Made by a program: the position numbers and the translations under genes. Under the pieces are notes generated by a model that saw nothing but the letters and a program-made list of their open reading frames with translations, was not told the DNA's origin and searched no databases. Source: Acutalibacteraceae bacterium (GTDB lineage Bacteria; Bacillota; Clostridia; Oscillospirales; Acutalibacteraceae). Taken from it: 64,000 nt of DNA. Positions within the stretch are counted from its first letter, which is position 1. Each line of letters starts with the position of its first letter. Where the stretch lies: positions 18,847 through 82,846 of the forward strand of contig JAZRKE010000010.1 of NCBI GenBank assembly GCA_045646145.1, in the 5' to 3' direction. Shown piece after piece: positions 1-64,000 of the stretch.

Positions 1-231
1 ATGCAGAAGCGCCGCCGCTACCGACTGAGAATCCATACCGAGCGTTATGATTATTTTGGCGACATTGTATGGATGCAGATAAAACTCCTCTTTTGAGGAG
101 CGAAGCTGACCCTTATGAGCCTCAACACACCATTCATAAGCGTTTTTGATAAGCTCGTAATCATATTCGGTTTCCTGAGCATTCAAAAGCTCTACCAACA
201 AATCATAATTTTGCTTATAACTGCTATCCAT
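1..231 (-). CDS. relA: RelA/SpoT-family (p)ppGpp synthetase/hydrolase, N-terminal fragment (gene continues beyond window start)
   Basis: Own translation of the minus strand from ATG at 231: MDSSYKQNYDLLVELLNAQETEYDYELIKNAYEWCVEAHKGQLRSSKEEFYLHPYNVAKIIITLGMDSQSVAAALLH. This is the HD-domain start typical of RelA/SpoT. The start overlaps the recJ stop, and recJ-relA order is common in Firmicutes. Not in the ORF track. Confidence 0.75.
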   Translation of the reverse strand, partial: MDSSYKQNYDLLVELLNAQETEYDYELIKNAYEWCVEAHKGQLRSSKEEFYLHPYNVAKIIITLGMDSQSVAAALLH

Positions 232-2242
232 TAATGCCACCTCCTAATCGCTTTAAAATGTGTGAATTTTCTAAATTTGCTTTTTTATCGGGCACTTTCT
301 TTAAATACTTTACATAGTCTATTTTTTTGCGTTTAATAAGACCTAATTCCTCTAAAACATCTATGGCTACGCTGGTCTTGAAAAAGCCGAGATTAGTGAT
401 AAAACGCTGAATTACAAGCTGATTGGCTACCGTGCCGTCTATAGCCCTGTACACATTGCCTATCTCCTGCCTTGTAATACCGGGATAACAGCGCTCCTCA
501 CCGCATCTGAAGGCATCATAAAGCCTGAGTTCCTTAAAGAACTCATCCTCGTTAACACCCGATTTGCGAATTCCGGTAGCCTTTACCGTTACATTTCGGT
601 TGCCTGCATATTCGTTTACAGAAAGACTTACCGCAACATCGACAATATCACCCACTACAAACGGAAAAGAGACTGTAGGAATGGAGAAGAACATTATCTG
701 AATAGCCGAACCGCCCTTGCTTAAAATAAGCTTCGTGTGCTTGCCACCCGATAACTCACTAATCCTTATAATCTCCAAATTATAAAGCCCGAAAACAGGA
801 GAGGGATTACCCATACCGTAGGGCTCTAACTCCTCAAGCGCATCGGCTAAATCAAGGGTGATTGCCGAAATATTAAGCCTACAGTCGAGCTTAAGTGTTG
901 GAATAACATCGGGCAAAACCTTGGCATATTCATTAAGCGCCTCTCTTAATAAATCGATATTCGCTGTTTTTAGTGTAACACCTGCCGCCAGCTTATGTCC
1001 GCCAAACTTCATAAGCAAATTTTCATTTTGCTTTAAAGCATCATAAAGGGAAAAGCCATCTATACTTCTTCCTGAACCTGAGGCAATATCATCGTCTATA
1101 GACAAAAGAATTGTAGGCTTACCGTATCTCTCGGTAAGACGTGCCGCAGATATGCCAAGCACTCCGTGGTGCCAGCCGTCCCCCGCTACCACAATAACCG
1201 AATTATAGTTATATCCCTTTTGCTCAATAATGCTCTGAGCCGCCTCGTAAACCTCACGCTCCTCATTCTGACGCTGAGAATTCTGCTCCTCAATTAAAGC
1301 GGCAAGTTCATTGGCTCTGCCGAAATCTTCGCACAAAAGAAGCTCAAGTGCAGGTATGGGCGAGGACATTCTGCCCACCGCATTAAGCCTGGGCGCAATA
1401 CCGAAGGCAATTTTACCTGCGTTTACCTCACCTCTGCCTATACCTGCGCTGTTAAGCAGTGCTATAAGGCCCATCTTTTTGGTGTTGTTAATAGCCTTTA
1501 TTCCCTCTTTTACGACGCATCTGTTCTCGTCCCTTAACGGCATAACATCGGCTACAAGACCGATAGCGAGCAAATCTGCATACTCGGGTAATAATTCCTC
1601 GGGCTCACAGTCCTCCAGTGCGCAAACCACCTTAAAGGCAACCATAACACCGCTTATATCAGGAAATTCACAGCCACTGTTTTCTAAATGTGGGTCTACA
1701 ACCGCCAAGGCATCGGGCAGTCTTTCAGGGGGCAAATGGTGGTCGGTAACAACGGTGCCGATACCTATGCTCTTAGCATATTCCACCTCATCGAATGCGG
1801 CTATTCCGTTATCCACCGTTATAATTAACTCTACGCCCTTTTCTTTGAGTAAATCAATGGCGGCATTGTTCATACCGTACCCATCAGAAAAACGGTCGGG
1901 TAAATAGTAAATTACGTCGGCATTTCGTTTCTTTAAATAACTGTATAAAAGCGCGGTTGAGGTGATTCCATCGCAATCATAATCACCGAAAACGGCTATT
2001 TTTTTATTCGACTCTATAGCACCGTTTATAACCTCTACAGCCTTCACCATATCAGGCAGGTCATACGGGGATGAAAGAATTGGCTCGGGACTAAAGAACA
2101 TCTCAAGTTCTTCTGGGGTATCATAACCTCGCGACAAAGCAATAAGGGTTAAAAACGGGTCGGTATCACACATTTCGGAAAAGTAAGCCGCCTTGCTTTT
2201 ATCGGTTGCCGCCACTAACCACTTTTTGTAAGCCATATTCAT
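224..2242 (-). CDS. recJ: single-stranded-DNA-specific exonuclease RecJ
   Basis: 672-aa ORF with DHH-family motifs (FGDYDCDGITS, VVTDHH) and DHHA1-type GGHKLAAG. Confidence 0.9.
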   Translation of the reverse strand: MNMAYKKWLVAATDKSKAAYFSEMCDTDPFLTLIALSRGYDTPEELEMFFSPEPILSSPYDLPDMVKAVEVINGAIESNKKIAVFGDYDCDGITSTALLYSYLKKRNADVIYYLPDRFSDGYGMNNAAIDLLKEKGVELIITVDNGIAAFDEVEYAKSIGIGTVVTDHHLPPERLPDALAVVDPHLENSGCEFPDISGVMVAFKVVCALEDCEPEELLPEYADLLAIGLVADVMPLRDENRCVVKEGIKAINNTKKMGLIALLNSAGIGRGEVNAGKIAFGIAPRLNAVGRMSSPIPALELLLCEDFGRANELAALIEEQNSQRQNEEREVYEAAQSIIEQKGYNYNSVIVVAGDGWHHGVLGISAARLTERYGKPTILLSIDDDIASGSGRSIDGFSLYDALKQNENLLMKFGGHKLAAGVTLKTANIDLLREALNEYAKVLPDVIPTLKLDCRLNISAITLDLADALEELEPYGMGNPSPVFGLYNLEIIRISELSGGKHTKLILSKGGSAIQIMFFSIPTVSFPFVVGDIVDVAVSLSVNEYAGNRNVTVKATGIRKSGVNEDEFFKELRLYDAFRCGEERCYPGITRQEIGNVYRAIDGTVANQLVIQRFITNLGFFKTSVAIDVLEELGLIKRKKIDYVKYLKKVPDKKANLENSHILKRLGGGING

Positions 2243-2409
2243 TCCCCCTCTCTTTTTTAATTAATTTATTCTACCACTTTTTTAAAGCTTTTGCAAGAAA
2301 AGGCTATAATTATATAAATATATTTATAAAAATGCATTAAGTTCTTGCCGAAACAGAGTATTTGTGTTAGAATATTAAAGATAGTACTTTCCCAAAGGAG
2401 TTTATATAT

Positions 2410-3405
2410 ATGGAAAACGAGAAGAAACGAGTTTTAAGCTGCATTCAGCCGAGTGGTATGTTAACCCTTGGAAATTATCTCGGTGCGCTTAAAAACTGGA
2501 AAAATATGCAGGAGGAATTCGACTGCACCTTTGCCGTAGCCGACCTGCACGCCATAACCGTGCGTCAGGAGCCCGCAAAGCTCAGAGCCCAGATTTATTC
2601 AACTGCGGCTTTACTTTTAGCACTTGGCATAGACCCCGAACAGAATACGCTGTTTATTCAGTCCCACGTGGCTGCCCACTCGCAGCTTTCGTGGTTGCTT
2701 TCCTGTTATACGCAATTCGGTGAGCTTTCACGTATGACACAGTTTAAGGAAAAATCTGCAAGACACGCCGATAACGTAAACGCAGGACTATTTACCTACC
2801 CCGTGCTTATGGCGGCAGATATTCTCCTTTATAAGCCCGATTTAGTGCCGGTAGGCGCCGACCAGAAGCAGCACCTTGAAATTGCCCGTGATATAGCCAC
2901 ACGTTTTAACGGTTTATATGGGGATGTCTTCACAATCCCCGAGCCGTATATCCCGAAAACAGGCGCGAGAGTAATGTCGCTTCAGGACCCGGCCAAAAAG
3001 ATGTCTAAATCCGATGAAAATGTAAACGCCTGGGTTGCTATACTCGATAGCAGGGACGATATTATCCGCAAATTCAAGCGTGCCGTAACCGACAGTGAGG
3101 CGTGTGTTTGCATAGGCGACGAAAAGCCGGGAATTAACAACCTTATCGGTATCTATTCCGCCATCACAGGAAAAACCGCCGATGAGATAACAAAGGAATT
3201 TGAGGGCAAGGGCTACGGCGACTTTAAGATGGCTGTAGGCGAAACGGTAGCCGATGAGTTACGCCCCATTAAAGAAAAATATGAAACCTTTATAGCCGAT
3301 AAAAAGCAGCTTGAGGATATCTACAAAAACGGTGCCGAGCGCGCAGGATATGTCGCCCGCAAAACACTCGGTAAAGCCATGAAAAAGGTAGGATTTGTTT
3401 TATGA
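2410..3405 (+). CDS. trpS: tryptophan--tRNA ligase
   Basis: 331-aa class I aaRS with a KMSKS motif (KKMSKSD) and TrpRS-like N-terminus (SGMLTLGNYLGA). AGGAG RBS upstream. Confidence 0.95.
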   Translation: MENEKKRVLSCIQPSGMLTLGNYLGALKNWKNMQEEFDCTFAVADLHAITVRQEPAKLRAQIYSTAALLLALGIDPEQNTLFIQSHVAAHSQLSWLLSCYTQFGELSRMTQFKEKSARHADNVNAGLFTYPVLMAADILLYKPDLVPVGADQKQHLEIARDIATRFNGLYGDVFTIPEPYIPKTGARVMSLQDPAKKMSKSDENVNAWVAILDSRDDIIRKFKRAVTDSEACVCIGDEKPGINNLIGIYSAITGKTADEITKEFEGKGYGDFKMAVGETVADELRPIKEKYETFIADKKQLEDIYKNGAERAGYVARKTLGKAMKKVGFVL

Positions 3406-4319
3406 TAGGTTGCCTTGCAGGTAACAAAAGGGTAAATGAATCGCTTAAAAATCTGATAGATGATGCCCACCTGCCCCACGCCATTATTATTGAGGGTGAT
3501 GAAGGTACGGGCAGACACACTCTATCTTTCTATATAGCCAAGGCTTCGCTCTGTAAAGGGGATAACAAGCCCTGTGATGCCTGCCGCGACTGTATGCTGA
3601 CTATCGCGCACAATCATCCCGATATCGAATTTTTCGCCCCTGAGGATAAGAAGAAATCCTTAAGCGTTGACCAGGTGCGAAAAATTAAAGCCAATTCCTT
3701 TGTGAAAGCCCACAGAGGCGGCAAAAAGGTGTTCATTATCGATAAGGCAGATGCCCTTTCCGAAAGTTCCCAAAATGCACTGCTCAAAACTATTGAGGAG
3801 CCGCCTCAGGATATTCTCTTTATCCTTATTTGTGAATCGTCGCCAAGGCTGTTGCCCACAGTTATTTCGCGTTGTGCTATATTTTCCCTCTTTCCTCCCG
3901 AAGAAAATGAGGCACTCGAATATATTAGGAGCCACACTAAAAAAAGCGACGAGGAAATTATAAAAGCACTCGGTATTACCCACAATAATATTGGCAAGGC
4001 GCTATCCATTTTAGGTAAACGAAAGAGTGAAAAAAGCCACCTTGCTGAGAAGTTTTTAAACGGTGTGCTCGAATATGACAGTGCCGTAAATCTAATGCTT
4101 TTATTAAAGCCACTCGAAAAGGACCGTGTTAAAACGAGCGAGTTCATAAGCGAACTAAAACTTATTACTGCGGCAAAAATCACCGAAAACACAGGCAATA
4201 AACCATATCTTAAAAATCTTATAAAGATTTACGAAACAGTAAGCGAAATGGAAAGCTTGCTCGTAACCAATATTAATTTACCGTTATTTTTTGCTACACT
4301 TATTTCTAGTCTAATTTAA
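3402..4319 (+). CDS. holB: DNA polymerase III subunit delta'
   Basis: 305 aa with an AAA+ clamp-loader N-terminus (LPHAIIIEGDEGTGRHTL, NALLKTIEEPP). ATGA overlap with trpS. Confidence 0.85.
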   Translation: MIGCLAGNKRVNESLKNLIDDAHLPHAIIIEGDEGTGRHTLSFYIAKASLCKGDNKPCDACRDCMLTIAHNHPDIEFFAPEDKKKSLSVDQVRKIKANSFVKAHRGGKKVFIIDKADALSESSQNALLKTIEEPPQDILFILICESSPRLLPTVISRCAIFSLFPPEENEALEYIRSHTKKSDEEIIKALGITHNNIGKALSILGKRKSEKSHLAEKFLNGVLEYDSAVNLMLLLKPLEKDRVKTSEFISELKLITAAKITENTGNKPYLKNLIKIYETVSEMESLLVTNINLPLFFATLISSLI

Positions 4320-4329
4320 GGAGAAATCT

Positions 4330-5175
4330 ATGACACAGGTCGTATCTATAAAATTTAAGCAGGACGGCAGAATTTATTATTTTGACCCTGAAAAAATAAC
4401 CTTAAACGACGGGGACTATGCCGTTGTTGAGACCTCGCGCGGAATTGAATGCGGTCTCGTGTGCAAAGGCAACCACCTTTTGCCCGACAGTAAAATTACC
4501 GTGCCGCTAAAAAAAGTAATCCGCATAGCAGACGAAAAGGATATAAGCCGACTTCATGCCAATCGCAAGAAAGAGAATGAGGCATTTGACGAATGCCTGA
4601 AGCTCATAGAAGTGCACAAGCTCGAAATGGATTTAACAAGGGTGGAATATTCCTTTGACGGCAGTAAAATTATTTTTTATTTCACAAGCGAGGGCAGAGT
4701 GGATTTCCGCGAGCTTGTAAAGGACCTTGCGGCTAAATTCCACACAAGAATAGAACTCCGCCAAATCGGCGTTCGAGACGAGGCCAAGATGTTAGGCGGA
4801 ATAGGACTATGCGGTCAGCAATTTTGCTGCTCAAGATTTTTAAGCGATTTTCAGCCTGTGTCTATTAAAATGGCAAAGGAGCAGGGCTTATCACTCAACC
4901 CCACCAAAATCTCGGGCTCATGCGGCAGACTTATGTGCTGCTTAAAGTACGAGCAGGATGCCTATGAGCACTTAATTTCGGTAACACCCAGCATTAATTC
5001 TACCGTTAAAACATCAAGCGGCAGGGTTGGTACCGTTACCGATGTTAACCTGATTACAGGCAATATTATGGTGAATTTTGAGGATGCTGAATTCCCTGTA
5101 AAACTCAATCGCCGCGATGTTCAAATTCTCTCTCACGGCAAAAAAAAGAAGCCTAAACCCGAAACAGAAAAATAA
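4330..5175 (+). CDS. ricT: PSP1 domain protein (RicT/YaaT-like)
   Basis: 281 aa with a PSP1 C-terminal-type sequence and Cys cluster (CGQQFCC..CGRLMCCLKYE). Conserved position after holB. Confidence 0.85.
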   Translation: MTQVVSIKFKQDGRIYYFDPEKITLNDGDYAVVETSRGIECGLVCKGNHLLPDSKITVPLKKVIRIADEKDISRLHANRKKENEAFDECLKLIEVHKLEMDLTRVEYSFDGSKIIFYFTSEGRVDFRELVKDLAAKFHTRIELRQIGVRDEAKMLGGIGLCGQQFCCSRFLSDFQPVSIKMAKEQGLSLNPTKISGSCGRLMCCLKYEQDAYEHLISVTPSINSTVKTSSGRVGTVTDVNLITGNIMVNFEDAEFPVKLNRRDVQILSHGKKKKPKPETEK

Positions 5176-5253
5176 TACTTGATTTTTCTGCGTGTTCTTG
5201 CTACAATTAGTTCAGTGGGGATGCCACATATTATCTGTATGGAGGTGTGTTTA

Positions 5254-5424
5254 ATGGCTTACAAAATTTCTGATGAATGCATTAACTGCGGTGCTTGTGC
5301 AGCAAACTGCCCTGTAGAAGCTATTGCTGAAGGGGATGAGCACTTCGTAATCGATGCTGATGCTTGTATCGACTGCGGCGCTTGTGCTTCAGGTTGTCCC
5401 GTAGAGGCAATTTCTGCTGAATAA
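5254..5424 (+). CDS. 2x[4Fe-4S] ferredoxin
   Basis: MAYKISDECINCGACAANCP...CIDCGACASGCP has two CxxCxxCxxxCP motifs. GGAGGTG RBS 6 nt upstream of ATG 5254; the ORF-track start at 5179 has no RBS. Confidence 0.9.
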   Translation: MAYKISDECINCGACAANCPVEAIAEGDEHFVIDADACIDCGACASGCPVEAISAE

Positions 5425-5438
5425 TTCAGTACATAATT

Positions 5439-5466
5439 AACCGAGGTGCAAACCTCGGTTTTTTGT
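5439..5466 (+). terminator. intrinsic terminator after ferredoxin
   Basis: aaccgaggt-gcaa-acctcggtt stem-loop followed by a T-run. Confidence 0.7.
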
Positions 5467-5492
5467 TTGTCCATAAATATTAAGGTGATAAA

Positions 5493-5611
5493 ATAAATTT
5501 ACCAAAAAGAAAACCTACAAGGCTCAAAAATACGTTATAAGGCCCAACCATATCCATCTGCTTATACGTGTTTTTAACCATAACGGACCGTCGGGGGACG
5601 CCGGTCCCTAC
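5493..5611 (+). pseudogene. internally deleted, 3'-truncated copy of the Y1-transposase/RAYT-like gene at 6326-6820
   Basis: 5493-5535 aligns to 6326-6368 with ATG changed to ATA. 5533-5611 aligns to 6553-6633 at about 95% identity. It ends exactly after the GC-rich hairpin arm ...cggtccctac. Confidence 0.75.
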
Positions 5612-6006
5612 TATTTAAATTTACAGTTGTTACCCCCGACTATGAAAATCTTTTTAATTTTAATGGGTTTATTGTATTTTTTTGCATACCCAATCATTGA
5701 CCTTGTACCCTTACTTTTTCCATTCCAAAAACAAATAACATAGTCGCTTATTTCTGCCATTTGTTTGTTTCGTCTTGGTCCTGCACTTTTGCCGTAGGTC
5801 CTCCAATCGGCAGGATGTCTTTCAATCTCTAGTCCGTTTTCCTTTGCATAGCGTTCCCCTAAAGCATCAGCACCACTAGCGCCACCCGAAACGATAATAA
5901 TATTGTTTTCCTTTCGGATATTTGACAGGCAAAAATCAATATATACTTTTGCCTCCTCGTAATTATTGTAATCCCTGCAACCTGCAATAATAACCCTTTT
6001 AACCAT
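5611..6006 (-). CDS. SLOG-fold / DUF2493 family protein (YspA-like)
   Basis: Motifs VSGGASGADALGERYAKENG...PADW..YGK.AG..RN..M....D..I.FWNGKS.GT match the DUF2493 pattern as I recall it. Start chosen at the ATG with an AGAGGA RBS (MVKRVIIAG...). Confidence 0.75.
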   Translation of the reverse strand: MVKRVIIAGCRDYNNYEEAKVYIDFCLSNIRKENNIIIVSGGASGADALGERYAKENGLEIERHPADWRTYGKSAGPRRNKQMAEISDYVICFWNGKSKGTRSMIGYAKKYNKPIKIKKIFIVGGNNCKFK

Positions 6007-6120
6007 ATTCATCATCCTCTATATATGTAGATTATTAAATTATATAATGTATTAGTCTATATGTAAAGAGAAATAATAAGATACTATCTAATTAAAAAAC
6101 AAGTTATGGAGAAGTATCTT

Positions 6121-6324
6121 ATGATTAAATTAAAGGTTTTAGATTTATTAGAGAAAAAAGGTCATACAAAATATTGGTTATACAAGCAATTAGGAATGAG
6201 TTATCAAAACTTTAGTAAGATGGTAAACAACCAAACTAAATCTATTAGATATGAAAATATTGAAACTATTTGTTTGTTACTTGAATGTACACCAAATGAA
6301 CTTTTTGAAATTACTATAGAATAA
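6121..6324 (+). CDS. small XRE/Cro-type helix-turn-helix transcriptional regulator
   Basis: 67 aa, MIKLKVLDLLEKKGHTKYWLYKQLGMSYQNFSKMV...IETICLLLECTPNELFE. GGAGAAG RBS before ATG 6121. Its stop lies 1 nt before the next ATG. Confidence 0.75.
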   Translation: MIKLKVLDLLEKKGHTKYWLYKQLGMSYQNFSKMVNNQTKSIRYENIETICLLLECTPNELFEITIE

Positions 6325-6325
6325 T

Positions 6326-6820
6326 ATGAATTTACCAAAAAGAAAACCTACTAGACTTAAAAATTACAATTACAACACCCCAGGTGCATATTTTATAACG
6401 GTATGTGTTAAAGACAGAAAGAATTTATTGGGTAATATCGTAGGGACCGGCGTCCTCGACGGTCCGCAAAACATATTATCAAATTATGGAAAGATTGCAG
6501 AAAAGCATATTATTAAAATAAACAATTTTTATGATTATCTGTCGATTGAAAAATATGTTATAATGCCCAACCATATCCATCTGCTTATACGTATTTTTAA
6601 CCATAACGGACCGTCGGGGACGCCGGTCCCTACGAATAACGCAATATCACGGTTCCTCTCAACATTTAAAAGATTTTGCAATAAAGAATACGGACGTAAC
6701 ATTTGGCAATATCGCTCGTATGACCATATAGTTCGTGGAGAACTCGATTATAGAGAAATTTGCGAATATATTGAAAATAATCCTGCAAAATGGCAGGAAG
6801 ATTGTTTTTATTCCGAATAG
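6326..6820 (+). CDS. IS200/IS605-like Y1 (HUH) transposase / REP-associated tyrosine transposase (RAYT)-like protein
   Basis: 164 aa with YFITVC, an HUH-like MPNHIHLLI and a downstream YRSYDHIV tyrosine region. This architecture resembles RayT/TnpA-Y1 proteins. Confidence 0.7.
   Translation: MNLPKRKPTRLKNYNYNTPGAYFITVCVKDRKNLLGNIVGTGVLDGPQNILSNYGKIAEKHIIKINNFYDYLSIEKYVIMPNHIHLLIRIFNHNGPSGTPVPTNNAISRFLSTFKRFCNKEYGRNIWQYRSYDHIVRGELDYREICEYIENNPAKWQEDCFYSE
6440..6633. repeat. 27-bp GC-rich inverted repeat inside the RAYT-like ORF
   Basis: The reverse complement of 6440-6466 (gtagggaccggcgtcctcgacggtccg) matches 6607-6633 (cggaccgtcggggacgccggtccctac) at 26/27. Each arm is also self-complementary (ggaccg...cggtcc). 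A third copy lies at 5584-5611. Confidence 0.9.
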
Positions 6821-6896
6821 TTTTTGCATAGATATTGAAATTTCCGAAAAATGTTGTATAATAGACTTATAAAATAACTCTTAAGGAGAATGAATT

Positions 6897-7472
6897 ATGG
6901 AAAAAACCGTTTTAGTTGAAATTTCTGCACGTCATGTGCATGTTAGCGAGGCCGACCTCGAGGTTCTTTTCGGCAAGGGTTACAAGCTCACCCCAAAAAA
7001 AGACCTGTCTCAGCCCGGTCAGTTTGCCTGTGAAGAGCGTGTTACTGTTGTAGGTCCTAAAAAGGAACTTGCAGGTGTATCTATTTTAGGTCCGTGCAGA
7101 CCTGCTACTCAAGTTGAATTATCTTTAACCGATGCCCGTTCTATCGGAGTTAAGGCTCCTATTCGCGAGTCGGGCGATATTAAGGATAGCGGTGCTTGTA
7201 AATTAGTAGGTCCCTGCGGTGAGGTTGAACTCACAGAGGGTGTAATTGCCGCTAAAAGACATATACATATGACCGTTGCAGACGGTGAAAAATACGGCAT
7301 TACCGATAAGCAGATTGTATCGGTTAAAATTCCTACAGCTGACAGAAGCCTTATTTTTGAGGATGTAGTAGCCAGAGTAAGCGATAGTTATGCTCTTGCC
7401 ATGCACCTTGATACCGATGAGGCTAATGCCGCCGCAATTCCCGGCAGCTGCACAGGTATAATCCTTGACTAA
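6897..7472 (+). CDS. pduL: phosphate propanoyl/acetyl-transferase PduL-type
   Basis: 191 aa with duplicated PduL signature (ISARHVHVS...; AAKRHIHM...). Confidence 0.85.
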   Translation: MEKTVLVEISARHVHVSEADLEVLFGKGYKLTPKKDLSQPGQFACEERVTVVGPKKELAGVSILGPCRPATQVELSLTDARSIGVKAPIRESGDIKDSGACKLVGPCGEVELTEGVIAAKRHIHMTVADGEKYGITDKQIVSVKIPTADRSLIFEDVVARVSDSYALAMHLDTDEANAAAIPGSCTGIILD

Positions 7473-8568
7473 TCTCGGTATTTATATCCATATACCGTTT
7501 TGTGTATCAAAATGCAGCTATTGCAATTTTTATTCCTTTGCCTCAAATGAAGCGTTAAAGGATAAATATTGTGAAAGCCTTATATCAGAAATCAAGAAAT
7601 GGGGTGCGGAGATTTCCCGCCCCATTTCTTCGGTTTATATAGGCGGCGGCACTCCGACGGCACTCGGTGGGGATAGGCTTTGCGCGGTACTCGGTGCCGT
7701 TAATAGCAGCTTTAAGGTTTTAAAGGAAGCCGAAATTACGGTTGAGGGTAACCCTGCCGACGATTACGACATCCTTGCGCCTATTTTAAAAAAAAGCGGC
7801 TGCAACCGTTTTTCTTTGGGCGTTCAGTCGGCAAACGAGACGGAACTTGCTATTCTCAGAAGACGCCATTCAAACACCGATGTTGTAAATGCCATAAAAA
7901 GCCTTAAGGATAACGGAATTAATAACATTTCGGTTGATTTAATGTTGGGTCTACCTGAAAGCAACCTTGACACGCTGAATAACAGCATTGATTTTGTCCT
8001 TTCTTTAAATGCAGATCATATTTCCGCCTATATTTTAAAGCTAGAAGAGGGTACTCCGCTTTATAAAAGTGCACTACCCTTGCCCGATGACGATGCTATC
8101 AGCGACCAATATCTGTTTTTGTGCAATAAACTAAGGGAAGCCGGATACAGCCACTATGAAATATCCAATTTCGCGAAAGAGGGTTACCAATCGCGCCACA
8201 ATTCTTCTTATTGGAAATGCGAAGAATATTTAGGCTTTGGCCCCTCAGCACACTCGTTTTATGAGGGCAAACGCTTTTATTATAAGGACGATTTAATGGG
8301 TTACATTGATAACCCCACCCCTATCCCCGATGGTGAGGGCGGAACAAAGGAAGAATATATTATGTTGGGGCTTCGCCTTAAAAATGGCATATCCTCATAT
8401 GAATTTTTGGAAAAATTCGGGCAGGCTCTGCCCACCGCAATATTTAACAAGGCAAAAAAATTGCAAGAAAACGGATTATGTGATATAATAAATGACAACA
8501 TTTCCCTTACAGATAAGGGAATGCTTGTTTCAAACACCATAATAAACTATTTTTTAGAGGAAATTTAA
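7465..8568 (+). CDS. hemW: radical SAM heme chaperone HemW (HemN-like, oxygen-independent coproporphyrinogen oxidase family)
   Basis: LGIYIHIPFCVSKCSYCNF CxxxCxxC motif and HemN-C-like tail. TTG start overlapping the pduL stop. Confidence 0.85.
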   Translation: MTNLGIYIHIPFCVSKCSYCNFYSFASNEALKDKYCESLISEIKKWGAEISRPISSVYIGGGTPTALGGDRLCAVLGAVNSSFKVLKEAEITVEGNPADDYDILAPILKKSGCNRFSLGVQSANETELAILRRRHSNTDVVNAIKSLKDNGINNISVDLMLGLPESNLDTLNNSIDFVLSLNADHISAYILKLEEGTPLYKSALPLPDDDAISDQYLFLCNKLREAGYSHYEISNFAKEGYQSRHNSSYWKCEEYLGFGPSAHSFYEGKRFYYKDDLMGYIDNPTPIPDGEGGTKEEYIMLGLRLKNGISSYEFLEKFGQALPTAIFNKAKKLQENGLCDIINDNISLTDKGMLVSNTIINYFLEEI

Positions 8569-8569
8569 A

Positions 8570-9172
8570 ATGAGAACCTATAAGATTCATTTAATTCGCC
8601 ACGGCCTTACCGACGGCAACCTGAAAGGTCAGTACATCGGTCGTACCGACCTGCCCTTGATTCCTGAGGGTGTAACGGAACTGCAAATGCTAAAGGAAAC
8701 AGTAGAATACCCTAATGTACCGCTACTTTATTCAAGCCCGATGCTCCGTTGCCGACAGACCGCAAAAATCCTATTCCCCGACAATGAAATTACGGTTATT
8801 GATAACCTAAAGGAATACGATTTCGGCGATTTTGAGGGTAAAACAGCGAATGAACTCGAAATTGACCCCGCTTATTTAGAGTGGACCTCGGGTAAATCCT
8901 CAGGTACACCGAATGGCGAAGACAATGCCGAATTTGCAAAACGAATTGCGCTCGGCATTAATGAGGTTATCCGCGATATGATGGAAAAAGGTGTTTACCG
9001 TTCGGCAGTTATTATGCACGGTGGCACTATTATGACCTTCCTCGCCGCCTGCGGTCTTCCCCGCCGACATTTAACCGAATGGGCAACCGGCAATGGCAGA
9101 GGCTACACTATTCTCGTTGACCCCACCATATACGCCAGAACGGGTGCAGTTGAAATAATTGATATAATATAG
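8570..9172 (+). CDS. histidine phosphatase (phosphoglycerate mutase) family protein
   Basis: IHLIRHGLTDGN RHG motif, and a later H in IMHGGTI. Confidence 0.8.
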   Translation: MRTYKIHLIRHGLTDGNLKGQYIGRTDLPLIPEGVTELQMLKETVEYPNVPLLYSSPMLRCRQTAKILFPDNEITVIDNLKEYDFGDFEGKTANELEIDPAYLEWTSGKSSGTPNGEDNAEFAKRIALGINEVIRDMMEKGVYRSAVIMHGGTIMTFLAACGLPRRHLTEWATGNGRGYTILVDPTIYARTGAVEIIDII

Positions 9173-9176
9173 TTTA

Positions 9177-9205
9177 AGTCTTCCTTAAATGGAAGACTTT
9201 TTTTT
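9177..9205 (+). terminator. intrinsic terminator
   Basis: agtcttcc-ttaaat-ggaagact followed by T7. Confidence 0.65.
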
Positions 9206-9335
9206 ATTACAAAACTGTTACCGAATTGTAACTATTTGTAACTTGAAAATAATAAACAATTATCTCATAATTAATTTAAGATTTTTGTCATAATATGGAT
9301 TTTTTGCTTACTTGAATTATAAAGGGAGGATTTTT

Positions 9336-10925
9336 ATGAAAAAACTATTAGCAATCGTTTTATTCTTAACATTAACCTTGGAGCTTTGCGCCTGCACAAG
9401 TGTGGCACCCGATGATAAAGAACCGTATACCGATTTTTTAAGCGGAAAACTGCCCTTTATAAATGACAAAGGTGAAGAAACATATATAACCGATTTTAAT
9501 TTCTTCGGTGAGGAAACCGCCTATGCGCTTTACGATATGAACGGCGATAGCAATCCCGAACTGTTAGTTAATATGTCCCCCGAGCTTCATATCTTTACCC
9601 TTGCGGATAATATGGTAAAGCTCTGGCGTTCCGATACTGCCTATAGCTCTCGTCCGCTTAATAACGGCGCTATTCTATACGAGCGCCACGGTGGAGGCCC
9701 TGAACACATAAACTACATATACTATGTCCCCGATTTTTACGGCAATACAAAATATGAAATTAGTTTTTCCTATTGGGAAAGCGACGGTGAAAACCCCGAA
9801 TGGTATGATATTAACGGTGAAGAGGTGTCAAAAGAGGCTTATGATGCCGTAACAAAACCTATTCTCCTGATCGGAGATAATAAAATAGAGTGGAAACTGA
9901 TTAACGATAAACCCTCTGAAAAAAATGAGTTCATTAATAATGCTGTTAACGCTTACAATAAATTTTTAAGTGGTGAATTAGCAGCGAAAGATACAGAAAG
10001 CAACAAACCCATTTATATAAGTGATTTTAATGGCCCAATTGATATGTCTTACAGTATTTATGATATAAATTTCGACGACACACCCGAACTATTAACACGC
10101 TCTTACGGTTTTGATGTTTTTTCATTTAAAAACGGTGAAATTATCTATCTGTATTCATCAGGCAGCTTCGCCCTACACGGCAATCTTGGATTTGCTCTTG
10201 AAGACGGACGATTATATTACGCGCTCGATACCACCGGAACAAGCCATACCTTCGTAACTGTTGATAAGGATTTAAATGTTACCGAATTCAACTTTTTTGA
10301 CGGTGATGATTCCAATAACCCCCTCTATCTTTTCGGTGGAAATGAGGTGTCAAAAGCGGAATTTGATTCTTTAACTGCGCCGTATTTCGCCGCTACCGAG
10401 AAAAAAGTAGATTTAAAATGGAAGCCTATAAATAAAAACGAAACCCTGCTTGGTGTTTTAAATGATAATCAAAAATTTATAATTAACGGCTCCTCCTTCA
10501 CCCTTATGGAATATCTGAATTCGGTAGGCGGAAAATCAGGCTTCAATCCGGTAAAATACACCCTTGTCGACCTTGATTCAGACCTACAAGAAGAACTGAT
10601 TATTGAATATGGAAATTATTACGGTTTTTTGATTGTTCACTATTCTGAAAGCGATGGCAAACTATATGGCTATGATGAAGTATACCGAGGTATTAACCCT
10701 TTAAAAGCTGACGGTCGATTTCGGGGTAGTGACGGTGCCGCTTACGGAAGTATTGGCACTATGAGTTTTATTGAAGGAGAAAAAATTATTACCTACCTCG
10801 CCGAATGGGATGATATTGAAAAAATTTATAAAATAAACGGCAAGAGTGTAGAAAAAACAGAATTTGATAACTATATTAAAAATTTTGAAAACACCCCCAA
10901 CGCAACCTGGATAAATTTTGATTAA
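9336..10925 (+). CDS. hypothetical lipoprotein with three internal repeat modules
   Basis: MKKLLAIVLFLTLTLELCAC signal peptide with lipobox. AGGGAGG RBS before ATG 9336. Three modules share FLSG.L..., YD(M/I)N.D..PELL and NG.EVSK.E(Y/F)D. Confidence 0.6.
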   Translation: MKKLLAIVLFLTLTLELCACTSVAPDDKEPYTDFLSGKLPFINDKGEETYITDFNFFGEETAYALYDMNGDSNPELLVNMSPELHIFTLADNMVKLWRSDTAYSSRPLNNGAILYERHGGGPEHINYIYYVPDFYGNTKYEISFSYWESDGENPEWYDINGEEVSKEAYDAVTKPILLIGDNKIEWKLINDKPSEKNEFINNAVNAYNKFLSGELAAKDTESNKPIYISDFNGPIDMSYSIYDINFDDTPELLTRSYGFDVFSFKNGEIIYLYSSGSFALHGNLGFALEDGRLYYALDTTGTSHTFVTVDKDLNVTEFNFFDGDDSNNPLYLFGGNEVSKAEFDSLTAPYFAATEKKVDLKWKPINKNETLLGVLNDNQKFIINGSSFTLMEYLNSVGGKSGFNPVKYTLVDLDSDLQEELIIEYGNYYGFLIVHYSESDGKLYGYDEVYRGINPLKADGRFRGSDGAAYGSIGTMSFIEGEKIITYLAEWDDIEKIYKINGKSVEKTEFDNYIKNFENTPNATWINFD

Positions 10926-10960
10926 ATGAATTACAGAATATTTATAACGGAGATAATGTA

Positions 10961-11509
10961 ATGAAAAAACTAATTTGTATTATTCTGTCGCTTTTGGTTT
11001 TAACAGTCTGCTTTTGCAGTTGCAAAGCACCCGAAAACAATGATGAAATAAAACCTACTGAAAATACGGAAACGAAAAATGACCAAAGCGAAACCTTGGC
11101 GGATAAATTGATTAGGGAGATTGAAACCCGTTATAACGAGGAATTAGATTTACCTGAAAACAGTTCAACCGCCGGAATGTGTTCTGTTTCCAATAAATAT
11201 ACTGCGAAATGGAAAGAGGTTGCCGACCATTGCTATGATAAAATTATGAATTATAACGGCATTGTAGCAGAAAGCGAAGACTACTACACCTCCGACGATT
11301 TGCATACCTTTGTTTCAAATATGAAGACCAGTTGGGAACTTTACTACAAAGAACAGTGCGATAATTACCAAAAAACCTTGGCAACAATTTATAGCAGAGG
11401 TTCGGTAGTGGGTACGATTTTTGCGAATTACCAGTATGAAATGCAAAAGGAATGGGCTTTACAGCTCGTGAGCATTTGTCAACATATTGGTTTAGATTTG
11501 GAATTTTAA
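10961..11509 (+). CDS. hypothetical lipoprotein (possibly DUF1311/LprI-like, weak)
   Basis: MKKLICIILSLLVLTVCFCSC lipobox. The W/Y/C spacing of the helical domain is only loosely LprI-like. Confidence 0.55.
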   Translation: MKKLICIILSLLVLTVCFCSCKAPENNDEIKPTENTETKNDQSETLADKLIREIETRYNEELDLPENSSTAGMCSVSNKYTAKWKEVADHCYDKIMNYNGIVAESEDYYTSDDLHTFVSNMKTSWELYYKEQCDNYQKTLATIYSRGSVVGTIFANYQYEMQKEWALQLVSICQHIGLDLEF

Positions 11510-11523
11510 AGGAAGTGATTATT

Positions 11524-11988
11524 TTGCTAAAAAAGCTTTTAAAAATTATTATTCCTATTATTCTTTTATCTCCGATTATTGTGTATGTCGCCATTGTAAT
11601 TACAAACAACTGCATCGCCGATAAAATAGAAAAGGATTTAATCAAATATGATTTACCTGCGAACACCGTTTTGGTTGACTCCGTCTCTGCTGCGGGTAAG
11701 CTTGTAGGTAGTGGCAATGGTATGCAGTATATGGGCTCCATTCTTGTCAGTTCGGATTTAACAGAACAAGAAATTTCCAAACATTACGGTAAACAATTCG
11801 ATTTTATCGAGGTAAGACACCAAGAAACTGAAGCCCTTGATTTTATTATGGCGAATAAACACTTTAAACGATTAAAAGATACCAATGTTAATACTTATTA
11901 TTCGGTTACCTGTTGGGACGAAAATACAACCGAGCATTTTAACGACTTTATCATAGCTCTGCTTGATTTAGACCTACGTGCACATTAA
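11524..11988 (+). CDS. hypothetical membrane-anchored protein
   Basis: TTG start 8 nt after AGGAAGTG. N-terminal TM helix (LLKKLLKIIIPIILLSPIIVYVAIVI). The ORF-track start at 11452 overlaps the previous gene. Confidence 0.45.
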   Translation: MLKKLLKIIIPIILLSPIIVYVAIVITNNCIADKIEKDLIKYDLPANTVLVDSVSAAGKLVGSGNGMQYMGSILVSSDLTEQEISKHYGKQFDFIEVRHQETEALDFIMANKHFKRLKDTNVNTYYSVTCWDENTTEHFNDFIIALLDLDLRAH

Positions 11989-12080
11989 TTTAACGATTAG
12001 AGAACAATATTATAGTCAAAGTATTTAAGCTAAACGCTCATTACTTCTTCACTCTTACCTCTTACTTATTACCTATCATA

Positions 12081-12115
12081 AAAAAGACCTTACCAAGCGG
12101 TAAGGTCTTTTTTTG
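12081..12115. terminator. bidirectional intrinsic terminator between convergent genes
   Basis: A5-aagaccttacc-aagc-ggtaaggtctt-T7. Confidence 0.75.
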
Positions 12116-12201
12116 ATTTAGTCCCCACATCATAAGGCTGTTTTCCAGACTTGCAATGTGAGGACCAAAGGTTGTGTTATTTAATTTACACCTTAGAGAA
12201 A

Positions 12202-12552
12202 TTAGATTAACTCGATAATTGCCATTTCTGCGGCGTCGCCTCTGCGAGGACCGGTTTTAGTAATACGGCAGTAGCCACCGTTAGTACCTGCATACTTAGG
12301 AGCGATTTCGTCGTAAAGCTTCTTTACAACATTCTCCTTAGTAATGAAGGCTAAAGCCTGACGCTTACTGTGAAGGCTATTATCCTTTGCGAGTGTAATA
12401 TATTTCTCTGCCACCGAACGAACCTCTTTAGCGCGGGTAACTGTGGTTTCAATCTTTCCGTTTTCGAAGAGGAAGGTAACCATAGCTCTGAGCATTGCGG
12501 TTCTGTGGTCGCTGGTTCTTCCAAGTTTTCTTGTACCTGGCATTATACTCAC
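12202..12552 (-). CDS. rplQ: 50S ribosomal protein L17
   Basis: Sequence typical of bL17; last gene of the alpha operon. Confidence 0.97.
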
Positions 12553-12576
12553 TCCTTTTTTAGTGTGATAGGCCTA

Positions 12577-13527
12577 TTATTCTACTTCTTTTTTGAGGGT
12601 AAAGCCGAATGAATCGAGCTTTGCAATAACCTCTTCTAAAGACTTACGGCCAAGGTTTCTGACCTTCATCATATCCTCTTCGGACTTTTCAATAAGGTCT
12701 TCAACCGTATTGATTCCTGCGCGCTTTAAGCAGTTAAAGCTACGAACAGATAAATCAAGCTCCTCGATAGTCATATCAAGAACCTTCTCCTTATCACTGC
12801 TACCCTTTTCAGCCATAAAGCTGGTGGTGTCGGCAGCGCAATCCGAAAGATTGAGGAAAAGTTCGAAATGCTCTATAAGGATTTTTGCGGACATAGAAAC
12901 GGCCTCATTTGCCTTAATGGAACCGTCGGTCCATACCTCTAATGTAAGCTTACCTTTATCGGTAACCTGACCTACACGGGTATTATCAACTGTGAAGTTA
13001 GCTTTTAACACAGGGGTAAAGATAGAGTCAACCGGAATTACACCGATTATCGACTGTGTCGGTTTGTTAAGCTCCGAGGGAACATAACCGCGGCCACGGT
13101 CGAGTGTCATTTCCATATTGAGCTTTGCGCCCTTATCAAGAGTTGCTATATGAAGCTCGGGGTTGAGAATTTCTACCTCACTATCAGCCTTAATATCGGC
13201 GCCTGTAACAGTGCAGGGACCTTCAGCCTCGATGTAAACAGTTTTTGTTTCCTCACTGTGAAGCTTTGCAATAAGACCTTTAATGTTAAGAACTATTTCA
13301 GTTACATCTTCTTTAACACCTGGGATGGTTGTGAACTCGTGAACAACACCATCAATTTTAATGGTTGTTACAGCAACACCGGGAAGTGTTGATAAAAGCA
13401 CTCTGCGCATACTGTTACCTAAAGTAATAGCATATCCGCGCTCAAGCGGCTCCATCACGAATTTACCGTAGGTGCCGTCTTCTGATAATTCCAGCGTTTC
13501 AATTCTGGGCTTTTCAATCTCTATCAT
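12577..13527 (-). CDS. rpoA: DNA-directed RNA polymerase subunit alpha
   Basis: 316 aa, MIEIEKP... N-terminus and C-terminal domain [17 protein letters not shown]. Confidence 0.97.
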
Positions 13528-13606
13528 TTAAAAGCTCCATTTCTCCGCACAAGTGATTTTAAATCTGGTATTTTGTGCGGCAAATACCAAAATAAACAGA
13601 ATTTTA

Positions 13607-14233
13607 TTACTTAGAATAGAATTCAACGATAAGCTGTTCCTCAACGGGAGCTTCAATCTGAGCGCGCTCAGGAAGATTTACAACCTTAGCTGTAAGGGCG
13701 GTCTTATCAACATCGATCCACTCCGGAACGGGTTTAGAACCGTTTGTTTCAAGTACAGCCTTAATCTTCTCACTGCTCTTGCTCTTTTCGCAGATAGCAA
13801 CTGTTTCACCGGCTTTTAAAAGGTAAGAAGCGATATCTACACGCTTGCCATCTACCTCAAAATGACCGTGTCCAACAAGCTGTCTTGCTTCTGCACGAGA
13901 TGAAGCAAAGCCTGCTCTGTAAACAACATTGTCAAGACGGCTCTCGAGAATCTGTAAAAGGTTTTCACCGGTGATTCCCTGCTTTCTCTCAGCTATTTCA
14001 AAATAGTGATGGAATTGAGCCTCCTGTACACCGTAAAATCTTCTGGCTCTCTGCTTAGCACGAAGCTGAATGCCATATTCTGAAGACTTTTTACGGCCCT
14101 GTCCGTGTTGGCCGGGTGCATAAGCACGGATACCAACGGAACACTTATCGGAATAGCAACGCTCGCCCTTTAAGAAAAGCTTCTGTCCTTCTCTACGGCA
14201 AAGCTTGCATACTGCTCCAGTATATCTAGCCAT
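13607..14233 (-). CDS. rpsD: 30S ribosomal protein S4
   Basis: [26 protein letters not shown] start; uS4. Confidence 0.97.
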
Positions 14234-14257
14234 TTTTTTACCTCCAATTAAATTCGG

Positions 14258-14650
14258 TTACACGCGTCTTCTCTTCGGAGGACGGCAACCGTTGTGCGGG
14301 ATAGGAGTTACGTCTTTAATCATAGTAACTTCAAGTCCTGCGGACTGTAACGCACGGATAGCAGCCACACGGCCTGCACCCGGACCCTTAACATATACTT
14401 CTACTGTTTTGAGGCCGTGCTCCATAGCAGCCTTAGCTGCGGTCTCTGCTGCAGACTGAGCAGCAAAGGGTGTGGATTTACGTGAACCTCTGAAACCGAG
14501 TTCTCCGGCGGAAGCCCAAGAAAGAGCATTACCCTGAGTATCGGTGATAGTGATAATAGTATTGTTGAAGGTCGACTGGATATGGGCAGCACCACGTTCA
14601 ATATTTTTCTTTTCGCGTCTACGGCGTGTTGCAGTAGTCTTAGTAGCCAT
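14258..14650 (-). CDS. rpsK: 30S ribosomal protein S11
   Basis: uS11 sequence ([18 protein letters not shown]). Confidence 0.97.
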
Positions 14651-14666
14651 ATTATCTTCCTCCTAC

Positions 14667-15035
14667 TTATTTCTTCTTGTTAGCTATAGTCTTCGCCGGA
14701 CCTTTTCTGGTTCTTGCATTAGTCTTTGAACGCTGTCCGCGAACAGGAAGACTCTTGCGATGACGAAGTCCACGATAGCTTCCAATTTGAATAAGTCTTT
14801 TGATGTCAAATGCAACGGTACGGCGAAGGTCTCCCTCTACCTGAAGGTTATGTTCGATGTACTCACGCAATTTTGAAATTTCATCTTCTGTTAAATCTTT
14901 ACAACGGGTATCAGGATTGATGCCGGTCTTTGCAAGGATTTCTTTTGATGTAGTAAGACCGATTCCGTAGATATAAGTGAGTCCGATTTCAACTCGCTTC
15001 TCGTTCGGAAGGTCTACACCGCTAATACGGGCCAT
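14667..15035 (-). CDS. rpsM: 30S ribosomal protein S13
   Basis: [10 protein letters not shown]... uS13. Confidence 0.97.
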
Positions 15036-15071
15036 TATTCAATGCACCTCCATTAAAGTTCTGGCGCAGGA

Positions 15072-15185
15072 TTAACCCTGACGCTGTTTGTGCTTGGGGT
15101 TCTCACAGATAACCATGATTCTGCCCTTGCGCTTAATTACTTTGCATTTTTCGCAAATCTTTTTTACAGAAGGTCTGACTTTCAT
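15072..15185 (-). CDS. rpmJ: 50S ribosomal protein L36 (Zn-binding C+ form)
   Basis: Own translation: [37 protein letters not shown] (37 aa). Too short for the ORF track. Sits in the canonical infA-rpmJ-rpsM position. Confidence 0.92.
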
Positions 15186-15216
15186 TTGGATTTTACCTCC
15201 TAAATTTCTTACTGTC

Positions 15217-15435
15217 TTATTTAGAACGCCAGGTTATGCGTCCTTTAGACAGGTCGTATGGGGACATTTCAACCGTTACCCTATCACCCGGGAGTATTCG
15301 AATGTAGTTCATTCTCAGTTTCCCTGAAATATGGGCAAGAATTTGGTGTCCTCCCTGAATTTCAACCTTGAACATTGCGTTCGGCATGGCCTCCACAACG
15401 GTACCTTCAAGCTCTATCATATCTTCTTTTGCCAT
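15217..15435 (-). CDS. infA: translation initiation factor IF-1
   Basis: 72 aa, [13 protein letters not shown]... S1-like IF-1. Confidence 0.97.
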
Positions 15436-15686
15436 TATTCTTCCTCCTTATACGCTGAGAAAACAGCGAAAATTACACGCCTTACGGCTTTATCGGATGT
15501 TAGTTTTTCTATTTCTACCGAGTGTCCGGTAAATTTAAGGTGCTTCTCATTTTTAAGCTTTGGATTGCTCAAACGGTGATGCTTACCATCACACACAAGC
15601 AGTCCCCTTTCGCTTTTTTCGGTTACTACCGAATACACACCCCTATCGTGCCCTGCAAGTGAACATACAATATATCCTACTTCCAT
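15435..15686 (-). CDS. KOW-domain RNA-binding protein (conserved small gene between map and infA in Clostridia)
   Basis: [21 protein letters not shown]... Start chosen at the ATG preceded by GGAGG. Confidence 0.7.
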
Positions 15687-15697
15687 CTTTTCCTCCA

Positions 15698-16447
15698 TTA
15701 GAGCTTAGTCATAATCTGAGGACCTTCAGATGTAATAGCCACTGTGTGCTCAAAGTGGGCTGACAGCGAACCGTCCTTTGTGAGAACTGTCCAACCGTCG
15801 GGCATAACCTTAACATCGGGTTTGCCTGCATTTACCATCGGCTCAATAGCAATAGTCATTCCTGGCAAGAGGCGAATTCCTCTTCCGAGGCTGCCAAAAT
15901 TCGGAACTTCGGGTGCTTCGTGAAGATTTGTGCCGATTCCGTGTCCTACAAAGTCGCGGACTACGGAGTAACCACGGGCCTCAACATACTGCTGAATAGC
16001 ATAGCTTATATCACCGATTCTGCCGCCTGCACGAGCCATTTTAATGCCCTCATAAAGGCTTTGCCTGGTCGTGTCAATCAGCCGCTTTGCTTTTGGGTTT
16101 ATATCCCCTACTGCAAAAGTGGCGGCGTTATCTCCATGATAACCGCCGAACTTCGCCCCGAGGTCTACGCTGACGATATCGCCCGCCTTTAAAACTCGGT
16201 TCTTGTTCGGTATGCCGTGAATAACCTCATGGTTTATAGATATACAAGCAGTTGCCGGATAGCCTTGGTAATTTTTAAAGTTGGGTGTGCCACCCTCCGA
16301 TAAAATATACTGCTCAGCTATCCTGTCAAGCTCGGCAGTGGTAACGCCGGGCTCTACTGCTCTACCTATTAAATCTAATGCTCCTGCCGAAATCCTGCAA
16401 GCCTCTTTCATAATGCTAAGCTCTCGGCCGGTTTTTAGAACTACCAT
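15698..16447 (-). CDS. map: type I methionine aminopeptidase
   Basis: 249 aa, with metal-ligand context typical of MetAP-I (DIVSVDLGA, HGIG, EPM). Confidence 0.95.
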   Translation of the reverse strand: MVVLKTGRELSIMKEACRISAGALDLIGRAVEPGVTTAELDRIAEQYILSEGGTPNFKNYQGYPATACISINHEVIHGIPNKNRVLKAGDIVSVDLGAKFGGYHGDNAATFAVGDINPKAKRLIDTTRQSLYEGIKMARAGGRIGDISYAIQQYVEARGYSVVRDFVGHGIGTNLHEAPEVPNFGSLGRGIRLLPGMTIAIEPMVNAGKPDVKVMPDGWTVLTKDGSLSAHFEHTVAITSEGPQIMTKL

Positions 16448-16449
16448 AA

Positions 16450-17082
16450 TTAAAGACCCAATGTCTTGAGAGTAAGAGCAGTGGTATCGGCTACCTCTTC
16501 CTGACCCTCAACTATTTTGAGCTTACCTGCAGCCCTGTAGTAATCTTTTAAGGGCTCTGTCTGCTTATGGTAAACAGCCAGTCGGTCGGCAATCGTCTGA
16601 GGACTATCGTCCTTACGCTGCACGAGTTTCTCTCCGCAAGCGTCGCAAATGCCTTCTTTGGCAGGTTTTTTATAATCTATATGATAACTTGCTCCACAGC
16701 CACCGCATACACGTCTGCCCGAAAGTCTTTGCATAATCTTTTCGTCAGCCACCTCAATAGAGAGAGCACAGTCGATTTCTATTCCCATTTTGCTGAGAGC
16801 TTCGGCCTGCGGAATTGTGCGGGGGAAGCCATCGAGAATAAAACCGTTTTTGCAGTCGTCCTTACTTAGTCGGTCGGCTATAATTCCGATTACAACACTG
16901 TCGGGAACGAGGTCGCCGTTATCAATATAGCTTTTTGCTTTAAGTCCCATTTCGGTACCGTTTTTAATAGCCTCTCTGAGAATATTACCGGTAGAAATGG
17001 TGGGAATATTAAACTTTTCACAAATTATCTCTGCCTGTGTGCCCTTGCCGGCACCGGGGGCTCCGAGAAGAATTAATTTCAT
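16450..17082 (-). CDS. adk: adenylate kinase
   Basis: GAPGAGKGTQ P-loop and a Zn-lid CGGC...CDAC. Confidence 0.96.
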   Translation of the reverse strand: MKLILLGAPGAGKGTQAEIICEKFNIPTISTGNILREAIKNGTEMGLKAKSYIDNGDLVPDSVVIGIIADRLSKDDCKNGFILDGFPRTIPQAEALSKMGIEIDCALSIEVADEKIMQRLSGRRVCGGCGASYHIDYKKPAKEGICDACGEKLVQRKDDSPQTIADRLAVYHKQTEPLKDYYRAAGKLKIVEGQEEVADTTALTLKTLGL

Positions 17083-17101
17083 AATATTACCCCCTTAAAG
17101 A

Positions 17102-18379
17102 TTAATCTAAGAATCCTTTATAATGGCGCATCATCATCTGAGATTCAAGATTATTAACAGTATCTAACGCTACACCTACTAAAATGAGTACCGAGGTTCC
17201 TCCAATAGTAATTGAAATTCCGCCAACATTTCCGATAATAATCGGAAGTATCGCGATAACACCAAGGAAAAGAGCACCCATTAAGGTAATTCTTGACAAA
17301 ATCTTCGAAATGAAATCAGAGGTGGGCTTTCCGGGTCTGATACCGGGAATTGAACCGCCGTTTCTGCGAAGATTGTTTGCCATCTCAACCGGATTGAACT
17401 GAATTGTTGTATAAAAATAAGCAAATCCGATGATAAGAACCAAATAAAGTACCGCGTATAAAACACCGCTTACACTGAAAAGTGATAAAAATTTAAATAG
17501 TGAAGAATCTGTATTCTTCATAAAAGAAAGTATCATTGTGGGTAACATAAGAATGGATGACGCAAAGATTACTGGCATAACGCCCGACATATTAACCTTA
17601 ATCGGAATATGTGTATTCTGTCCGCCATACATTTTGTTACCGACCACGCGCTTGGCATACTGAACCGGAATTCTGCGCTCCGCATTGGTCATCCAAACGA
17701 TGAATCCGATTACAATGAGGAAACCGATAATAATACCAATTACTGCAACATATCTTCCAAGCTTTATATAACTCCAAAGAGCTGCAACAGCATCGGGTGC
17801 ACGTGAAATAATACCTGAGAAAAGAAGAATGGAAATACCGTTTCCTATTCCCTTAACATCAATCTGCTCACCCAACCACATTACGAGTGCAGAACCTGCA
17901 GTAAAGCAGAGTGTAATAACAAAACCTGCAAAAATAACAGCCTTTGTACCACTAACACTTAAATAACGGTTTCCGCGCAGATAGAGGAAATACGCAAAGC
18001 CCTGAATAAGACCTAAGATAACGGTAGTATAACGGGTAATCTGCGCTATTTTCTTCTGTCCCTCTTCACCCTGCTTTGCAAGACGCTCAAGCGGGGGAAT
18101 GGCAACGGTTAATAATTGGATGATAATTGAAGAGTTAATGTACGGAGTTACCGACATTGCGAAGATAGCACCGTACTCAAGTCCGCCACCGGTTAAAACC
18201 GACAGGTAGCTGAAGAATTCGTTGGTAGAGCTTCCCATAGAAGCCATTAATGCACCTGTATTAATATACAGCACGGGAATTACCGAACCAATGCGAAAGA
18301 TAAGAATAATAAAGAAAGTGAAAAGAATTTTATTTCTGAGTTCCTTTACCTTCCAGGCATTTCTAATTGTCTGTATCAT
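17102..18379 (-). CDS. secY: preprotein translocase subunit SecY
   Basis: 425-aa polytopic membrane protein in the canonical position. Confidence 0.95.
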   Translation of the reverse strand: MIQTIRNAWKVKELRNKILFTFFIILIFRIGSVIPVLYINTGALMASMGSSTNEFFSYLSVLTGGGLEYGAIFAMSVTPYINSSIIIQLLTVAIPPLERLAKQGEEGQKKIAQITRYTTVILGLIQGFAYFLYLRGNRYLSVSGTKAVIFAGFVITLCFTAGSALVMWLGEQIDVKGIGNGISILLFSGIISRAPDAVAALWSYIKLGRYVAVIGIIIGFLIVIGFIVWMTNAERRIPVQYAKRVVGNKMYGGQNTHIPIKVNMSGVMPVIFASSILMLPTMILSFMKNTDSSLFKFLSLFSVSGVLYAVLYLVLIIGFAYFYTTIQFNPVEMANNLRRNGGSIPGIRPGKPTSDFISKILSRITLMGALFLGVIAILPIIIGNVGGISITIGGTSVLILVGVALDTVNNLESQMMMRHYKGFLD

Positions 18380-18822
18380 TATTCATTCACCTCGGCAGTT
18401 CCACCGGCTTGGGTGATTTTCTCAGCGGCCGACTTAGAATAAGCTGATAATTTAACGGTTAATTTCTTAGTTAACTTACCGTTACCCAGAACCTTTACCG
18501 GAATTTCAGCCTTTTTAATGATTCCCTTTGCCTGTAAAGCAGCAGCATCCACAACAGCTCCGTCCTCAAATACTTCGAGAGCAGCTATATTGATAGCAAC
18601 TGTCTCCTCGGCAAAAATGTTATTAAAGCCACGCTTAGGGATTCTTCTCTGAAGCGGCATCTGACCGCCTTCAAAACCGAGTTGCTGTCCGCGACCGGCA
18701 CGAGCCTTCTGTCCCTTATGACCTTTACCGGCAGTTTTACCGTTGCCGGAGCCATGACCTCTGCCTATGCGCTTAGCCTCTTTGGTAGAGCCAAACGCCG
18801 GGGATAGTTCATGCAGTTTCAT
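18379..18822 (-). CDS. rplO: 50S ribosomal protein L15
   Basis: [12 protein letters not shown]... Start at the ATG preceded by AGGAGGTG; the ORF-track start is 27 nt further upstream. Confidence 0.95.
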
Positions 18823-18876
18823 TTTTCGCACCTCCTTGCTTAGTAGCACTGCTTAAAACAGTTTAATTCCGAAGCA

Positions 18877-19074
18877 TTAAGCTTCGATTACCTCTACGAG
18901 GTGGATAACCTTAGCAATTTTACCCTTGGTCTGAGCATTATCGGGCTGTGTTACTATGTCCCCGATTTTTTTGAGTCCCAAGGATTCAACTGTAGCGATT
19001 TGGTCCTTTTTAGAACCGATAACGCTTTTTACTAACTTAATTTTAAGGCCGGTAGCCTTCTTTGCTCTTGCCAT
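18877..19074 (-). CDS. rpmD: 50S ribosomal protein L30
   Basis: uL30-like 65 aa ([11 protein letters not shown]...). Confidence 0.93.
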
Positions 19075-19087
19075 GAGGCTGTCCTCC

Positions 19088-19603
19088 TTAACCTAAAATC
19101 TCTTTAACTGATTTACCACGGATAGCTGCAACCTCGGCGGCATCTCTTAAAGATGCAAGACCGGCTACGGTTGCACGTACTACATTACAGGGGTTCTTAG
19201 AACGCAGTGTCTTAGTACGAATATCGGTGATACCAACAGTTTCGAGTACTGCACGAACAGGGCCGCCGGCGATAACACCGGTACCGGGTGCAGCAGGCTT
19301 CATAAGAACGCGTCCTGCTCCGAACTCACCCATAACCTCGTGCGGAATTGTTGTGCCCTTTAAAGAAACCTTAATAAGATTCTTCTTGGCATCTTCAATA
19401 CCCTTGCGGATAGCTTCCGGAACTTCTCCGGCTTTACCAAGGCCAAAGCCTACAACGCCTTCACCGTTACCAACAACAACTAAAGCCGAAAACTTCATAA
19501 TGCGTCCGCCCTTAACTGTTTTAGATACACGATTAATCGCTACAACCTTTTCTCTTAAGGCCTTGGGATCATCTAATAAAGATATGTCAAATTTTGTAGC
19601 CAA
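19088..19603 (-). CDS. rpsE: 30S ribosomal protein S5
   Basis: uS5 sequence. Confidence 0.96.
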
Positions 19604-19621
19604 AAGTATTCCTCCTTCTCT

Positions 19622-19981
19622 TTAGAACTTGAGGCCACCCTCGCGGGCACCTTCGGCAAGCTCCTTAACGCGTCCGTGATAGATATAGCCGCCGCGGTCA
19701 AAAACAACAACGTCGATATTCTTCTCAAGTGCACGTTTAGCAATTAACTGTCCAACCTTGCGGGCTTCCTCTTTGTTTCCCTTAGCGTCTCCGAAATCCT
19801 TTTCAACTGAAGAAGCAGAAACTAAAGTAACACCCTTTACATCGTCTATAAGCTGGGCGTAAATGTTGCTGTTGGAGCGAAATACGTCAAGACGAGGACA
19901 CTCTGCAGTTCCGCTGATTTTACCGCGTACACGGGTATGTCTGCGGATGCGTGCCTTGTTTGAATCAGGCTTATTAACCAT
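19622..19981 (-). CDS. rplR: 50S ribosomal protein L18
   Basis: uL18 sequence. Confidence 0.96.
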
Positions 19982-19999
19982 TTTAATACACTCCTTAAA

Positions 20000-20548
20000 T
20001 TATTTCTTTCCGCCCTTAGCGGCCTTACCTTCTTTGCGGCGTACATATTCGCCAGCGTATCTGATACCCTTGCCCTTATACGGCTCCGGCAGACGCTTAA
20101 TGCGAATTTCGGCTGCAAACTGGCCAACCTTTTGTTTATCAGGTCCGGAAACAATTATTGAGTTCGGATTGGGAACTTCAATTGTGATACCCGGAATTTC
20201 TGACATAACTACCTGATGTGAGAAACCGAGGTTCATAACTAGGTCCTTACCCTGCTTCTGAACACGGTAACCAACACCGTTAACCTCTAATTCCTTTTTA
20301 AAACCGTTTGTTACACCCTCAACCATGTTAGCAACGAGTGTACGGGTAAGACCGTGAAGTGAACGGTGCTCTTTAGCGTCGCTCGGTCTTGTTACGATAA
20401 TCTCGTTGTTTTCTACTTTAATAGAAATTTCAGGGCTAAATGTGTTTTTAAGTTCGGCCTTAGGTCCCTTAACGGTAACCTCACAGCCATCAATTTTAAC
20501 CTCTACACCGGCAGGAATTGCGATAGGTTTCTTTCCAATTCTTGACAT
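20000..20548 (-). CDS. rplF: 50S ribosomal protein L6
   Basis: [17 protein letters not shown]... uL6. Confidence 0.97.
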
Positions 20549-20562
20549 TGTGACGCACCTCC

Positions 20563-20961
20563 TTACCAGACAAAAGCAAGAACTTCGCCGCCAACATTGA
20601 GCGTACGTGCCTGCTTATCTGTAATTATTCCTTTAGAGGTGGAAAGGATTGCAATACCGAGGCCCTTCATAACCTTAGGCATATCCTCTACATTGGTGTA
20701 AATACGAAGTCCAGGCTTGGAAACTCTGCGAATTCCTGTAATAACCTGGGACTTATTAGGACCGTACTTCAATACAATATGAATTACGCCCTGCTTTCCG
20801 TCATCAATGACCTGAAAGCTTGTAATATAACCTTCATCAAGTAAAATATGGGCAATAGCCTTCTTTACATTGGATGCAGGTATATCAACCGAATCGTGTT
20901 TCGCAGATGAAGCATTACGAATTCTTGTAAGCATATCAGCGATAGTATCGGTGATTTGCAT
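20563..20961 (-). CDS. rpsH: 30S ribosomal protein S8
   Basis: uS8 ([13 protein letters not shown]). Confidence 0.97.
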
Positions 20962-20989
20962 GATGTAAACCTCCTTTAAGCCTTACTTA

Positions 20990-21175
20990 TTACCAGCTTG
21001 CCTTCTTAACGCCCGGAATCTCGCCCTTGTAGGCTAACTCCCTGAAGCAGATACGGCAGATGCCGTACTTGCGAAGATAGGCATGCGGGCGGCCGCAGAT
21101 TTTGCATCTGCTATACTCTCTGGTTGAAAACTTAGCGGGTCTTGCCTGCTTAACTTTCATAGATGTTTTAGCCAT
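20990..21175 (-). CDS. rpsZ: 30S ribosomal protein S14 type Z (zinc form)
   Basis: 61 aa with CKICGRP...CRIC. Confidence 0.96.
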
Positions 21176-21187
21176 AATTCCTTCTCC

Positions 21188-21727
21188 TTACTTCGCAAAC
21201 GGAGCGCCCATGAGAGTAAGTAACTCACGTGCTTCTTCGTCGTTAGTTGCGGTTGTTACAAAAATAATGTCCATACCGCGAACCTTGTCAATTTTATCGT
21301 ACTCAATTTCAGGGAAAATTAACTGCTCCTTAACGCCCATAGCATAGTTGCCGCGGCCGTCGAAAGAATTGGGGTTAATACCTCTGAAGTCGCGAACTCT
21401 GGGAAGAGCTGCGTTGAAAAGACGGTCAACAAACTCGTACATTCTTTCTCCTCTGAGTGTAACCTTGGCACCAATTGCCATACCCTCACGGAGCTTAAAG
21501 TTAGCTACCGACTTCTTTGCCTTACAGGCAATAGCCTTCTGGCCTGTGATGATGCCTAAGTCCTTGATAATAGCATCGATAATCTTGCTGTTATCCTTAG
21601 CATCACCGCAACCTACATTGATTACAACCTTATCGAGCTTCGGAATCTGCATGACGCTCTTATAATTGTACTTTTTCATCAATGCAGGAGCAATATTCTG
21701 TTTATATGCGTCCTTAAGCCTTGACAT
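21188..21727 (-). CDS. rplE: 50S ribosomal protein L5
   Basis: uL5 sequence. Confidence 0.97.
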
Positions 21728-21746
21728 GTCATGTCCTCCTTATCTC

Positions 21747-22070
21747 TTAAAAGGTTTTACCGCATTTTTTGCACATGCGTTCTTTTTTACCGTCAGCATC
21801 AATCTTGTGAGCTATGCGGGTAGGCTTGTTGCACTTGGGGCAAACAACCTGAACTTTACAAGCTCTGATGGGGCTTTCGGTTTCAATTATACCGGATGGA
21901 TCGCCGGCCTTGCGGGGTTTAACATGCTTTTTAACCTTGTTAAGACCCTCAACAATAACCTTACCCTCTTCCGGACTAACCTCAAGTACCTTACCGGTCT
22001 TGCCGCAGTCTTTATCGTCTCCAGTGAGAAGGATTACAGTATCGCCTGTTTTAACGTGAAGCTTATTCAT
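21747..22070 (-). CDS. rplX: 50S ribosomal protein L24 (with CxxC...CxxC C-terminal segment)
   Basis: KOW N-terminus (VKTGDTVILLTGDDKDCGKTGKV); C-terminus VVCPKCNKPTRIAHKIDADGKKERMCKKCGKTF. Confidence 0.95.
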   Translation of the reverse strand: MNKLHVKTGDTVILLTGDDKDCGKTGKVLEVSPEEGKVIVEGLNKVKKHVKPRKAGDPSGIIETESPIRACKVQVVCPKCNKPTRIAHKIDADGKKERMCKKCGKTF

Positions 22071-22085
22071 TTTTCTTACCTCCCA

Positions 22086-22454
22086 TTAAAGCACTTCCGG
22101 AGCGAGAGAAAGAATTTTTGTGTAATCTTTATCTCTGAGCTCGCGGGCTACTGGTCCAAAAATACGGGTTCCGCGCGGGTTCTTATCCTCACGGATAATT
22201 ACTGCTGCGTTCTCGTCAAATCTGATGTATGTGCCGTCATTGCGACGAAGACCCTTTGCAGAACGAACTACAACTGCCTTCACTACATCGCCCTTCTTAA
22301 CAGTACCACCGGGGGCGGCCTTCTTAACAGAAGCTACGATTACATCGCCAATGTTGGCATACCTCCTTTTGGAGCCTCCTAAAACGCGGATGCACATAAT
22401 TTCTTTTGCACCGGTATTGTCAGCAACCTTGAGGTAACTCTGTTGTTGTATCAC
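22086..22454 (-). CDS. rplN: 50S ribosomal protein L14
   Basis: [18 protein letters not shown]... uL14. Confidence 0.97.
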
Positions 22455-22472
22455 AGTGTTTTCCTCCTTAAA

Positions 22473-22727
22473 CTATTTAGCTTTCTCAATGATTTCAACT
22501 ACACGCCAATTCTTATCTCGTGATAACGGACGTGTTTCCATAATAAGAACTCTGTCGCCAACGCCACAGGTGTTGTTCTCGTCATGGGCCTTAAGCCTAA
22601 TAGTGTTCTTGATAATCTTCTTATAGAGCGGGTGCTTAACATTGTCTTCAATAGCAACTACAACGGTTTTATCCATCTTGTCACTTACAACGCGACCTGT
22701 TCTTGTTTTACGAAGGTTTCTTTCCAT
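22473..22727 (-). CDS. rpsQ: 30S ribosomal protein S17
   Basis: [21 protein letters not shown]... Start at the ATG preceded by GGGAGG. Confidence 0.95.
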
Positions 22728-22741
22728 GTGTCTACCTCCCA

Positions 22742-22948
22742 TTAAGCGTTAACGCTGTCTTTAAGCTCAATCTCGCGGATAACAGTTTTTACGCGAGCGA
22801 TATCTTTTTTAACAGCATTTATACTTGTCGGGTTATCGAGCTGGTTAATGGCAAGCTGAAAACGGAGATTAAAGAGCTTCTCTTTAAGCTTTGCCAACTC
22901 TTCGTTAAGTTCGGGTAAAGATTTTTCTCTGATTTCTTTTGCATTCAT
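22742..22948 (-). CDS. rpmC: 50S ribosomal protein L29
   Basis: uL29 sequence. Confidence 0.95.
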
Positions 22949-23373
22949 TACTGCTCACCACCCATTTCCTGTTTTGTTACGAACTTGCATTTAATCGGAA
23001 GCTTGTTGGCAGCAAGACGCATAGCTTCTCTTGCTAACTCTTCACTAACGCCGCCGATTTCAAACATAATTCTGCCGGGCTTTACAACCGCTACCCAATA
23101 TTCAGGTGAGCCTTTACCTGAACCCATTCGGGTTTCAGCCGGCTTCTCGGTTATAGGCTTATCCGGGAAAATTTTAATCCATACCTGACCGCCACGTTTG
23201 ATGTAACGGGTCATAGCAATACGGGCTGCTTCAATCTGGTTAGAGGTGATCCACGCGGGCTCTAAAGCCTGAAGACCGAAATCGCCATGAGATACGGTAG
23301 TACCGCGAGAAGCTTTACCGGTTAAACGGCCACGATGAACTCTACGGTATTTAACACGCTTCGGTAATAACAT
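22948..23373 (-). CDS. rplP: 50S ribosomal protein L16
   Basis: [16 protein letters not shown]... uL16. Confidence 0.97.
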
Positions 23374-24038
23374 TAGCGGGCTCCCCCTTCCTTACGTTTG
23401 TTTCTGCTATCCTGAAGAACCTCACCCTTGTAAATCCAAACCTTAACGCCGAGCTTGCCGTAGGTAGTGTCTGCCTCTGCAAAGCCATAATCAATATCAG
23501 CGCGGATGGTCTGAAGCGGAATGGTACCTTCATGATACTGCTCCGAACGAGCAATTTCAGCACCGCCTAAACGGCCTGAAACCATAATCTTGATACCCTT
23601 AGCGCCACTCTTCATTGCACGGCCGATAGCCATTTTCATTGCGCGGCGGAAGGATACACGCTTTTCAAGCTGTTCTGCAACGTTCTCTGCCACTAAAGTG
23701 GAGTTAACGTCGGGATTCTTAACCTCAACAATGTTGATGTTAACACTTTTGCCAAGCATTTTCTCGCAATTAGCTCTTAACTTTTCGATTTCCGAACCGT
23801 TGCGGCCGATTACGATACCGGGCTTTGCACAGTGGATGTTAAGGCGGATTTTCGAAGCGGTACGCTCGATTTCAACCTTAGGCACACCGGCACTCTGCAG
23901 TGTTTTCTTTAAATACTTACGGAGGTTATAGTCCTCAACCAAAGTATCTCCGAATACATTGTCGCCTACGAACCAACGGGAATCCCAATTTTTAATTACG
24001 CCTACACGGTAACCGTGCGGATTAACCTTCTGGCCCAT
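23373..24038 (-). CDS. rpsC: 30S ribosomal protein S3
   Basis: [14 protein letters not shown]... uS3. Confidence 0.97.
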
Positions 24039-24054
24039 AATTTAACCTCCTTAA

Positions 24055-24393
24055 TTAATCTTCACGTTCTTTAAGAACGATGGTCATATGGCTAGTTCTC
24101 TTCAAAATGCGATGAGCACGGCCATGATCCTTCGGACGAATTCTCTTGAGAGTCGGTCCGGGGCATACAAAACACTCAGCAACATAGAGCTTATTTACAT
24201 CCATATTGTGATTGTTCTGAGCATTAGCGATTGCTGATGCTAATAACTTTTCTAAATACTCACAAGCAGATTTGGGAGTGAATTTGAGAATAGCCATAGC
24301 CTTGTCAGCATCTTGATTACGGATTAAATCCATAACAATCTTCACCTTACGGGGTGAAATACGAGCGTATTTTAAAATAGCTCTTGCTTCCAT
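24055..24393 (-). CDS. rplV: 50S ribosomal protein L22
   Basis: uL22 sequence. Confidence 0.96.
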
Positions 24394-24414
24394 TGTTTAT
24401 TCTCTCCTCTCTGC

Positions 24415-24687
24415 TTATTTTGTGGTTTTTGCACCGGCGTGTCCCTTAAATGTTCTTGTGGGAGCAAACTCGCCGAGCTTGTGGCCAACCATATCCTCAG
24501 TTACATATACCGGTACGTGCTTACGACCGTCATGAACTGCTATTGTATGTCCAACGAAATCAGGGAATATGGTTGAGGAACGCGACCAGGTCTTAAGAAC
24601 TCTCTTTTCACCGGCTTGGTTCATTTCTTGGATTCTTTTCAGCAACACAGGTTGCACGAAAGGTCCCTTTTTAATGCTTCTACCCAT
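24415..24687 (-). CDS. rpsS: 30S ribosomal protein S19
   Basis: [10 protein letters not shown]... uS19. Confidence 0.97.
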
Positions 24688-24709
24688 TATTATTCTCCTT
24701 TACCGTAGA

Positions 24710-25540
24710 CTACTTAGAACGACGCTTTACAATGTACTTGTTGGAGCGGTTCTTCTTGTTTCTGGTCTTATAACCGAGAGCGGGCTTGCCCCACGGTGTT
24801 ACAGGACCAGGACGACCGATGGGGGATTTACCCTCACCACCACCGTGCGGGTGGTCGCACGGGTTCATTACAGAACCACGAACTGTCGGACGCCATCCCA
24901 TATGACGCTTACGACCTGCTTTACCGTAATTTACGTTGCTGTGCTCAGGATTACTTACCTGACCTACGGTTGCCATACAGTTTGCAGGAACATTACGAAG
25001 CTCGCTGGACGGCAGACGAAGAAGTGCCATGCCGTTTTCCTTAGCCATAAGCTGAGCCATGTTACCGGCACTACGGGCAAGCTGTGCGCCCTTTCCGGGA
25101 TAAAGCTCAATGTTATGAACGAAGGTACCAACGGGTATATTGTTGAGCGGTAAAGCGTTACCGGGCTTAATATCAGCATCGGGTCCGCTAACTATAACAT
25201 CGCCTACCTTTAATCCGATAGGTGCGATAATATAACGCTTCTCGCCATCCTCATACTGAACGAGGGCGATGAATGCAGAACGGTTCGGGTCATACTCTAA
25301 GGTCATAACGGTAGCATTTACGCCAAAACGCTCACGCTTAAAGTCGATAACTCTGTACTTTCTGCGGTTTCCGCCGCCTCTGTGGCGAACGGTGATGCGG
25401 CCATAACTGTTACGACCTGCATTTTTCTTTAAGGGTTCAAGTAAGCTTCTCTCAGGGGCTACCTTGGATAACTCGGAATAATCCATTGTAGTCATGCCGC
25501 GGCGACCCGGAGTAGTAGGCTTATAATGTTTAATTGCCAT
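24710..25540 (-). CDS. rplB: 50S ribosomal protein L2
   Basis: [15 protein letters not shown]... The start is an internal ATG of the longer ORF-track frame. Confidence 0.96.
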
Positions 25541-25625
25541 TTGTTTCACTCTCCTATTTTGGCTTAGCGAAGTGCCTTTGCACTTCATACATCACCTGAA
25601 GCTTTACGCTTCAAAGGTCAGACGA

Positions 25626-25919
25626 TTACATTAAACCGTCAAAAAACTCAATCGGCTTAGAATCAGCTTTAAGTGTTACAATTGCCTTCTTCCAAGAGGA
25701 AGTGTAGCCCTCATAACGACCCATTCTGCGAGCCTTGCCGCGAACTGAAATGGTGTTTACCTTTGCAACCTCTACCTTGAAAAGCTGCTCTACTGCATTA
25801 GCGATTTCAATTTTGTTAGCATCGCTTGCTACCTTAAAGGTGTATTTCTTGTCAGCAATTCCTGACATACTCTTTTCGGTGATTACCGGAGCGATAATGA
25901 TGTCCTGTGCGGTTTTCAT
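25626..25919 (-). CDS. rplW: 50S ribosomal protein L23
   Basis: uL23 sequence. Confidence 0.95.
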
Positions 25920-26542
25920 TATGCATACACCTCCTCGAATTTAGCTACTGCGCTCTTAACGATTACTAATGTATCGGCATTAATAATGTCATAAGCATTA
26001 ATGGTGTTAACCTGAGCTGACTTTGTGCCCTCGATGTTTGCAATACTCTTAACTGCAACTGCATTGTTATCAGCAAGAACAATAAGGGTTTTCTTTGCAG
26101 CACCGATAGCCTTTAAGCAGTCTGCAACAACACGAGTCTTGTAGGTTTCAAGGGTTAGTTCATCAAGAACGATGATGGAACCTGCAAGTAATTTATCGGA
26201 AAGAGCCGATTTGATAGCAAGTCTACGAACCTTTTTGTTGAGAGAGTAAGAATAATCTCTCGGCTTGGGTGCGTGAACTATACCACCGTGTCTCCACTGG
26301 GGAGCTCTGGTCGAACCCTGACGGGCATGACCTGTACCCTTCTGTCTCCAAGGCTTTTTACCGCCGCCGGAAACTTCTGTACGGGTTAAAGTGGACTGAG
26401 TGCCCTGTCTTCTGTTTGCGAGGTAGTTTACAACTGCCATATGCATAACAACTGCGTTCGGCTTAATGCCGAAAATAGCATCGCTTAAAGCGATTTCGCC
26501 GACATTCTTGCCGGTCATATCAACTACTGCTACGTTTGCCAT
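25919..26542 (-). CDS. rplD: 50S ribosomal protein L4
   Basis: uL4 sequence. Confidence 0.96.
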
Positions 26543-26559
26543 TTAAAACACTCCTTCCA

Positions 26560-27189
26560 TTAAGCTTTAACGCTATCGAAAAGAACAACTATGCCGCCCT
26601 TGGGACCGGGAACGGCGCCCTTAACAGCGATTATGTTATTTTCTGCGTCAACCTTGACTACGCTTAAGTTCTGAACGGTTACACGCTCATTACCTAAGTG
26701 GCCAGCCATTTTCTTACCTTTGAAAACACGTGCCGGGTCGATAACACCCAACGAACCGCCATGGCGGTGAACAGGACCGGTACCGTGAGACTCTTTTAAG
26801 CGTCCGAAGTTCCAGCGCTTAATTACGCCTGCATAGCCCTTACCTTTAGAGGTTCCGCGTACATCAACTGCATCACCTTCAGCAAAAATGTCAGCCTTAA
26901 TTAAATCACCAACATTTATAGCCGAAATGTCGTCAAGACGGAATTCGCGAAGAACCTTCTTGGGAGCTACATCACCCTTTGCGAAATGGCCCTTCATAGG
27001 TTTGTTTACTTTGGAAGCCTTCAAATCGCCGTAGCCTATTTGAACTGCCTCGTAACCGTCGTTTTCAACTGTTTTCTTCTGAGCAACCACACAGGGACCT
27101 GCTTCAATTACAGTTACGGGAACAACGTTACCGTTTGCGTCAAAAAGCTGAGTCATACCAAGCTTTTTTCCAACAATTGCCTTTTTCAT
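26560..27189 (-). CDS. rplC: 50S ribosomal protein L3
   Basis: uL3 sequence. Confidence 0.96.
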
Positions 27190-27260
27190 TGTTTTTATCC
27201 TCCTTGGTTATTGGTTGGATTTCTCCAACATGACCACGCCTATATATAGATGTAAGGAAA

Positions 27261-27572
27261 TTAGAGCTTAATTTCAATCTCTACACCGGCGGGAAGCTCA
27301 AGACCTGTCAGAGCCTCAACAGTTTTGTTGGAAGGTCTGAGAATGTCGATAAGCCTTTTGTGAGTTCTGGTTTCGAACTGCTCACGGCTGTCCTTATACT
27401 TGTGAACAGCGCGAAGGATTGTTACAACCTGCTTTTCGGTCGGTAGCGGTACCGGACCTGAAACACGTGCGCCTGTACGTTTAGCGGTTTCCACAATTTT
27501 CTCTGCGGACTGGTCTACAAGTGCATGGTCGTAACCCTTGATTCTGATACGAATCTTCTCTTTTACTGCCAT
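27261..27572 (-). CDS. rpsJ: 30S ribosomal protein S10
   Basis: uS10; first gene of the S10 operon; AAGGAGG RBS. Confidence 0.97.
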
Positions 27573-27877
27573 TAGATGTCGCCTCCTTAATTAGTTGGCG
27601 GGCAAAACTTACACCTTGCCGCGTGTTTCATTACGCCGCATTATAAAACCGGATTACTGGGGTTGCAGTAAAATCCGGGTACGGCAGACACCTGCCGCTA
27701 CACTTTCCGACTCGCAAGATGCCGTTAGTGTTCTGGTGCTCATTTCTTTCGCCCGGTTTAAAATCGGACATACTCCGCGGAAATTTCCTAACTCGAGGTT
27801 AGCCACCTCCCGCATCAACGCATGACAATACGCATAGCGTACTTGGGTATAATAACACACTTTAAATCAAAAATCAA
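27573..27877 (-). promoter_or_regulatory. promoter plus ~270-nt structured 5' leader of the S10 operon with a terminator-like hairpin
   Basis: On the minus strand: TTGATT (27872-27877), 17-nt spacer, TATTAT (27849-27854). The leader is GC-richer than its surroundings. It has hairpins at 27679-27701 and 27788-27802. A ccggatt..actg/cagt..aatccgg stem at 27649-27678 is followed by UUUU. Confidence 0.5.
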
Positions 27878-27928
27878 GTACTTTTTTCAAAAAATAAAAA
27901 ATTTTTAACTTTTATATTATATATGTGA

Positions 27929-27966
27929 AAAAATTGGGAGAAACTTCCTTTAGAAGTGTCTCCCAA
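27929..27966 (-). terminator. intrinsic terminator after the Na/Pi transporter gene
   Basis: Minus strand: tttgggagacacttc-taaag-gaagtttctcccaa + T6. Confidence 0.75.
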
Positions 27967-27975
27967 ACGTATTTT

Positions 27976-29661
27976 TTATGCATCCACCTTCTGAGAACCC
28001 GTAGGATTTACGATACTAAAGCCAACATTTACAAGGTGGTCGGCAACACGCTCAAGTCCCGATATTATTGATGAATAATAAGGGCTTACATCGGCGCTGC
28101 AGTTCCCTTCGGCAAGTCGTGCAAAGTGGCTTGCTATAAATGCTTTTTTCTTACCGTCAATGGTTTCTTCTAAAGCAGCAAGCTCAGGTAATTCTTCTTT
28201 ATTTAAGTTTACAAAAGCATCCTTAGATATAGCAAACATTTGCATAATGCTTTCACGCATTTCCGTTATACCGCTATACGCCTTATCGGAAAACCTTATA
28301 CTCTTATTAAGCATTTCTACACCGATTTCGTGGAAATTCTCAGCGTTATCTCCGATACGCTCAAGGTCGTTAAGAACATGAAAATACGTGCCTATTATTT
28401 TTTCATCGCTTTCTTCCACATTGGCAGACAGCTTAATTAAAAATTGGGTTAAGGCACGGTTAGTATAGTCGATAACCTCTTCATTATCTTGAACGGTTTC
28501 GCTGTACTCTATAGAGCCATTATCAATAGCAGCAAAAGAAAGCCTTGTGTTTTCCTCTACAAGTGAGAGCATATATTCAATTTCTTTCTTAACCTGCATA
28601 AGTGCAATAGACGGTGTTGTTAACAGTCTGTCATCAACATATTTAAGGGTAAGCGTTTCTCCGGTTTCCTTTTTATCCTTAATAACTGCGCAGGAATACT
28701 TAACTAACTGCTTTACAAAGGGCAGCAAAATACAGGTGGTAGTAACATTGAATATAACGTGGAAAGCGGATACCCTCATCTGAAGCGACATTTGGTCATC
28801 CCCCGGGAAGAGCGAAACCAAAAGATTTACCATTGGCTCCTTGAATATCCAGATTATTGCGGCAAAAATAACCGTTCCGATTGTATTAAAGGTAAAGTGG
28901 ATAAGAGCTACACGCTTTGAATTAGCATTAGCACCAACCGATGCAAGCAATGCGGTTACACAGGTACCGATATTTGCACCAAGTACGATAAATAGTGCCA
29001 TATCAAGCGGCAATACACCTGCACCCACCATTGTAATTACAACACCTGTAGAAGCAGACGAGCTTTGAATAAGGGCGGTAAAGATAACACCCACAAGGAT
29101 TAAAAGTAACGGAAAATCTATTCTTTGGAAGATATCTGTAAACATACCTTCAACAAGCGGATTACCAAAAGCCTGCTCGCTACTCATTACTTCAAGACCT
29201 ACGAAAATAAGTCCCAAACCACAACAAAGGCTACCTGCAATTTTTACTTTTTCCTTTTTGAAAAAGCCCATCATAACACCCGCAAAGGCAAGCAGGTACA
29301 TCGCCATATTAAAATAATCATTTTTTAAAGCTACCAATACGCCCGTAATGGTTGTACCAATATTCGCGCCCATAATAATTGGGGTTGCCTGCATAAGCGT
29401 CATAACACCTGCGTTTACAAGACCGATAACCATTACCGATGTTGCCGATGAGCTTTGAATAATCGCTGTTACACCCGCACCAATTCCAACACCTGAAAAA
29501 CGATTGTTACTGATTTTTTCAAGCAAACGCTTCATCCCCGAGCCTGCGCTCTTTTCCAAGGCGTCGCCCATAAAATTCATACCAACTATGAATACTCCAA
29601 CACCTGCCAATAGCCAGATAAGGCTCTCAATCAACTGCATAACTTCTCCTGAAGATACCAT
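27976..29661 (-). CDS. Na/Pi cotransporter family protein with C-terminal PhoU-like domain
   Basis: 561 aa. N-terminal polytopic domain with duplicated ...QSSSA(T/S)... motifs; C-terminal helical PhoU-type repeats (LERIGD, LERVAD). AGGAG RBS. Confidence 0.85.
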   Translation of the reverse strand: MVSSGEVMQLIESLIWLLAGVGVFIVGMNFMGDALEKSAGSGMKRLLEKISNNRFSGVGIGAGVTAIIQSSSATSVMVIGLVNAGVMTLMQATPIIMGANIGTTITGVLVALKNDYFNMAMYLLAFAGVMMGFFKKEKVKIAGSLCCGLGLIFVGLEVMSSEQAFGNPLVEGMFTDIFQRIDFPLLLILVGVIFTALIQSSSASTGVVITMVGAGVLPLDMALFIVLGANIGTCVTALLASVGANANSKRVALIHFTFNTIGTVIFAAIIWIFKEPMVNLLVSLFPGDDQMSLQMRVSAFHVIFNVTTTCILLPFVKQLVKYSCAVIKDKKETGETLTLKYVDDRLLTTPSIALMQVKKEIEYMLSLVEENTRLSFAAIDNGSIEYSETVQDNEEVIDYTNRALTQFLIKLSANVEESDEKIIGTYFHVLNDLERIGDNAENFHEIGVEMLNKSIRFSDKAYSGITEMRESIMQMFAISKDAFVNLNKEELPELAALEETIDGKKKAFIASHFARLAEGNCSADVSPYYSSIISGLERVADHLVNVGFSIVNPTGSQKVDA

Positions 29662-29787
29662 GTTTTTTCTCCTTTTTCTATTTTTTTACAATGAATATTA
29701 TACCCGTTGACTTTTAATAAGTAAAATAGTATAATATTATAAAGTTCATATAATTTTAGTTATTAAATTATTATAGGGGAGTTTGCT

Positions 29788-30672
29788 ATGACCATACGGC
29801 ATCTTAAGATTTTTATATGCGTTTGTAAGCACAACAGTATGACAAAGGCTGCCGAAGAACTTTTTATTGCTCAGCCTGCCGTTAGTAATGCTATTGCCGA
29901 AATTGAGAAAAATTATAATGTGAAATTGTTCGAGCGTATAAATAAACGCCTGTTTTTAACCGATGAAGGCAAAAGCCTGCTTATAAAAGCACGAGAAGTT
30001 ATTTCGGCTTTCGACGAATTTGAAGAGCAAGCACTTAATTCTTCAAAAAAGCCGCTTTTAAAAATAGGCTCGTCGCTCACTATAGGTAAGCAGAAGCTAC
30101 CTTGCCTTTTGCGAAATCTTAAAGAAAGCTTTCCGGATATAGATTTCCAAATTTCCATTAACCAAACCTCAATAATAGAGAATAAAATTTTAAATGGCAT
30201 GCTTGACTTTGCCTTTATCCAAGGCAAGCCATCCAACCAAAATATAAAATCCCGCCTTGTTGACTGCAACACTTTAATCGCTGTATGCGGCAAAAAATAT
30301 GGTATGCCCAACACCGTAACACTAAAAGAACTTTGCGAATACGACCTGCTGCTTCGTGAAGATGAAAGTGTATCTAGAGAGTTTTTAGACCATATTTTTG
30401 CTCTTGAAAATATAATTGTAACTCCTGTTATGGAATCTATAAGTAACCAAGCGCTAATCTCAGCTGCCACGCAAAACTTGGGCGTTACTATTATGCCCGA
30501 AGCGTTACTCACCCGTCAGCTAAACAGCGATGAACTTCGCAAAATAACCGTTTCGGATTACGAGTTCACACGAAACTCCTACCTTATTCACCACAAAGAC
30601 AAATCCTTCGGCGCTGTTAAAAAAGAAATTTTTGATTTTTGCTATAAAAACTATAAACATAAGCAAAATTAA
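29788..30672 (+). CDS. LysR family transcriptional regulator
   Basis: N-terminal wHTH (MTIRHLKIFICVCKHNSMTKAAEELFIAQPAVSNAI) plus a substrate-binding domain. Divergent from the transporter. Confidence 0.9.
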   Translation: MTIRHLKIFICVCKHNSMTKAAEELFIAQPAVSNAIAEIEKNYNVKLFERINKRLFLTDEGKSLLIKAREVISAFDEFEEQALNSSKKPLLKIGSSLTIGKQKLPCLLRNLKESFPDIDFQISINQTSIIENKILNGMLDFAFIQGKPSNQNIKSRLVDCNTLIAVCGKKYGMPNTVTLKELCEYDLLLREDESVSREFLDHIFALENIIVTPVMESISNQALISAATQNLGVTIMPEALLTRQLNSDELRKITVSDYEFTRNSYLIHHKDKSFGAVKKEIFDFCYKNYKHKQN

Positions 30673-30734
30673 AAGGAGGATAACTTAAGGCATGCTCCTT
30701 TGCGGAGTGTGCCTTAAGTTATATTGTCTGTGAC

Positions 30735-30775
30735 AAAAGAAATTGGGAGACACTTCGTAAGGAAGTATCTCCCAA
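30735..30775 (-). terminator. intrinsic terminator after thrS
   Basis: Minus strand: tttgggagatacttc-cttac-gaagtgtctcccaa + tttctttt. Near-copy of the hairpin at 27934-27966. Confidence 0.7.
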
Positions 30776-30792
30776 AGGGTCGCTTTTATTTT

Positions 30793-32565
30793 TTAGATAT
30801 TTGTTACTCTGTCCTTAATTTCGGTTTGAAGCATTGCTACGAGCTCGGGAACGGTCATAGAAACAGTTTCGTCGGTGTCGCGGTTGCGGACAGATACTAT
30901 ACCGTTTTCAATTTCCTTGGCGCCTATAATAATCATATAGGGCACTCTAACCTCCTGACGAGCCTCACGAATCTTATAACCAATCTTCTCGTTGCGGTCA
31001 TCAAGCTCAACTCTGACACCTGCCGCTTTGAGTTCCTCATAAACGCTGTTTGCAAATGCGTGGTCGGTACCGGGCAGGGTCATAACACGTGCCTGAACGG
31101 GAGCGAGCCAGGTCGGGAACTTACCTGCAAAATGCTCGGTAAGAATTCCGATAAAGCGCTCGATTGAGCCGAAGCATACACGGTGAATCATAATCGGCTG
31201 CTGTTTCTGACCGTTTTCATCGGTATACTCAAGGCCGAAGTTAATGGGCATCTGGAAGTCGAGCTGAATAGTACCACACTGCCAGGTTCTTCCAAGGCTG
31301 TCTTCCAAATGAAAGTCAATCTTCGGTCCGTAGAATGCGCCGTCACCCTCATTAATAATATAAGGAAGACCTAATTTTTCAAGCGCACTGCGAAGTCCCT
31401 CGGTTGCTGCCTCCCAGTCGGCATCACTACCCATACTATCTTCAGGTCTGGTGGAAAGTTCAACAAAATACTTAAAGCCAAATTTTGAATAAACTTCGTT
31501 AATAAGATTTACAACGCCTACAATTTCATCTGTAATCTGGTCTCTTCTCATAAAGATATGAGCATCGTCCTGAGTAAAGCAACGAACTCTGAAAAGACCA
31601 TGCAATGCACCCTTTAACTCGTGGCGGTGAACGGTACCGAGCTCTCCTGCACGAATGGGTAACTCTCTGTAAGAGTGGGGCTCACTCGCATAAACCATAA
31701 CGCCACCCGGGCAGTTCATCGGCTTAATGCAGTAGGTATCGTCGTCTATCTGTGTAGAATACATATTATCTTTGTAGTGGTCCCAATGTCCGCTTGTTTC
31801 CCAAAGCTTGCGGTTCATAATCATAGGTGTTGAAATTTCAACATAGTCAGCTCTGCGGTGGATTTCACGCCAGTAATTAACAAGCTCATTCTTAAGAACC
31901 ATTCCACGAGGCAGGAAGAACGGGAAACCGGGGCCCTCATCTGAAAGCATAAAGAGCTTCATTTCTTTGCCTATCTTGCGGTGGTCACGGCGCTCAGCCT
32001 CTTCTAAAAGCTTCAAATAATCGTCAAGCTCGGCTTGAGTGCGGAAAGCGATACCGTTAATTCTCGTGAGCATCTTATTGTCCTTATCGTTTTTCCAATA
32101 AGCGCCCGACTGCTGTGTAATCTTAAATGCCTTTAAAGCCTTGGTGTAGCAGATATGAGGACCGGTACACATATCAACGTAGTCGCCCTGAGTAAAGAAG
32201 CTTATCTCAGCATCAGGGTCTAAGTCTCCGATATGCTCAACCTTGTATTTAGCGCCTCTCTCTTCCATAAACTTAATGGCTTCTGCACGGGGTAGAATAC
32301 TCGGCTTAATCGGAATATTCTCCTTAACTATCTTGCGCATTTCATTCTCGATTTTTACTAAATCCTCATCGGTAAGCTTGCGCTCTCCCAAATCAACGTC
32401 ATAATAAAAGCCCTTTTCGGTAGCAGGACCGTAGCCGAAATCGGCTTCGGGATAAAGGCGCTTGATAGCCTGAGCCATAATGTGCGCGGCAGAATGGCGA
32501 AGTACCTCGAGTTCTAACTCCTCGGGGCACTCACATACAGTACCGTCCTTGTAAATAATTTTCAT
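30793..32565 (-). CDS. thrS: threonine--tRNA ligase (short form lacking a full N-terminal TGS domain)
   Basis: 590 aa. The LRHSAAHIMAQAIKRLYP editing-domain motif begins at about residue 31; class II core and anticodon-binding domain are present. Confidence 0.95.
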   Translation of the reverse strand: MKIIYKDGTVCECPEELELEVLRHSAAHIMAQAIKRLYPEADFGYGPATEKGFYYDVDLGERKLTDEDLVKIENEMRKIVKENIPIKPSILPRAEAIKFMEERGAKYKVEHIGDLDPDAEISFFTQGDYVDMCTGPHICYTKALKAFKITQQSGAYWKNDKDNKMLTRINGIAFRTQAELDDYLKLLEEAERRDHRKIGKEMKLFMLSDEGPGFPFFLPRGMVLKNELVNYWREIHRRADYVEISTPMIMNRKLWETSGHWDHYKDNMYSTQIDDDTYCIKPMNCPGGVMVYASEPHSYRELPIRAGELGTVHRHELKGALHGLFRVRCFTQDDAHIFMRRDQITDEIVGVVNLINEVYSKFGFKYFVELSTRPEDSMGSDADWEAATEGLRSALEKLGLPYIINEGDGAFYGPKIDFHLEDSLGRTWQCGTIQLDFQMPINFGLEYTDENGQKQQPIMIHRVCFGSIERFIGILTEHFAGKFPTWLAPVQARVMTLPGTDHAFANSVYEELKAAGVRVELDDRNEKIGYKIREARQEVRVPYMIIIGAKEIENGIVSVRNRDTDETVSMTVPELVAMLQTEIKDRVTNI

Positions 32566-32843
32566 AATCTTCCTCCAAATAAAAAACGTCCCTTGTTAAA
32601 ACAAGGGACGAAATAATTTCCGTGGTTCCACCCAAATTATACATTATATATAATAATGTATCACTTTTGTACCTTTAACGCAGGTTTTACGTTTCGGTTC
32701 ACCGAACACTCAGGGGTGGTATTCATTTTATCCAACTTTAGCGACTCACACCAAATGCCGCACTCTCTGAAAAGCAAAATAAAACTACTCTTCCCATCAA
32801 CGCTTTTACAATATAATTATAGCATTAGGTTGCGAAAAGTCAA
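32566..32843 (-). promoter_or_regulatory. T-box riboswitch leader (Thr, ACC specifier) with promoter
   Basis: On the minus strand: TTGACT (32838-32843) and TATAAT (32816-32821). AGAGAG box present. Specifier loop GAAU-ACC-A, with the ACC codon at 32718-32720. T-box sequence UGGGUGGAACCACG at 32621-32634. Terminator cgtcccttgt-ttta-acaagggacg + U6 at 32581-32610. Confidence 0.9.
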
Positions 32844-32849
32844 TAGTTT

Positions 32850-33068
32850 TTATTTCTTTCTTGGATACGGCTTTTCTTCATCGGTAAGCCCTGCTAAATA
32901 GTCCATACTTGTCCCCAAGGCTACCGCTACCTTGCGGCATTGTTCAAAGGTTAAATATCTTTTTCCACTCTCGATTTTTGAATAATCGCTTTGGTCAATA
33001 CCTGTGAGTATTTGCATCTTAATTTGAGTATATCCTTTTTTCTTTCTAAGCTCTCTTAATCTGCTCAT
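32850..33068 (-). CDS. XRE family helix-turn-helix transcriptional regulator
   Basis: 72 aa, MSRLRELRKKKGYTQIKMQILTGIDQSDYSKIESGKRYLTFEQCRKVAVALGTSMDYL. Confidence 0.8.
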   Translation of the reverse strand: MSRLRELRKKKGYTQIKMQILTGIDQSDYSKIESGKRYLTFEQCRKVAVALGTSMDYLAGLTDEEKPYPRKK

Positions 33069-33156
33069 AATTCATCACCCAAGATTATTATGGCAAATTG
33101 CCCTATTGAAATTAGGGTTAAATTGACCTATAATTAGTTTGATGGGAGGTGAAACT

Positions 33157-33384
33157 ATGGCGAAATTCTGCAAAGAGTGCTATAAAAAGATTTTTGGAAA
33201 TATAAAAGAAAATGAAAGAATCGCTCTTTCATTTGATAAAGACCTTTGTGAAAGGTGTGGAGAATATAAAAGAACGGTGTTAGGTATTGTTCACGAATCC
33301 TTTATTGCAGAAATTATTATCTTCCCTTTCAAATTATTATATAAACTAATTAAATTAATAATAAGGATTTTTTCAAAGAAATAA
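33157..33384 (+). CDS. hypothetical small zinc-ribbon protein with C-terminal hydrophobic helix
   Basis: MAKFCKECYKK...CERCGEY followed by IIIFPFKLLYKLIKLII. GGGAGGTG RBS before ATG 33157. Confidence 0.55.
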   Translation: MAKFCKECYKKIFGNIKENERIALSFDKDLCERCGEYKRTVLGIVHESFIAEIIIFPFKLLYKLIKLIIRIFSKK

Positions 33385-33421
33385 ACCCTGTTCCCATTTC
33401 CCTCAAATCCTTTCCCTGAAT

Positions 33422-33458
33422 AAAAAAATCCCGGTGCCGGAGCCTCGGGATTTTTTTA
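33422..33458. terminator. bidirectional terminator between convergent genes
   Basis: A7-atcccgg...ctcgggat-T7. Confidence 0.7.
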
Positions 33459-33463
33459 TTTAG

Positions 33464-36400
33464 TTATTCCTTGCCGTAAAGCTCAGCTAATTTCTCAAGA
33501 TGTGCTCTTGCATTCTTGGATTCAGCCGCAGCCTTATCAAAGAGCTGTTCAGCACGCTCGGGGAATGAACGTGTAAGGGAAGCGTAACGAGCCTCACCTA
33601 AGATGAACTCCTTATAGTCTGCAACTGCAGGCTTGCAGTCGATAGACATCGGGTTTTTACCCTCTGCTTTAAGAGCCGGGTTGAAGCGGAAGATGTTCCA
33701 GTAACCACAGTCAACAGCCTTCTTCATTTCAGACTGGCAGTTAACCATACCGCCCTTGATAGAGTGCATCTCACAAGGTGAATAGCAGATTACGAGTGAC
33801 GGACCCGGATAAGCCTCAGCCTCTTTAATAGCCTTTAAGGTCTGGTTCTGGTCAGCACCCATAGCAACCTGTGCTACGTATACGTAACCGTAGGACATAG
33901 CGATTTCAGCGAGAGACTTCTTAGCGATAGCCTTACCTGCTGCTGCGAACTGAGCAACCTGACCAATCTGTGAAGCCTTTGAAGCCTGACCGCCCGTGTT
34001 AGAGTAAACCTCGGTATCAAATACCATTACGTTTACATCGTTACCGCTGGCAAGTACATGGTCAAGGCCGCCGAAGCCGATATCGTAAGCCCAACCGTCG
34101 CCACCGAAGATCCAAACCGACTTCTTGGAGAGGTATTCCTTCTTCTCGAGTACTGCGGGTGCTACAGGACAACCTGCATCTGCAGCCTTTTCGAGTTCGG
34201 CTACGAGAGCCTTTGTAGCGGCGGTATTCTTGTCGCCGTCATTAGCGGTTGCAAGGTACTCGTCAGCTGCAGCCTTGAATTCAGCCGATGCTTTATCGGA
34301 AGCAGCCATTTCTTTTACCTGAGCGATAAGCTGGTCACGAAGAGCCTTCTGACCGAGGTACATACCGAGACCGTGCTCAGCATTATCTTCAAACAGTGAG
34401 TTAGCCCAAGCGGGACCATGACCCTCAGCGTTTACAGTGTAGGGTGATGTTGCAGCAGGGCCGCCCCAGATAGACGAACAACCTGTAGCGTTAGAGATAT
34501 ACATTCTGTCGCCGAATAACTGAGTAACAAGACGAGCATAAGCGGTTTCAGCACAGCCTGCGCAGGAGCCTGAGAACTCAAGAAGCGGCTTCTTGTACTG
34601 AGAAGAGATAAGGTTAGCGTTTGTAGCAACCTCAGCCTTTTCGGTAACAGCGCTTACGCAGTAATCAAATGCTGCCTGCTGAGCATCCTGAGATTCACGG
34701 GATACCATCTTAAGACTCTTTGTCGGGCAAACGCCAATACATACGCCACAGCCCATACAGTCCATAGGAGATACTGCAAGTGTATACTTGTAATCAGTTT
34801 TAATAATCGGCTTCTCAGCAACCTTTAATGATTCGGGAGCATTAGCTACCTCCTCAGCTGTGAGAGCGAACGGACGAATTGTAGCGTGGGGGCAAACAAA
34901 TGCGCACTTGTTACACTTAGCGCAAGTGTCAGCATTCCACTCGGGAACGAGAACTGCAACGGCACGCTTTTCATAGGCAGATGCGCCCTGTTCAAATGTA
35001 CCGTCAGCGTGGTCGATAAATGCAGATACGGGCAGTGAATCACCATCCATAAGTGCAACAGGCTTCATAATGCCGTCAACCATCTTAACAAGCTTTGCAG
35101 GACCGTCTTCCTTCATAGCCTTTTCGTTATCAACTGCATTTGCCCAGTCAGCCGGAACATCAATCTTAGTGAAAGCAGTAGCACCGGCATCGATAGCCTT
35201 GTGGTTCATATCAACAATGTCCTGACCTTTCTTGAGGTAAGACTTTGTTGCGGCTTCCTTCATATACTGAATAGCCTCAGCCTCAGGCATAACCTTTGCA
35301 AGTGCAAAGAATGCAGACTGTAAAATTGTGTTGGTACGCTTGCCCATACCTATCTGAGCAGCTAAATCGATAGCATTAACGGTATAGAGCTGAATGTTGT
35401 TCTTAGCGATATACTGCTTAGCTTCAGCCGGCATATGAGCGTTTAATTCTTCAGCAGACCACTGGCAGTTAATTAAGAATACACCGCCGGGCTTAACATC
35501 GTTAACCATCTTATATCCCTTGATTACATAGGACGGGTTATGGCAGGCAACGAAGTCAGCCTTATTAATGTAGTACGGGCTCTTAATGGGCTTATCGCCG
35601 AAACGCAGGTGAGATACGGTGATGCCGCCTGTCTTCTTAGAGTCATACTGGAAGTATGCCTGAACATATTTGTCGGTATGGTCGCCGATAATCTTAATGG
35701 AGTTTTTATTTGCGCCAACTGTACCGTCGCCGCCGAGACCCCAGAACTTACATTCGATGGTGCCTTCTGCTGCGGTGTTGGGAGCGGGCTTCTCTTCGAG
35801 AGAAAGATTTGTAACATCGTCTACGATGCCCATTGTGAACTGAGCCTTCGGAGCGTCCTTAGCGAGTTCTTCGTATACTGCGAAGATAGAGCTCGGAGGA
35901 GTATCCTTAGAGCCGAGACCGTAACGACCGCCGATAACGGTGTCAATCTTTCTGCCTTGACTCGCCAAAGCAGCAACTACATCTAAGTAAAGCGGCTCGC
36001 CGAGAGCACCGGGCTCCTTAGTACGGTCGAGGACAGCAATTTTCTTAACTGTTTCAGGAATAGCGGCTACGAAATGCTTAGCAGAGAACGGACGGTAAAG
36101 GCGAACCTTTAATAAACCTACCTTCTCGCCTGCAGCTACCATATAATCAATAACCTCTTCTGCAACGTCGCAAACAGAACCCATTGCTATAATAATTCTC
36201 TCAGCATCGGGTGCACCGTAGTAGTTGAAGAGCTTATAATCGGTACCGATTTTAGCATTAACCTTGTCCATATACTCTTCAACAATAGCGGGAACTGCAT
36301 CATAATACTTGTTGCAGGCCTCTCTGTGCTGGAAGAAGATATCGCCGTTCTCGTGTGAACCGCGCATTACAGGATGCTCGGGGTTGAGGGCACGCTTGCG

Positions 36401-37009
36401 GAATGCAGCCACAGCGTCCATATCGCACATCTCTTTAAGGTCATCAAAATCCCAAACCTGAATTTTCTGGATTTCGTGAGAGGTGCGGAAACCGTCAAAA
36501 AAGTTTAAGAAGGGAACACGGCTCTTGATAGATGCTAAGTGAGCAACTGCGCCGAGGTCCATAACCTCCTGAGTATTAGTTTCTGCGAGCATTGCAAAAC
36601 CTGTCTGACGACAAGCATAAACGTCAGAATGGTCGCCGAAAATGTTAAGAGCGTGCGAAGCTACGCAACGAGCGGATACATGGAACACGCAGGGCAGTAA
36701 CTCACCGGCGATTTTGTACATATTCGGAATCATAAGTAAAAGGCCCTGAGAAGCGGTATAGGTGGTGGTAAGTGCACCGGCTGCTAGTGAGCCGTGTACA
36801 GTACCCGAAGCACCAGCCTCAGACTGCATTTCTACTACATTAACTGTTGTGCCGAAAATATTTTTGAGTCCCTGTGCAGACCACTGGTCTACATAGTCGG
36901 CCATCGGGCTTGACGGAGTAATAGGATAAATACCGGCTACTTCTGTGAACGCATAGGACACATGAGCTGCGGCATTATTACCGTCCATGGTTTTAAACTT
37001 TCTTGCCAT
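33464..37009 (-). CDS. nifJ: pyruvate:ferredoxin (flavodoxin) oxidoreductase
   Basis: About 1181 aa from MARKFKTMDGNNAAAH. Two CxxCxxCxxxCP ferredoxin motifs (CAKCNKCAFVCP, CMGCGVCIGVCP) and a TPP domain (GGDGWAYDIG). AAGGAGG RBS before ATG 37009. Confidence 0.96.
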   Translation of the reverse strand: MARKFKTMDGNNAAAHVSYAFTEVAGIYPITPSSPMADYVDQWSAQGLKNIFGTTVNVVEMQSEAGASGTVHGSLAAGALTTTYTASQGLLLMIPNMYKIAGELLPCVFHVSARCVASHALNIFGDHSDVYACRQTGFAMLAETNTQEVMDLGAVAHLASIKSRVPFLNFFDGFRTSHEIQKIQVWDFDDLKEMCDMDAVAAFRKRALNPEHPVMRGSHENGDIFFQHREACNKYYDAVPAIVEEYMDKVNAKIGTDYKLFNYYGAPDAERIIIAMGSVCDVAEEVIDYMVAAGEKVGLLKVRLYRPFSAKHFVAAIPETVKKIAVLDRTKEPGALGEPLYLDVVAALASQGRKIDTVIGGRYGLGSKDTPPSSIFAVYEELAKDAPKAQFTMGIVDDVTNLSLEEKPAPNTAAEGTIECKFWGLGGDGTVGANKNSIKIIGDHTDKYVQAYFQYDSKKTGGITVSHLRFGDKPIKSPYYINKADFVACHNPSYVIKGYKMVNDVKPGGVFLINCQWSAEELNAHMPAEAKQYIAKNNIQLYTVNAIDLAAQIGMGKRTNTILQSAFFALAKVMPEAEAIQYMKEAATKSYLKKGQDIVDMNHKAIDAGATAFTKIDVPADWANAVDNEKAMKEDGPAKLVKMVDGIMKPVALMDGDSLPVSAFIDHADGTFEQGASAYEKRAVAVLVPEWNADTCAKCNKCAFVCPHATIRPFALTAEEVANAPESLKVAEKPIIKTDYKYTLAVSPMDCMGCGVCIGVCPTKSLKMVSRESQDAQQAAFDYCVSAVTEKAEVATNANLISSQYKKPLLEFSGSCAGCAETAYARLVTQLFGDRMYISNATGCSSIWGGPAATSPYTVNAEGHGPAWANSLFEDNAEHGLGMYLGQKALRDQLIAQVKEMAASDKASAEFKAAADEYLATANDGDKNTAATKALVAELEKAADAGCPVAPAVLEKKEYLSKKSVWIFGGDGWAYDIGFGGLDHVLASGNDVNVMVFDTEVYSNTGGQASKASQIGQVAQFAAAGKAIAKKSLAEIAMSYGYVYVAQVAMGADQNQTLKAIKEAEAYPGPSLVICYSPCEMHSIKGGMVNCQSEMKKAVDCGYWNIFRFNPALKAEGKNPMSIDCKPAVADYKEFILGEARYASLTRSFPERAEQLFDKAAAESKNARAHLEKLAELYGKE

Positions 37010-37108
37010 TTGGGAATTCCTCCTTAAATTAATTGGAAAATGCTTTCCATACATAATATATAATACTACTTTTTTGCCGATAAGTAAATAGCAAAATTAT
37101 TATTTTTA

Positions 37109-37666
37109 CTAAAATTTGCAACAATTTGTTAAATTTTTACCAATTACGCAGTTAAGATATCCCGATATTTGCTCAGGTGTTTCGCGAAAATCCTTGTCGG
37201 CCCACCAAAGCACCGTCTGGGTAAAGACCGCACAGATGTAATTCACGAGAAAATCCTCCGGTATTCCGAGCTCGCTTATTACCTGTGAATCGGTTATATC
37301 TAAAATCATACCCTTAAGGCTCTGCTTGAAAAAACTTAAAAATAGCTCACTGTTTTTACCCGAAAACAGCCTTAAAATATTATCATCATTATTTTTAATG
37401 TGCCTTAGCAAATGAAGATAAAAGGAACAATCCATATCGCACTTGTAGTGGGTATCTGCCCTGCCTAAAATATGACCGAAAAGCTCCTCGCACATCTCCT
37501 TTAAAAGATAATCCTTGGTTTCAAAGTGGGCATAAAAGGTCGCTCTGCCAACGTCAGCGGCATCAATTATTTCCTGAACGGTTACCTGTGAAAAATCTTT
37601 TTTACCGAGCAGCTCGGTAAATGCCGAATAAATTGCCGCTTTTGTTTTTCTCTGCCGTCTGTCCAT
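37109..37666 (-). CDS. TetR/AcrR family transcriptional regulator
   Basis: MDRRQRKTKAAIYSAFTELLGKKDFSQVTVQEIIDAADVGRATFYAHF HTH signature. GGGAGGGAG RBS. Confidence 0.88.
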   Translation of the reverse strand: MDRRQRKTKAAIYSAFTELLGKKDFSQVTVQEIIDAADVGRATFYAHFETKDYLLKEMCEELFGHILGRADTHYKCDMDCSFYLHLLRHIKNNDDNILRLFSGKNSELFLSFFKQSLKGMILDITDSQVISELGIPEDFLVNYICAVFTQTVLWWADKDFRETPEQISGYLNCVIGKNLTNCCKF

Positions 37667-37821
37667 ACTCCCTCCCCGAACAAAAAAGAGATTTTGTTCC
37701 ATAAATAATATTTACAGAATTTTGTTTGTTGTTATATTAGTTTCGCCCGAATATAATAAACAATATGTTCAGTAACGAATGTATTATACAATAAAATTTA
37801 CGGTTTTGCAAGGAGACTCTT

Positions 37822-38712
37822 ATGAAAAATGATAAAAAAATACTAGTAGCGTTTCTACTTAATCTCTTCTTTTCGGTTTTTGAGTTTTTTGGCGGTATAA
37901 TAACGGGAAGCGTAGCAATCCTTTCCGATGCCCTTCACGACCTGGGCGACAGTATAAGTATAGGCGCCTCTTATTTTTTAGAGAAAATAAGCCATAAAAA
38001 GCCCGACGAAAAATACACCTACGGTTATTACCGCTATTCTCTGCTCGGCTCAGGCTTCACCACATTTATACTGCTTTCGGGCTCGGTAATAGTATTTTAT
38101 AATGCGGTGCTTAAAATTCTTAACCCCACACCCCTCAATTATAACGGAATGATTATTTTTGCCGTAATCGGCTTTATAGTGAATACCGCCGCCGCACTGC
38201 TCACAAAGAGCGAAAACTCACTTAATACAAAAGCTGTTAACCTACATATGCTTGAGGATTCTCTCGGCTGGGCGGTAGTGCTCATAGGTGCGGTTATAAT
38301 GCGGTTTACTAATCTTTGGATTTTAGACCCCTCCTTATCTATCGCACTCTCAGTATTTATATTTGTAAACGCGGCTAAAAATTTAAAAGAAATATTATGT
38401 ATTTTTCTCGAAAAGGTGCCTCACGGCATCGATACCGACGAGCTTTTAGGTCATCTGAATGAAATTGAGGGGGTTGAAAATGTCCACCATCTACATCTGC
38501 GCAGCCTTGACGGATACGCCCACGAAGCAACACTTCACATTGTAACAAATGGCAATGCGGCAGAAATTAAAAGGGCGGTAAAAAATGAACTCGCCGAGCA
38601 CGGCTTTGCCCACTCGGTAATCGAAACCGAAACTGCAGACGAAAGGTGTGAGGACACCGTCTGCCATATAGATAAAGCAAAGCCCCGCCACTGCCACCAT
38701 CACCATCATTAA
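37822..38712 (+). CDS. cation diffusion facilitator family transporter (CzcD/ZitB-like) with His-rich C-terminus
   Basis: Six TM helices, with HD/DxxxD-type motifs (LSDALHDLGDS; HMLEDSLGW). Tail PRHCHHHHH. Confidence 0.88.
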   Translation: MKNDKKILVAFLLNLFFSVFEFFGGIITGSVAILSDALHDLGDSISIGASYFLEKISHKKPDEKYTYGYYRYSLLGSGFTTFILLSGSVIVFYNAVLKILNPTPLNYNGMIIFAVIGFIVNTAAALLTKSENSLNTKAVNLHMLEDSLGWAVVLIGAVIMRFTNLWILDPSLSIALSVFIFVNAAKNLKEILCIFLEKVPHGIDTDELLGHLNEIEGVENVHHLHLRSLDGYAHEATLHIVTNGNAAEIKRAVKNELAEHGFAHSVIETETADERCEDTVCHIDKAKPRHCHHHHH

Positions 38713-38770
38713 AAAAGTAGCCAATGCTGACACCCTCTTTAAAAAGAGTGTCGCATTGGCTACTTTTTTA
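38711..38770. terminator. long bidirectional terminator hairpin
   Basis: A5-agtagccaatgc.gacac.ctctt-taaaa-agag.gtc.gcattggctact-T6. Confidence 0.75.
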
Positions 38771-39136
38771 AAATATACTGTGCAGATTAATACCCGAATC
38801 CTTTTTAATATACTCAAGTTTAAGCTTTATTGAGGCACATTCACTTAAATAGTCAGCCCTCGATACACCTGCGAGTGTTTCAAGTCTTGCTACCGATTCG
38901 GAAATTTCATCAAGAGTGTCGTGATTAACATAGACAGAGAGTAGTCCCTCTTTTGTTTCGAATTCCTTTTTGAGCTTTCCGGCTATCTCTTTATTATCTT
39001 TTGAATCTACCGCATTTTCACATTCAATTATATACTCATTTAAACTGTTATATGAATGGTTTATGACAATTCTGTCGGATATACAAAGTCCCGTCAGTAA
39101 AAGAATGAGAATTACCGCCGCTATAATTCGGCTCAT
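38768..39136 (-). CDS. DUF4363 family protein
   Basis: 122 aa, N-terminal TM helix. Typical partner downstream of DUF421 genes, with a 4-nt overlap here. Confidence 0.65.
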   Translation of the reverse strand: MSRIIAAVILILLLTGLCISDRIVINHSYNSLNEYIIECENAVDSKDNKEIAGKLKKEFETKEGLLSVYVNHDTLDEISESVARLETLAGVSRADYLSECASIKLKLEYIKKDSGINLHSIF

Positions 39137-39810
39137 ACCTTCTCCCCCTTTTTAATGATGTTTTGGTTTCCATCGCGGTCAAGCGTCATTAAAAAGACTT
39201 CATTCACAGAGTATTTTTTCTTTTTTAGTTTATTTATTATATCCTGTCGGTCGATTTTTAGCGCCGTGAGACTTTCATCAATTATCTTGCCATCGGTAAT
39301 AACCGGCAGATGCATAGCGCTTTTTTGTGGGTTTATCTCGGCAACCTTGGGCGTCAAGGGTTGTTCCTCAGGTCTTAGCATTACACTGAGTGAGCCGTTA
39401 ACCTCCAAAACCGCATAATCTACAGTACCTAAATCAAAAACATCCTTATCTCTGAGTAGTTCAACGAGGTCTATAACCGTCATACGAACCTTGCGCATCG
39501 CCTTCTCATCTACAACCCCGTTTTTAATTATAACTATGCTTTTACCGTTCATCAGTCGGCGGAATCGTATGAATTTAAGGCATAGCACCGAAATTATAAT
39601 TTCAATTATAACAAGTGTAAAAATTGCCACTACACCGTTAAGCAGCGGCTGGGTTGTATCCTGAAGGGGTATTGCCGCAATTTCGGATATAAGCAAAGTA
39701 ACCACAAGCTCGTTGGGCTGCATATCACCTATCTGGCGTTTGCCCATTAAACGAATACCTATGGTTACAAAAACATACATTATTGCTGTGCGGACTAATG
39801 TTACTGTCAT
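39133..39810 (-). CDS. DUF421 (YetF-like) membrane protein
   Basis: MTVTLVRTAIMYVFVTIGIRLMGKRQIGDMQPNELVVTLLISEIAA matches the YetF N-terminal pattern. Confidence 0.8.
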   Translation of the reverse strand: MTVTLVRTAIMYVFVTIGIRLMGKRQIGDMQPNELVVTLLISEIAAIPLQDTTQPLLNGVVAIFTLVIIEIIISVLCLKFIRFRRLMNGKSIVIIKNGVVDEKAMRKVRMTVIDLVELLRDKDVFDLGTVDYAVLEVNGSLSVMLRPEEQPLTPKVAEINPQKSAMHLPVITDGKIIDESLTALKIDRQDIINKLKKKKYSVNEVFLMTLDRDGNQNIIKKGEKV

Positions 39811-39841
39811 TATTATCACCGCACATATTTTTTACCGAAAT

Positions 39842-40480
39842 TTACTTTTTATCCATTGTGTCTATTTTATACGATAATTTCATCAGGTTGTCGCCAAAAT
39901 GGATATTCTCAACCGCTATTCCGTTAAAATGTAAATTCAAATCATAGTGGCTGAAATTCAAAAAGCCCTTAACACCCAGTCTTATTAAATGCTCGGCTAT
40001 CGGGTGTACCGCCTCTTTGGGTATGCAAAGCACCGCCGCATCGGGCTTGTTTTCCTTGCAGAATTCATCCAACTGCTTGGTGCTGCGAACAGGAACGTTG
40101 CGAACAATACTACCCACAAGCGATTCCTTAGAATCAAAAAGACCTATAATATTAAAGCCCTTATCCTTAAAATTAATGTGCTGTGTTACAGCCTTACCGA
40201 GGTTACCCATACCCACAACTATGAGCTTTTTAGGTGCATTAATACCCAATATATTTCCGATTTCTTCCCTTAAAATATCGGTGTTATAGCCGTATCCCTG
40301 CTGACCGAAGCCGCCAAAGCAGTTAAAATCCTGCCTTATCTGACTTGCCGTCAGTCCCATACGTCGCGCAAGGTCTCCCGAGGATATGCGCTTTATTCCG
40401 GCTGCTGATAAATCGCCTAAAAATCGGTAATAACGAGGCAAACGCTTAATTACATAACTCGAAATATTTTTGTTCTGCAT
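39842..40480 (-). CDS. rex: redox-sensing transcriptional repressor Rex
   Basis: VIKRLPRYYRFL..., wHTH plus Rossmann GMGNLG. Confidence 0.92.
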   Translation of the reverse strand: MQNKNISSYVIKRLPRYYRFLGDLSAAGIKRISSGDLARRMGLTASQIRQDFNCFGGFGQQGYGYNTDILREEIGNILGINAPKKLIVVGMGNLGKAVTQHINFKDKGFNIIGLFDSKESLVGSIVRNVPVRSTKQLDEFCKENKPDAAVLCIPKEAVHPIAEHLIRLGVKGFLNFSHYDLNLHFNGIAVENIHFGDNLMKLSYKIDTMDKK

Positions 40481-40553
40481 TAGCTTTCCTCACTTTGTTA
40501 AAAATTGTTTATCTTATTATCCAATATTTTTTTAAAAAAGTCAATAAAAATAC

Positions 40554-40600
40554 TTGACAAATTAAAAATATTTGTTATAATAAAAACAGTAATCATTACT
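40554..40600 (+). promoter_or_regulatory. promoter with candidate Fur-family (PerR) operator
   Basis: TTGACA (40554-40559), 16-nt spacer, TATAAT (40576-40581), then the perfect 6-1-6 palindrome AGTAATcATTACT (40588-40600). Confidence 0.55.
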
Positions 40601-40617
40601 ACTTTTGAGGAAAGCCT

Positions 40618-41004
40618 ATGAGAAACTATTCAAAACAGCGTGAGGTGGTGCTAAAAGTATTATGCAGCACCGATACCCACCCAACAGTAAATTGGATATA
40701 CGAGCGCTGCCGTGAACAGCTGCCGCGCATTAGTCTCGGCACCGTCTACCGAAACCTGACCGAGCTTAAAAACGAGGGCAAAATAATTGAAATCGGTATG
40801 GGCGACGGCCTTCAGCACTTCGACGGTAATCCTGAAGCTCATCTGCATTTCAGTTGCAATAGGTGCGGCGGAATTTTTGACTGTATAAGTCCCGACGAAG
40901 AACTAAAAGCATTTATTGAAAAGGAACTCGGGTGTAAGGTTACTCATCAGAAATTGCTTTTTAGCGGAATATGTAAAAACTGTTCTGCTGAAGATATAAA
41001 TTGA
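40618..41004 (+). CDS. perR: Fur family transcriptional regulator (PerR-like)
   Basis: 128 aa, HPT...IY....ISLGTVYRNL wHTH, with CNRCGG and CKNC zinc sites. Directly upstream of rubrerythrin. Confidence 0.8.
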   Translation: MRNYSKQREVVLKVLCSTDTHPTVNWIYERCREQLPRISLGTVYRNLTELKNEGKIIEIGMGDGLQHFDGNPEAHLHFSCNRCGGIFDCISPDEELKAFIEKELGCKVTHQKLLFSGICKNCSAEDIN

Positions 41005-41031
41005 TTAAAATTAATTATGAGGTGTAAAATT

Positions 41032-41574
41032 ATGAAAAAATTTGTATGTACTATCTGCGGTTATACTCACGAAGGAAATTCTGCTCCCGATGCCTGCCCA
41101 CTCTGCAAGGCTCCGGCTTCTAAATTCCAAGAGCAGGCAGGCGAAAAGACCTGGGCTGCCGAGCATATTGTAGGCGTAGCTAAGGGTGTTGACGAGCGCA
41201 TTATTGAGGGGCTTCGCGAAAACTTCAACGGCGAATGCAGTGAAGTTGGTATGTATCTTGCTATGGCAAGGGTTGCTCACCGCGAGGGCTATCCCGAAAT
41301 TGGTCTTTACTGGGAAAAAGCCGCTTACGAGGAGGCTGAACATGCCGCTAAGTTTGCCGAGCTTTTAGGCGAGGTTTTAACCGATTCGACAAAGAAAAAC
41401 CTCGAGATGCGTGTTGACGCCGAGAACGGCGCTACAATGGGCAAATTCGAACTTGCAAAACTTGCAAAAGAATTAGGCCTTGATGCGATCCATGACACCG
41501 TTCACGAAATGGCACGTGATGAAGCAAGACATGGCAAGGCATTTGAGGGACTTCTCAACCGTTACTTCAAATAA
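41032..41574 (+). CDS. rbr: reverse rubrerythrin (N-terminal rubredoxin-like CxxC..CxxC, C-terminal ferritin-like diiron domain)
   Basis: [11 protein letters not shown]...CPLCKAP followed by E..E..H diiron helices ([10 protein letters not shown]; [11 protein letters not shown]). GAGGTG RBS before ATG 41032. Confidence 0.9.
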
Positions 41575-41577
41575 GCA
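41518..41577 (+). repeat. att-like repeat copy 1 (functional 3' end of rbr; attL)
   Basis: Encodes [18 protein letters not shown]. Shares the 15-nt core TACTTCAAATAAGCA (41563-41577) with the copies at 50167-50181 and 52312-52326. Confidence 0.8.
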
Positions 41578-41615
41578 AAAACCCTTGTAAATCAAGGCTT
41601 TTTCGGAAATTAACA

Positions 41616-41650
41616 AAGGCACAGGATTTCAGTCCTGTGCCTTGTTTTTT
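41616..41650 (+). terminator. intrinsic terminator downstream of rbr (element-borne)
   Basis: aaggcacagga-tttcag-tcctgtgcctt + gT6. Confidence 0.8.
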
Positions 41651-41838
41651 GTGTTTGGTGCGAGTGCGAGTGCGAGAAAATCGCACGAAAATCAAATATT
41701 TTAATGCCTTGGGCGAACGAAAGTGCGATTTTCAAAAATCATCCGATAAAATCCGATGAAATCAGCACAAAACTGAAGATGTACGAAAAAGTAAGAGACA
41801 GGACCCGAAAGGACCCTGTCTCTAAAAATTTGCTCATA

Positions 41839-42288
41839 TCAATTTTCGTTTAACTCGGCATTTCCGTCATCCTTAGCATAGAGATTCAGAGTGTTATAAT
41901 AGTTAATAATCATTCTGTGCTTGTTCTCATTGCCCTTGACAATGTACTTTGGATTGACTTGATATACTCCGCTATGGATTTTTCGCAGAAAATCATTTTT
42001 CAATAATGTTCTGAAAGCGGTAGCAACTGTTTTTTCAGAGATTCCAGTTTTCTTTGCAACCTCTTTGTATGTTCCGATGAATGTATTATCGCTCTGTTTG
42101 ATGTGTTGCATGATATACAAAACAACATCCAACTGCTTACTGTTTGAAATGATACCCATAATGGTTAAAATATCGCTCAGCCAGATTTTCCAGAAGTTCT
42201 GACTTGAAACCTCTTTGTCAATCACAAGGTCCATGACCTCGCCCGTCTCACGGTTAACTGCATATGCATCTTGATATTTTCGGCTCAT
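41839..42288 (-). CDS. repL: RepL-type plasmid replication/maintenance protein
   Basis: 149 aa. QNFWKIWLSDILTIMGIISNSKQLDVVLYIMQHI..SDNTFIGTYKEVAKKTGISEKTVATAFRTLLKNDFLRK..SGVYQVNPKYIVKG parallels pSN2 RepL (GNFVKAYIVQLISMLDMIGGKKLKIVNYILDN...TREIAKATGTSLQTV...) as I recall it. Confidence 0.75.
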   Translation of the reverse strand: MSRKYQDAYAVNRETGEVMDLVIDKEVSSQNFWKIWLSDILTIMGIISNSKQLDVVLYIMQHIKQSDNTFIGTYKEVAKKTGISEKTVATAFRTLLKNDFLRKIHSGVYQVNPKYIVKGNENKHRMIINYYNTLNLYAKDDGNAELNEN

Positions 42289-42895
42289 CCTCCTTTGTCC
42301 TCCTTTCCATTGTATTTATCGTGTGGTTTTGAACTGCTCCATGGTAAATATGATGGAAAGGTTTTTTATTTGAGTGAAAACAGGTAAAATTTTTGCCCCT
42401 AAACAAGTAAGATTTTACCTCAAGAGTGGTAATATTTTACCTGTTGCAAAAGTGCCAAAAATCACTGTACTATATGGGTTTTTCGGTGTTTTCGGAAGTT
42501 GCTCCCTCTCTTCTTATATTCAATACCGATATTTTATCTGTAACGTTCGGATTGATAAAAGAAAAAGCAAATGCCAAAGGTAACGGCGACTGGCATTTGC
42601 GAAAGAGCAGAGTTTGCAAAAATAGTTATGACGAAATTTTTATATTCGGCACCTGTTGCGCCGCTTCCTGGTACCATGCAGAATTTTCTGCTCGTGTATG
42701 TGGCGAGAAGATTCTAAGCATTCTGTGGGGTTTTTCTTTTCCACGAGTTGCCGGCGATACCGCCACAAGATGTTCCTGTGTGTTTTTTATTGCGGACCGT
42801 TCTGTAAAACGGTCCGTTTTAGTTTGTTGGTTATTTCGGCGGCAATCCAAAAAGAAAGAAAGGACCGAGGTTCGGTCCTTTCGTGTGGGAGTGTA

Positions 42896-43216
42896 TCATT
42901 TGTTGTCGATGTGGTTCAACAGCTCTCCGAGGCGGTCACGCTCTGCCACAAGATGTGTGTAGAGTGATTTTGGTTTGATTCTTGCACCGCCTGTCTCCGC
43001 TTGTTTAATGTGGTGGTCCAGTTCTTTATAGTGCTGTCTGGTTGCTTCAATGTCCAGTGTCAGAGATGTGGGTTTTGCCCTTTTTGGCATTGGGTATTTT
43101 TTTACAAGTACGGTCATAACCAACTGATTGACAGAAGTACCCTTTTCATCAGCAACCGTTTTCAGATGGTTAATGTATTCCTCTTCGCAGTAAATGCGAA
43201 AATCCTTTTTGCTCAT
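42896..43216 (-). CDS. hypothetical protein, possible ribbon-helix-helix DNA-binding protein
   Basis: 106 aa. N-terminus FRIYCEEEYINHLKTVADEKGTSVNQLVMTVL resembles a beta-strand/helix/helix CopG-Arc pattern. AGGAG RBS. Divergent from mob. Confidence 0.5.
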   Translation of the reverse strand: MSKKDFRIYCEEEYINHLKTVADEKGTSVNQLVMTVLVKKYPMPKRAKPTSLTLDIEATRQHYKELDHHIKQAETGGARIKPKSLYTHLVAERDRLGELLNHIDNK

Positions 43217-43801
43217 AAAATCGCTCCTTTCGTAATACCTAAGATTTGCCGTAACAGGTGCGACCTGTTGGCAAATGGGCGGTTTAGGGTTTTTATACCT
43301 AAACCGCCGCGAGATGGCATCAAGGCCGACTCGCTCAAAGCAAGTATGAGGGAATTGCCAATTTTTTTGGCAATGAACCGAATGCTTGCTTCAGTTCGTG
43401 TCCTATGCTGAGTTTAGGCATCAATGACTAAACGAGGACAGGACGCGAACCAATAAAAGAGACAGCAATACACCACCACGGCGAGGTGTATTACACTGTT
43501 TCTTTTGGACGGGGATTTTTAAGGGGCGAAGCACCTTAAACGGTTCCAAGGCAGCGCCTTGGCTCACTCATAACGGACGTTATGTGTAGTGAGTGCATAG
43601 AACATCATTTTTATGAGGTTAGTATCAATCATACTTATTTTGTCCGCAGACGAAATGAGGATGATTAGATACGGGTTGACGAATATTGCTCCAACACCGT
43701 CCGAGGTGTTGAGAGGAATGTTTGGCAACAACAAGAAGCAAAGCAAAACTTCACAAAGTTTTGTTTTGGTTCTGGCTCATGGAAAGGAGGTTATAGGCAT
43801 T

Positions 43802-44818
43802 ATGAGCACAGGAAACAAAGCAATTTTTCGTGGTGCAAAATTGAACAGAGGCCGTGGAAAAACTTCTGTCGGAAGTGCATGGAGGCATCAAGAATTCCAC
43901 GAAAAATCTGCCGACATTTCGCACCCAGAATTATCACATAGAAATGCCACGAAACGTTATATAGAGAGTTATGATTTACTCCGCAAGAAAATCAATCAAA
44001 TCATAACTGACCACAACAAGCGAGCAGACAAGCAACGAGCAGAACTTTTAGCAAAAGGCATCAAAAAGAATCTGCCAAGGCGATTGAGAAAAGATGCTGC
44101 AGTTGCCTGCGAATGTATCTTCACATTCAGTCCAGAGATGGCAAGCAAAATTCCCATCAAAGAATGGGTCCATGCAAACCAAGCATTCATCAGACAAGAG
44201 TTCACAAGCAAGGGAGCGACACCTGTACGAATAGACTTGCATATGGACGAATCCTGTCCACATTTGCACTTCATTTTTTTGCCAACCACCAATGATGGAA
44301 GACTATCAGCAAAGGAATTTTTAGGTGGTGCCGGAAACCTCAGTCAGATGCAAGACCGCTATGCAGAGGCAATGGAACAGTTTGGTTTAACTCGTGGATT
44401 CTCTCGCTATAACCAGTATCAAGCGGTTATGAATATGGCGGTCAAAAATGGTTATGAGCAAAGTTCTGAAGGTGTCCGCAAATTCTGCATAGACAATGAC
44501 CTGCCAATTCCAGAGCGACGCCGACACCAAAGCAAGCACCAATGGCTGGCAAAACTGGAGGACCATATCCACGATTTGCAAGCACAGAAAAAAGAGATTG
44601 AGAGACAAATAAAAATCGCCGAGGACAACCTCGACGAAGCATTGCAAGTCAATCTCCAAAGACAGCGCGACGAATACAAAGCACGATGTGAGCATTTAGA
44701 ATCATTCGTGCAATCAAAGGACATGAAACCGCTGTGGGATACCTGGAACTTGATGAACAAAGGCAAATCCCACCCAAAAGCAATGGATGAAGATGATTTA
44801 TTCAACTCCCTTGAATAA
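43802..44818 (+). CDS. mob: MobV-family relaxase (plasmid recombination enzyme Mob/Pre)
   Basis: DLHMDESCPHLHFIFLP (HxDE...PHxH) motif and a coiled-coil C-terminus. AAGGAGG RBS before ATG 43802; the ORF-track start is 189 nt upstream. Confidence 0.85.
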   Translation: MSTGNKAIFRGAKLNRGRGKTSVGSAWRHQEFHEKSADISHPELSHRNATKRYIESYDLLRKKINQIITDHNKRADKQRAELLAKGIKKNLPRRLRKDAAVACECIFTFSPEMASKIPIKEWVHANQAFIRQEFTSKGATPVRIDLHMDESCPHLHFIFLPTTNDGRLSAKEFLGGAGNLSQMQDRYAEAMEQFGLTRGFSRYNQYQAVMNMAVKNGYEQSSEGVRKFCIDNDLPIPERRRHQSKHQWLAKLEDHIHDLQAQKKEIERQIKIAEDNLDEALQVNLQRQRDEYKARCEHLESFVQSKDMKPLWDTWNLMNKGKSHPKAMDEDDLFNSLE

Positions 44819-44872
44819 ATGTCGCACTCCATCAAACTTAAGATACAAAACAAATTGCAAGGAGGTAAAAAC

Positions 44873-46186
44873 ATGGATAAAGAGACATTAAGCAACTATG
44901 GATGGATTGTGATATGTGTTTTGGTGTTAGCAGTAATGATTGCTCTTGCAACTCCGTTTGGAAATTTCATTTGCGATGCAATATGGAGTACGGCAAATGG
45001 TCTGTTTAATACAAACAACAATGCACTGGATAACACTCTCGAAGATTTGGGAGTTGTGCCAACACCAGAGCAGTTGCAGGCAAGATATAAATTTGAATAT
45101 TATAGCACTTTGAACGGTGCGGTTAATGATGTCAACAATGGCACAATCGGAACAAATGCAGATGCGAACAAAGAGGATGCTGTCGCAGGAATTTATACAA
45201 ATGCAGGTCAGACATATGTGGTTCTGTTGAAAGACACAACAGAGGCAACAGTAGTGCAACCATCCGTGGATATGACCATCAATTTGGGAGGACATACATT
45301 ATCGGCGAATGATGACTATGGCATCAAAGTCTTGGGTGGCAATGTGAAAATTGATGGACGATTAACTGGAAGTTCCATTGAAATTTCTCGCTCTACTGGT
45401 AATTATGCGATGGCAATTTGGATTGAAAGTTCCGCTAATACTATTGTAGATGGCGGTATATATATCGGAGAATATATTGGTTCTAATATAAATCTCGCTA
45501 TCTATAATAGAGGTACGGCAACTTTTTCTAATTGCGACATTGTGGGAATATCTTCCGATGGGACCGCTGCCGGTGTGCAAAATAATGGTACGGCAACATT
45601 CGATAACTGCAACATTAAAGGTTATGCTAACTACACATACGGCGATGTTTCCTACTATGGCTCAAGTTCCATAGGCATTGTAAATCAAAATGTTCTAACC
45701 CTCAACGATTGCTATGCTATGGGAACACATTCTGGTATTACAAACCGTGGTGCTTTATATATCAACGGCGGTATCTATGAGGGGTATGGTCATGGTGGTA
45801 TTTATTTCAGCAATATCAATGCACCAGCATATGTTTGCAATGCAACAATCAGAGAATGTCAAATGCCAGATGGATACACCGTAACAGCAGGAGATAATAA
45901 TGCAGGTTTTTATATTGGTGGTTCTGCAGGAAAAGATAATATTGTTGTTTACATGGATAACTGCGACATTTATGGCAGTGTACAACCAATTGTCCTCCGT
46001 GGCTCTGATGGTGAACAAAACAACTCTCTATATATCAGTAATTCCAGAATCAATACTGAACGAAACATTAGAATCGACAATAATACCCACAGACTATATA
46101 TCGGAGTGGGTAACAATTTCACTGTCGATAATACAACCCTACCAAGTGCTGTTGTCACAACCAACGAAACATACACTCAGAAATAA
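44873..46186 (+). CDS. membrane-anchored protein with predicted right-handed beta-helix repeats, function unknown
   Basis: MDKETLSNYGWIVICVLVLAVMIALATPFG TM anchor, then repeated G..I/V.N.G.(A/L)T..NC.I motifs (NRGTATFSNCDIVG, NNGTATFDNCNIKG, NQNVLTLNDCYAMG, NRGALYINGGIYEG). GGAGG RBS. Confidence 0.65.
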   Translation: MDKETLSNYGWIVICVLVLAVMIALATPFGNFICDAIWSTANGLFNTNNNALDNTLEDLGVVPTPEQLQARYKFEYYSTLNGAVNDVNNGTIGTNADANKEDAVAGIYTNAGQTYVVLLKDTTEATVVQPSVDMTINLGGHTLSANDDYGIKVLGGNVKIDGRLTGSSIEISRSTGNYAMAIWIESSANTIVDGGIYIGEYIGSNINLAIYNRGTATFSNCDIVGISSDGTAAGVQNNGTATFDNCNIKGYANYTYGDVSYYGSSSIGIVNQNVLTLNDCYAMGTHSGITNRGALYINGGIYEGYGHGGIYFSNINAPAYVCNATIRECQMPDGYTVTAGDNNAGFYIGGSAGKDNIVVYMDNCDIYGSVQPIVLRGSDGEQNNSLYISNSRINTERNIRIDNNTHRLYIGVGNNFTVDNTTLPSAVVTTNETYTQK

Positions 46187-46190
46187 CATA

Positions 46191-46224
46191 AAACGGTATG
46201 AGGAAATTTCCTCATACCGTTTTC
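46191..46224. terminator. perfect palindromic bidirectional terminator
   Basis: aaaacggtatgagg-aaattt-cctcataccgtttt between convergent genes. Confidence 0.8.
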
Positions 46225-46230
46225 TTTCGT

Positions 46231-47319
46231 TTATTCTTCATCATCAGCATCCATGTGCATTTCCAGTCTGTAATAAATGTCAATGTCACGGATAATATCA
46301 TCAATATCAGAATCGCCCAGTTCAGAAGTCCACTCTTTCAATTCGTTGATAGTGATAACTTCCTCAATAGCCTTTTCGTATCGCTCACGAATAACTCTCA
46401 TGCCGTTTGCACGTTCTTCGATGTATGCTTCAAGGTCTCTGAGAACTGCCCGTTTACTGCTGTTGGTCTTGATAACAAAGGAAATCGGGAAGTGCATAAC
46501 CTTGTCAATATCAAGCAGATATTTATCATAACTGCTGACCTCGGTAACTTGGAAGAATCTGCCCACAGGTCGCATTACAAAGTCAATGCCACCATCATTT
46601 GCATTAGTTCTGCCAGTTTTGAACAGCTGCAGTTCTTCCTCACGGATTGTATCAAGGGTATAGCCAAAATAAACCTTGATGTTTTTGTAATGGTTTCTCA
46701 GAATGGCATAACTGATAATTTCAAAGATTCGTGCCTCTGCATCCTCGTTCAAAAGGGCGGTAATCTGATTCTTTTTCTCTGTATAATCAGTCAGTTCCTG
46801 CATCTCCTGCAAAATCTGAATCAGTGCATGGTCCTTTGCAATCAGCAAATCAATGTATTTTTCAATTACCTTAACGGCAGTTTTGCTGATGTCAGTCTGA
46901 CCAACATACAGGTAATCAATATGTAACAGATACTTGCCGTTATCAATGATAATCAAATCGTTGGTGATGGTCGGGAATTTATTCTTAAATTCGCCATTCA
47001 CACGAGAATTGAGGGCATGGTTCTGCAACTTGCTACCGCCGTACAGACTGCGGTAGTGGTTAAACAGTTTCATATAATCATAACCGCCGAAATTTCTGTA
47101 TCTGTCCGGCTGGTTATAGAAATCTGCTTGGTAAAAATGCAGAATGGAGTAAATAGCATAGATGTTTGCAAGACTTCTTCTTGTCTTGCTATTGCCATGT
47201 ACTGCCTTCATCTTTTTGTCCAGATACTGCAAAAGCAAACTGGAATCATATATTTGTTGGAAGTTGTCGGGATGCTCCGCTTGGAGTATCTCTTTCACAA
47301 ATTCTTCGGTAATTCTCAT
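46231..47319 (-). CDS. putative restriction endonuclease partner of the adjacent methyltransferase (family not recognised)
   Basis: 362 aa, begins 1 nt after the methylase stop. The C-terminal half has EARIFEIISYAIL...TGRTNANDGGIDFVMRPVGRFFQVTE, loosely Mrr-cat/PD-(D/E)xK-like. Confidence 0.5.
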   Translation of the reverse strand: MRITEEFVKEILQAEHPDNFQQIYDSSLLLQYLDKKMKAVHGNSKTRRSLANIYAIYSILHFYQADFYNQPDRYRNFGGYDYMKLFNHYRSLYGGSKLQNHALNSRVNGEFKNKFPTITNDLIIIDNGKYLLHIDYLYVGQTDISKTAVKVIEKYIDLLIAKDHALIQILQEMQELTDYTEKKNQITALLNEDAEARIFEIISYAILRNHYKNIKVYFGYTLDTIREEELQLFKTGRTNANDGGIDFVMRPVGRFFQVTEVSSYDKYLLDIDKVMHFPISFVIKTNSSKRAVLRDLEAYIEERANGMRVIRERYEKAIEEVITINELKEWTSELGDSDIDDIIRDIDIYYRLEMHMDADDEE

Positions 47320-47320
47320 A

Positions 47321-48280
47321 TCAATCCCTCACGTACTTGGATTTTGCGGAGGTCTTTCGTACCTTCTCTTTTACAAGTGCCTTTCCGTTGTATTCTGTGG
47401 CAATGCCAGTTCTTCTGAGGCCAATTTCAAAGTATTCCTCATTCATATCAATACCAACACCAACTCTGCCCAAACGGACAGCAACGGCAGATGTTGTAAA
47501 GGACCCAGAGAATGGGTCAAGCACTACATCGCCGGGATTGGAAGATGCTTTGATGATTCGCTCCAAAAGTGCCTCGGGTTTTTGCGTCGGGTGGTTTTCG
47601 TATTCCTCCATCTTGAAACGAACACGACTGAAATCCCACACATTCCCTGGAACCTTTTCGGTATTGTAAGGCTGCGGAGGGTCTTTGCGATAGTCAATCA
47701 ATTTTCTGGTGGCGCCAGTCTTTGCCTCTACCATAATGTCTTGATGGTTAAAGGTGTATTTTGCCTTTGCACTCTTGTTAATCATCAAAATGGGTTCATA
47801 CAGAGAACCATACATTTTCTTAGATTGAACACCGGAACTGTCATAGGTCCAGACGATTCTGCAAAGAACATTATATTTTTGAGTTGCATATATGTCGAGA
47901 TATGGCATGTGCTGAGTGGCGGTCATAAAATACATCGAACCGTCATCGGTGAGGATTCGCATACATTCATCAATCCACTCTTTGCACCAGTTAATATATG
48001 CCTCAACGGTTTCCCATTTATCTTGGTTGTTTCCAAAGTCTTTGCCTATGTTGTAGGGTGCATCTGCAAAAATCAGTTTTACGGAATTGCTTTTTATTTT
48101 TCTGAGAACTTCAAGGGAATCTCCGAGGATTGCCATTGAATTGTTGCTGTGCATTTCAGTAATACCATCTGTATCAACAAACATATCTTCAAACGGATAT
48201 GCAGGAACGTCTGCAGGAACCACAACAGGGGCATCGACCTTGGTTTCTTCTATGAAATCAAAACTCAGTTGTTGGTCCAT
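47321..48280 (-). CDS. beta-class N6-adenine/N4-cytosine DNA methyltransferase (PF01555-like)
   Basis: Motif IV variant IFADAPYN precedes the SAM motif VLDPFSGSFTTS. Start at the ATG preceded by GGGAGG (MDQQLSFDF...). Confidence 0.85.
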   Translation of the reverse strand: MDQQLSFDFIEETKVDAPVVVPADVPAYPFEDMFVDTDGITEMHSNNSMAILGDSLEVLRKIKSNSVKLIFADAPYNIGKDFGNNQDKWETVEAYINWCKEWIDECMRILTDDGSMYFMTATQHMPYLDIYATQKYNVLCRIVWTYDSSGVQSKKMYGSLYEPILMINKSAKAKYTFNHQDIMVEAKTGATRKLIDYRKDPPQPYNTEKVPGNVWDFSRVRFKMEEYENHPTQKPEALLERIIKASSNPGDVVLDPFSGSFTTSAVAVRLGRVGVGIDMNEEYFEIGLRRTGIATEYNGKALVKEKVRKTSAKSKYVRD

Positions 48281-48660
48281 GACACTGTTCCTCCCTTGGG
48301 TAAACACAATAATTTACATTATAGTATAGCACAAAGAATCGAAAAAAGCCATAGGTCCCAGAAAAATGTCGCAAAGTATTTACAAAATTTCCTCATAAAC
48401 ATTTCTGTATATAATACCGATAACACGGAGAGCGATTCTGCGGTTTGCAATCGTGGAATTATCGGAGGACCGCCCCAACGATATTATATACAGTAAATTA
48501 GTGATATTATATACAGAAACTTTTTAGCATTTCCGCTGTACGGCGGTTATTTTTATTTATGAGAGAATTTTGTAATTCTGGACCCTGCCTCTTCCAGGCG
48601 GAACCGGTTCAGAATCATCTGCAGATAAAATCAAAACGGACCCTTTTCGGGTCCGTTCTG

Positions 48661-49992
48661 TTATTTGCGGTATTTGGTTCTTCTGCCCTTGCTGTCGATG
48701 GTCTCCACGAAGTCTGCCGGAGGTTCATCCAGAATCGGAAGTGCGGAATGGTATGTAAACATTCCATCAAGGATGTGGGCAGTTCTCTTTTTCAGAGGTT
48801 CATTGTCGGTATTGATGTAGTATCTTCTGGTGGTGTCAATCTTCTTATGTCCCATCATGGTCATGAGCATTTGCAGATTGACATTGCTCGCAGCACAAGT
48901 GCTTGCATAGGTGTGACGGAGGTTGTGATACTTAAATTCGATGCCGAGTTCTGCCTTGATTTTCTTGCTCCAGTACTTGGTGGAATTGTTGGTCAGCAAT
49001 TCGCCATTGCTCTTGCGATTGATGAAATCGCCCCCGACAATCCATTCTCCACGGACTTCATCATATACTTGCTCGGTATTCCTGTAACCTTGTCCGAGTT
49101 TGCTTTGCTCTTTTCTCTGTTGCTCAAAGTAACCGTCCAGATAGTCCTGCAGGAAAGCAGGCATGATGACTTGGCGAATACTCGTTAAGGTCTTTACTGC
49201 ACAGAGTTTCCAGATGCCGTCCTCATAATGCAACTGTCTGTTGACGGTAATTGTACCCTCTTCCCAGTTGATGTTTTCCCATCTGAGGGCGAAACATTCG
49301 GAGATACGGAGACCGCAATACAGACCGAGGTAAAAGGCGGTCAGCAAATTTCCATCCTCGCTTTTGAAAATCTTTTCCATTGCAAGGAGGTGTTCATCAT
49401 CGTAGACCTCTGCACCCTCTTCAGATTCTTCAAAATCTGCCTGTGTCATTTTGGGCATTGTCAACCGTTTTCCCTTAGTGACAAACATACGGAGATAACG
49501 GTCGGGGTTAATGACTTCCATACGGTCTGCATGACCGAACAGCAGATAGAAGAATTTCAAAAATCCCTCGGTGTACTTGTAGGAGTATTCCTTGTATAAG
49601 TCACTGAGAAATGTCTGCAATTCGATGATGGTAATGGAATCAATTTCTCTGTCACCGAATTTCGGTCCTACATGGTTTTTCCACATGGAGTTCTGCTTGG
49701 TAATGGTTGCAACTGCTCTGTCCTGTCCTTCGGTGGAGAGATAGTTGTCATAAACGTCCTGCAAGGTCGTTTTATGCCGTTTAGGGGCATTTTCCGTTGG
49801 ATTGGCACGGATGCTTGTCTCATGTGCCTTTTTCGCCTCGTAGGCGGCTCTGGCGGTCAGAAAAGCATTGCCGTTATCATCTTTCTTTCGCTCGGTGTTG
49901 ACCACTCTACCATCGGGCAATTTCATCTTGATACGGTATTTCCAACCACCCTCTGGCAGTTGAGAAACGCCTGGATATTTGTTTTTTGCCAT
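48661..49992 (-). CDS. int: tyrosine-type site-specific recombinase/integrase
   Basis: MAKNKYPGVSQLPEGGWKYRIKM... (Arm-binding-like N-terminus). C-terminal HNLRHTYAS...GHKKIDTTRRYY catalytic signature. GGGAGG RBS before ATG 49992. Terminator hairpin at 48635-48657. Confidence 0.92.
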   Translation of the reverse strand: MAKNKYPGVSQLPEGGWKYRIKMKLPDGRVVNTERKKDDNGNAFLTARAAYEAKKAHETSIRANPTENAPKRHKTTLQDVYDNYLSTEGQDRAVATITKQNSMWKNHVGPKFGDREIDSITIIELQTFLSDLYKEYSYKYTEGFLKFFYLLFGHADRMEVINPDRYLRMFVTKGKRLTMPKMTQADFEESEEGAEVYDDEHLLAMEKIFKSEDGNLLTAFYLGLYCGLRISECFALRWENINWEEGTITVNRQLHYEDGIWKLCAVKTLTSIRQVIMPAFLQDYLDGYFEQQRKEQSKLGQGYRNTEQVYDEVRGEWIVGGDFINRKSNGELLTNNSTKYWSKKIKAELGIEFKYHNLRHTYASTCAASNVNLQMLMTMMGHKKIDTTRRYYINTDNEPLKKRTAHILDGMFTYHSALPILDEPPADFVETIDSKGRRTKYRK

Positions 49993-50121
49993 CTGTACAT
50001 CCTCCCATTTGTTGTTCCCTCGCATATATGATAGCAAAATGTTAGGGCTATAGCAAGTGCGAATTTGTGAACAAACGGCAAAAAATGCTTGAAATTCAAG
50101 GGTTTTCAGCCATAGTCTCAA

Positions 50122-50245
50122 GATGAGGCTCGCCACGGCAAAGCTTTCGAAGGTTTACTTAACAGATACTTCAAATAAGCAGAAACCGCATAAAATAAGG
50201 GTTTTCAGGACATTCACCGTTTTGGTGGATGTCCTTTCCTTTTTC
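50122..50245 (+). repeat. att-like repeat copy 2 (displaced surrogate rbr 3' end + downstream terminator; attR of the IME)
   Basis: Encodes [18 protein letters not shown] with 15 synonymous differences from copy 1. 50126-50199 is identical to 52271-52344. Confidence 0.8.
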
Positions 50246-50489
50246 TGCATATCTTTTTTATTGTGCTTTACTTTTCAAACTATGTGTGGTAAAATAACTA
50301 CATACCACACTACATTTGAATAATCGATAAGTGTTTATATCCAATTAGGGAGAATACTACCTTGGTAAAAGGTGTTCTCTCTTTCTCCCTTTGCGGATAT
50401 TTATCGGTGTAGTGTGGTAACGAAACCGAGGGAAACACTTTTTCGGCACATCCTTCGGGGTGTGCTTTTTTAATTAAGGGGTAAAATCT

Positions 50490-50708
50490 ATGAGAAAAAA
50501 GCAGATATTTGATGTAACCGGCACACCATTAACACCATCAAGACAAGGTCGCAAATGTCTGGGGAATGGTGAGCATCCAGAATATGAAATTTGTTGTGAT
50601 GAATGCGATTATTATTTGTATTGTTTTCCACAGTATAATTGGCAGTCAAAGATAAATAGATTAAAAAAGAGATTTTATAAGTTATTAGAGAGAATTCTTA
50701 TGCGATAA
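50490..50708 (+). CDS. hypothetical small Cys-rich protein
   Basis: 72 aa, ...RKCLGNGEHPEYEICCDECDYYLYCFP... AAGGGG RBS. Confidence 0.5.
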   Translation: MRKKQIFDVTGTPLTPSRQGRKCLGNGEHPEYEICCDECDYYLYCFPQYNWQSKINRLKKRFYKLLERILMR

Positions 50709-50812
50709 TTTATTTATAACATTTTTATATGTGCAACAAACCGACTTTCAGCGTTATTGGTTGTGTAATTTTTGAAAATGTCTTTTGAACATTTTTCAAT
50801 ATGAGCCACATC

Positions 50813-50866
50813 ACGGGAAAGCTTTTGAGGGTCTGCTCAACAGATATTTTAAATAATCAACAACTA
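50813..50866 (+). repeat. att-like repeat copy 3 (degenerate rbr 3' end)
   Basis: Translates to [17 protein letters not shown]. The core has diverged (tattttaaataatca). Confidence 0.65.
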
Positions 50867-51059
50867 ATGGCCCCCTTGTGCAAAGGGGGCTGTCATTTTT
50901 TTAAATAACTGGGGGATTGTTCAGATTATTATTTACAATCCCTCCGTCAAAATCCACGATTTTGCCACCTCCCTTTACACAAGGGAGGCTTTTTTATTGC
51001 AAAACGCGCAAAAATATGCTATCATAACGGTAGCACATCTTTTGTTTTGAGGTGATAGA

Positions 51060-51656
51060 ATGAAAAAATATTACTGCCCTTACTGCGGCGAACTAACTTT
51101 TTCAAGTTATCAAAAATATACGAGTAATCACTGTGGTGTTGGTGAGTCTGCAAGGAAAGCAATGTTTTTCACCTGTCGCAACTGTCTTAATGAAATCGAA
51201 CGAAAAAGCACACCGCAAGGAAAGAAAATTTTAAATTATATTATACCGATTTATTTGATTTTGGCATTGGCATTTTTGGTTTTCGTTGTTGTTGAAATCT
51301 ATACATTGATGTTTATAATGTTAGCTTTTATTATTTTATTTTCTTTTATTTTAACCTTCGTTTTAGGGAAAACCTGTATTCTTTCACGAATTGATGGTAA
51401 TTACAACGATACATTATTTCCAATAGAAATTGATTCTAAAGAAATAAGTGTTGGTGGTGTATATTTATTAAAACCCACAGGCAGTGAATTAAATAAAGTA
51501 TCTGTTTGTAGGGAATATATTGCTGAGATAACAAAGGATAATTTAAATCAATATTTTGTTAGAGTAATCAAACCTGTTGACTGCACATTTGAACCTCTGG
51601 AATTTTCAATTTATGATGATAAGAAATGTATTGGAACAGGCACCCTTTTGGTGTGA
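51060..51656 (+). CDS. hypothetical membrane protein with N-terminal zinc ribbon
   Basis: YYCPYCGE...CRNCLNE, two TM helices and a C-terminal ~90-aa domain. GAGGTGA RBS. Confidence 0.6.
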   Translation: MKKYYCPYCGELTFSSYQKYTSNHCGVGESARKAMFFTCRNCLNEIERKSTPQGKKILNYIIPIYLILALAFLVFVVVEIYTLMFIMLAFIILFSFILTFVLGKTCILSRIDGNYNDTLFPIEIDSKEISVGGVYLLKPTGSELNKVSVCREYIAEITKDNLNQYFVRVIKPVDCTFEPLEFSIYDDKKCIGTGTLLV

Positions 51657-51758
51657 TAAAACGGTATCTTAAAACAGTAACGCATCTTTTTGTAAGATTT
51701 ACGATTTTTTGTTTACATATATAACAGCGTTGAAAATTTTTTGTTTTGGGGTGATTTA

Positions 51759-52193
51759 ATGAAGAAAGCAAAAAAGTATATTTATCCTTTTATTATTTCA
51801 ATAGTATTTTTCATATTTCTTTTTATTTCAGTGGCTATTATAAACAACTTTTATGGTCACCGCGAGGGATATGGCGGACTTGGTATTGCCCTATTGCTTA
51901 TAATACTATGGATATTAGTAGCGATACCTGTTTATTGTTTTAAATATATTAAACTTATTTATGAAGAAAAGCGGAAGTCCTTATTCATCATTTACAATTC
52001 ACTTGTGGTTTCCCTTTGTTATACAGGACCTTTTTTCAAGCCTGCCGTATCTAGTAGTGATGTTGACATAATCATTAAGATTACTCTCGCCCTTTTCGGT
52101 TGGGTGGCAATTTGCACATATATTTCATATCTTATACGAATAAATACTACTAAAGAATTGTCTGAAAACAATTTAAACGAAACTCAAAGATAG
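51759..52193 (+). CDS. hypothetical polytopic membrane protein (paralog of 53069 gene)
   Basis: 144 aa from MKKAKKYIYPF. Shares INNF...GYGGLG(I/L)A.L.I.LW.L..IP.YC..Y..LI......F.IYN.LV....YT.PFF with the 53069 product. Confidence 0.6.
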   Translation: MKKAKKYIYPFIISIVFFIFLFISVAIINNFYGHREGYGGLGIALLLIILWILVAIPVYCFKYIKLIYEEKRKSLFIIYNSLVVSLCYTGPFFKPAVSSSDVDIIIKITLALFGWVAICTYISYLIRINTTKELSENNLNETQR

Positions 52194-52266
52194 TGTGACA
52201 AAAGTGTGATTTTAAAAACACATGCCATAAACCCTCGATTTCAAGCAGTTTTTGAGCATTTTTCAA

Positions 52267-52390
52267 GATAAGGCTCGCCACGGCAAAGCTTTCGAAGGTT
52301 TACTTAACAGATACTTCAAATAAGCAGAAACCGCATAAAATAAGAATTTTCGGGACATTTACCGCTTTGGTGGGTGTCCTTTGTTTTTTC
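52267..52390 (+). repeat. att-like repeat copy 4 (rbr 3' end remnant + terminator)
   Basis: Encodes [18 protein letters not shown]. Has the identical 15-nt core at 52312-52326, followed by the hairpin gggacatttacc..ggtgggtgtcct. Confidence 0.8.
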
Positions 52391-52492
52391 CAGAACATTA
52401 ACAAAACGGCTTGAACAAAAAAGAGGGTTATGCTATACTGTACACATAATATAGTGATTTTAGCAAATCCAGACTCTAAGGGGGAACCTTAA

Positions 52493-53059
52493 TTGAAAAA
52501 GTTATTAGCAATCATATTCGTATTGGTCCTTGTACTCGGCTTAGTGGGCTGTGTAGACACTTCAAAAGATAACTCTGGCAAAACCGATGAAACTGCCGCC
52601 GCAACCCCCAATACTACAACATCACAAACACAAAATACACCCGAGATAATAAATCCCACTGACGTGGAAATTCCTGACTCGTACGATGAACAATGGGCTC
52701 TCCTATACAAAGTGTTTGTTCCTATTGCAGGCGAAAAGGTTGAACGCGATTGGAAGACCGTTGACGCATTCATCAATACCGCTGGGTATAAGTGTATAGT
52801 AGATGAAGGAATCTTTAGTATTAGCGACCCATATCGCGAAGGAAGTTACATCAGCGGTATGCTAACTACTAAAAATGGTTATATAGAAATTTGCGATATA
52901 TATTACAACATTCAAATAGCAGGAAAGAATTATAAATCCGGTGTTGATTGGTATAAGAATACTCGATATTTAATCGAAGTAAACGAATTTTCCCAAACTT
53001 CCACCGAGGTAGCCTCTTTATCGAAGGTTGTAGAGTACATTAGAGGCACTGAAAAATAA
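52493..53059 (+). CDS. hypothetical lipoprotein
   Basis: TTG start after AAGGGGGA. MKKLLAIIFVLVLVLGLVGC lipobox. Confidence 0.6.
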   Translation: MKKLLAIIFVLVLVLGLVGCVDTSKDNSGKTDETAAATPNTTTSQTQNTPEIINPTDVEIPDSYDEQWALLYKVFVPIAGEKVERDWKTVDAFINTAGYKCIVDEGIFSISDPYREGSYISGMLTTKNGYIEICDIYYNIQIAGKNYKSGVDWYKNTRYLIEVNEFSQTSTEVASLSKVVEYIRGTEK

Positions 53060-53068
53060 TGTGATTTT

Positions 53069-53535
53069 ATGAAAAATTTTTTTACATTTAGCAGCCCTAT
53101 TTTATTTTCCGCGTTTTCTTATTTGGCATATATTATTATGGTTTTCATTATAAACAATTTTGTGGAATTTAAAGATTACGGGGGCCTTGGACTTGCGTTT
53201 TTAATTATATTTCTGTGGGTATTGATTATTATCCCGATTTATTGTTATTTATATTATAGGCTTATAAGAAACAATCGGTTAAAGTTTATATTCGCTATTT
53301 ATAATCCCTTAGTTATAGCATCTTCTTATACATTGCCTTTTTTCTACAAGGTGAGTATTTTATTATCATTTTCCAGATTGCTATGGCTCTTTTAGTTTGG
53401 TGGTTGATTTGGTGTCTTTTACCATTATTTATAAAACCAAAACAAAATAATGAGGATATCATAAAACAAGAACCTGCCGATTTTTTGTTGCAAAGCAAGA
53501 AGAAAAATATAATTGCAATTTGTTTTACGTGCTAA
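53069..53535 (+). pseudogene. frameshifted paralog of the 51759 membrane-protein gene
   Basis: Frame 0 stops at 53395. The -1/+2 frame, open from 53305 to 53535, continues the paralog alignment (IIIFQIAMALLVWWLIWC vs IIIKITLALFGWVAIC). A T6 run at 53338-53343 lies at the switch point. Confidence 0.55.
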
Positions 53536-53810
53536 AAACTCTATTCCTTGCAGCTATGTTTACGGGAACACTTTTTAATTTCAAATATATAAAGTTACTT
53601 AAATGCGGGGCGCTAGGCCTTGCCGTACTGTCGGTCGGTTTGCTTATATTTGAACTGATAAATGTCGGTGGGACTGTGTATCATCAAATCGATTCAAACG
53701 GGACACTTGCTATAAACACCTCCATGGTTATACATTTTTTCTTGCGAGCATTGTATTTTGTTGGAATTTCTATTCTGGCATCAAACAAAAGAAGTTCCGA
53801 ATCAGTTTGA
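53520..53810 (+). CDS. hypothetical small membrane protein (start uncertain)
   Basis: Hydrophobic 96-aa ORF. No convincing RBS at TTG 53520 or ATG 53556. Confidence 0.35.
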   Translation: MFYVLKTLFLAAMFTGTLFNFKYIKLLKCGALGLAVLSVGLLIFELINVGGTVYHQIDSNGTLAINTSMVIHFFLRALYFVGISILASNKRSSESV

Positions 53811-53894
53811 TAAAACCCCGATTTCACTGACTAATTATAAAGAGGTGCATAACAGCACCTGTTTTTTGCTATAATTATGTAGGGAGGAATAATT

Positions 53895-54176
53895 ATGAAG
53901 AAAATTTTAGCAATCATTTTATCGGCTATTTTTATTTTTGGGCTTTGCGCCTGTGCTAACCGACCGGCACTCAGTGCCGATGATGCTCTCAATATAGCCT
54001 TAAATCAGGCAGGGGTTACAAGAGATAGCATTCGTAACCTTGAAAACCGGCTTGAGTGGGATGACGGCATTCAGGTTTACGAAATTGATTTTGATTCGGG
54101 CGCTACCGAATATTCCTTTGATGTAAACGCTCAGACAGGCGCCATAGTTGAGCGCGACCGAGGTATAATAGATTAA
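53895..54176 (+). CDS. PepSY domain lipoprotein
   Basis: MKKILAIILSAIFIFGLCAC lipobox. PepSY-like ...SADDALNIALNQAGV......E.D.GIQVYEIDF.....EYSFDVNAQTGAIV. GGGAGG RBS. Confidence 0.8.
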   Translation: MKKILAIILSAIFIFGLCACANRPALSADDALNIALNQAGVTRDSIRNLENRLEWDDGIQVYEIDFDSGATEYSFDVNAQTGAIVERDRGIID

Positions 54177-54238
54177 TTCTCACTAAAAATCTTTTTTTAA
54201 CGGAGACACTTTATAAAAAAGTTGCCTCCGTTTTTTCT

Positions 54239-55294
54239 TTACTTTATAAATTTTGCTAATGCATCGCCTATCTTCTCGGCCATTCGGTAAAAACCTAAAT
54301 CATTAGGGTGAGTGCCGTCAACGGTGCAGTGGTTCATAAAATCTCCTGAACAAAGTTCCGGAGTCTCTACAAGTGCAACATTTTTATCCCCCTGTGATAG
54401 CGCGTAATTATATGTATCTCTTTTCACCTGGGCTCTGCCGCCGCCATTATCATTGGGATTAAAGGTTGGGTAACCTACTAAAATAATCGGAATATCGGTG
54501 TGTGCCGCGCGAACGGTTTTATAACCCTCAATATAACGTTCCTTAACCTCTTCATAAGAAGAGTTCCAATCATAATCATACACAAATGCGCTCATATCGA
54601 GTGTGCTTATATAATCGAACATAGCCTGTTCGCCCCTAGCGTTACCCGAAAAACCGAGGTTAATAAAATCGGCATCAAAGCGCTCGCTAATATAGCCTTG
54701 ATAGCAGTTGCTGGGGCGCGACGCGCATCCGCCTTGGGTTATGGATGAACCGTAATAAACTATCGGCTTCTTTATTTTATATTCTCCGCCGTGCTCAAGT
54801 TTTGCATCTTTGCTGATACCGATATATACATTTTTTACATCATTGTAAAGCGGCATTGTAAAAATATAATCGGTCATTCTGCCCATAGCATTAACCTTAC
54901 GAACATAGCCCTTATTGTCGTCCATATTAGGCATCATTAGGCCATGAAAAATAAATTTACCGTCTTCATAACGGTGAATATCAAAGCCAGCTATTCCTGC
55001 CTCTGGCATATGTGACATTAATGTTAAATTATCGTATTCCACCTTAAGTGCAATATAGCGTGAATCGGTTTTAAAACGTATTCTGCCGCCTGCGGTAAAT
55101 AGGTAATTATGGGCAACACCTTTGCTTACACTTTCCGCCACCTCTTTTGGCATACGTCGGAAAAGTCCGTCCTCTTTCGGCCTATAAAGTCCGTAAATCT
55201 CGAACGGCTCCTCCATTACGGAATACCATTTAATATCAGGTTCATCTATATCCGTCTTTATCTCGAAATTTTTATCAATTTTTGCGATATCCAT
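54239..55294 (-). CDS. SGNH/GDSL hydrolase family protein
   Basis: Block I YYGSSITQGG and block V DGTHPNDLG, with an N-terminal beta-sandwich-like extension. Confidence 0.8.
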   Translation of the reverse strand: MDIAKIDKNFEIKTDIDEPDIKWYSVMEEPFEIYGLYRPKEDGLFRRMPKEVAESVSKGVAHNYLFTAGGRIRFKTDSRYIALKVEYDNLTLMSHMPEAGIAGFDIHRYEDGKFIFHGLMMPNMDDNKGYVRKVNAMGRMTDYIFTMPLYNDVKNVYIGISKDAKLEHGGEYKIKKPIVYYGSSITQGGCASRPSNCYQGYISERFDADFINLGFSGNARGEQAMFDYISTLDMSAFVYDYDWNSSYEEVKERYIEGYKTVRAAHTDIPIILVGYPTFNPNDNGGGRAQVKRDTYNYALSQGDKNVALVETPELCSGDFMNHCTVDGTHPNDLGFYRMAEKIGDALAKFIK

Positions 55295-55407
55295 ATATAT
55301 CACCCTCTCAAAAGAATTATACCACCCTATTGTTTGAAAAGCAATAAAAAAGCCCCCGCACCAATATTTCAGTACGGGGAATAAAAATTAAAAGAGAGGT
55401 AACTCTT

Positions 55408-56826
55408 TTATTTTTTCAGTTTATTCTGGTTTGCGCTGTCCGACACCCATTTGCCAAGAGCAAACAAAGCAATAACGTTGGGGATTACCATTAAGTTATT
55501 GAACATATCGGTAAGCTCCCAAACCAAATCGTTAGAAAGGAGTGAACCAACAAAGATAAATGCAACGGCAATTACAGAATATACAATATTGAACTTTTTA
55601 CCGAAGAGGTAAACTGCATTAATTCTACCGAAGAGGTTCCAACCGATAATAGTTGAGAAAGCAAAGAATAAAAGACAGATAGCAACAAAGATATTACCGA
55701 TGTTTGCATTACCAAAGGCAGTACCGAAAGCAACCTGAGCAAGATTTGTTTTAGTAAGACCTGCCGCAGCGGCTGCTTGCTCTAAGTGCATACCCTCAGC
55801 AAAGCTTGCGGGGTTGAGCGCGCCCTCACCTGTAAAGAGAGAAGAAATAACAACGAGCGCTGTAAAGGTAAGAACAATAAAGGTATCGATAAATACACCA
55901 ATCATAGCGGCAACACCCTGGTCATGAGGCTTAGCTACATTTGCCTGAGCGTGAGCATGGGGTGTTGAACCCATACCGGCTTCATTTGAAAACAGACCGC
56001 GCTTTGCACCCTGAGTAACAGCAAGGTAAATAGCCGCACCGATGCTACCACCGATAATGGCGTTTGCATTAAAGGCATATTTGAAAATCATAGCAAAAGT
56101 ATCGGGAATATATCTCCAGTTTATAGTGAGAACAATAATACCGCCGATAATATAAAGACCTGCCATAAAGGGTACCATTTTTTCAGTTACAGCGCCTATA
56201 CGCTGAACACCGCCGATAAAGATAAATGCAGAAAGCGCTGCGATTATAAGACCTGTAATCCAGGTAGGGATACCAAAAGCGTTATTACAGGATTCTGCAA
56301 TAGAGTTAGACTGTACCATAGAGCCCATAAAGCCGAGAGCAAGCATTGCGGCAACGGCAAAGAAAAAGGCTAAAAATTTACCAAACTTGCCTTTAAATAC
56401 GGCGCGTATGTAATAAACAGGACCACCCTTAACGGTACCATCCTCCGCTACCTCACGGGTTTTCTGAGCAAGAACAGCCTCGCCGTAGATTGTAGCCATA
56501 CCTAAAAATGCGATAATCCACATCCAGAAAATAGCACCGGGGCCACCGATAAGAATAGCACCGCAGGCACCAACGATATTACCTGTACCTACCTGCGCCG
56601 CAATAGCGGTAGCTAAAGCCTGGAAGGATGAAAGTCCGCTTTCCTGCTTGCCGCCTTTAAGTGAGAATTTTCCGAAAACTTGCTTCATACCTTCTCCGAA
56701 GCAGCGCACCTGAACAAAACGTGTACGGATAGTGTAGTAAAGACCTACACCCACAAGCAGAATAATCAGAATGTAGTTTGATAAATAGCTGTTGATGTCC
56801 TGAACGATTTTCAGTAAAAAATCCAT
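55408..56826 (-). CDS. alanine/glycine:cation symporter (AGCS) family transporter
   Basis: MDFLLKIVQDINSYLSNYILIILLVGVGLYYTIRTRFVQVR and GSTPHAHAQA motifs typical of AGCS. AGGAGG RBS before ATG 56826. Confidence 0.9.
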   Translation of the reverse strand: MDFLLKIVQDINSYLSNYILIILLVGVGLYYTIRTRFVQVRCFGEGMKQVFGKFSLKGGKQESGLSSFQALATAIAAQVGTGNIVGACGAILIGGPGAIFWMWIIAFLGMATIYGEAVLAQKTREVAEDGTVKGGPVYYIRAVFKGKFGKFLAFFFAVAAMLALGFMGSMVQSNSIAESCNNAFGIPTWITGLIIAALSAFIFIGGVQRIGAVTEKMVPFMAGLYIIGGIIVLTINWRYIPDTFAMIFKYAFNANAIIGGSIGAAIYLAVTQGAKRGLFSNEAGMGSTPHAHAQANVAKPHDQGVAAMIGVFIDTFIVLTFTALVVISSLFTGEGALNPASFAEGMHLEQAAAAAGLTKTNLAQVAFGTAFGNANIGNIFVAICLLFFAFSTIIGWNLFGRINAVYLFGKKFNIVYSVIAVAFIFVGSLLSNDLVWELTDMFNNLMVIPNVIALFALGKWVSDSANQNKLKK

Positions 56827-56844
56827 AAAACTTTTCCTCCTAAA

Positions 56845-57079
56845 AAAATTTAAAAAGAGCCTCTGTTTTTTCACAGAAGCTCTGAAATTAAAAGACATTA
56901 CACAATTTATAAAAATTGTACGCTCTGTCCTTTTGCCTGAGAGATTCGGTTTTTACCTTGCACCTTCGGCACCCGCTATATCGGGATTCTCCAGAGTATT
57001 CTCCACACTCGGTCGTTACCTTCCGAGAGCTTCTGCGAAAACAATATCTGTATTATACACCTATTTTTACATTTGTCAA
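56845..57079 (-). promoter_or_regulatory. glycine riboswitch (single aptamer) with promoter and expression-platform terminator
   Basis: On the minus strand: TTGACA (57074-57079) and TATAAT (57052-57057). Aptamer CUCUGGAGAAUCCCG...CGGGUGCCGAAGGUGCAAG...AAUCUCUCAGGCAAAAGGACAGAGCG at 56921-56996. Terminator agagcttctg..cagaggctct + U-run at 56845-56883. Confidence 0.88.
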
Positions 57080-57086
57080 CACTTTT

Positions 57087-58049
57087 TTAAATTTTTTTAG
57101 AAAAAAGCTTTTCGGCGAACCACACGCTGTCTACCTTAAAGGTTTTATCCTTTAAATAATTAAGAATTCCTGCATCGGTTTTAAAGGAAAAGGTAAGCTT
57201 ATAGGAATAAAGCGCCTGCTTATTAAAGCCGAGCTTTTTATCTTCGGCGAGTTTGCCGTATTTACCGTCACCAAGCAGGGCGTGTCCTATAGACGCCATA
57301 TGCGCCCTTATCTGATGGGTTCTGCCTGTTAAGAGCTCAATTTCCAACAGAGATAAATTATCCTTTGAAGCGAGAACGGTATAAGCCGTTCTGATTTCAC
57401 TCGAATTTTCTTTTTTCTCTTTACTTAAATAAACCTTGTTTTTCTGCTCGTTTTTTTGGAGATAGCCCGTGAGCAACGCCTTTTTTTCTTTTAGTACACC
57501 GTGAACAACGGTCAAATATCGTTTATCAATTTCTCGGTGTTTTATTTTATCGCAGAGAATTCTGAGCGACTCGGCATTCTTTGCCGCTATTACAATACCG
57601 CCTGTGTTCCTGTCAATTCGGTTGGCAAGGGCGGGCATAAAGGAGTTTTCTTTTTCGGGGTCAAACTCACCCTTTTCATATAAATAACGCTGAATTCTGC
57701 CGATAAGGGTGTCTATATACTCCTTATCATCAGGATGAGATAACACTCCCTGCGGCTTATCGGCAAGTAAAATATTTTCATCCTCATAAACAATCTTTAA
57801 CTGTTTCGAGGCTCTAAGAAAATCGTAATATTTTTCCTTTTCACCTAAAAATTCATCCTTAATATATGCGTCTACCCTGTCCCCTACATTAAGCCTTGTG
57901 GAAATCTCGGCGCGCCTGCCGTTGACCTTTATATCCTTGGTGCGAATACACTTATACATAAGGGATTTCGGCAATAAGGGTATATTTTTTGATATAAATT
58001 TATCTAATCTCAGCGTAGCATCGTTTTTACCCACGATAAAGCTCTTCAT
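57087..58049 (-). CDS. RluA-family pseudouridine synthase with N-terminal S4 domain
   Basis: S4-like LDKFISKNIP...IKVNGRRAE. Catalytic ANRIDRNTGGIVIAAK. HQIRAHMAS motif. Confidence 0.88.
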   Translation of the reverse strand: MKSFIVGKNDATLRLDKFISKNIPLLPKSLMYKCIRTKDIKVNGRRAEISTRLNVGDRVDAYIKDEFLGEKEKYYDFLRASKQLKIVYEDENILLADKPQGVLSHPDDKEYIDTLIGRIQRYLYEKGEFDPEKENSFMPALANRIDRNTGGIVIAAKNAESLRILCDKIKHREIDKRYLTVVHGVLKEKKALLTGYLQKNEQKNKVYLSKEKKENSSEIRTAYTVLASKDNLSLLEIELLTGRTHQIRAHMASIGHALLGDGKYGKLAEDKKLGFNKQALYSYKLTFSFKTDAGILNYLKDKTFKVDSVWFAEKLFSKKI

Positions 58050-58188
58050 TACCTTTCCCCCTTTTTCATTTTTATTATAATACTATTTTTTCGCTGTTTT
58101 TTCAATATTTTATTTACTTTTAGTGTATTTTATATTATCATATCTAAAAGAAATTATCGGCAAGGGGGTGAAAAGCTTGGAAAATAAT

Positions 58189-58878
58189 ATGGCTGCCGAG
58201 CACAGACGGCGCGCTAAGAATAAATTTTTAGCAAACGGTTTTCCAAAAGGCACTCCGCCGCACGAAATTCTCGAATTCTTGCTCTTTTATTCCATTTCCC
58301 GCAAGGATACAAAGATTATAGCCAAGCGTTTACTTGAAAAGTTCGGCTCATTCAGCAATGTTTTTAACGCACCCGTAAAAGAACTCGAAAAAGTCGAAGG
58401 TATGGGGGAACATTCAGCTATTCTAATTAAATTAATACCCGAAATTGCAAGGGCGTATAACGACGACACCGTAAGCCATGTTTCCAACCTTAACACCACA
58501 GATGAGATTGGTACATATCTGCTAAGTCGCTATGCCTATTTCGGCACCGATGAAATCTTATCGGTTGTGAGCTTTAATAATGCCGGAAAGCTGCTTTCAT
58601 TCAATGTTATCGAAAAGGGTGATATCGGCTCGGTAGGCGTCAGCACTAGAAAGGTAATCGAAACACTGATTAACACCAAAGCCACCTCGGTTGTAATTGC
58701 ACATAATCATCCGGGCGGATTTGCTCTGCCATCTGACGGCGACCTGAAGGTTACCCAAATGCTTGCACGCTCACTTAAAAGCATTAATGTAAACCTGGTT
58801 GACCACATCATTATTGCCGGCGGTGATTTTGTTTCCCTCAGGCAAAGTGAAAACTTTAAAAATTTATTTTCCGACTAA
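58189..58878 (+). CDS. radC: RadC-family JAB/MPN domain protein
   Basis: HhH-like N-terminus and AHNHPGG JAMM motif. The start could instead be TTG 58177. Confidence 0.85.
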   Translation: MAAEHRRRAKNKFLANGFPKGTPPHEILEFLLFYSISRKDTKIIAKRLLEKFGSFSNVFNAPVKELEKVEGMGEHSAILIKLIPEIARAYNDDTVSHVSNLNTTDEIGTYLLSRYAYFGTDEILSVVSFNNAGKLLSFNVIEKGDIGSVGVSTRKVIETLINTKATSVVIAHNHPGGFALPSDGDLKVTQMLARSLKSINVNLVDHIIIAGGDFVSLRQSENFKNLFSD

Positions 58879-58912
58879 AAAACGGCTAAGTTTAACTTAG
58901 CCGTTTTTTGCT

Positions 58913-59497
58913 TTATTTTCTTATTGCCTTTGTTACTCTGAGCAGTGAGGGTGCCATAACAACATTAAGTACCAGTTCAATAATAAAGTTAACCCCTACA
59001 AGTCCCACAATAGCGTAAGTAACAATATTTGTTCCTCCCGCCCAGGAAGCCAGAATATCCTTAAAGAAAAGGAACATAGCGCTCACAAAAAGTCCGGTAT
59101 TTACTATCGGCGCCGCAATGGCAGAAAGCATAATGGTTAAATATGAATTTTTACCGCCGAATGCCTTCCTGACAAGTCCTGCCGCAAAGCCTGCCGCAGC
59201 ACCCTTTACAATACATACAAGGCTTGTGAGAAACGGACTTGCGCTGACTAAGATATAACCGCCGCCGTCAAGACCTGTGAAGCAGCATACCGTAACCGTA
59301 ATGCCGAAAACTGCACCGAGTATAGCGCCCACCTTAGCGCCGTACAGATAAGCTCCGAGCACCACCGGAATTAAAACAAGCGACAGATTAAATGTGCCGA
59401 TTTTAATAAAGTAGCTCAGCAGCTGCAGTACCACTATAATGGCAGAAAACATACCGAGTATAGCGGTGTTTGTTGATTTTTTTCCTGTGTTTGACAT
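58913..59497 (-). CDS. ECF transporter S component (possibly pantothenate-specific PanT, by context with coaX)
   Basis: 194 aa with 5-6 TM helices and an S-component-like N-terminus. Immediately downstream of coaX on the same strand. Confidence 0.65.
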   Translation of the reverse strand: MSNTGKKSTNTAILGMFSAIIVVLQLLSYFIKIGTFNLSLVLIPVVLGAYLYGAKVGAILGAVFGITVTVCCFTGLDGGGYILVSASPFLTSLVCIVKGAAAGFAAGLVRKAFGGKNSYLTIMLSAIAAPIVNTGLFVSAMFLFFKDILASWAGGTNIVTYAIVGLVGVNFIIELVLNVVMAPSLLRVTKAIRK

Positions 59498-59706
59498 AAA
59501 AATACCTCCGATACTGCCACGAAAACGCTACGCGTTTAATGAATAGATAATAGTGAAAAGTGAATAGTTGAGGTGTTTGCTTTCGCAAACGGATGTAAAT
59601 GTAAAAAAAATTATCATTTCACCTCAAAAGCACATATCTCGTTCAAAAAATCGCCGTTTTGTGTGCAATTCATATATTTTTAATCCGCTAATGCGGGATT
59701 AAACAA

Positions 59707-60471
59707 TTAATTATTCTTCTCGTAAATCACGCGAAGACCGTCGAGCAACAAATTCTCATTATATATAATGTTTCGCTCACAGTGTCCCACAATTTCTCTG
59801 GAGAGCCCACCTGTTGCAACAACGGTAGCCGTCATACCGAGTTCGTCTTCAATGCGGTCAATAATACCGTCGAGCATTGCAGCGGTACCGAAAATAAGAC
59901 CCGAACGCATACAGTCGACAGTGTTGGTTCCAATAACATTCTGCGGCGCCTCAATTCTGATAGAGGGTAGCTGTGAAGTGTTCTCGGAAAGTGCTTTAAG
60001 CGTTAAATTAACCCCTGCCGCTATAGCACCGCCTAAAAACGCCCCGTTTTTATCAAGCACACTAACGGTGGTTGCCGTACCCATATCAATTATAATACAG
60101 GGCATTGTATATTCATACAGCGCACCTGCCGCGGCGGCAGCGAGGTCTGCACCAAGCTGAGCAGGATTATCTATTTTAATATTAAGGCCTGTTTTAACCC
60201 CTGGACCGAGTTCAAGCGGTACTATATTACAGAGCATTGAAATTGCATTCGAAACCGCCTTTCCAACTCCCGGCACAACCGAGGAAATTATTGCATCCTC
60301 AATATTCTCATAGCGACAGCCGTGAAGTAAGAGTATATTCTTAATTTCAACTGCGTACTGATCGGCAGTCTGACTTTTATTGGTGGCTAATCGCGCTGTG
60401 AAAAGCAGAACCTCGCCATCATAAAGACCTAAAGTAATATTAGTGTTACCAATATCGGCTGCTAAAAGCAT
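59707..60471 (-). CDS. coaX: type III pantothenate kinase
   Basis: MLLAADIGNTNITLGLY and IIIDMGTATT motifs. Confidence 0.92.
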   Translation of the reverse strand: MLLAADIGNTNITLGLYDGEVLLFTARLATNKSQTADQYAVEIKNILLLHGCRYENIEDAIISSVVPGVGKAVSNAISMLCNIVPLELGPGVKTGLNIKIDNPAQLGADLAAAAAGALYEYTMPCIIIDMGTATTVSVLDKNGAFLGGAIAAGVNLTLKALSENTSQLPSIRIEAPQNVIGTNTVDCMRSGLIFGTAAMLDGIIDRIEDELGMTATVVATGGLSREIVGHCERNIIYNENLLLDGLRVIYEKNN

Positions 60472-60643
60472 ATAATCACCTCTGAGTGTGATTATATCAC
60501 TATATTACGGTAAAATCAAGAAAAATAATGGTTGACTTTTCCTTTGTTTACTGATATAATTTCTCTATCTGTGGAAGTATGTCCGCAGAATCCTTGCTTT
60601 GACAGTAAGTCAAGGCCATAAAGTCCAGAAGGAGGTGCTACGA

Positions 60644-60928
60644 ATGGTTAAGAATAAGTACGAAGCTACTTTGGTTTTCTCTGTAAAGGCAGGCGACGAG
60701 GCCGTTACCGCTTTAAACGAGAAATTCAAGGCTTTAATTGCTGAAAACGCAACCGTTGAAAATGTAGACGAATGGGGTAAGCGCAAGCTTGCTTATCCGA
60801 TCAACTACGAGAACGACGGATTCTATGTTTTCACAACTTTTGAAAGCGCTCCGGAATTTCCGGCTGAGCTTGAGCGTGTTGCCGGTATTACCGACGGCGT
60901 GCTTCGCGTAATGGTTATTAAAAAATAA
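60644..60928 (+). CDS. rpsF: 30S ribosomal protein S6
   Basis: MVKNKYEATLVFS... GGAGGTG RBS before ATG 60644. Confidence 0.95.
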   Translation: MVKNKYEATLVFSVKAGDEAVTALNEKFKALIAENATVENVDEWGKRKLAYPINYENDGFYVFTTFESAPEFPAELERVAGITDGVLRVMVIKK

Positions 60929-60943
60929 CGGAGGAAGACCTAT

Positions 60944-61369
60944 ATGTTTAACTTAGTAGTATTAACCGGTAGACTTACCGCCGATCCGGAGCTTAAATAT
61001 ACTCCGAACAATATTCCGGTTACATCTTTCTCAATCGCAGTCTCCCGCCGCTATAAAGCAGGAGAAGAAACTCAGGCTGATTTTATTAATATCGTTGCTT
61101 GGCGCCAGACCGCCGAGTTCGTTACCAAGTATTTCAGCAAGGGTAGTATGATCGGCATTGAGGGTTCAATTCAGACCCGCAGATATACAGATAAGGAAGG
61201 CAAAAACAGAACCGCTTTCGAAGTTGTTGCAAACAATGTTCAGTTTGTTGAATCCAAGCGCGACGGTGCTGCTTCTGCAAGTAGCGAGGCTCCCGTTTCC
61301 TTCAGCAACGCGTCAGCCAACGAATTCGTTGAAATTGATAACGGTTCCGACGATGATTTGCCATTCTAA
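60944..61369 (+). CDS. ssb: single-stranded DNA-binding protein
   Basis: OB fold MFNLVVLTGRLTADPELKYTPN... and an acidic tail DDDLPF. Confidence 0.96.
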   Translation: MFNLVVLTGRLTADPELKYTPNNIPVTSFSIAVSRRYKAGEETQADFINIVAWRQTAEFVTKYFSKGSMIGIEGSIQTRRYTDKEGKNRTAFEVVANNVQFVESKRDGAASASSEAPVSFSNASANEFVEIDNGSDDDLPF

Positions 61370-61404
61370 TTTTTATTTTAGAATAATTGTAAGGAGGCAG
61401 AACT

Positions 61405-61647
61405 ATGGAAAAGAATAACGAGAAAATGGCTCGTAGAAAGCCTCGCAGAAAGGTTTGCCACTTCTGTGTAGATCGCGTTGAGGCTATTGATTATAAAGAT
61501 GTAGCAAAGCTTCGCAAGTTCGTATCCGAGCGTGCAAAGATTCTTCCCCGCCGCGCTACCGGCACCTGCGCAAAGCACCAGAGAGAGCTTACAACTGCAA
61601 TCAAACGTGCTCGCCAGATAGCTTTATTACCTTATGTTAATGATTAA
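61405..61647 (+). CDS. rpsR: 30S ribosomal protein S18
   Basis: bS18 ([17 protein letters not shown]...). Confidence 0.95.
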
Positions 61648-61652
61648 TTTTT

Positions 61653-61680
61653 AAGAACCGCCGTTGGCGGTTCTTTTTTT
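61653..61680 (+). terminator. intrinsic terminator after rpsR
   Basis: aagaaccgcc-gtt-ggcggttctt + T-run. A second hairpin follows at about 61689-61727. Confidence 0.8.
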
Positions 61681-61865
61681 GCTTTACTAAAAACCGCCTT
61701 TTTTCGACGAAAAAGGTGGTTTTTTGTTGAATTTTCACAAAAACTATACACCAAATATTGTCAGCCTATTTTAAGTTTACCAATTTTTTCATACTTTTCC
61801 TATTGAAAAAAGAAATAACCTCTGTTACAATATAAATATAGAAATACATTTTCGGAGTTTTTTTA

Positions 61866-63734
61866 ATGCAGGATAGAATAAATAATTTTCATAATCAGTT
61901 GTGCTCTGATGCTTACGAATATCTGGGCTCATTTTTAAACGGCGATACGGCTGTTTTCAGGGTTTGGGCTCCCAACGCTACAAATGTTGGGGTGTGCGGA
62001 GATTTTAACGGTTGGACACCTCAGCCTATGCTGAAAATTACAGGCGGCATATGGGAAACCACCATTTCGGGTGTGCACAAATATGATAATTATAAATATT
62101 CTGTTACCGATAAATTCGGCAAGACCGTTTTAAAGGCCGACCCATTTGGCAGACATTTTGAAACAAGTCCCGAAACGGCTACCAAGATTTATCCGCTTGG
62201 CTCTCACGTCTGGCGGGATAAAAAATGGATTAATGCTAGAAAAAAGCAAAATATATATGAATCGCCCGTTAATATTTACGAGGTGCATTTAGGCTCGTGG
62301 CAGAGGAATGATGACGGGAGTGTGCTCGACTATGTTACCGTGGCGCACCGTCTTAGCCATTATGTTAAAGATATGGGCTACACTCACATTGAATTGATGC
62401 CCATAACCGAGCATCCCTTTGAAGGCTCTTGGGGATATCAGGTAACGGGATATTTTGCCCCGACCTCGCGCTACGGCACGCCCGACGATTTTATGAAATT
62501 GGTTGATATAATGCACGAAAATGACATTGGAGTAATACTCGACTGGGTACCCGCCCATTTCCCCCGCGATGAACACGGACTATTCCGTTTTGATGGAGAG
62601 CCCTGCTTTGAATACCAGGACACCCGCAAGGGTGAACATAAGGAATGGGGCACCTGCGTTTTCGATTACGGCAGGGTTGAGGTTATGAACTTCCTTATTT
62701 CCTCGGCTGTGTTCTGGCTTAAAGAGTACCATATTGACGGACTGCGCGTTGATGCGGTAGCCTCAATGCTCTACCTTGACTATAACCGCCGCGACGGCGA
62801 GTGGCTGCCCAATTCCTACGGTGGCAGAGAAAATTTAGAGGCTGTTGAATTTTTAAAAAGACTTAACGAAGCGGCTTTTGCGGCTAATGAGAATGTGCTG
62901 ATGATTGCCGAGGAGTCAACCGCGTGGCCGATGGTTACAAAACCTGCCAATATAGGCGGACTCGGCTTTAACTTTAAATGGAATATGGGTTGGATGAACG
63001 ATATGCTCCGTTACGCATCTTTAGACCCCATTTTCCGCCGCGACAATCACGATCATCTTACATTTTCCTTCTTCTATGCTTTTTCCGAAAACTTTATTCT
63101 GCCGATTTCTCACGACGAGGTGGTTCACGGGAAATGCTCAATGATTAATAAAATGCCGGGTGAATACGAGCAGAAATTTGCATCGCTCAGAGCATTTTAC
63201 GCCTATATGATGGCGCATCCCGGCAAAAAGCTTTTATTTATGGGTCAGGAATTTGCCCAGTTTATTGAGTGGAACTATAAACAGGCATTAGATTGGCTAC
63301 TGCTTGACTATGAAGCCCATACCAAGATGCAGTATTTCACCAAAACCCTTAATAAACTGTATCTCGCCCACCCTGAATTCTGGGAGATTGATTTTTCGTG
63401 GGAGGGCTTTAGCTGGATTTCCTCTGATGATAACACACAAAGTGTTATAGCCTTCAGAAGAATTGCCAAAAGCGGCGAAGAAATTATTGCCGTTTGCAAC
63501 TTTACCCCTGTAACACGGGAAAACTATCGGATAGGCGTTCCGACAAGCAACGCAATTAAACCGATTTTTTCAACCTCCTGGCAGGAGTTTGGCGGAGAAA
63601 ATAAAAAAAGTATGCGCCAGATTAAATCGGAGAAAAAGGCTATGCACGGCTTTGATAATTCGGTTAGTCTTAACATTCCCGGGCTTTCGGTTACATTCTA
63701 CAAGCCAATAGCGAATAAAAAAGACAAGCGATAA
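61866..63734 (+). CDS. glgB: 1,4-alpha-glucan branching enzyme
   Basis: 622 aa, GH13 motifs (GVILDWVPAHF, GLRVDAVASM, MIAEEST, ISHDEV). Confidence 0.95.
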   Translation: MQDRINNFHNQLCSDAYEYLGSFLNGDTAVFRVWAPNATNVGVCGDFNGWTPQPMLKITGGIWETTISGVHKYDNYKYSVTDKFGKTVLKADPFGRHFETSPETATKIYPLGSHVWRDKKWINARKKQNIYESPVNIYEVHLGSWQRNDDGSVLDYVTVAHRLSHYVKDMGYTHIELMPITEHPFEGSWGYQVTGYFAPTSRYGTPDDFMKLVDIMHENDIGVILDWVPAHFPRDEHGLFRFDGEPCFEYQDTRKGEHKEWGTCVFDYGRVEVMNFLISSAVFWLKEYHIDGLRVDAVASMLYLDYNRRDGEWLPNSYGGRENLEAVEFLKRLNEAAFAANENVLMIAEESTAWPMVTKPANIGGLGFNFKWNMGWMNDMLRYASLDPIFRRDNHDHLTFSFFYAFSENFILPISHDEVVHGKCSMINKMPGEYEQKFASLRAFYAYMMAHPGKKLLFMGQEFAQFIEWNYKQALDWLLLDYEAHTKMQYFTKTLNKLYLAHPEFWEIDFSWEGFSWISSDDNTQSVIAFRRIAKSGEEIIAVCNFTPVTRENYRIGVPTSNAIKPIFSTSWQEFGGENKKSMRQIKSEKKAMHGFDNSVSLNIPGLSVTFYKPIANKKDKR

Positions 63735-63806
63735 ATATATCTAGATAAAGGGTATTAAAATTAAGCGCGACAGTTTCTGCCACGCTAAAATACAGGAGTG
63801 ATTAAT

Positions 63807-64000
63807 GTGAAAAAAACCAAATGCGTTGCAATGCTGCTTGCGGGCGGACAAGGCAGCAGACTCGGTGTCTTAACAAAAAAGATTGCCAAACCTGCAGTGC
63901 CCTACGGCGGAAAATACCGAATAATTGATTTTCCGCTATCAAACTGCATAAACTCAGGCATTGATACAGTAGGTGTACTGACGCAGTATCAGCCACTTGA
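63807..64000 (+). CDS. glgC: glucose-1-phosphate adenylyltransferase, N-terminal fragment (runs off window end)
   Basis: Own translation from GTG 63807: [72 protein letters not shown] 9 nt upstream. The ORF-track entry here is the antisense frame. Confidence 0.9.

Follow-up and report, generated by a model that had tools for sequence, protein, structure and literature searches.

An integrative mobilizable element very probably inserted in the 3' end of the rubrerythrin gene of an Acutalibacteraceae bacterium

The window analysed here, a 64,000-nt stretch of DNA from an Acutalibacteraceae bacterium, holds the end of rbr, a gene of oxidative-stress defence coding for a reverse rubrerythrin, more than once, which raises the question of how the copies arose and which of them now ends the gene. 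The 60-nt direct repeats at 41518–41577 and 50122–50181, offset by 8,604 nt, encode the same peptide and differ at 15 positions, all of them synonymous (12 at codon position 3 and 3 at position 1, in Arg and Leu codons). This repeat, reported in an earlier sequence-only reading, is confirmed; when 15 random substitutions were placed in the 57 coding nt, the peptide was kept in 0 of 300,000 trials. We conclude that an integrative mobilizable element (IME) of ~8.6 kb has very probably been inserted in the 3' end of rbr by a tyrosine integrase, with the crossover at GAYGARG and with the left copy as a surrogate gene end. Replacement of a gene end by an inserted element is a well-known strategy, and the unusual part is the target gene. 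The earlier reading knew of no description of rubrerythrin as an att target; we likewise found no report in the literature, and rbr is missing from the target table of PMC5704250.

Seven ORFs, all intact, lie between the att sites:

41839–42288, minus strand: repL, plasmid-type replication protein (PF05732, 3e-28; 98.8 bits against a cut-off of 20.3)
42896–43216, minus strand: 106-aa ORF, oriented divergently to mobV; perhaps an RHH-type protein with an accessory, excision or regulatory role
43802–44818, plus strand: mobV relaxase, 338 aa (PF01076, 3e-18; NCBIfam MobV equivalog NF041497, 107.2 bits against a cut-off of 100)
44819–46186, plus strand: cargo, a strand-rich repeat protein that is secreted or anchored in the membrane
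46231–47319, minus strand: cargo, putative type II restriction endonuclease, 362 aa
47321–48307, minus strand: cargo, adenine-specific DNA methyltransferase (PF01555, 3e-56; NF008572, 446 bits against a cut-off of 292)
48661–49992, minus strand: tyrosine integrase of 443 aa, extended at the N-terminus and containing a core-binding domain of SAM-like type (PF00589, 4e-18; PF14659)

The integrase ORF adjoins the right rbr-end copy, as had been noticed before. Aligned to the Tn1549 integrase (6en0), it shows GLRISE, KT..S.R (KTLTSIR), HNLRHT, GH (GHKK) and RRYY, and the catalytic residue set R-K-HxxR-H/W-Y is intact. Integrases of Tn1549 and Tn916 (PDB 6en0, 6emz) are among the closest solved structures, the best E-value being that of the XerC-like recombinase 4a8e; the similarity to Tn1549 Int is weak (E about 5e-5), and the alignment covers the catalytic domain, in which Arg, Lys, His-x-x-Arg, His and Tyr are conserved. 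Tn916 and Tn1549 select their targets with low specificity and bring no surrogate gene end; the integrase of the window, by contrast, is strictly site-specific.

The profile matches bear out the RepL and MobV proteins assigned earlier. RepL is 42–45% aa identical to its counterparts on small plasmids of Bacillus and Clostridium, and its presence beside an integrase, also read correctly before, agrees with the description of plasmid-type Rep proteins as common in IMEs (PMC5704250). The real start of mobV is the ATG at 43802, after AGGAGG, plasmid MobV alignments beginning at aa 62–70 of the long ORF. The translation contains HMDESCPHLH (HxDE...PHxH motif), and a 338-aa orthologue is found in L086, a locus from an unrelated host. 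The 106-aa gene, previously called RHH-like, is also kept in L086; the ORF is present as described, and its profile matches are all sub-threshold (RHH_4, E=0.25; NikA-like, 0.04). For the proposed methylase/nuclease pair, the methylase holds; its co-oriented neighbour is a putative nuclease: a protein of L. plantarum plasmids that is annotated as a restriction endonuclease is 52% identical to it, type II restriction enzymes of small plasmids are 36% identical, and no HMM or PDB match was obtained. The gene of the strand-rich protein carries internal 36-nt repeats (family D4) and its product has no Pfam match; a low-confidence model (pLDDT 45) predicts an N-terminal TM helix followed by ~35 short strands, with which the beta-helix fold suggested earlier would be compatible, though not proven. 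T4SS or T4CP domains and conjugation genes were found by profile models in 0 of the 7 ORFs. Because the insertion has its own integrase and MobV relaxase without conjugation machinery, and att direct repeats at a specific target, it is classed as an IME, in agreement with the sequence-only reading.

The position of strand exchange can be mapped from the features at the two ends of the element:

41032–41517, plus strand: host-derived body of rbr, upstream of the crossover (PF21349, PF02915)
41518–41524: attL crossover region, GATGAAG, corresponding in register to the sharp boundary between element and host at attR
41525–41574, plus strand: element-borne surrogate rbr 3' end, now the Rbr C-terminus; identity to the attL of L086 from 41544
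41578–41652, plus strand: start of the P' arm, with the palindromic motif AAAACCCTTGTAAATCAAGGCTTTTT (41578–41603) and an intrinsic terminator (41616–41643) followed by a T run
41658–41728: cluster of GTGCGA repeats, candidate arm-type integrase sites (plus strand at 41658, 41664, 41670 and 41723; minus strand at 41681)
49993–50121: P arm, with a promoter-like site (50056–50028), GTGCGA at 50057, a palindrome (50081–50106) and ATAGTCTCAA (50112–50121)
50122–50128: attR crossover region, GATGAGG, where similarity to L086, L081 and L097 stops and host-specific sequence begins
50129–50245, plus strand: earlier rbr 3' end, now displaced, running to the stop at 50178 and followed by a separate terminator (50207–50235) and T run

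Strand exchange took place at GAYGARG (41518–41524 / 50122–50128) and not at the 15-nt core at the stop codon, because related elements keep their sequence up to ATAGTCTCAAGA(Y)GA and L086 has no stop-codon core shared by its two ends. The motif ATAGTCTCAAGA(Y)GA next to int is common to eight junctions, which belong to two subfamilies of integrase (identity at least 90% or 74%), ATAGTCTCAA is invariant across them, and they continue into host-specific rbr ends with different amino acids and flanks. The P arm of the window is identical to that of L086 at 199 of 200 positions up to GATGA, after which the matches per 20 nt fall to 16, 14, 11 and 6. In L086, attL and attR have no common core at the stop codon (CACTTCAAATAAGCA versus TATTTTGGTTAATAT). 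Since the junction maps to these heptamers, the element extends from about 41523 to 50126. GAYGARG covers the codons for Asp, Glu and Ala in the second EXXH diiron-ligand motif, the least variable DNA of the gene tail, and GAYGARGC is invariant, wobble positions aside, across 85 rbr copies. The two heptamers of the window differ at one position, a point against this mapping; the single mismatch recalls the tolerance of heterology by Tn916 and Tn1549 integrases. Islands and phages in tRNA genes (Campbell/Williams rule) cross over at the 5' edge of the attP/attB block and supply the 3' part of their target. The same is seen here; unlike in those elements, the target is protein-coding and the intact gene is not adjacent to int, which is located at the opposite end.

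Both arms contain further conserved elements. Six of the 21 GTGCGA copies in the 64 kb fall in the two att-flanking regions, with the same layout in L086, and in the family of 74%-identical integrases the corresponding positions read GTGGGAT. A promoter scan yielded the promoter-like site of int. The start of the P' arm is conserved in L086, L081 and L096, and its terminator now ends rbr. From 41544 rightwards the surrogate is identical to the attL of L086 and runs unbroken into element sequence; the stretch 41544–41559 (GGGACTTCTCAACCGT) matches L086 at 16 of 16 positions and has an exact match in 0 of 85 rbr copies. This part of the left copy is element-type. The left copy is translated as the Rbr C-terminus, so the earlier view that a surrogate end keeps the target intact is upheld. 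The right copy is an earlier gene end, adjoining int, that was pushed 8.6 kb downstream together with its terminator. Its sequence is colinear with that of L101, which is free of the element, across the rbr end and its flank, and also with that of L008, in accordance with the earlier proposal that the displaced copy had served as a real rbr terminus. L101 shares the DUF421-rex-perR-rbr synteny of the window and is empty-site-like: directly after its rbr come the sequences that the window has beyond 50122, and it has no integrase. Beyond this empty-site-like arrangement, a same-species empty site was not found, the nearest relatives having ~81% nt identity in rbr, and no circular junction was seen; both points count against the insertion model.

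It had been proposed that recombination took place at the 15-nt core TACTTCAAATAAGCA. The element would then span 41578–50166, the left copy would be native, and the right 45 nt would be a non-translated pseudo-end within the P arm. Apart from the 15-mer, the two copies in the window share no identity longer than 5 nt, but the same element in L086 recombined without such a common core, and the mapped junction, GATGA(A/G)G, lies ~45 nt upstream. The 45 nt beside int, moreover, differ between elements in which the preceding 200 nt are 99.5% identical and run on into host-specific flanks, the left copy is element-type at 41544–41559, and a never-translated pseudo-end would lose its pure synonymy. 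Recombination within the stop-codon identity is thus extremely improbable. The predicted circles differ as well: that account joins 50166 to 41578 (the GGCTCGCCACGG block), and the best explanation joins 50126 to 41523. Far less improbable, though still unlikely, is a crossover that is not fixed and falls at several points along or beyond the 57-nt homology, by secondary integrase sites or short-homology recombination. Different points for integration and excision would swap part of the rbr-end cassette, the event in the window still lying at the 5' edge. Such a process would fit the variable 5' part of the surrogate among close elements with both arms conserved: in its 5' 30 nt, 9 of 31 positions differ between the window and L086, above the level of the flanks (5–7%), and in the 74% family two elements with an identical integrase carry surrogates that differ at ~11 of 57 positions, synonymously. 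This variation between close elements is unexplained by a single fixed crossover. The attL/attR identity of 11 nt in L086 and 34 nt in L081, ending exactly after CTCAA, and the native-like rbr end combined with an element-like downstream flank in L008 point the same way. However, the 5' part of the window attL matches the attR of L086 at 21 of 25 positions, a background level reached by 32% of rbr copies, fixed cut positions are normal for tyrosine recombinases, and modular recombination between elements could yield the same pattern.

The insertion could also be an immobile relic, a RepL/MobV plasmid trapped for example by Campbell-type homologous recombination through a cloned rbr fragment, with an incidental or inactive integrase. 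This we consider quite improbable. No excision product was observed, no nt-level relative was found among 72,556 plasmids (PLSDB), and decayed neighbours, described below, indicate that elements at the rbr site do degenerate. Against these observations, RecA-type integration would need a higher identity than 75% over 57 nt, not a base of the junction differs across at least seven host contexts, and all ORFs are intact with the integrase catalytic residues present. In L086, Int, MobV, the 106-aa ORF and RepL are 92–94% nt identical to the window, the cargo differs, and the element again lies beside perR-rbr, although rbr itself is just 75% nt identical; a 92–99.5% identical copy in a host with so different an rbr implies recent horizontal transfer.

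The sequence-only reading assumed a single insertion with two rbr-end copies. This has to be revised, since the rbr 3' end is present in four copies (stops at 41574, 50178, 50856 and 52323), each with its own terminator, and the array includes two more att-flanked segments that have no integrase:

50122–50799: integrase-less att-flanked segment of 0.68 kb, containing a structured leader plus an ORF for a Cys-rich product of 72 aa
50800–52266: integrase-less att-flanked segment of 1.47 kb, with genes for two small membrane proteins and, at its right end, P-arm-like sequence
52267–52390, plus strand: fourth rbr-end copy, stop at 52323, terminator at 52352–52380; 93% identical to 50118–50245

The first segment is bounded by copies 2 and 3, and its content is colinear with L101. 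The second begins with the degenerate copy 3 (50800–50856) and its terminator (50867–50893), and its P arm resembles that of a relic at L088 9397. Both are bounded by rbr-end copies with P-arm-like left flanks and contain no int and no mob, which would fit a CIME (a cis-mobilizable remnant that is att-flanked and integrase-less); however, part of their content is colinear with the native flank in L101. The segment after copy 2 resembles that native flank, yet two further rbr-end copies come after it. It is noted that the empty site suggested earlier, rbr followed by 52327–52390, hints that the fourth copy had already been noticed. As in the ICESt1/ICESt3–CIME accretion of Streptococcus thermophilus and the SGI1 tandem arrays (cited in PMC5704250; PMC2297512), where successive integrations at one gene end give att arrays of an intact element and integrase-less remnants, the downstream segments may represent tandem accretion with decayed elements at a site used repeatedly. 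The repeats here are diverged synonymous gene ends of 57–128 nt, in contrast to the near-identical cores of those systems.

The closest parallels are streptococcal IMEs at the 3' ends of housekeeping genes, IMESag-rpsI and IME_..._rpmE/rpmG/rplL (Coluzzi 2017, PMC5357655; Guedon 2017, PMC5704250). Like the present element, they are small, have a site-specific tyrosine integrase and encode a relaxase themselves, which in IMESag-rpsI is a MobV; they carry a replication gene of plasmid or RCR type and lack a mating pore; they use the 3' end of a conserved gene, which stays intact, and often stand in tandem with decayed elements. The present element differs in its target, rbr, in its hosts, Oscillospirales-type gut and rumen Clostridia, and in that its mobility is a prediction. 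Its Rep is RepL, where related elements have Rep_OBD and a helicase instead. Integrases 36–100% identical to that of the window are located at rbr ends in many Clostridia, and those of 36–55% identity abut rbr-end copies in L010, L039, L087 and L081 (int2).

In the preferred reading, an IME inserted by its integrase at GAYGARG, the element brings its own version of the final 17 rbr codons together with stop codon and terminator, and therefore the host gene now ends in element DNA. The dyad formed by ATAGTCTCAA and GAYGARGCT may be the core site, and the GTGCGA repeats of both arms may be arm-type sites for the N-terminal region of the integrase. After excision, RepL would maintain the circle, MobV would nick an oriT upstream of mobV, and transfer would proceed via a mating pore that a conjugative helper supplies, with the R-M pair and the surface protein as probable cargo. 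No oriT was identified other than as candidate inverted repeats (43518–43587), nor was an excisionase or a helper element for the IME. The predicted excision and helper mobilization receive only indirect support, from the 92–99.5% identical copies in hosts with 75%-identical rbr. It is conceivable, if doubtful, that the rbr-end block is an exchangeable cassette, element and hosts repeatedly swapping the last ~17 rbr codons, sometimes with the terminator. If true, such exchange would keep the surrogate a patchwork of genuine, selected gene ends, would explain the purely synonymous copies, and would enable a single integrase lineage to move from genus to genus.

The 3' end of the reverse-rubrerythrin gene rbr is repeated in the window. 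Its last 60 nt (41518-41577, copy 1) recur at 50122-50181 (copy 2) with 15 mismatches and an identical encoded peptide. Twelve of the differences affect the third base of a codon and three the first base of an Arg or Leu codon, and TACTTCAAATAAGCA is the sole identical run longer than 5 nt between the two copies. When 15 random substitutions were placed per trial, the peptide was kept in 0 of 300,000 trials. The repeat with purely synonymous differences, as described in the sequence-only reading, is therefore real and far beyond chance. The two copies counted in that reading both exist, but the count was incomplete, as the rbr 3' end is present four times in the window, with stop codons at 41574, 50178, 50856 and 52323. 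Copies 2 and 4 are one base apart and share 128 nt, terminator included (50118-50245 / 52263-52390, 93% identical). Copy 3 is more diverged; from HGKAF... onwards its differences are synonymous only.

Features of the rbr ends and of the element between copies 1 and 2 (L086 is a related locus in another genome)
41032-41574, + strand: rbr
41616-41643, 50207-50235, 50867-50893 and 52352-52380: intrinsic terminators, one after each rbr-end copy
41839-42288, - strand: RepL (PF05732, 3e-28; 42-45% identity to RepL of small Bacillus/Clostridium plasmids)
42896-43216, - strand: 106-aa ORF, sub-threshold RHH/NikA-like matches only, conserved in L086
43802-44818, + strand: MobV relaxase (PF01076; NCBIfam equivalog, 107 bits against a cut-off of 100)
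44819-46186, + strand: 455-aa cargo protein, no family match
46231-47319, - strand: 362-aa ORF, putative restriction endonuclease (52% identity to an annotated restriction endonuclease)
47321-48307, - strand: adenine methyltransferase (NF008572, 446 bits)
48661-49992, - strand: tyrosine integrase (PF00589 and PF14659)

The three profiles for which searches had been proposed, PF00589, PF01076 and PF05732, are all matched, in the integrase, MobV and RepL, respectively. The integrase catalytic residues are present, with the Arg, Lys, His-x-x-Arg, His and Tyr positions aligning with those of Tn1549 Int. No coupling protein or T4SS gene is found among the genes between copies 1 and 2. With its own integrase and MobV relaxase, the element is thus an IME by the definition in PMC5704250, as had been claimed. 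We infer that it can excise, replicate and be transferred. The MobV start was re-assigned using plasmid alignments and a 338-aa orthologue. The 362-aa ORF has no match in Pfam, NCBIfam or PDB. For the 455-aa protein, the single-sequence structure prediction (pLDDT 45), with an N-terminal helix and many short strands, was too poor for a fold search; its 75-nt-spaced tandem repeats (NxGTATF.NC.I, 45506-45616) fit a repetitive (solenoid-like) fold rich in strands. Between the methylase and integrase genes, a 350-nt gap carries dense inverted and direct repeats (48380-48575), including GATATTATATACAG twice and repeat arms at 48397-48423 / 48498-48524, and may be a regulatory region. No plasmid matches the whole element by megablast, and no exact-protein record was found for the window's Rbr (with two start codons) or integrase.

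The ends of the element can be compared with those of relatives on other contigs, defined as members of the integrase's 90%-identity cluster. In L086 (GCA_054266115.1), the gene order is Int - DUF4097 - LRR_5 - MobV - 106 aa - RepL and the element adjoins rbr-perR. The element backbones of L086 and the window are 92-94% identical, while the rbr of the L086 genome is only 75% identical to the window's at the nucleotide level. At the integrase-side end (P arm), 199 of 200 nt are identical up to and including ...CCATAGTCTCAAGATGA; past this junction the matches per 20 nt fall through 16, 14, 11 and 6, and L086 continues into an rbr end (...KRYFG*) and a flank unlike those of the window. At the RepL-side end (P' arm), window and L086 are the same from GGGACTTCTCAACCGT (41544) across the stop codon into the element. 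The 16-mer at 41544 is present in the L086 element and has an exact match in 0 of 85 rbr copies (80 species); it is therefore element DNA and does not belong to the window host's gene.

The sequence-only reading had placed the crossover in a 15-nt core at the stop codon, in which case the circle would carry ...AACAGATACTTCAAATAAGCAAAAACCCTTG..., with 50166/50181 joined to 41578. This placement is contradicted by L086, whose attL and attR have no common stop-codon core (CACTTCAAATAAGCA vs TATTTTGGTTAATAT), and by the element-type sequence from 41544; the 15-nt stretch is simply where the codon choice of two gene ends coincides. In a second subfamily, whose integrase is 74% identical to the window's, one and the same protein (P0125) is found in four or more host contexts (L088, L093, L094 and L090). 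All of them read ...ATAGTCTCAAGA(T/C)GAGGC and then pass into host-specific ends, including one with a TAG stop and HGVALKGLLERYFK*. Considering the junctions of L086 and of the P0125 subfamily, we place the exchange region, on sequence comparison, at GAYGARG (41518-41524 / 50122-50128). The left copy would then be the element's surrogate, an element-borne rbr end that is now translated, and the right copy the terminus predating the element. Because direct repeats flank the element, the unit is 8,604 nt under either register. With exchange at GAYGARG, the circular junction would read ...GGGTTTTCAGCCATAGTCTCAAGATGA(A/G)GCAAGACATGGCAAGGCATTTGAGG..., 50126 being joined to 41523, and the empty site would read ...CACGAAATGGCACGTGATGA(A/G)GCTCGCCACGGCAAAGC.... 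It should be mentioned that in L090 (~9847-9900, and contig end 16572-16622) this int-side junction (…ATAGTCTCAAGATGAGGCTCG) runs into the interior of a DNA polymerase III alpha-like gene and not into an rbr end; the cause may be insertion at a secondary site, where GATGAGGCTCG occurs by chance, or a chimeric assembly.

GAYGARGC codes for the Asp-Glu-Ala of DEARH, the second EXXH diiron-ligand motif in rubrerythrin. Of its eight bases, only the two at wobble positions vary across 85 rbr copies. Elements with the same integrase protein differ at these wobble positions in their attR sites, as a heterology-tolerant overlap region would predict. Together, the P-arm sequence and the target make up an imperfect dyad, AGTCTCA-AGA-TGAGGCT. 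There are five copies of the hexamer GTGCGA at 41658-41728 and one at 50057, in the same layout as in L086; in the 74%-identity family, GTGGGAT takes the equivalent positions (L088rc 5737-5802 and 11371). This co-variation with integrase subfamily suggests that the repeats are arm-type integrase binding sites. A palindromic motif, AAAACCnTTGnAAATnCAAGGnTTTT, found after the stop codon (41578-41603) and again before the core (50081-50106), looks like an accessory site.

Integrases adjoining a second rbr end are also present in other genomes: L010 (37% identical, 7.2-kb element; a third copy is present as well), L039 (36% identical, 9.5 kb, ~140-nt repeat including the terminator) and L087 (55% identical, 5.4 kb). 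In L081 two elements lie in tandem; one integrase is at least 90% identical to the window's and the other 36%. The rbr 3' end is thus a recurrent landing site of a broad integrase clade (36-100% identical), whose hosts are gut and rumen Clostridia. Backbones in the family are built of modules (RepL, or Rep_OBD plus a helicase), and cargo differs between elements, comprising R-M systems, TetR, acetyltransferase and surface proteins. An integrase-based metagenome scan recovered a single locus, L087, and a metagenome scan for the right-end pattern had 0 matches; two viral-contig matches to the junction pattern lie inside a phage tail-fibre gene and were dismissed as chance. No recognizable rbr fragment follows the integrase in L048. 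A second rbr-like copy in L022 was rejected as an att site, being a complete paralogue (3108-3659) 0.7 kb downstream of the first and the product of tandem gene duplication.

Among closely related elements, the arms are less variable than the surrogate's coding portion. Window and L086 have 9 mismatches in 41515-41545 and 1 in the next 90 nt. L088 and L090 have identical integrases and P arms, and P' is identical from +20 onwards; their surrogates differ at ~11 of 57 positions, all synonymous. The attL/attR identity ends exactly at CTCAA|, after 11 nt in L086 and after 34 nt in L081. There may be several points at which crossovers resolve, with element and host swapping parts of the rbr-end cassette, or elements may recombine with each other in arrays. 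A criss-cross resemblance of the window attL to the L086 attR was rejected as evidence for a mid-block crossover, as it is within background and is reached by 32% of rbr copies.

The flanks of the element form a redox locus, DUF421-rex-perR-rbr, of an Oscillospirales/Acutalibacteraceae-like Clostridium, with best Rbr matches at 92-94% amino acid and ~81% nucleotide identity. L101 (GCA_054288045.1) has the order DUF4363-DUF421-rex-perR-rbr, an Rbr 94% identical in amino acids to the window's and no integrase within 10 kb. Its flank, structured leader and Cys-rich ORF come directly after rbr and correspond to the content after 50122 in the window. L101 is the closest available empty-site comparator, though from another species; L008 resembles its arrangement. 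P0139, the best-scoring Rbr homologue, was rejected as a close strain, since it is an internally duplicated Rbr from a distant organism. The L100 rbr (888-1607, 239 aa) has a ~59-residue internal duplication in the ferritin-like domain, which accounts for the misleading top score of the homologue search.

The content after copy 2 is colinear with the native L101 flank, yet two more rbr-end copies follow. The earlier picture of a single insertion gives way to a larger array, in which the element is accompanied by two further integrase-less segments.

Segments bounded by copies 2-4, without int or mob (CIME-like)
50122-50799
50800-52266

Both segments end P-arm-like (...TTTTCAA|(G/T)AT...), and the arm preceding copy 4 resembles a relic in L088. 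IME accretion with decayed CIMEs has been described (PMC5704250), and the two segments appear to match it. Separately, a conserved structured leader (50300-50480, + strand) precedes a 72-aa Cys-rich ORF (50490-50708). Its features are an extended -10 promoter, a long-range helix, an inner stem showing compensatory changes, a conserved loop CCTTGGTAAAAGGTG and, just ahead of the ORF, a terminator. Homologues occur in L101, L008 and L087; in L101 the leader is likewise followed by this ORF, along with PepSY and a radical-SAM gene. Rfam has no match to this leader, nor any within 40500-54500; the leader may represent a riboswitch or attenuator of an undescribed kind. The window also holds membrane-protein genes at 51060-52193, which are paralogous to a gene at 53069-53395 and have homologues in L036, immediately downstream of rbr; the small paralogues 51741-52193 / 53069-53395 lie on opposite sides of copy 4. 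A promoter/leader, 'tgctatcata..ggtagcacatcttttgttttgaggtgataga-ATG', occurs twice (~51000-51068 and 51729-51767) and is native just downstream of rbr in L003, L004, L005, L009, L036 and L088.

The target table of a 2017 review lists guaA, rplL, rpmE, rpmG, rpsI, tRNA genes and others (PMC5704250), and no paper in the full-text library searched links rubrerythrin with an att site or IME. A tyrosine integrase at a gene 3' end, a surrogate end, MobV, a plasmid-type Rep and tandem accretion are already described for IMEs; the mechanism itself is textbook and holds little surprise for the specialist. The interest lies in a new target gene, a site precisely defined at the EXXH codons, a family widely distributed among gut and rumen Clostridia, and cassette exchange as a possibility. 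For annotation, the Rbr C-terminus in such genomes is encoded by foreign DNA. Gut and rumen Clostridia have few genetic tools and a poorly described mobilome. With the GAYGARG junction, an attB/attP pair becomes testable and might be used in vectors for site-specific integration in these bacteria, and rubrerythrin, an oxidative-stress gene of anaerobes, joins the gene ends that serve as landing sites of mobile elements.

What the first reader, a model, noticed from the sequence alone, without database searches (positions are those of the whole stretch)
50122..52390. Accretion array: four copies of the rbr 3' end, with a 74-nt perfect direct repeat bracketing a 2.1-kb integrase-less segment
Seen: besides the functional end (41518-41577) there are three more in-frame remnants. 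They are 50122-50178 ([18 protein letters not shown]), 50813-50866 ([17 protein letters not shown], degenerate) and 52267-52323 ([18 protein letters not shown]). 50126-50199 is identical to 52271-52344 (74 nt). The next ~45 nt are about 80% similar and contain the same terminator hairpin. The bracketed 50200-52270 carries no recombinase, only three small ORFs. Established: decayed elements flanked by att sites (CIMEs) can persist beside an ICE/IME after tandem site-specific accretion and can be mobilised in cis. Inference: this locus is a repeatedly used integration hotspot holding one intact IME plus one or two decayed cassettes. The integrase at 48661-49992 might still excise them singly or as composites.
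Basis: partly seen in the sequence, partly recalled or inferred. Interest (0 to 1): 0.65.

Follow-up and report, generated by a model that had tools for sequence, protein, structure and literature searches.

The report
Stacked mobile elements behind rubrerythrin gene
The end of the rubrerythrin gene in this gut Clostridia genome is a repeatedly used docking site: one intact mobilizable element and at least two small integrase-less gene cassettes are stacked there, each having brought its own replacement copy of the gene's last 19 codons, and the same kind of cassette stack recurs in related bacteria.

Summary
The window holds exactly four copies of the rbr 3' end (41518, 50122, 50800, 52267), and 50126-50199 equals 52271-52344 (74 nt), the only exact repeat of 30 nt or more in the 64 kb. 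Only tail C's coordinates were 10 nt off.

- The integrase (48661-49992) belongs to a family that sits beside an rbr tail in 18 of 19 relatives with enough flank.
- Strand exchange lies in the first 15 nt of the 57-nt repeat. The working tail A and its terminator are therefore IME-borne, and each older tail was pushed downstream.
- Tail copies differ almost only at synonymous sites (window 41:0; all arrays 174:24). Each evolved as a real gene end, not as a local duplicate.
- The 80 nt left of tail D match a profile of cassette arms from other genomes (E=1.4e-14). The arm left of C is decayed, so 50137-52281 now reads as one composite bounded by B and D.

Related MAGs carry integrase-less stacks of up to five tails with single-gene cassettes (0.4-1.1 kb). 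This is IME/CIME-type accretion at a target not found reported, in an unusually miniaturised form. Present-day mobility is untested, because no same-strain reads exist.

The parts
41032..41577 (+). rubrerythrin gene (rubredoxin-like N-domain plus rubrerythrin), the target gene; preceded by a Fur/PerR-family gene at 40618-41004
   Evidence: Pfam RUBY_RBDX and Rubrerythrin, FUR
41518..41577 (+). Tail A = attL: the working last 19 codons plus stop of rbr. From about 41533 onward inferred to be IME1-borne
   Evidence: exchange point
41578..41732 (+). IME1 left (P') end: direct-repeat motif CTTGTAAATCAAGGCTTTTTCGG at 41584-41606, terminator hairpin plus T-run at 41618-41651, GTGCGA x3 at 41658-41675, arm-type motif AAGTGCGATTTT at 41721-41732
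41839..42288 (-). IME1 RepL-family replication protein
   Evidence: Pfam RepL, E=3e-28
43613..44818 (+). IME1 relaxase (Mob_Pre / MobV type)
   Evidence: Pfam Mob_Pre, E=3e-18
44819..46186 (+). IME1 cargo ORF, 455 aa, no family match
46231..48307 (-). IME1 type II restriction-modification pair: REase 46231-47319 and N6/N4 methyltransferase 47321-48307
   Evidence: PADLOC REase_II, E=2.5e-80; Pfam N6_N4_Mtase, E=3e-56
48661..49992 (-). IME1 tyrosine integrase, 443 aa. Residues at the positions of the catalytic R..K..HxxR..H..Y set are conserved (R229, K267, H356, R359, H382, Y391/Y392)
   Evidence: Pfam Phage_integrase plus Phage_int_SAM_3; invariant columns in alignment A2
50018..50121 (+). 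Integrase-proximal (P) arm of IME1: motif AAGTGCGAATTT at 50055-50066, direct-repeat motif CTTGAAATTCAAGGGTTTTCAG at 50088-50109, ending in TCTCAA
   Evidence: profile of arms from 10 other elements, E=8e-11; motif search
50122..50178 (+). Tail B = attR of IME1. The first ~15 nt are IME1 core; the rest is the rbr end that was in use before IME1 arrived, and is the left end of cassette E2
50126..50199 (+). 74-nt segment identical to 52271-52344
50137..50814 (+). Cassette E2 (~0.68 kb, no integrase): terminator 50207-50235, structured RNA-like leader 50285-50475 with its own terminator 50445-50466, 72-aa Cys-rich ORF 50490-50708, degenerate arm remnant 50763-50799
50800..50856 (+). Tail C: decayed att site. 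The first four codons are mutated (YEPH) and the arm has an internal deletion; the last 15 codons are intact
50815..52281 (+). Cassette E3 (~1.47 kb, no integrase): terminator 50867-50893, hairpin-rich repeat 50867-50990, terminator 51017-51035, 198-aa ORF 51060-51656, 144-aa membrane-protein ORF 51759-52193. It corresponds to the first cassette of L128, with the 198-aa gene added
52186..52266 (+). Arm D: canonical cassette arm, starting at the stop codon of the 144-aa ORF. Motif AAGTGTGATTTT at 52202-52213, then CGATTTCAAGCAGTTTTTGAG, ending in TTTCAA
   Evidence: cassette-arm profile from L115/L128/L129, E=1.4e-14; IME-arm profile, E=1.5e-5; motif search
52267..52323 (+). Tail D ([18 protein letters not shown]), followed by terminator 52352-52380; the right boundary of the 2.1-kb composite
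52324..53810 (+). Probable older, decayed cassettes beyond D: lipoprotein ORF 52493-53059, arm remnant TGTGATTTTATGAAAAA at 53060-53080, truncated c144-family ORF 53069-53395 (55% identical to the last cassette ORF of L129), 96-aa membrane ORF 53520-53810. The PepSY gene at 53895-54176 also lies downstream of rbr in several relatives (24-39% protein identity)
   Evidence: low G+C of 0.30-0.37

Best explanation
The locus is a stack built by serial site-specific integration at the 3' end of rbr.

How the stack forms. A family of tyrosine integrases, here the one at 48661-49992, recombines an element-borne site with the chromosomal rbr end. The element-borne site has three parts: an ~85-nt arm with the motifs AAGTGYGATTT and CAAGSGTTTT, a 57-nt copy of the last 19 rbr codons, and a terminator. 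Exchange occurs within the first 15 nt of the 57-nt segment (GAYGARGCNCGNCAY). As a result the incoming element's own tail and terminator become the new end of rbr, and the previous tail is displaced to the far side of the element. Repetition gives a layered record.

The layers in this window.
- IME1 (~41533-50136) carries RepL, a MobV relaxase, type II R-M and Int.
- Cassette E2 (~50137-50814) carries an RNA-like leader and a 72-aa ORF.
- Cassette E3 (~50815-52281) carries 198-aa and 144-aa ORFs.
- Older decayed units lie beyond tail D.

E2 and E3 have no recombinase. The site between them (C) is degraded, so they now form one 2.1-kb composite bounded by B and D, which are 82 nt alike with one mismatch. 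Every tail encodes the same C-terminal peptide, so any integration or excision leaves Rbr unchanged.

Shown: the anatomy, the family's site specificity, the exchange region in close relatives, the independent origin of the tails, and the homology of arm D to cassette and IME arms.

Inferred: the order of arrival, and that the IME1 integrase could still act on A x B, B x D or A x D.
For: - Four tails and no more; 74-nt identity; each tail has its own terminator, 9 terminator-like sites against 1.3 expected.
- Relatives of Int at 34-75% identity lie next to an rbr tail in 18 of 19 metagenome loci with full-length Int and enough flank, and in L001-L009.
- Complete elements sit between Fur-rbr and a remnant tail in L005, L006, L093 and L095.
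- Exchange region: L001 and L002 carry the same IME (97% identical) in two hosts. They are identical through the arm and GACGAGGCTCGACA, then take host-type tails and unrelated flanks. L090 has the same arm followed by GATGAAGCTCGGCAT and then an unrelated gene start, a secondary-site insertion.
- In GC-rich hosts (L093, L005) the displaced tail keeps host codon usage in its 3' half, while the working tail does not (read directly).
- Residues never seen in working tails are concentrated at codons 1-4 of remnant tails.
- Tail copies within arrays differ by 174 synonymous against 24 non-synonymous codon changes; in the window the count is 41 to 0.
- Arm D matches profiles built only from other loci. 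The motif AAGTGYGRWTTT occurs exactly three times in the 64 kb, at equivalent positions: 41721, 50055 and 52202.
- Homologous cassettes occupy different layers in other genomes.
- The three-step accretion scheme with CIMEs is established for streptococcal ICEs and IMEs (PMC5704250).
Against: - No same-strain reads or assemblies exist, so no excision junction, circular form or empty site was seen for this genome.
- A and B share no identical block of 6 nt or more in the first 40 nt of the repeat; the only long shared block is TACTTCAAATAAGCA at the stop codon. The exchange point is therefore transferred from relatives at 74-75% identity, not shown for IME1 itself.
- Conservative recombination does not explain why B and D are perfectly identical for 74 nt while their terminators are 76% identical.
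- The c144 cassette is about as diverged between the window and L128 (77.5% nt) as rbr is (77%). That fits long vertical inheritance rather than recent movement.
Confidence: 0.82

Rival explanations
1. Mini-cassette capture system. The integrase-less units are not wrecks of larger IMEs. They are streamlined non-autonomous cassettes (replacement tail, terminator, usually one ORF, ~85-nt arm) that are captured, stacked and shuffled at the rbr end by integrases supplied in trans from IMEs such as IME1. This would be functionally analogous to an integron array.
For: - Integrase-less stacks occur with five tails in L115-L119 and four cassettes in L129. Units are 0.39-1.1 kb, and L129 has no integrase within 10 kb.
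- ORFs of at least three unrelated families end 0-5 nt before the arm start TAGTGTGAYAAAAGTGTGATTT. That is hard to obtain by independent deletions.
- Arms are conserved at E=1e-14 to 1e-21 although non-coding.
- Tails are kept under protein-level constraint.
- Cassette order differs between species: c72 lies before c144 in the window and after it in L120. The c144 cassette is first after rbr in L128, L120 and L122, second in L115 and third in L129; in the window it lies behind IME1 and E2.
Against: - No circular cassette, empty site or strain-level presence/absence was observed. L122 and L123, 99.4% identical, differ only by a 250-nt indel that is not at a tail.
- Cassette divergence tracks host divergence.
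- Each tail is followed by a terminator, so there is no obvious common promoter.
- Paralogous c144 cassettes could arise by unequal recombination between tails.
- The arm pattern is absent from viral contigs, and the cassette-arm profile hit only one of the 80 species loci (L045).
Confidence: 0.35
2. Fossil scars. The tails are leftovers of IMEs that came and were later deleted. The genes between them are ordinary chromosomal neighbours of rbr, and nothing except IME1 can move now.
For: - c144-family genes were next to rbr in every locus examined: 5 homologues looked up, giving 15 places, plus L045.
- The E2-like unit in L001 runs straight into the PepSY gene with no second tail.
- Tail C and the units beyond D are visibly decayed.
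- Cassette divergence is about equal to host divergence.
Against: - Arm D and the arms in L115, L128 and L129 are well conserved and correctly spaced.
- Remnant tails keep intact coding sequence at codons 5-19, which neutral decay in place would not give.
- Repeated deletions ending exactly at the arm are unlikely.
Confidence: 0.3
3. Local tandem duplication or slippage of the rbr end, followed by drift and gene conversion, with no site-specific integration involved for the 2.1-kb segment.
For: B and D are perfectly identical for 74 nt, and neighbouring tails in L129 are identical for 63-84 nt. This shows some homogenising process acts within arrays.
Against: - Unique flanks are not duplicated.
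- A, B/D and C differ at 8-11 nt, all synonymous.
- Arm D is homologous to integrase-proximal arms of elements in other genomes.
- Homologues of E2 and E3 occur separately elsewhere.
Confidence: 0.04

Closest known systems
ICE/IME-CIME tandem accretion in streptococci (ICESt1/ICESt3 and CIMEs at the 3' end of fda; IMEs at 3' ends of rpsI, tRNA-Lys and others)
   Same: Tyrosine-integrase elements target the 3' end of a gene and carry a replacement end. Decayed or integrase-less units keep attL and attR. A newcomer integrates beside them and gives tandem arrays with several possible excision patterns (review PMC5704250).
   Different: The target is rubrerythrin, which no paper found in the library searches names as an integration target. 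The hosts are uncultured gut Clostridia (Acutalibacteraceae/Oscillospiraceae MAGs). The integrase-less units are far smaller (0.4-1.5 kb, mostly one ORF) and recur as a family, with up to five tails in a row.
Integrons (IntI, attI, attC cassettes)
   Same: Head-to-tail array of small, mostly single-gene cassettes, each ending in a recombination site. A tyrosine recombinase is involved, and the newest unit lies next to the attachment point.
   Different: The integrase scores far below the integron-integrase models (26.6 bits against a cut-off of 265). It sits on a mobile IME rather than on a fixed platform. The sites are double-stranded att sites with arm motifs plus a copy of a gene end, not folded attC. 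Each cassette carries a terminator rather than relying on a common promoter.
Actinomycete integrative plasmids pSAM2 and SLP1, and similar elements with long att identity to a tRNA gene 3' end (own knowledge)
   Same: [quoted passage not shown] This is comparable to the 74-82 nt shared by B and D.
   Different: Those targets are tRNA genes; here it is a protein-coding end kept under amino-acid constraint. No cassette stacks are described for those elements.
pdif modules of Acinetobacter plasmids (XerC/D-dependent; own knowledge)
   Same: Small recombinase-less gene modules bounded by recombination sites and moved by a recombinase encoded elsewhere.
   Different: They use the host Xer system and 28-bp dif-like sites, and involve no gene-end replacement and no chromosomal hotspot.

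Membership tests
Integrative and mobilizable element (IME): block ~41533-50136 | Encodes its own site-specific integrase | tested here: met
   443-aa tyrosine recombinase with the Phage_integrase domain and conserved residues at the catalytic positions
Integrative and mobilizable element (IME): block ~41533-50136 | Carries a relaxase and/or oriT but no conjugation (mating-pore) module | tested here: met
   A Mob_Pre relaxase is present. No T4SS or coupling-protein domain was found in any ORF of the block. oriT was not mapped.
Integrative and mobilizable element (IME): block ~41533-50136 | Bounded by attL/attR direct repeats at a specific target | tested here: met
   Tails A and B bound it. Related elements are bounded in the same way at rbr in L005, L006, L093 and L095.
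Integrative and mobilizable element (IME): block ~41533-50136 | Excises, circularises and is mobilised by a helper conjugative element | not testable with these tools
   No same-strain sequencing runs exist.
CIME (cis-mobilizable element): 50137-52281 | Flanked by attL- and attR-type sites of an ICE/IME integrase family | tested here: met
   Tails B and D, plus arm D, which matches arm profiles from other loci (E=1.4e-14 and 1.5e-5). The arm motif is at the same spacing as in IME1.
CIME (cis-mobilizable element): 50137-52281 | Lacks integration and transfer genes | tested here: met
   Only three ORFs, with no family hits.
CIME (cis-mobilizable element): 50137-52281 | Derived from an ICE/IME by loss of its recombination and transfer modules | tested here: inconclusive
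   Its arm is homologous to IME arms. However, the ORF-to-arm junction is shared by many unrelated cassettes, which fits a dedicated mini-cassette as well as a deletion derivative.
CIME (cis-mobilizable element): 50137-52281 | Can be excised or mobilised by the integrase of a neighbouring element | not testable with these tools
   This needs junction PCR, long reads or a recombination assay.
Integron | IntI-type integrase adjacent to attI, with a Pc promoter | tested here: not met
   The integrase hits the integron-integrase models at 15-27 bits against cut-offs of 265-435. It is at the far end of a mobile IME. Terminators follow every tail.
Integron | Cassettes end in attC sites (imperfect palindromes recombined as folded single strands) | not tested
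   The cassette ends are an arm plus a gene-end copy homologous to IME attP arms. Single-strand folding of these sites was not examined.

The most novel reading that the evidence does not exclude
In a clade of gut Clostridia the 3' end of rbr serves as the attachment point of an integron-like capture system that uses an integrase supplied in trans. In this reading, single-gene mini-cassettes are inserted and reshuffled by integrases borne on visiting IMEs. Each cassette carries a replacement 19-codon gene end, a terminator and an ~85-nt arm. The 50137-52281 composite would be two such cassettes still able to move.
Probability: 0.3. Interest if true: 0.78.

Novelty: new variant of a known kind. 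Interest (0 to 1): 0.58.

Why it matters
- It adds rubrerythrin, an oxidative-stress gene of anaerobes, to the list of protein-gene ends used as docking sites. In 80 related species representatives, 6 carry extra tails.
- It defines an integrase/att pair, with the exchange region narrowed to 15 nt. That pair could become a site-specific integration tool for Oscillospirales, which are hard to manipulate genetically.
- The layered tails act as a readable history of successive arrivals.
- If the single-gene cassettes prove mobile, this would be a second, independent route to integron-like gene capture. It would be built from ordinary IME att sites and populated by small membrane proteins of unknown function.

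Tried and rejected
- Exact-protein look-ups of the window's rbr (both possible starts) and of the integrase found nothing on record.
- SRA word search found no same-strain run; the best share of words was 0.12 for rbr and 0.06 for the cassettes.
- Laying contigs of four metagenomes gave only related species. The 'joints' 41513->50812, 41553->50183 and 41574->51017 are rbr genes of other species aligning to whichever tail they resemble, not excision products.
- Rfam has nothing in 50000-52600.
- IME1 has no megablast match in PLSDB plasmids.
- The cassette-arm pattern is absent from viral contigs, and the integrase family has no viral relative above 26% identity.
- I first took the B/D-type 3' flank (AAACCGCATAAAATAAGGGTTTT plus terminator) to be the native rbr flank. 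I dropped this after finding it in only about 7 of 79 species loci, mostly those with elements, and as the left end of the L095 element.
- I considered an exchange point at the stop codon (the 15-nt block TACTTCAAATAAGCA shared by A and B). I rejected it for the family because of L001/L002 and L090. It is not excluded for IME1 itself.
- L017 is not an empty site. It carries the left end of an L095-like element.
Full report
**Observation**

The window holds a Fur-family gene (40618-41004) followed by a rubrerythrin gene (41032-41577). The last 19 codons of rbr recur three more times on the same strand.
- Tail B: 50122-50178.
- Tail C: 50800-50856.
- Tail D: 52267-52323.

A nucleotide profile built from 112 tails of other loci finds exactly these four in the 64 kb (E from 3e-16 to 1e-11; the next hit has E=3.6).

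50126-50199 equals 52271-52344. This is the only exact direct repeat of 30 nt or more in the window. The following 51 nt are 76% identical and form matching terminator hairpins. The bracketed DNA has three ORFs (72, 198 and 144 aa) with no family match and no recombinase.

**The intact element**

Between A and B lie seven ORFs:
- a RepL-family gene;
- a 106-aa ORF;
- a Mob_Pre relaxase;
- a 455-aa ORF;
- a type II restriction enzyme and its methyltransferase;
- a 443-aa tyrosine integrase, read away from B.

The integrase keeps conserved residues at the catalytic positions. [quoted passage not shown] It has no near match among plasmids, and its integrase family has no relative above 26% identity in viral contigs.

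**Site specificity of the integrase family**

The protein search returned 287 relatives at E<=1e-20. Contexts fetched for the 74% and 65% relatives show an rbr tail remnant 130-190 nt from the integrase start. In L005 and L006 the whole element lies between Fur-rbr and that remnant.

A metagenome scan with an integrase alignment gave 25 loci. Of the 19 with a full-length relative (34-75% identity) and enough flank, 18 have a tail beside the integrase. L093 and L095 show complete elements of 6.8 and 5.5 kb. A subfamily at 40-46% identity has the integrase in the other orientation but uses the same target.

In a scan of 80 species-representative genomes with rbr, 6 carry extra tails within 10 kb, three of them with an integrase at 35-37% identity. 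The rbr end is thus a target for a broad integrase clade.

**Where the strands are exchanged**

- L001 and L002 hold the same IME (identical integrase protein, DNA 97% identical) in two hosts. Their arms and the first 14 nt of the repeat (GACGAGGCTCGACA) are identical. After that the tails differ at 3 of 18 and then 8 of 25 positions, and everything after the stop codon is unrelated. L002's tail and flank resemble the rbr end of L045; L001's resemble the B/D type.
- L090 carries the same arm followed by GATGAAGCTCGGCAT and then the start of an unrelated membrane-protein gene. This is an insertion at a secondary site, and it puts the exchange within the first 15 nt.
- Among 35 distinct remnant tails, residues never seen in working tails occur in 9-17% at codons 1-4 and in 0-6% at most later codons.
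- In the GC-rich hosts of L093 and L005, the displaced tail keeps host-like codons in its 3' half and the working tail does not (read).

The consequence is that the incoming element supplies the new end of rbr and its terminator, and the old end moves to the far side. Tail A from about 41533 on, the motif at 41584-41606 and the terminator at 41618-41651 are therefore IME1 DNA. The left end of the related L093 element shares AAACCCTTGTAAAT right after the stop.

This exchange point is transferred from relatives. A and B themselves share no block of 6 nt or more in the first 40 nt.

**The tails arose independently**

A, B (=D) and C differ at 8-11 nucleotides in codons 5-18, and every difference is synonymous (41 synonymous codon differences against 0 across the pairs). 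Over all arrays examined the count is 174 to 24. Copies drifting in place would accumulate mostly non-synonymous changes. Each tail therefore diverged while serving as, or tracking, a real rbr end. Together with the non-duplicated flanks, this rules out a simple local duplication.

**The integrase-less units are bounded by element-type sites**

A profile of integrase-proximal arms from ten elements in other loci hits the window at 50018-50114 (IME1's own arm, E=8e-11) and at 52191-52264, left of D (E=1.5e-5). A profile made only from cassette arms of L115, L128 and L129 hits 52186-52259 at E=1.4e-14.

The motif AAGTGYGRWTTT occurs exactly three times in the window:
- 145 nt right of A's stop (41721);
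- 67 nt left of B (50055);
- 65 nt left of D (52202).

The arm left of C is a remnant with an internal deletion, and C's first four codons read YEPH. C therefore looks inactive, and E2 plus E3 now form one composite bounded by B and D.

**Relatives of the cassettes**

- E2 (terminator, RNA-like leader, 72-aa ORF) follows the displaced tail in L001 and runs into a PepSY gene. A related species in run X3 has the same sequence after rbr.
- E3 corresponds to the first cassette of L128, a MAG with the same upstream synteny (DUF4363, DUF421, Rex, Fur, rbr). Tail plus hairpin region is 85-91% identical, and the c144 gene plus arm plus tail is 77.5% identical. The 198-aa gene is an addition in the window.
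- All five c144 homologues looked up, and L045, lie just downstream of Fur-rbr.
- They sit in integrase-less stacks:
  - five tails in L115-L119, with units of 0.39-1.1 kb;
  - four cassettes in L129, each an ORF plus arm, the first three followed by a further tail, with no integrase within 10 kb;
  - three tails in L122-L127.
- ORFs of at least three unrelated families end 0-5 nt before the arm start TAGTGTGAYAAAAGTGTGATTT.
- Beyond D, the truncated ORF 53069-53395 is 55% identical to the last cassette ORF of L129, and an arm remnant follows the lipoprotein gene. The stack therefore probably continues as older, more decayed layers up to the PepSY gene, which also lies downstream of rbr in several relatives.

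**Comparison with what is known**

The three-step scheme is described for streptococcal ICEs and IMEs: integration, decay to an att-flanked CIME, then integration of a newcomer (PMC5704250). This locus fits it. Three things differ:
- the target gene, since none of three literature searches found a paper naming rubrerythrin as an integration site;
- the host group;
- the small size, uniform architecture and recurrence of the integrase-less units, which recall integron cassettes.

The integrase is not an integron integrase. The sites are homologous to ordinary IME att arms, and each unit carries a terminator.

**What remains open**

- No data bear on present mobility.
- Cassette divergence between the window and L128 matches that of rbr, so long vertical inheritance with occasional additions on top is a sufficient account.
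- The perfect 74-nt identity of B and D is not produced by conservative exchange in the first 15 nt. L129 shows the same neighbour-to-neighbour homogenisation, over 63 and 84 nt. Short-tract gene conversion, or a unit whose att segment already matched this host lineage, are the candidate explanations.

**Verdict**

This is a new variant of a known kind of structure, of moderate interest. Interest would be higher if the cassettes prove to be individually mobile.

Noticed in passing
window 50285-50475 (+); also L017 5149-5321 (-), L001 ~9560-9750 (-), L095 ~8670-8870 (+): A conserved ~190-nt structured RNA-like element. It has an extended -10 box just upstream, a long closing stem (ATACCACACTACATT / GGTGTAGTGTGGTA), an invariant hairpin (ACCTTGGTAAAAGGTGT) and its own intrinsic terminator. 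It lies upstream of unrelated genes: the 72-aa Cys-rich ORF here and in L001, and a 215-aa gene in L017 that I read as SLOG-like from its sequence (no family search run). RNAalifold gives 51 pairs, 5 of them with compensatory changes. There is no Rfam match at E<=1. It is a candidate new leader, riboswitch or small RNA.
   Followed up: partly
window 50867-50990: A hairpin-rich element (GGCCCCCTTgtgcAAGGGGGC, GTCATTTT..., ACTGGGGGATTG...CAATCCCTCC, CCTCCCTTtacacAAGGGAGG). Its word depth is 450-970 in four unrelated metagenomes, against about 25-250 for rbr. Related copies follow tails in L128, L129, L010 and L035. It looks like a very widespread small repeat of gut Clostridia.
   Followed up: partly
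L129 7738-10660 (GCA_045661005.1): Neighbouring tails are pairwise homogenised. T1 and T2 are identical for 63 nt starting mid-tail, and T3 and T4 for 84 nt, while their 5' 30-36 nt differ at 7-8 positions. This is the same kind of pattern as B=D in the window and is unexplained.
   Followed up: partly
L090 1-231: A 75%-identical relative of the integrase, with the same arm as L001/L002, is inserted not at rbr but at the start of a membrane-protein gene whose first codons (ATGAAGCTCGGCAT) mimic the core GAYGARGCNCGNCAY. This is a secondary-site insertion.
   Followed up: yes
L017 3735-3905: This species representative looks unoccupied but carries the left end of an L095-like element after rbr (3' motif, terminator, palindromic GTGTG sites), with no integrase nearby. 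Apparent 'empty sites' in this clade can be occupied by remnants.
   Followed up: partly
window 41658-41675: GTGCGA repeated three times in tandem just inside the IME1 left end, near the arm-type motif at 41721. These may be integrase or accessory-protein binding sites.
   Followed up: no
window 48380-48575: Several inverted repeats (48397-48423 / 48498-48524 and 48380-48399 / 48556-48575) lie in the 350-nt gap between the methyltransferase and integrase genes of IME1. They are possibly a regulatory region.
   Followed up: no
window 56915-57004 (-), 32601-32809 (-), 27749-27826 (-): Rfam matches above the gathering score elsewhere in the window: a glycine riboswitch upstream of the Na/Ala symporter gene, a T-box leader, and an S10 ribosomal-protein leader.
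   Followed up: no
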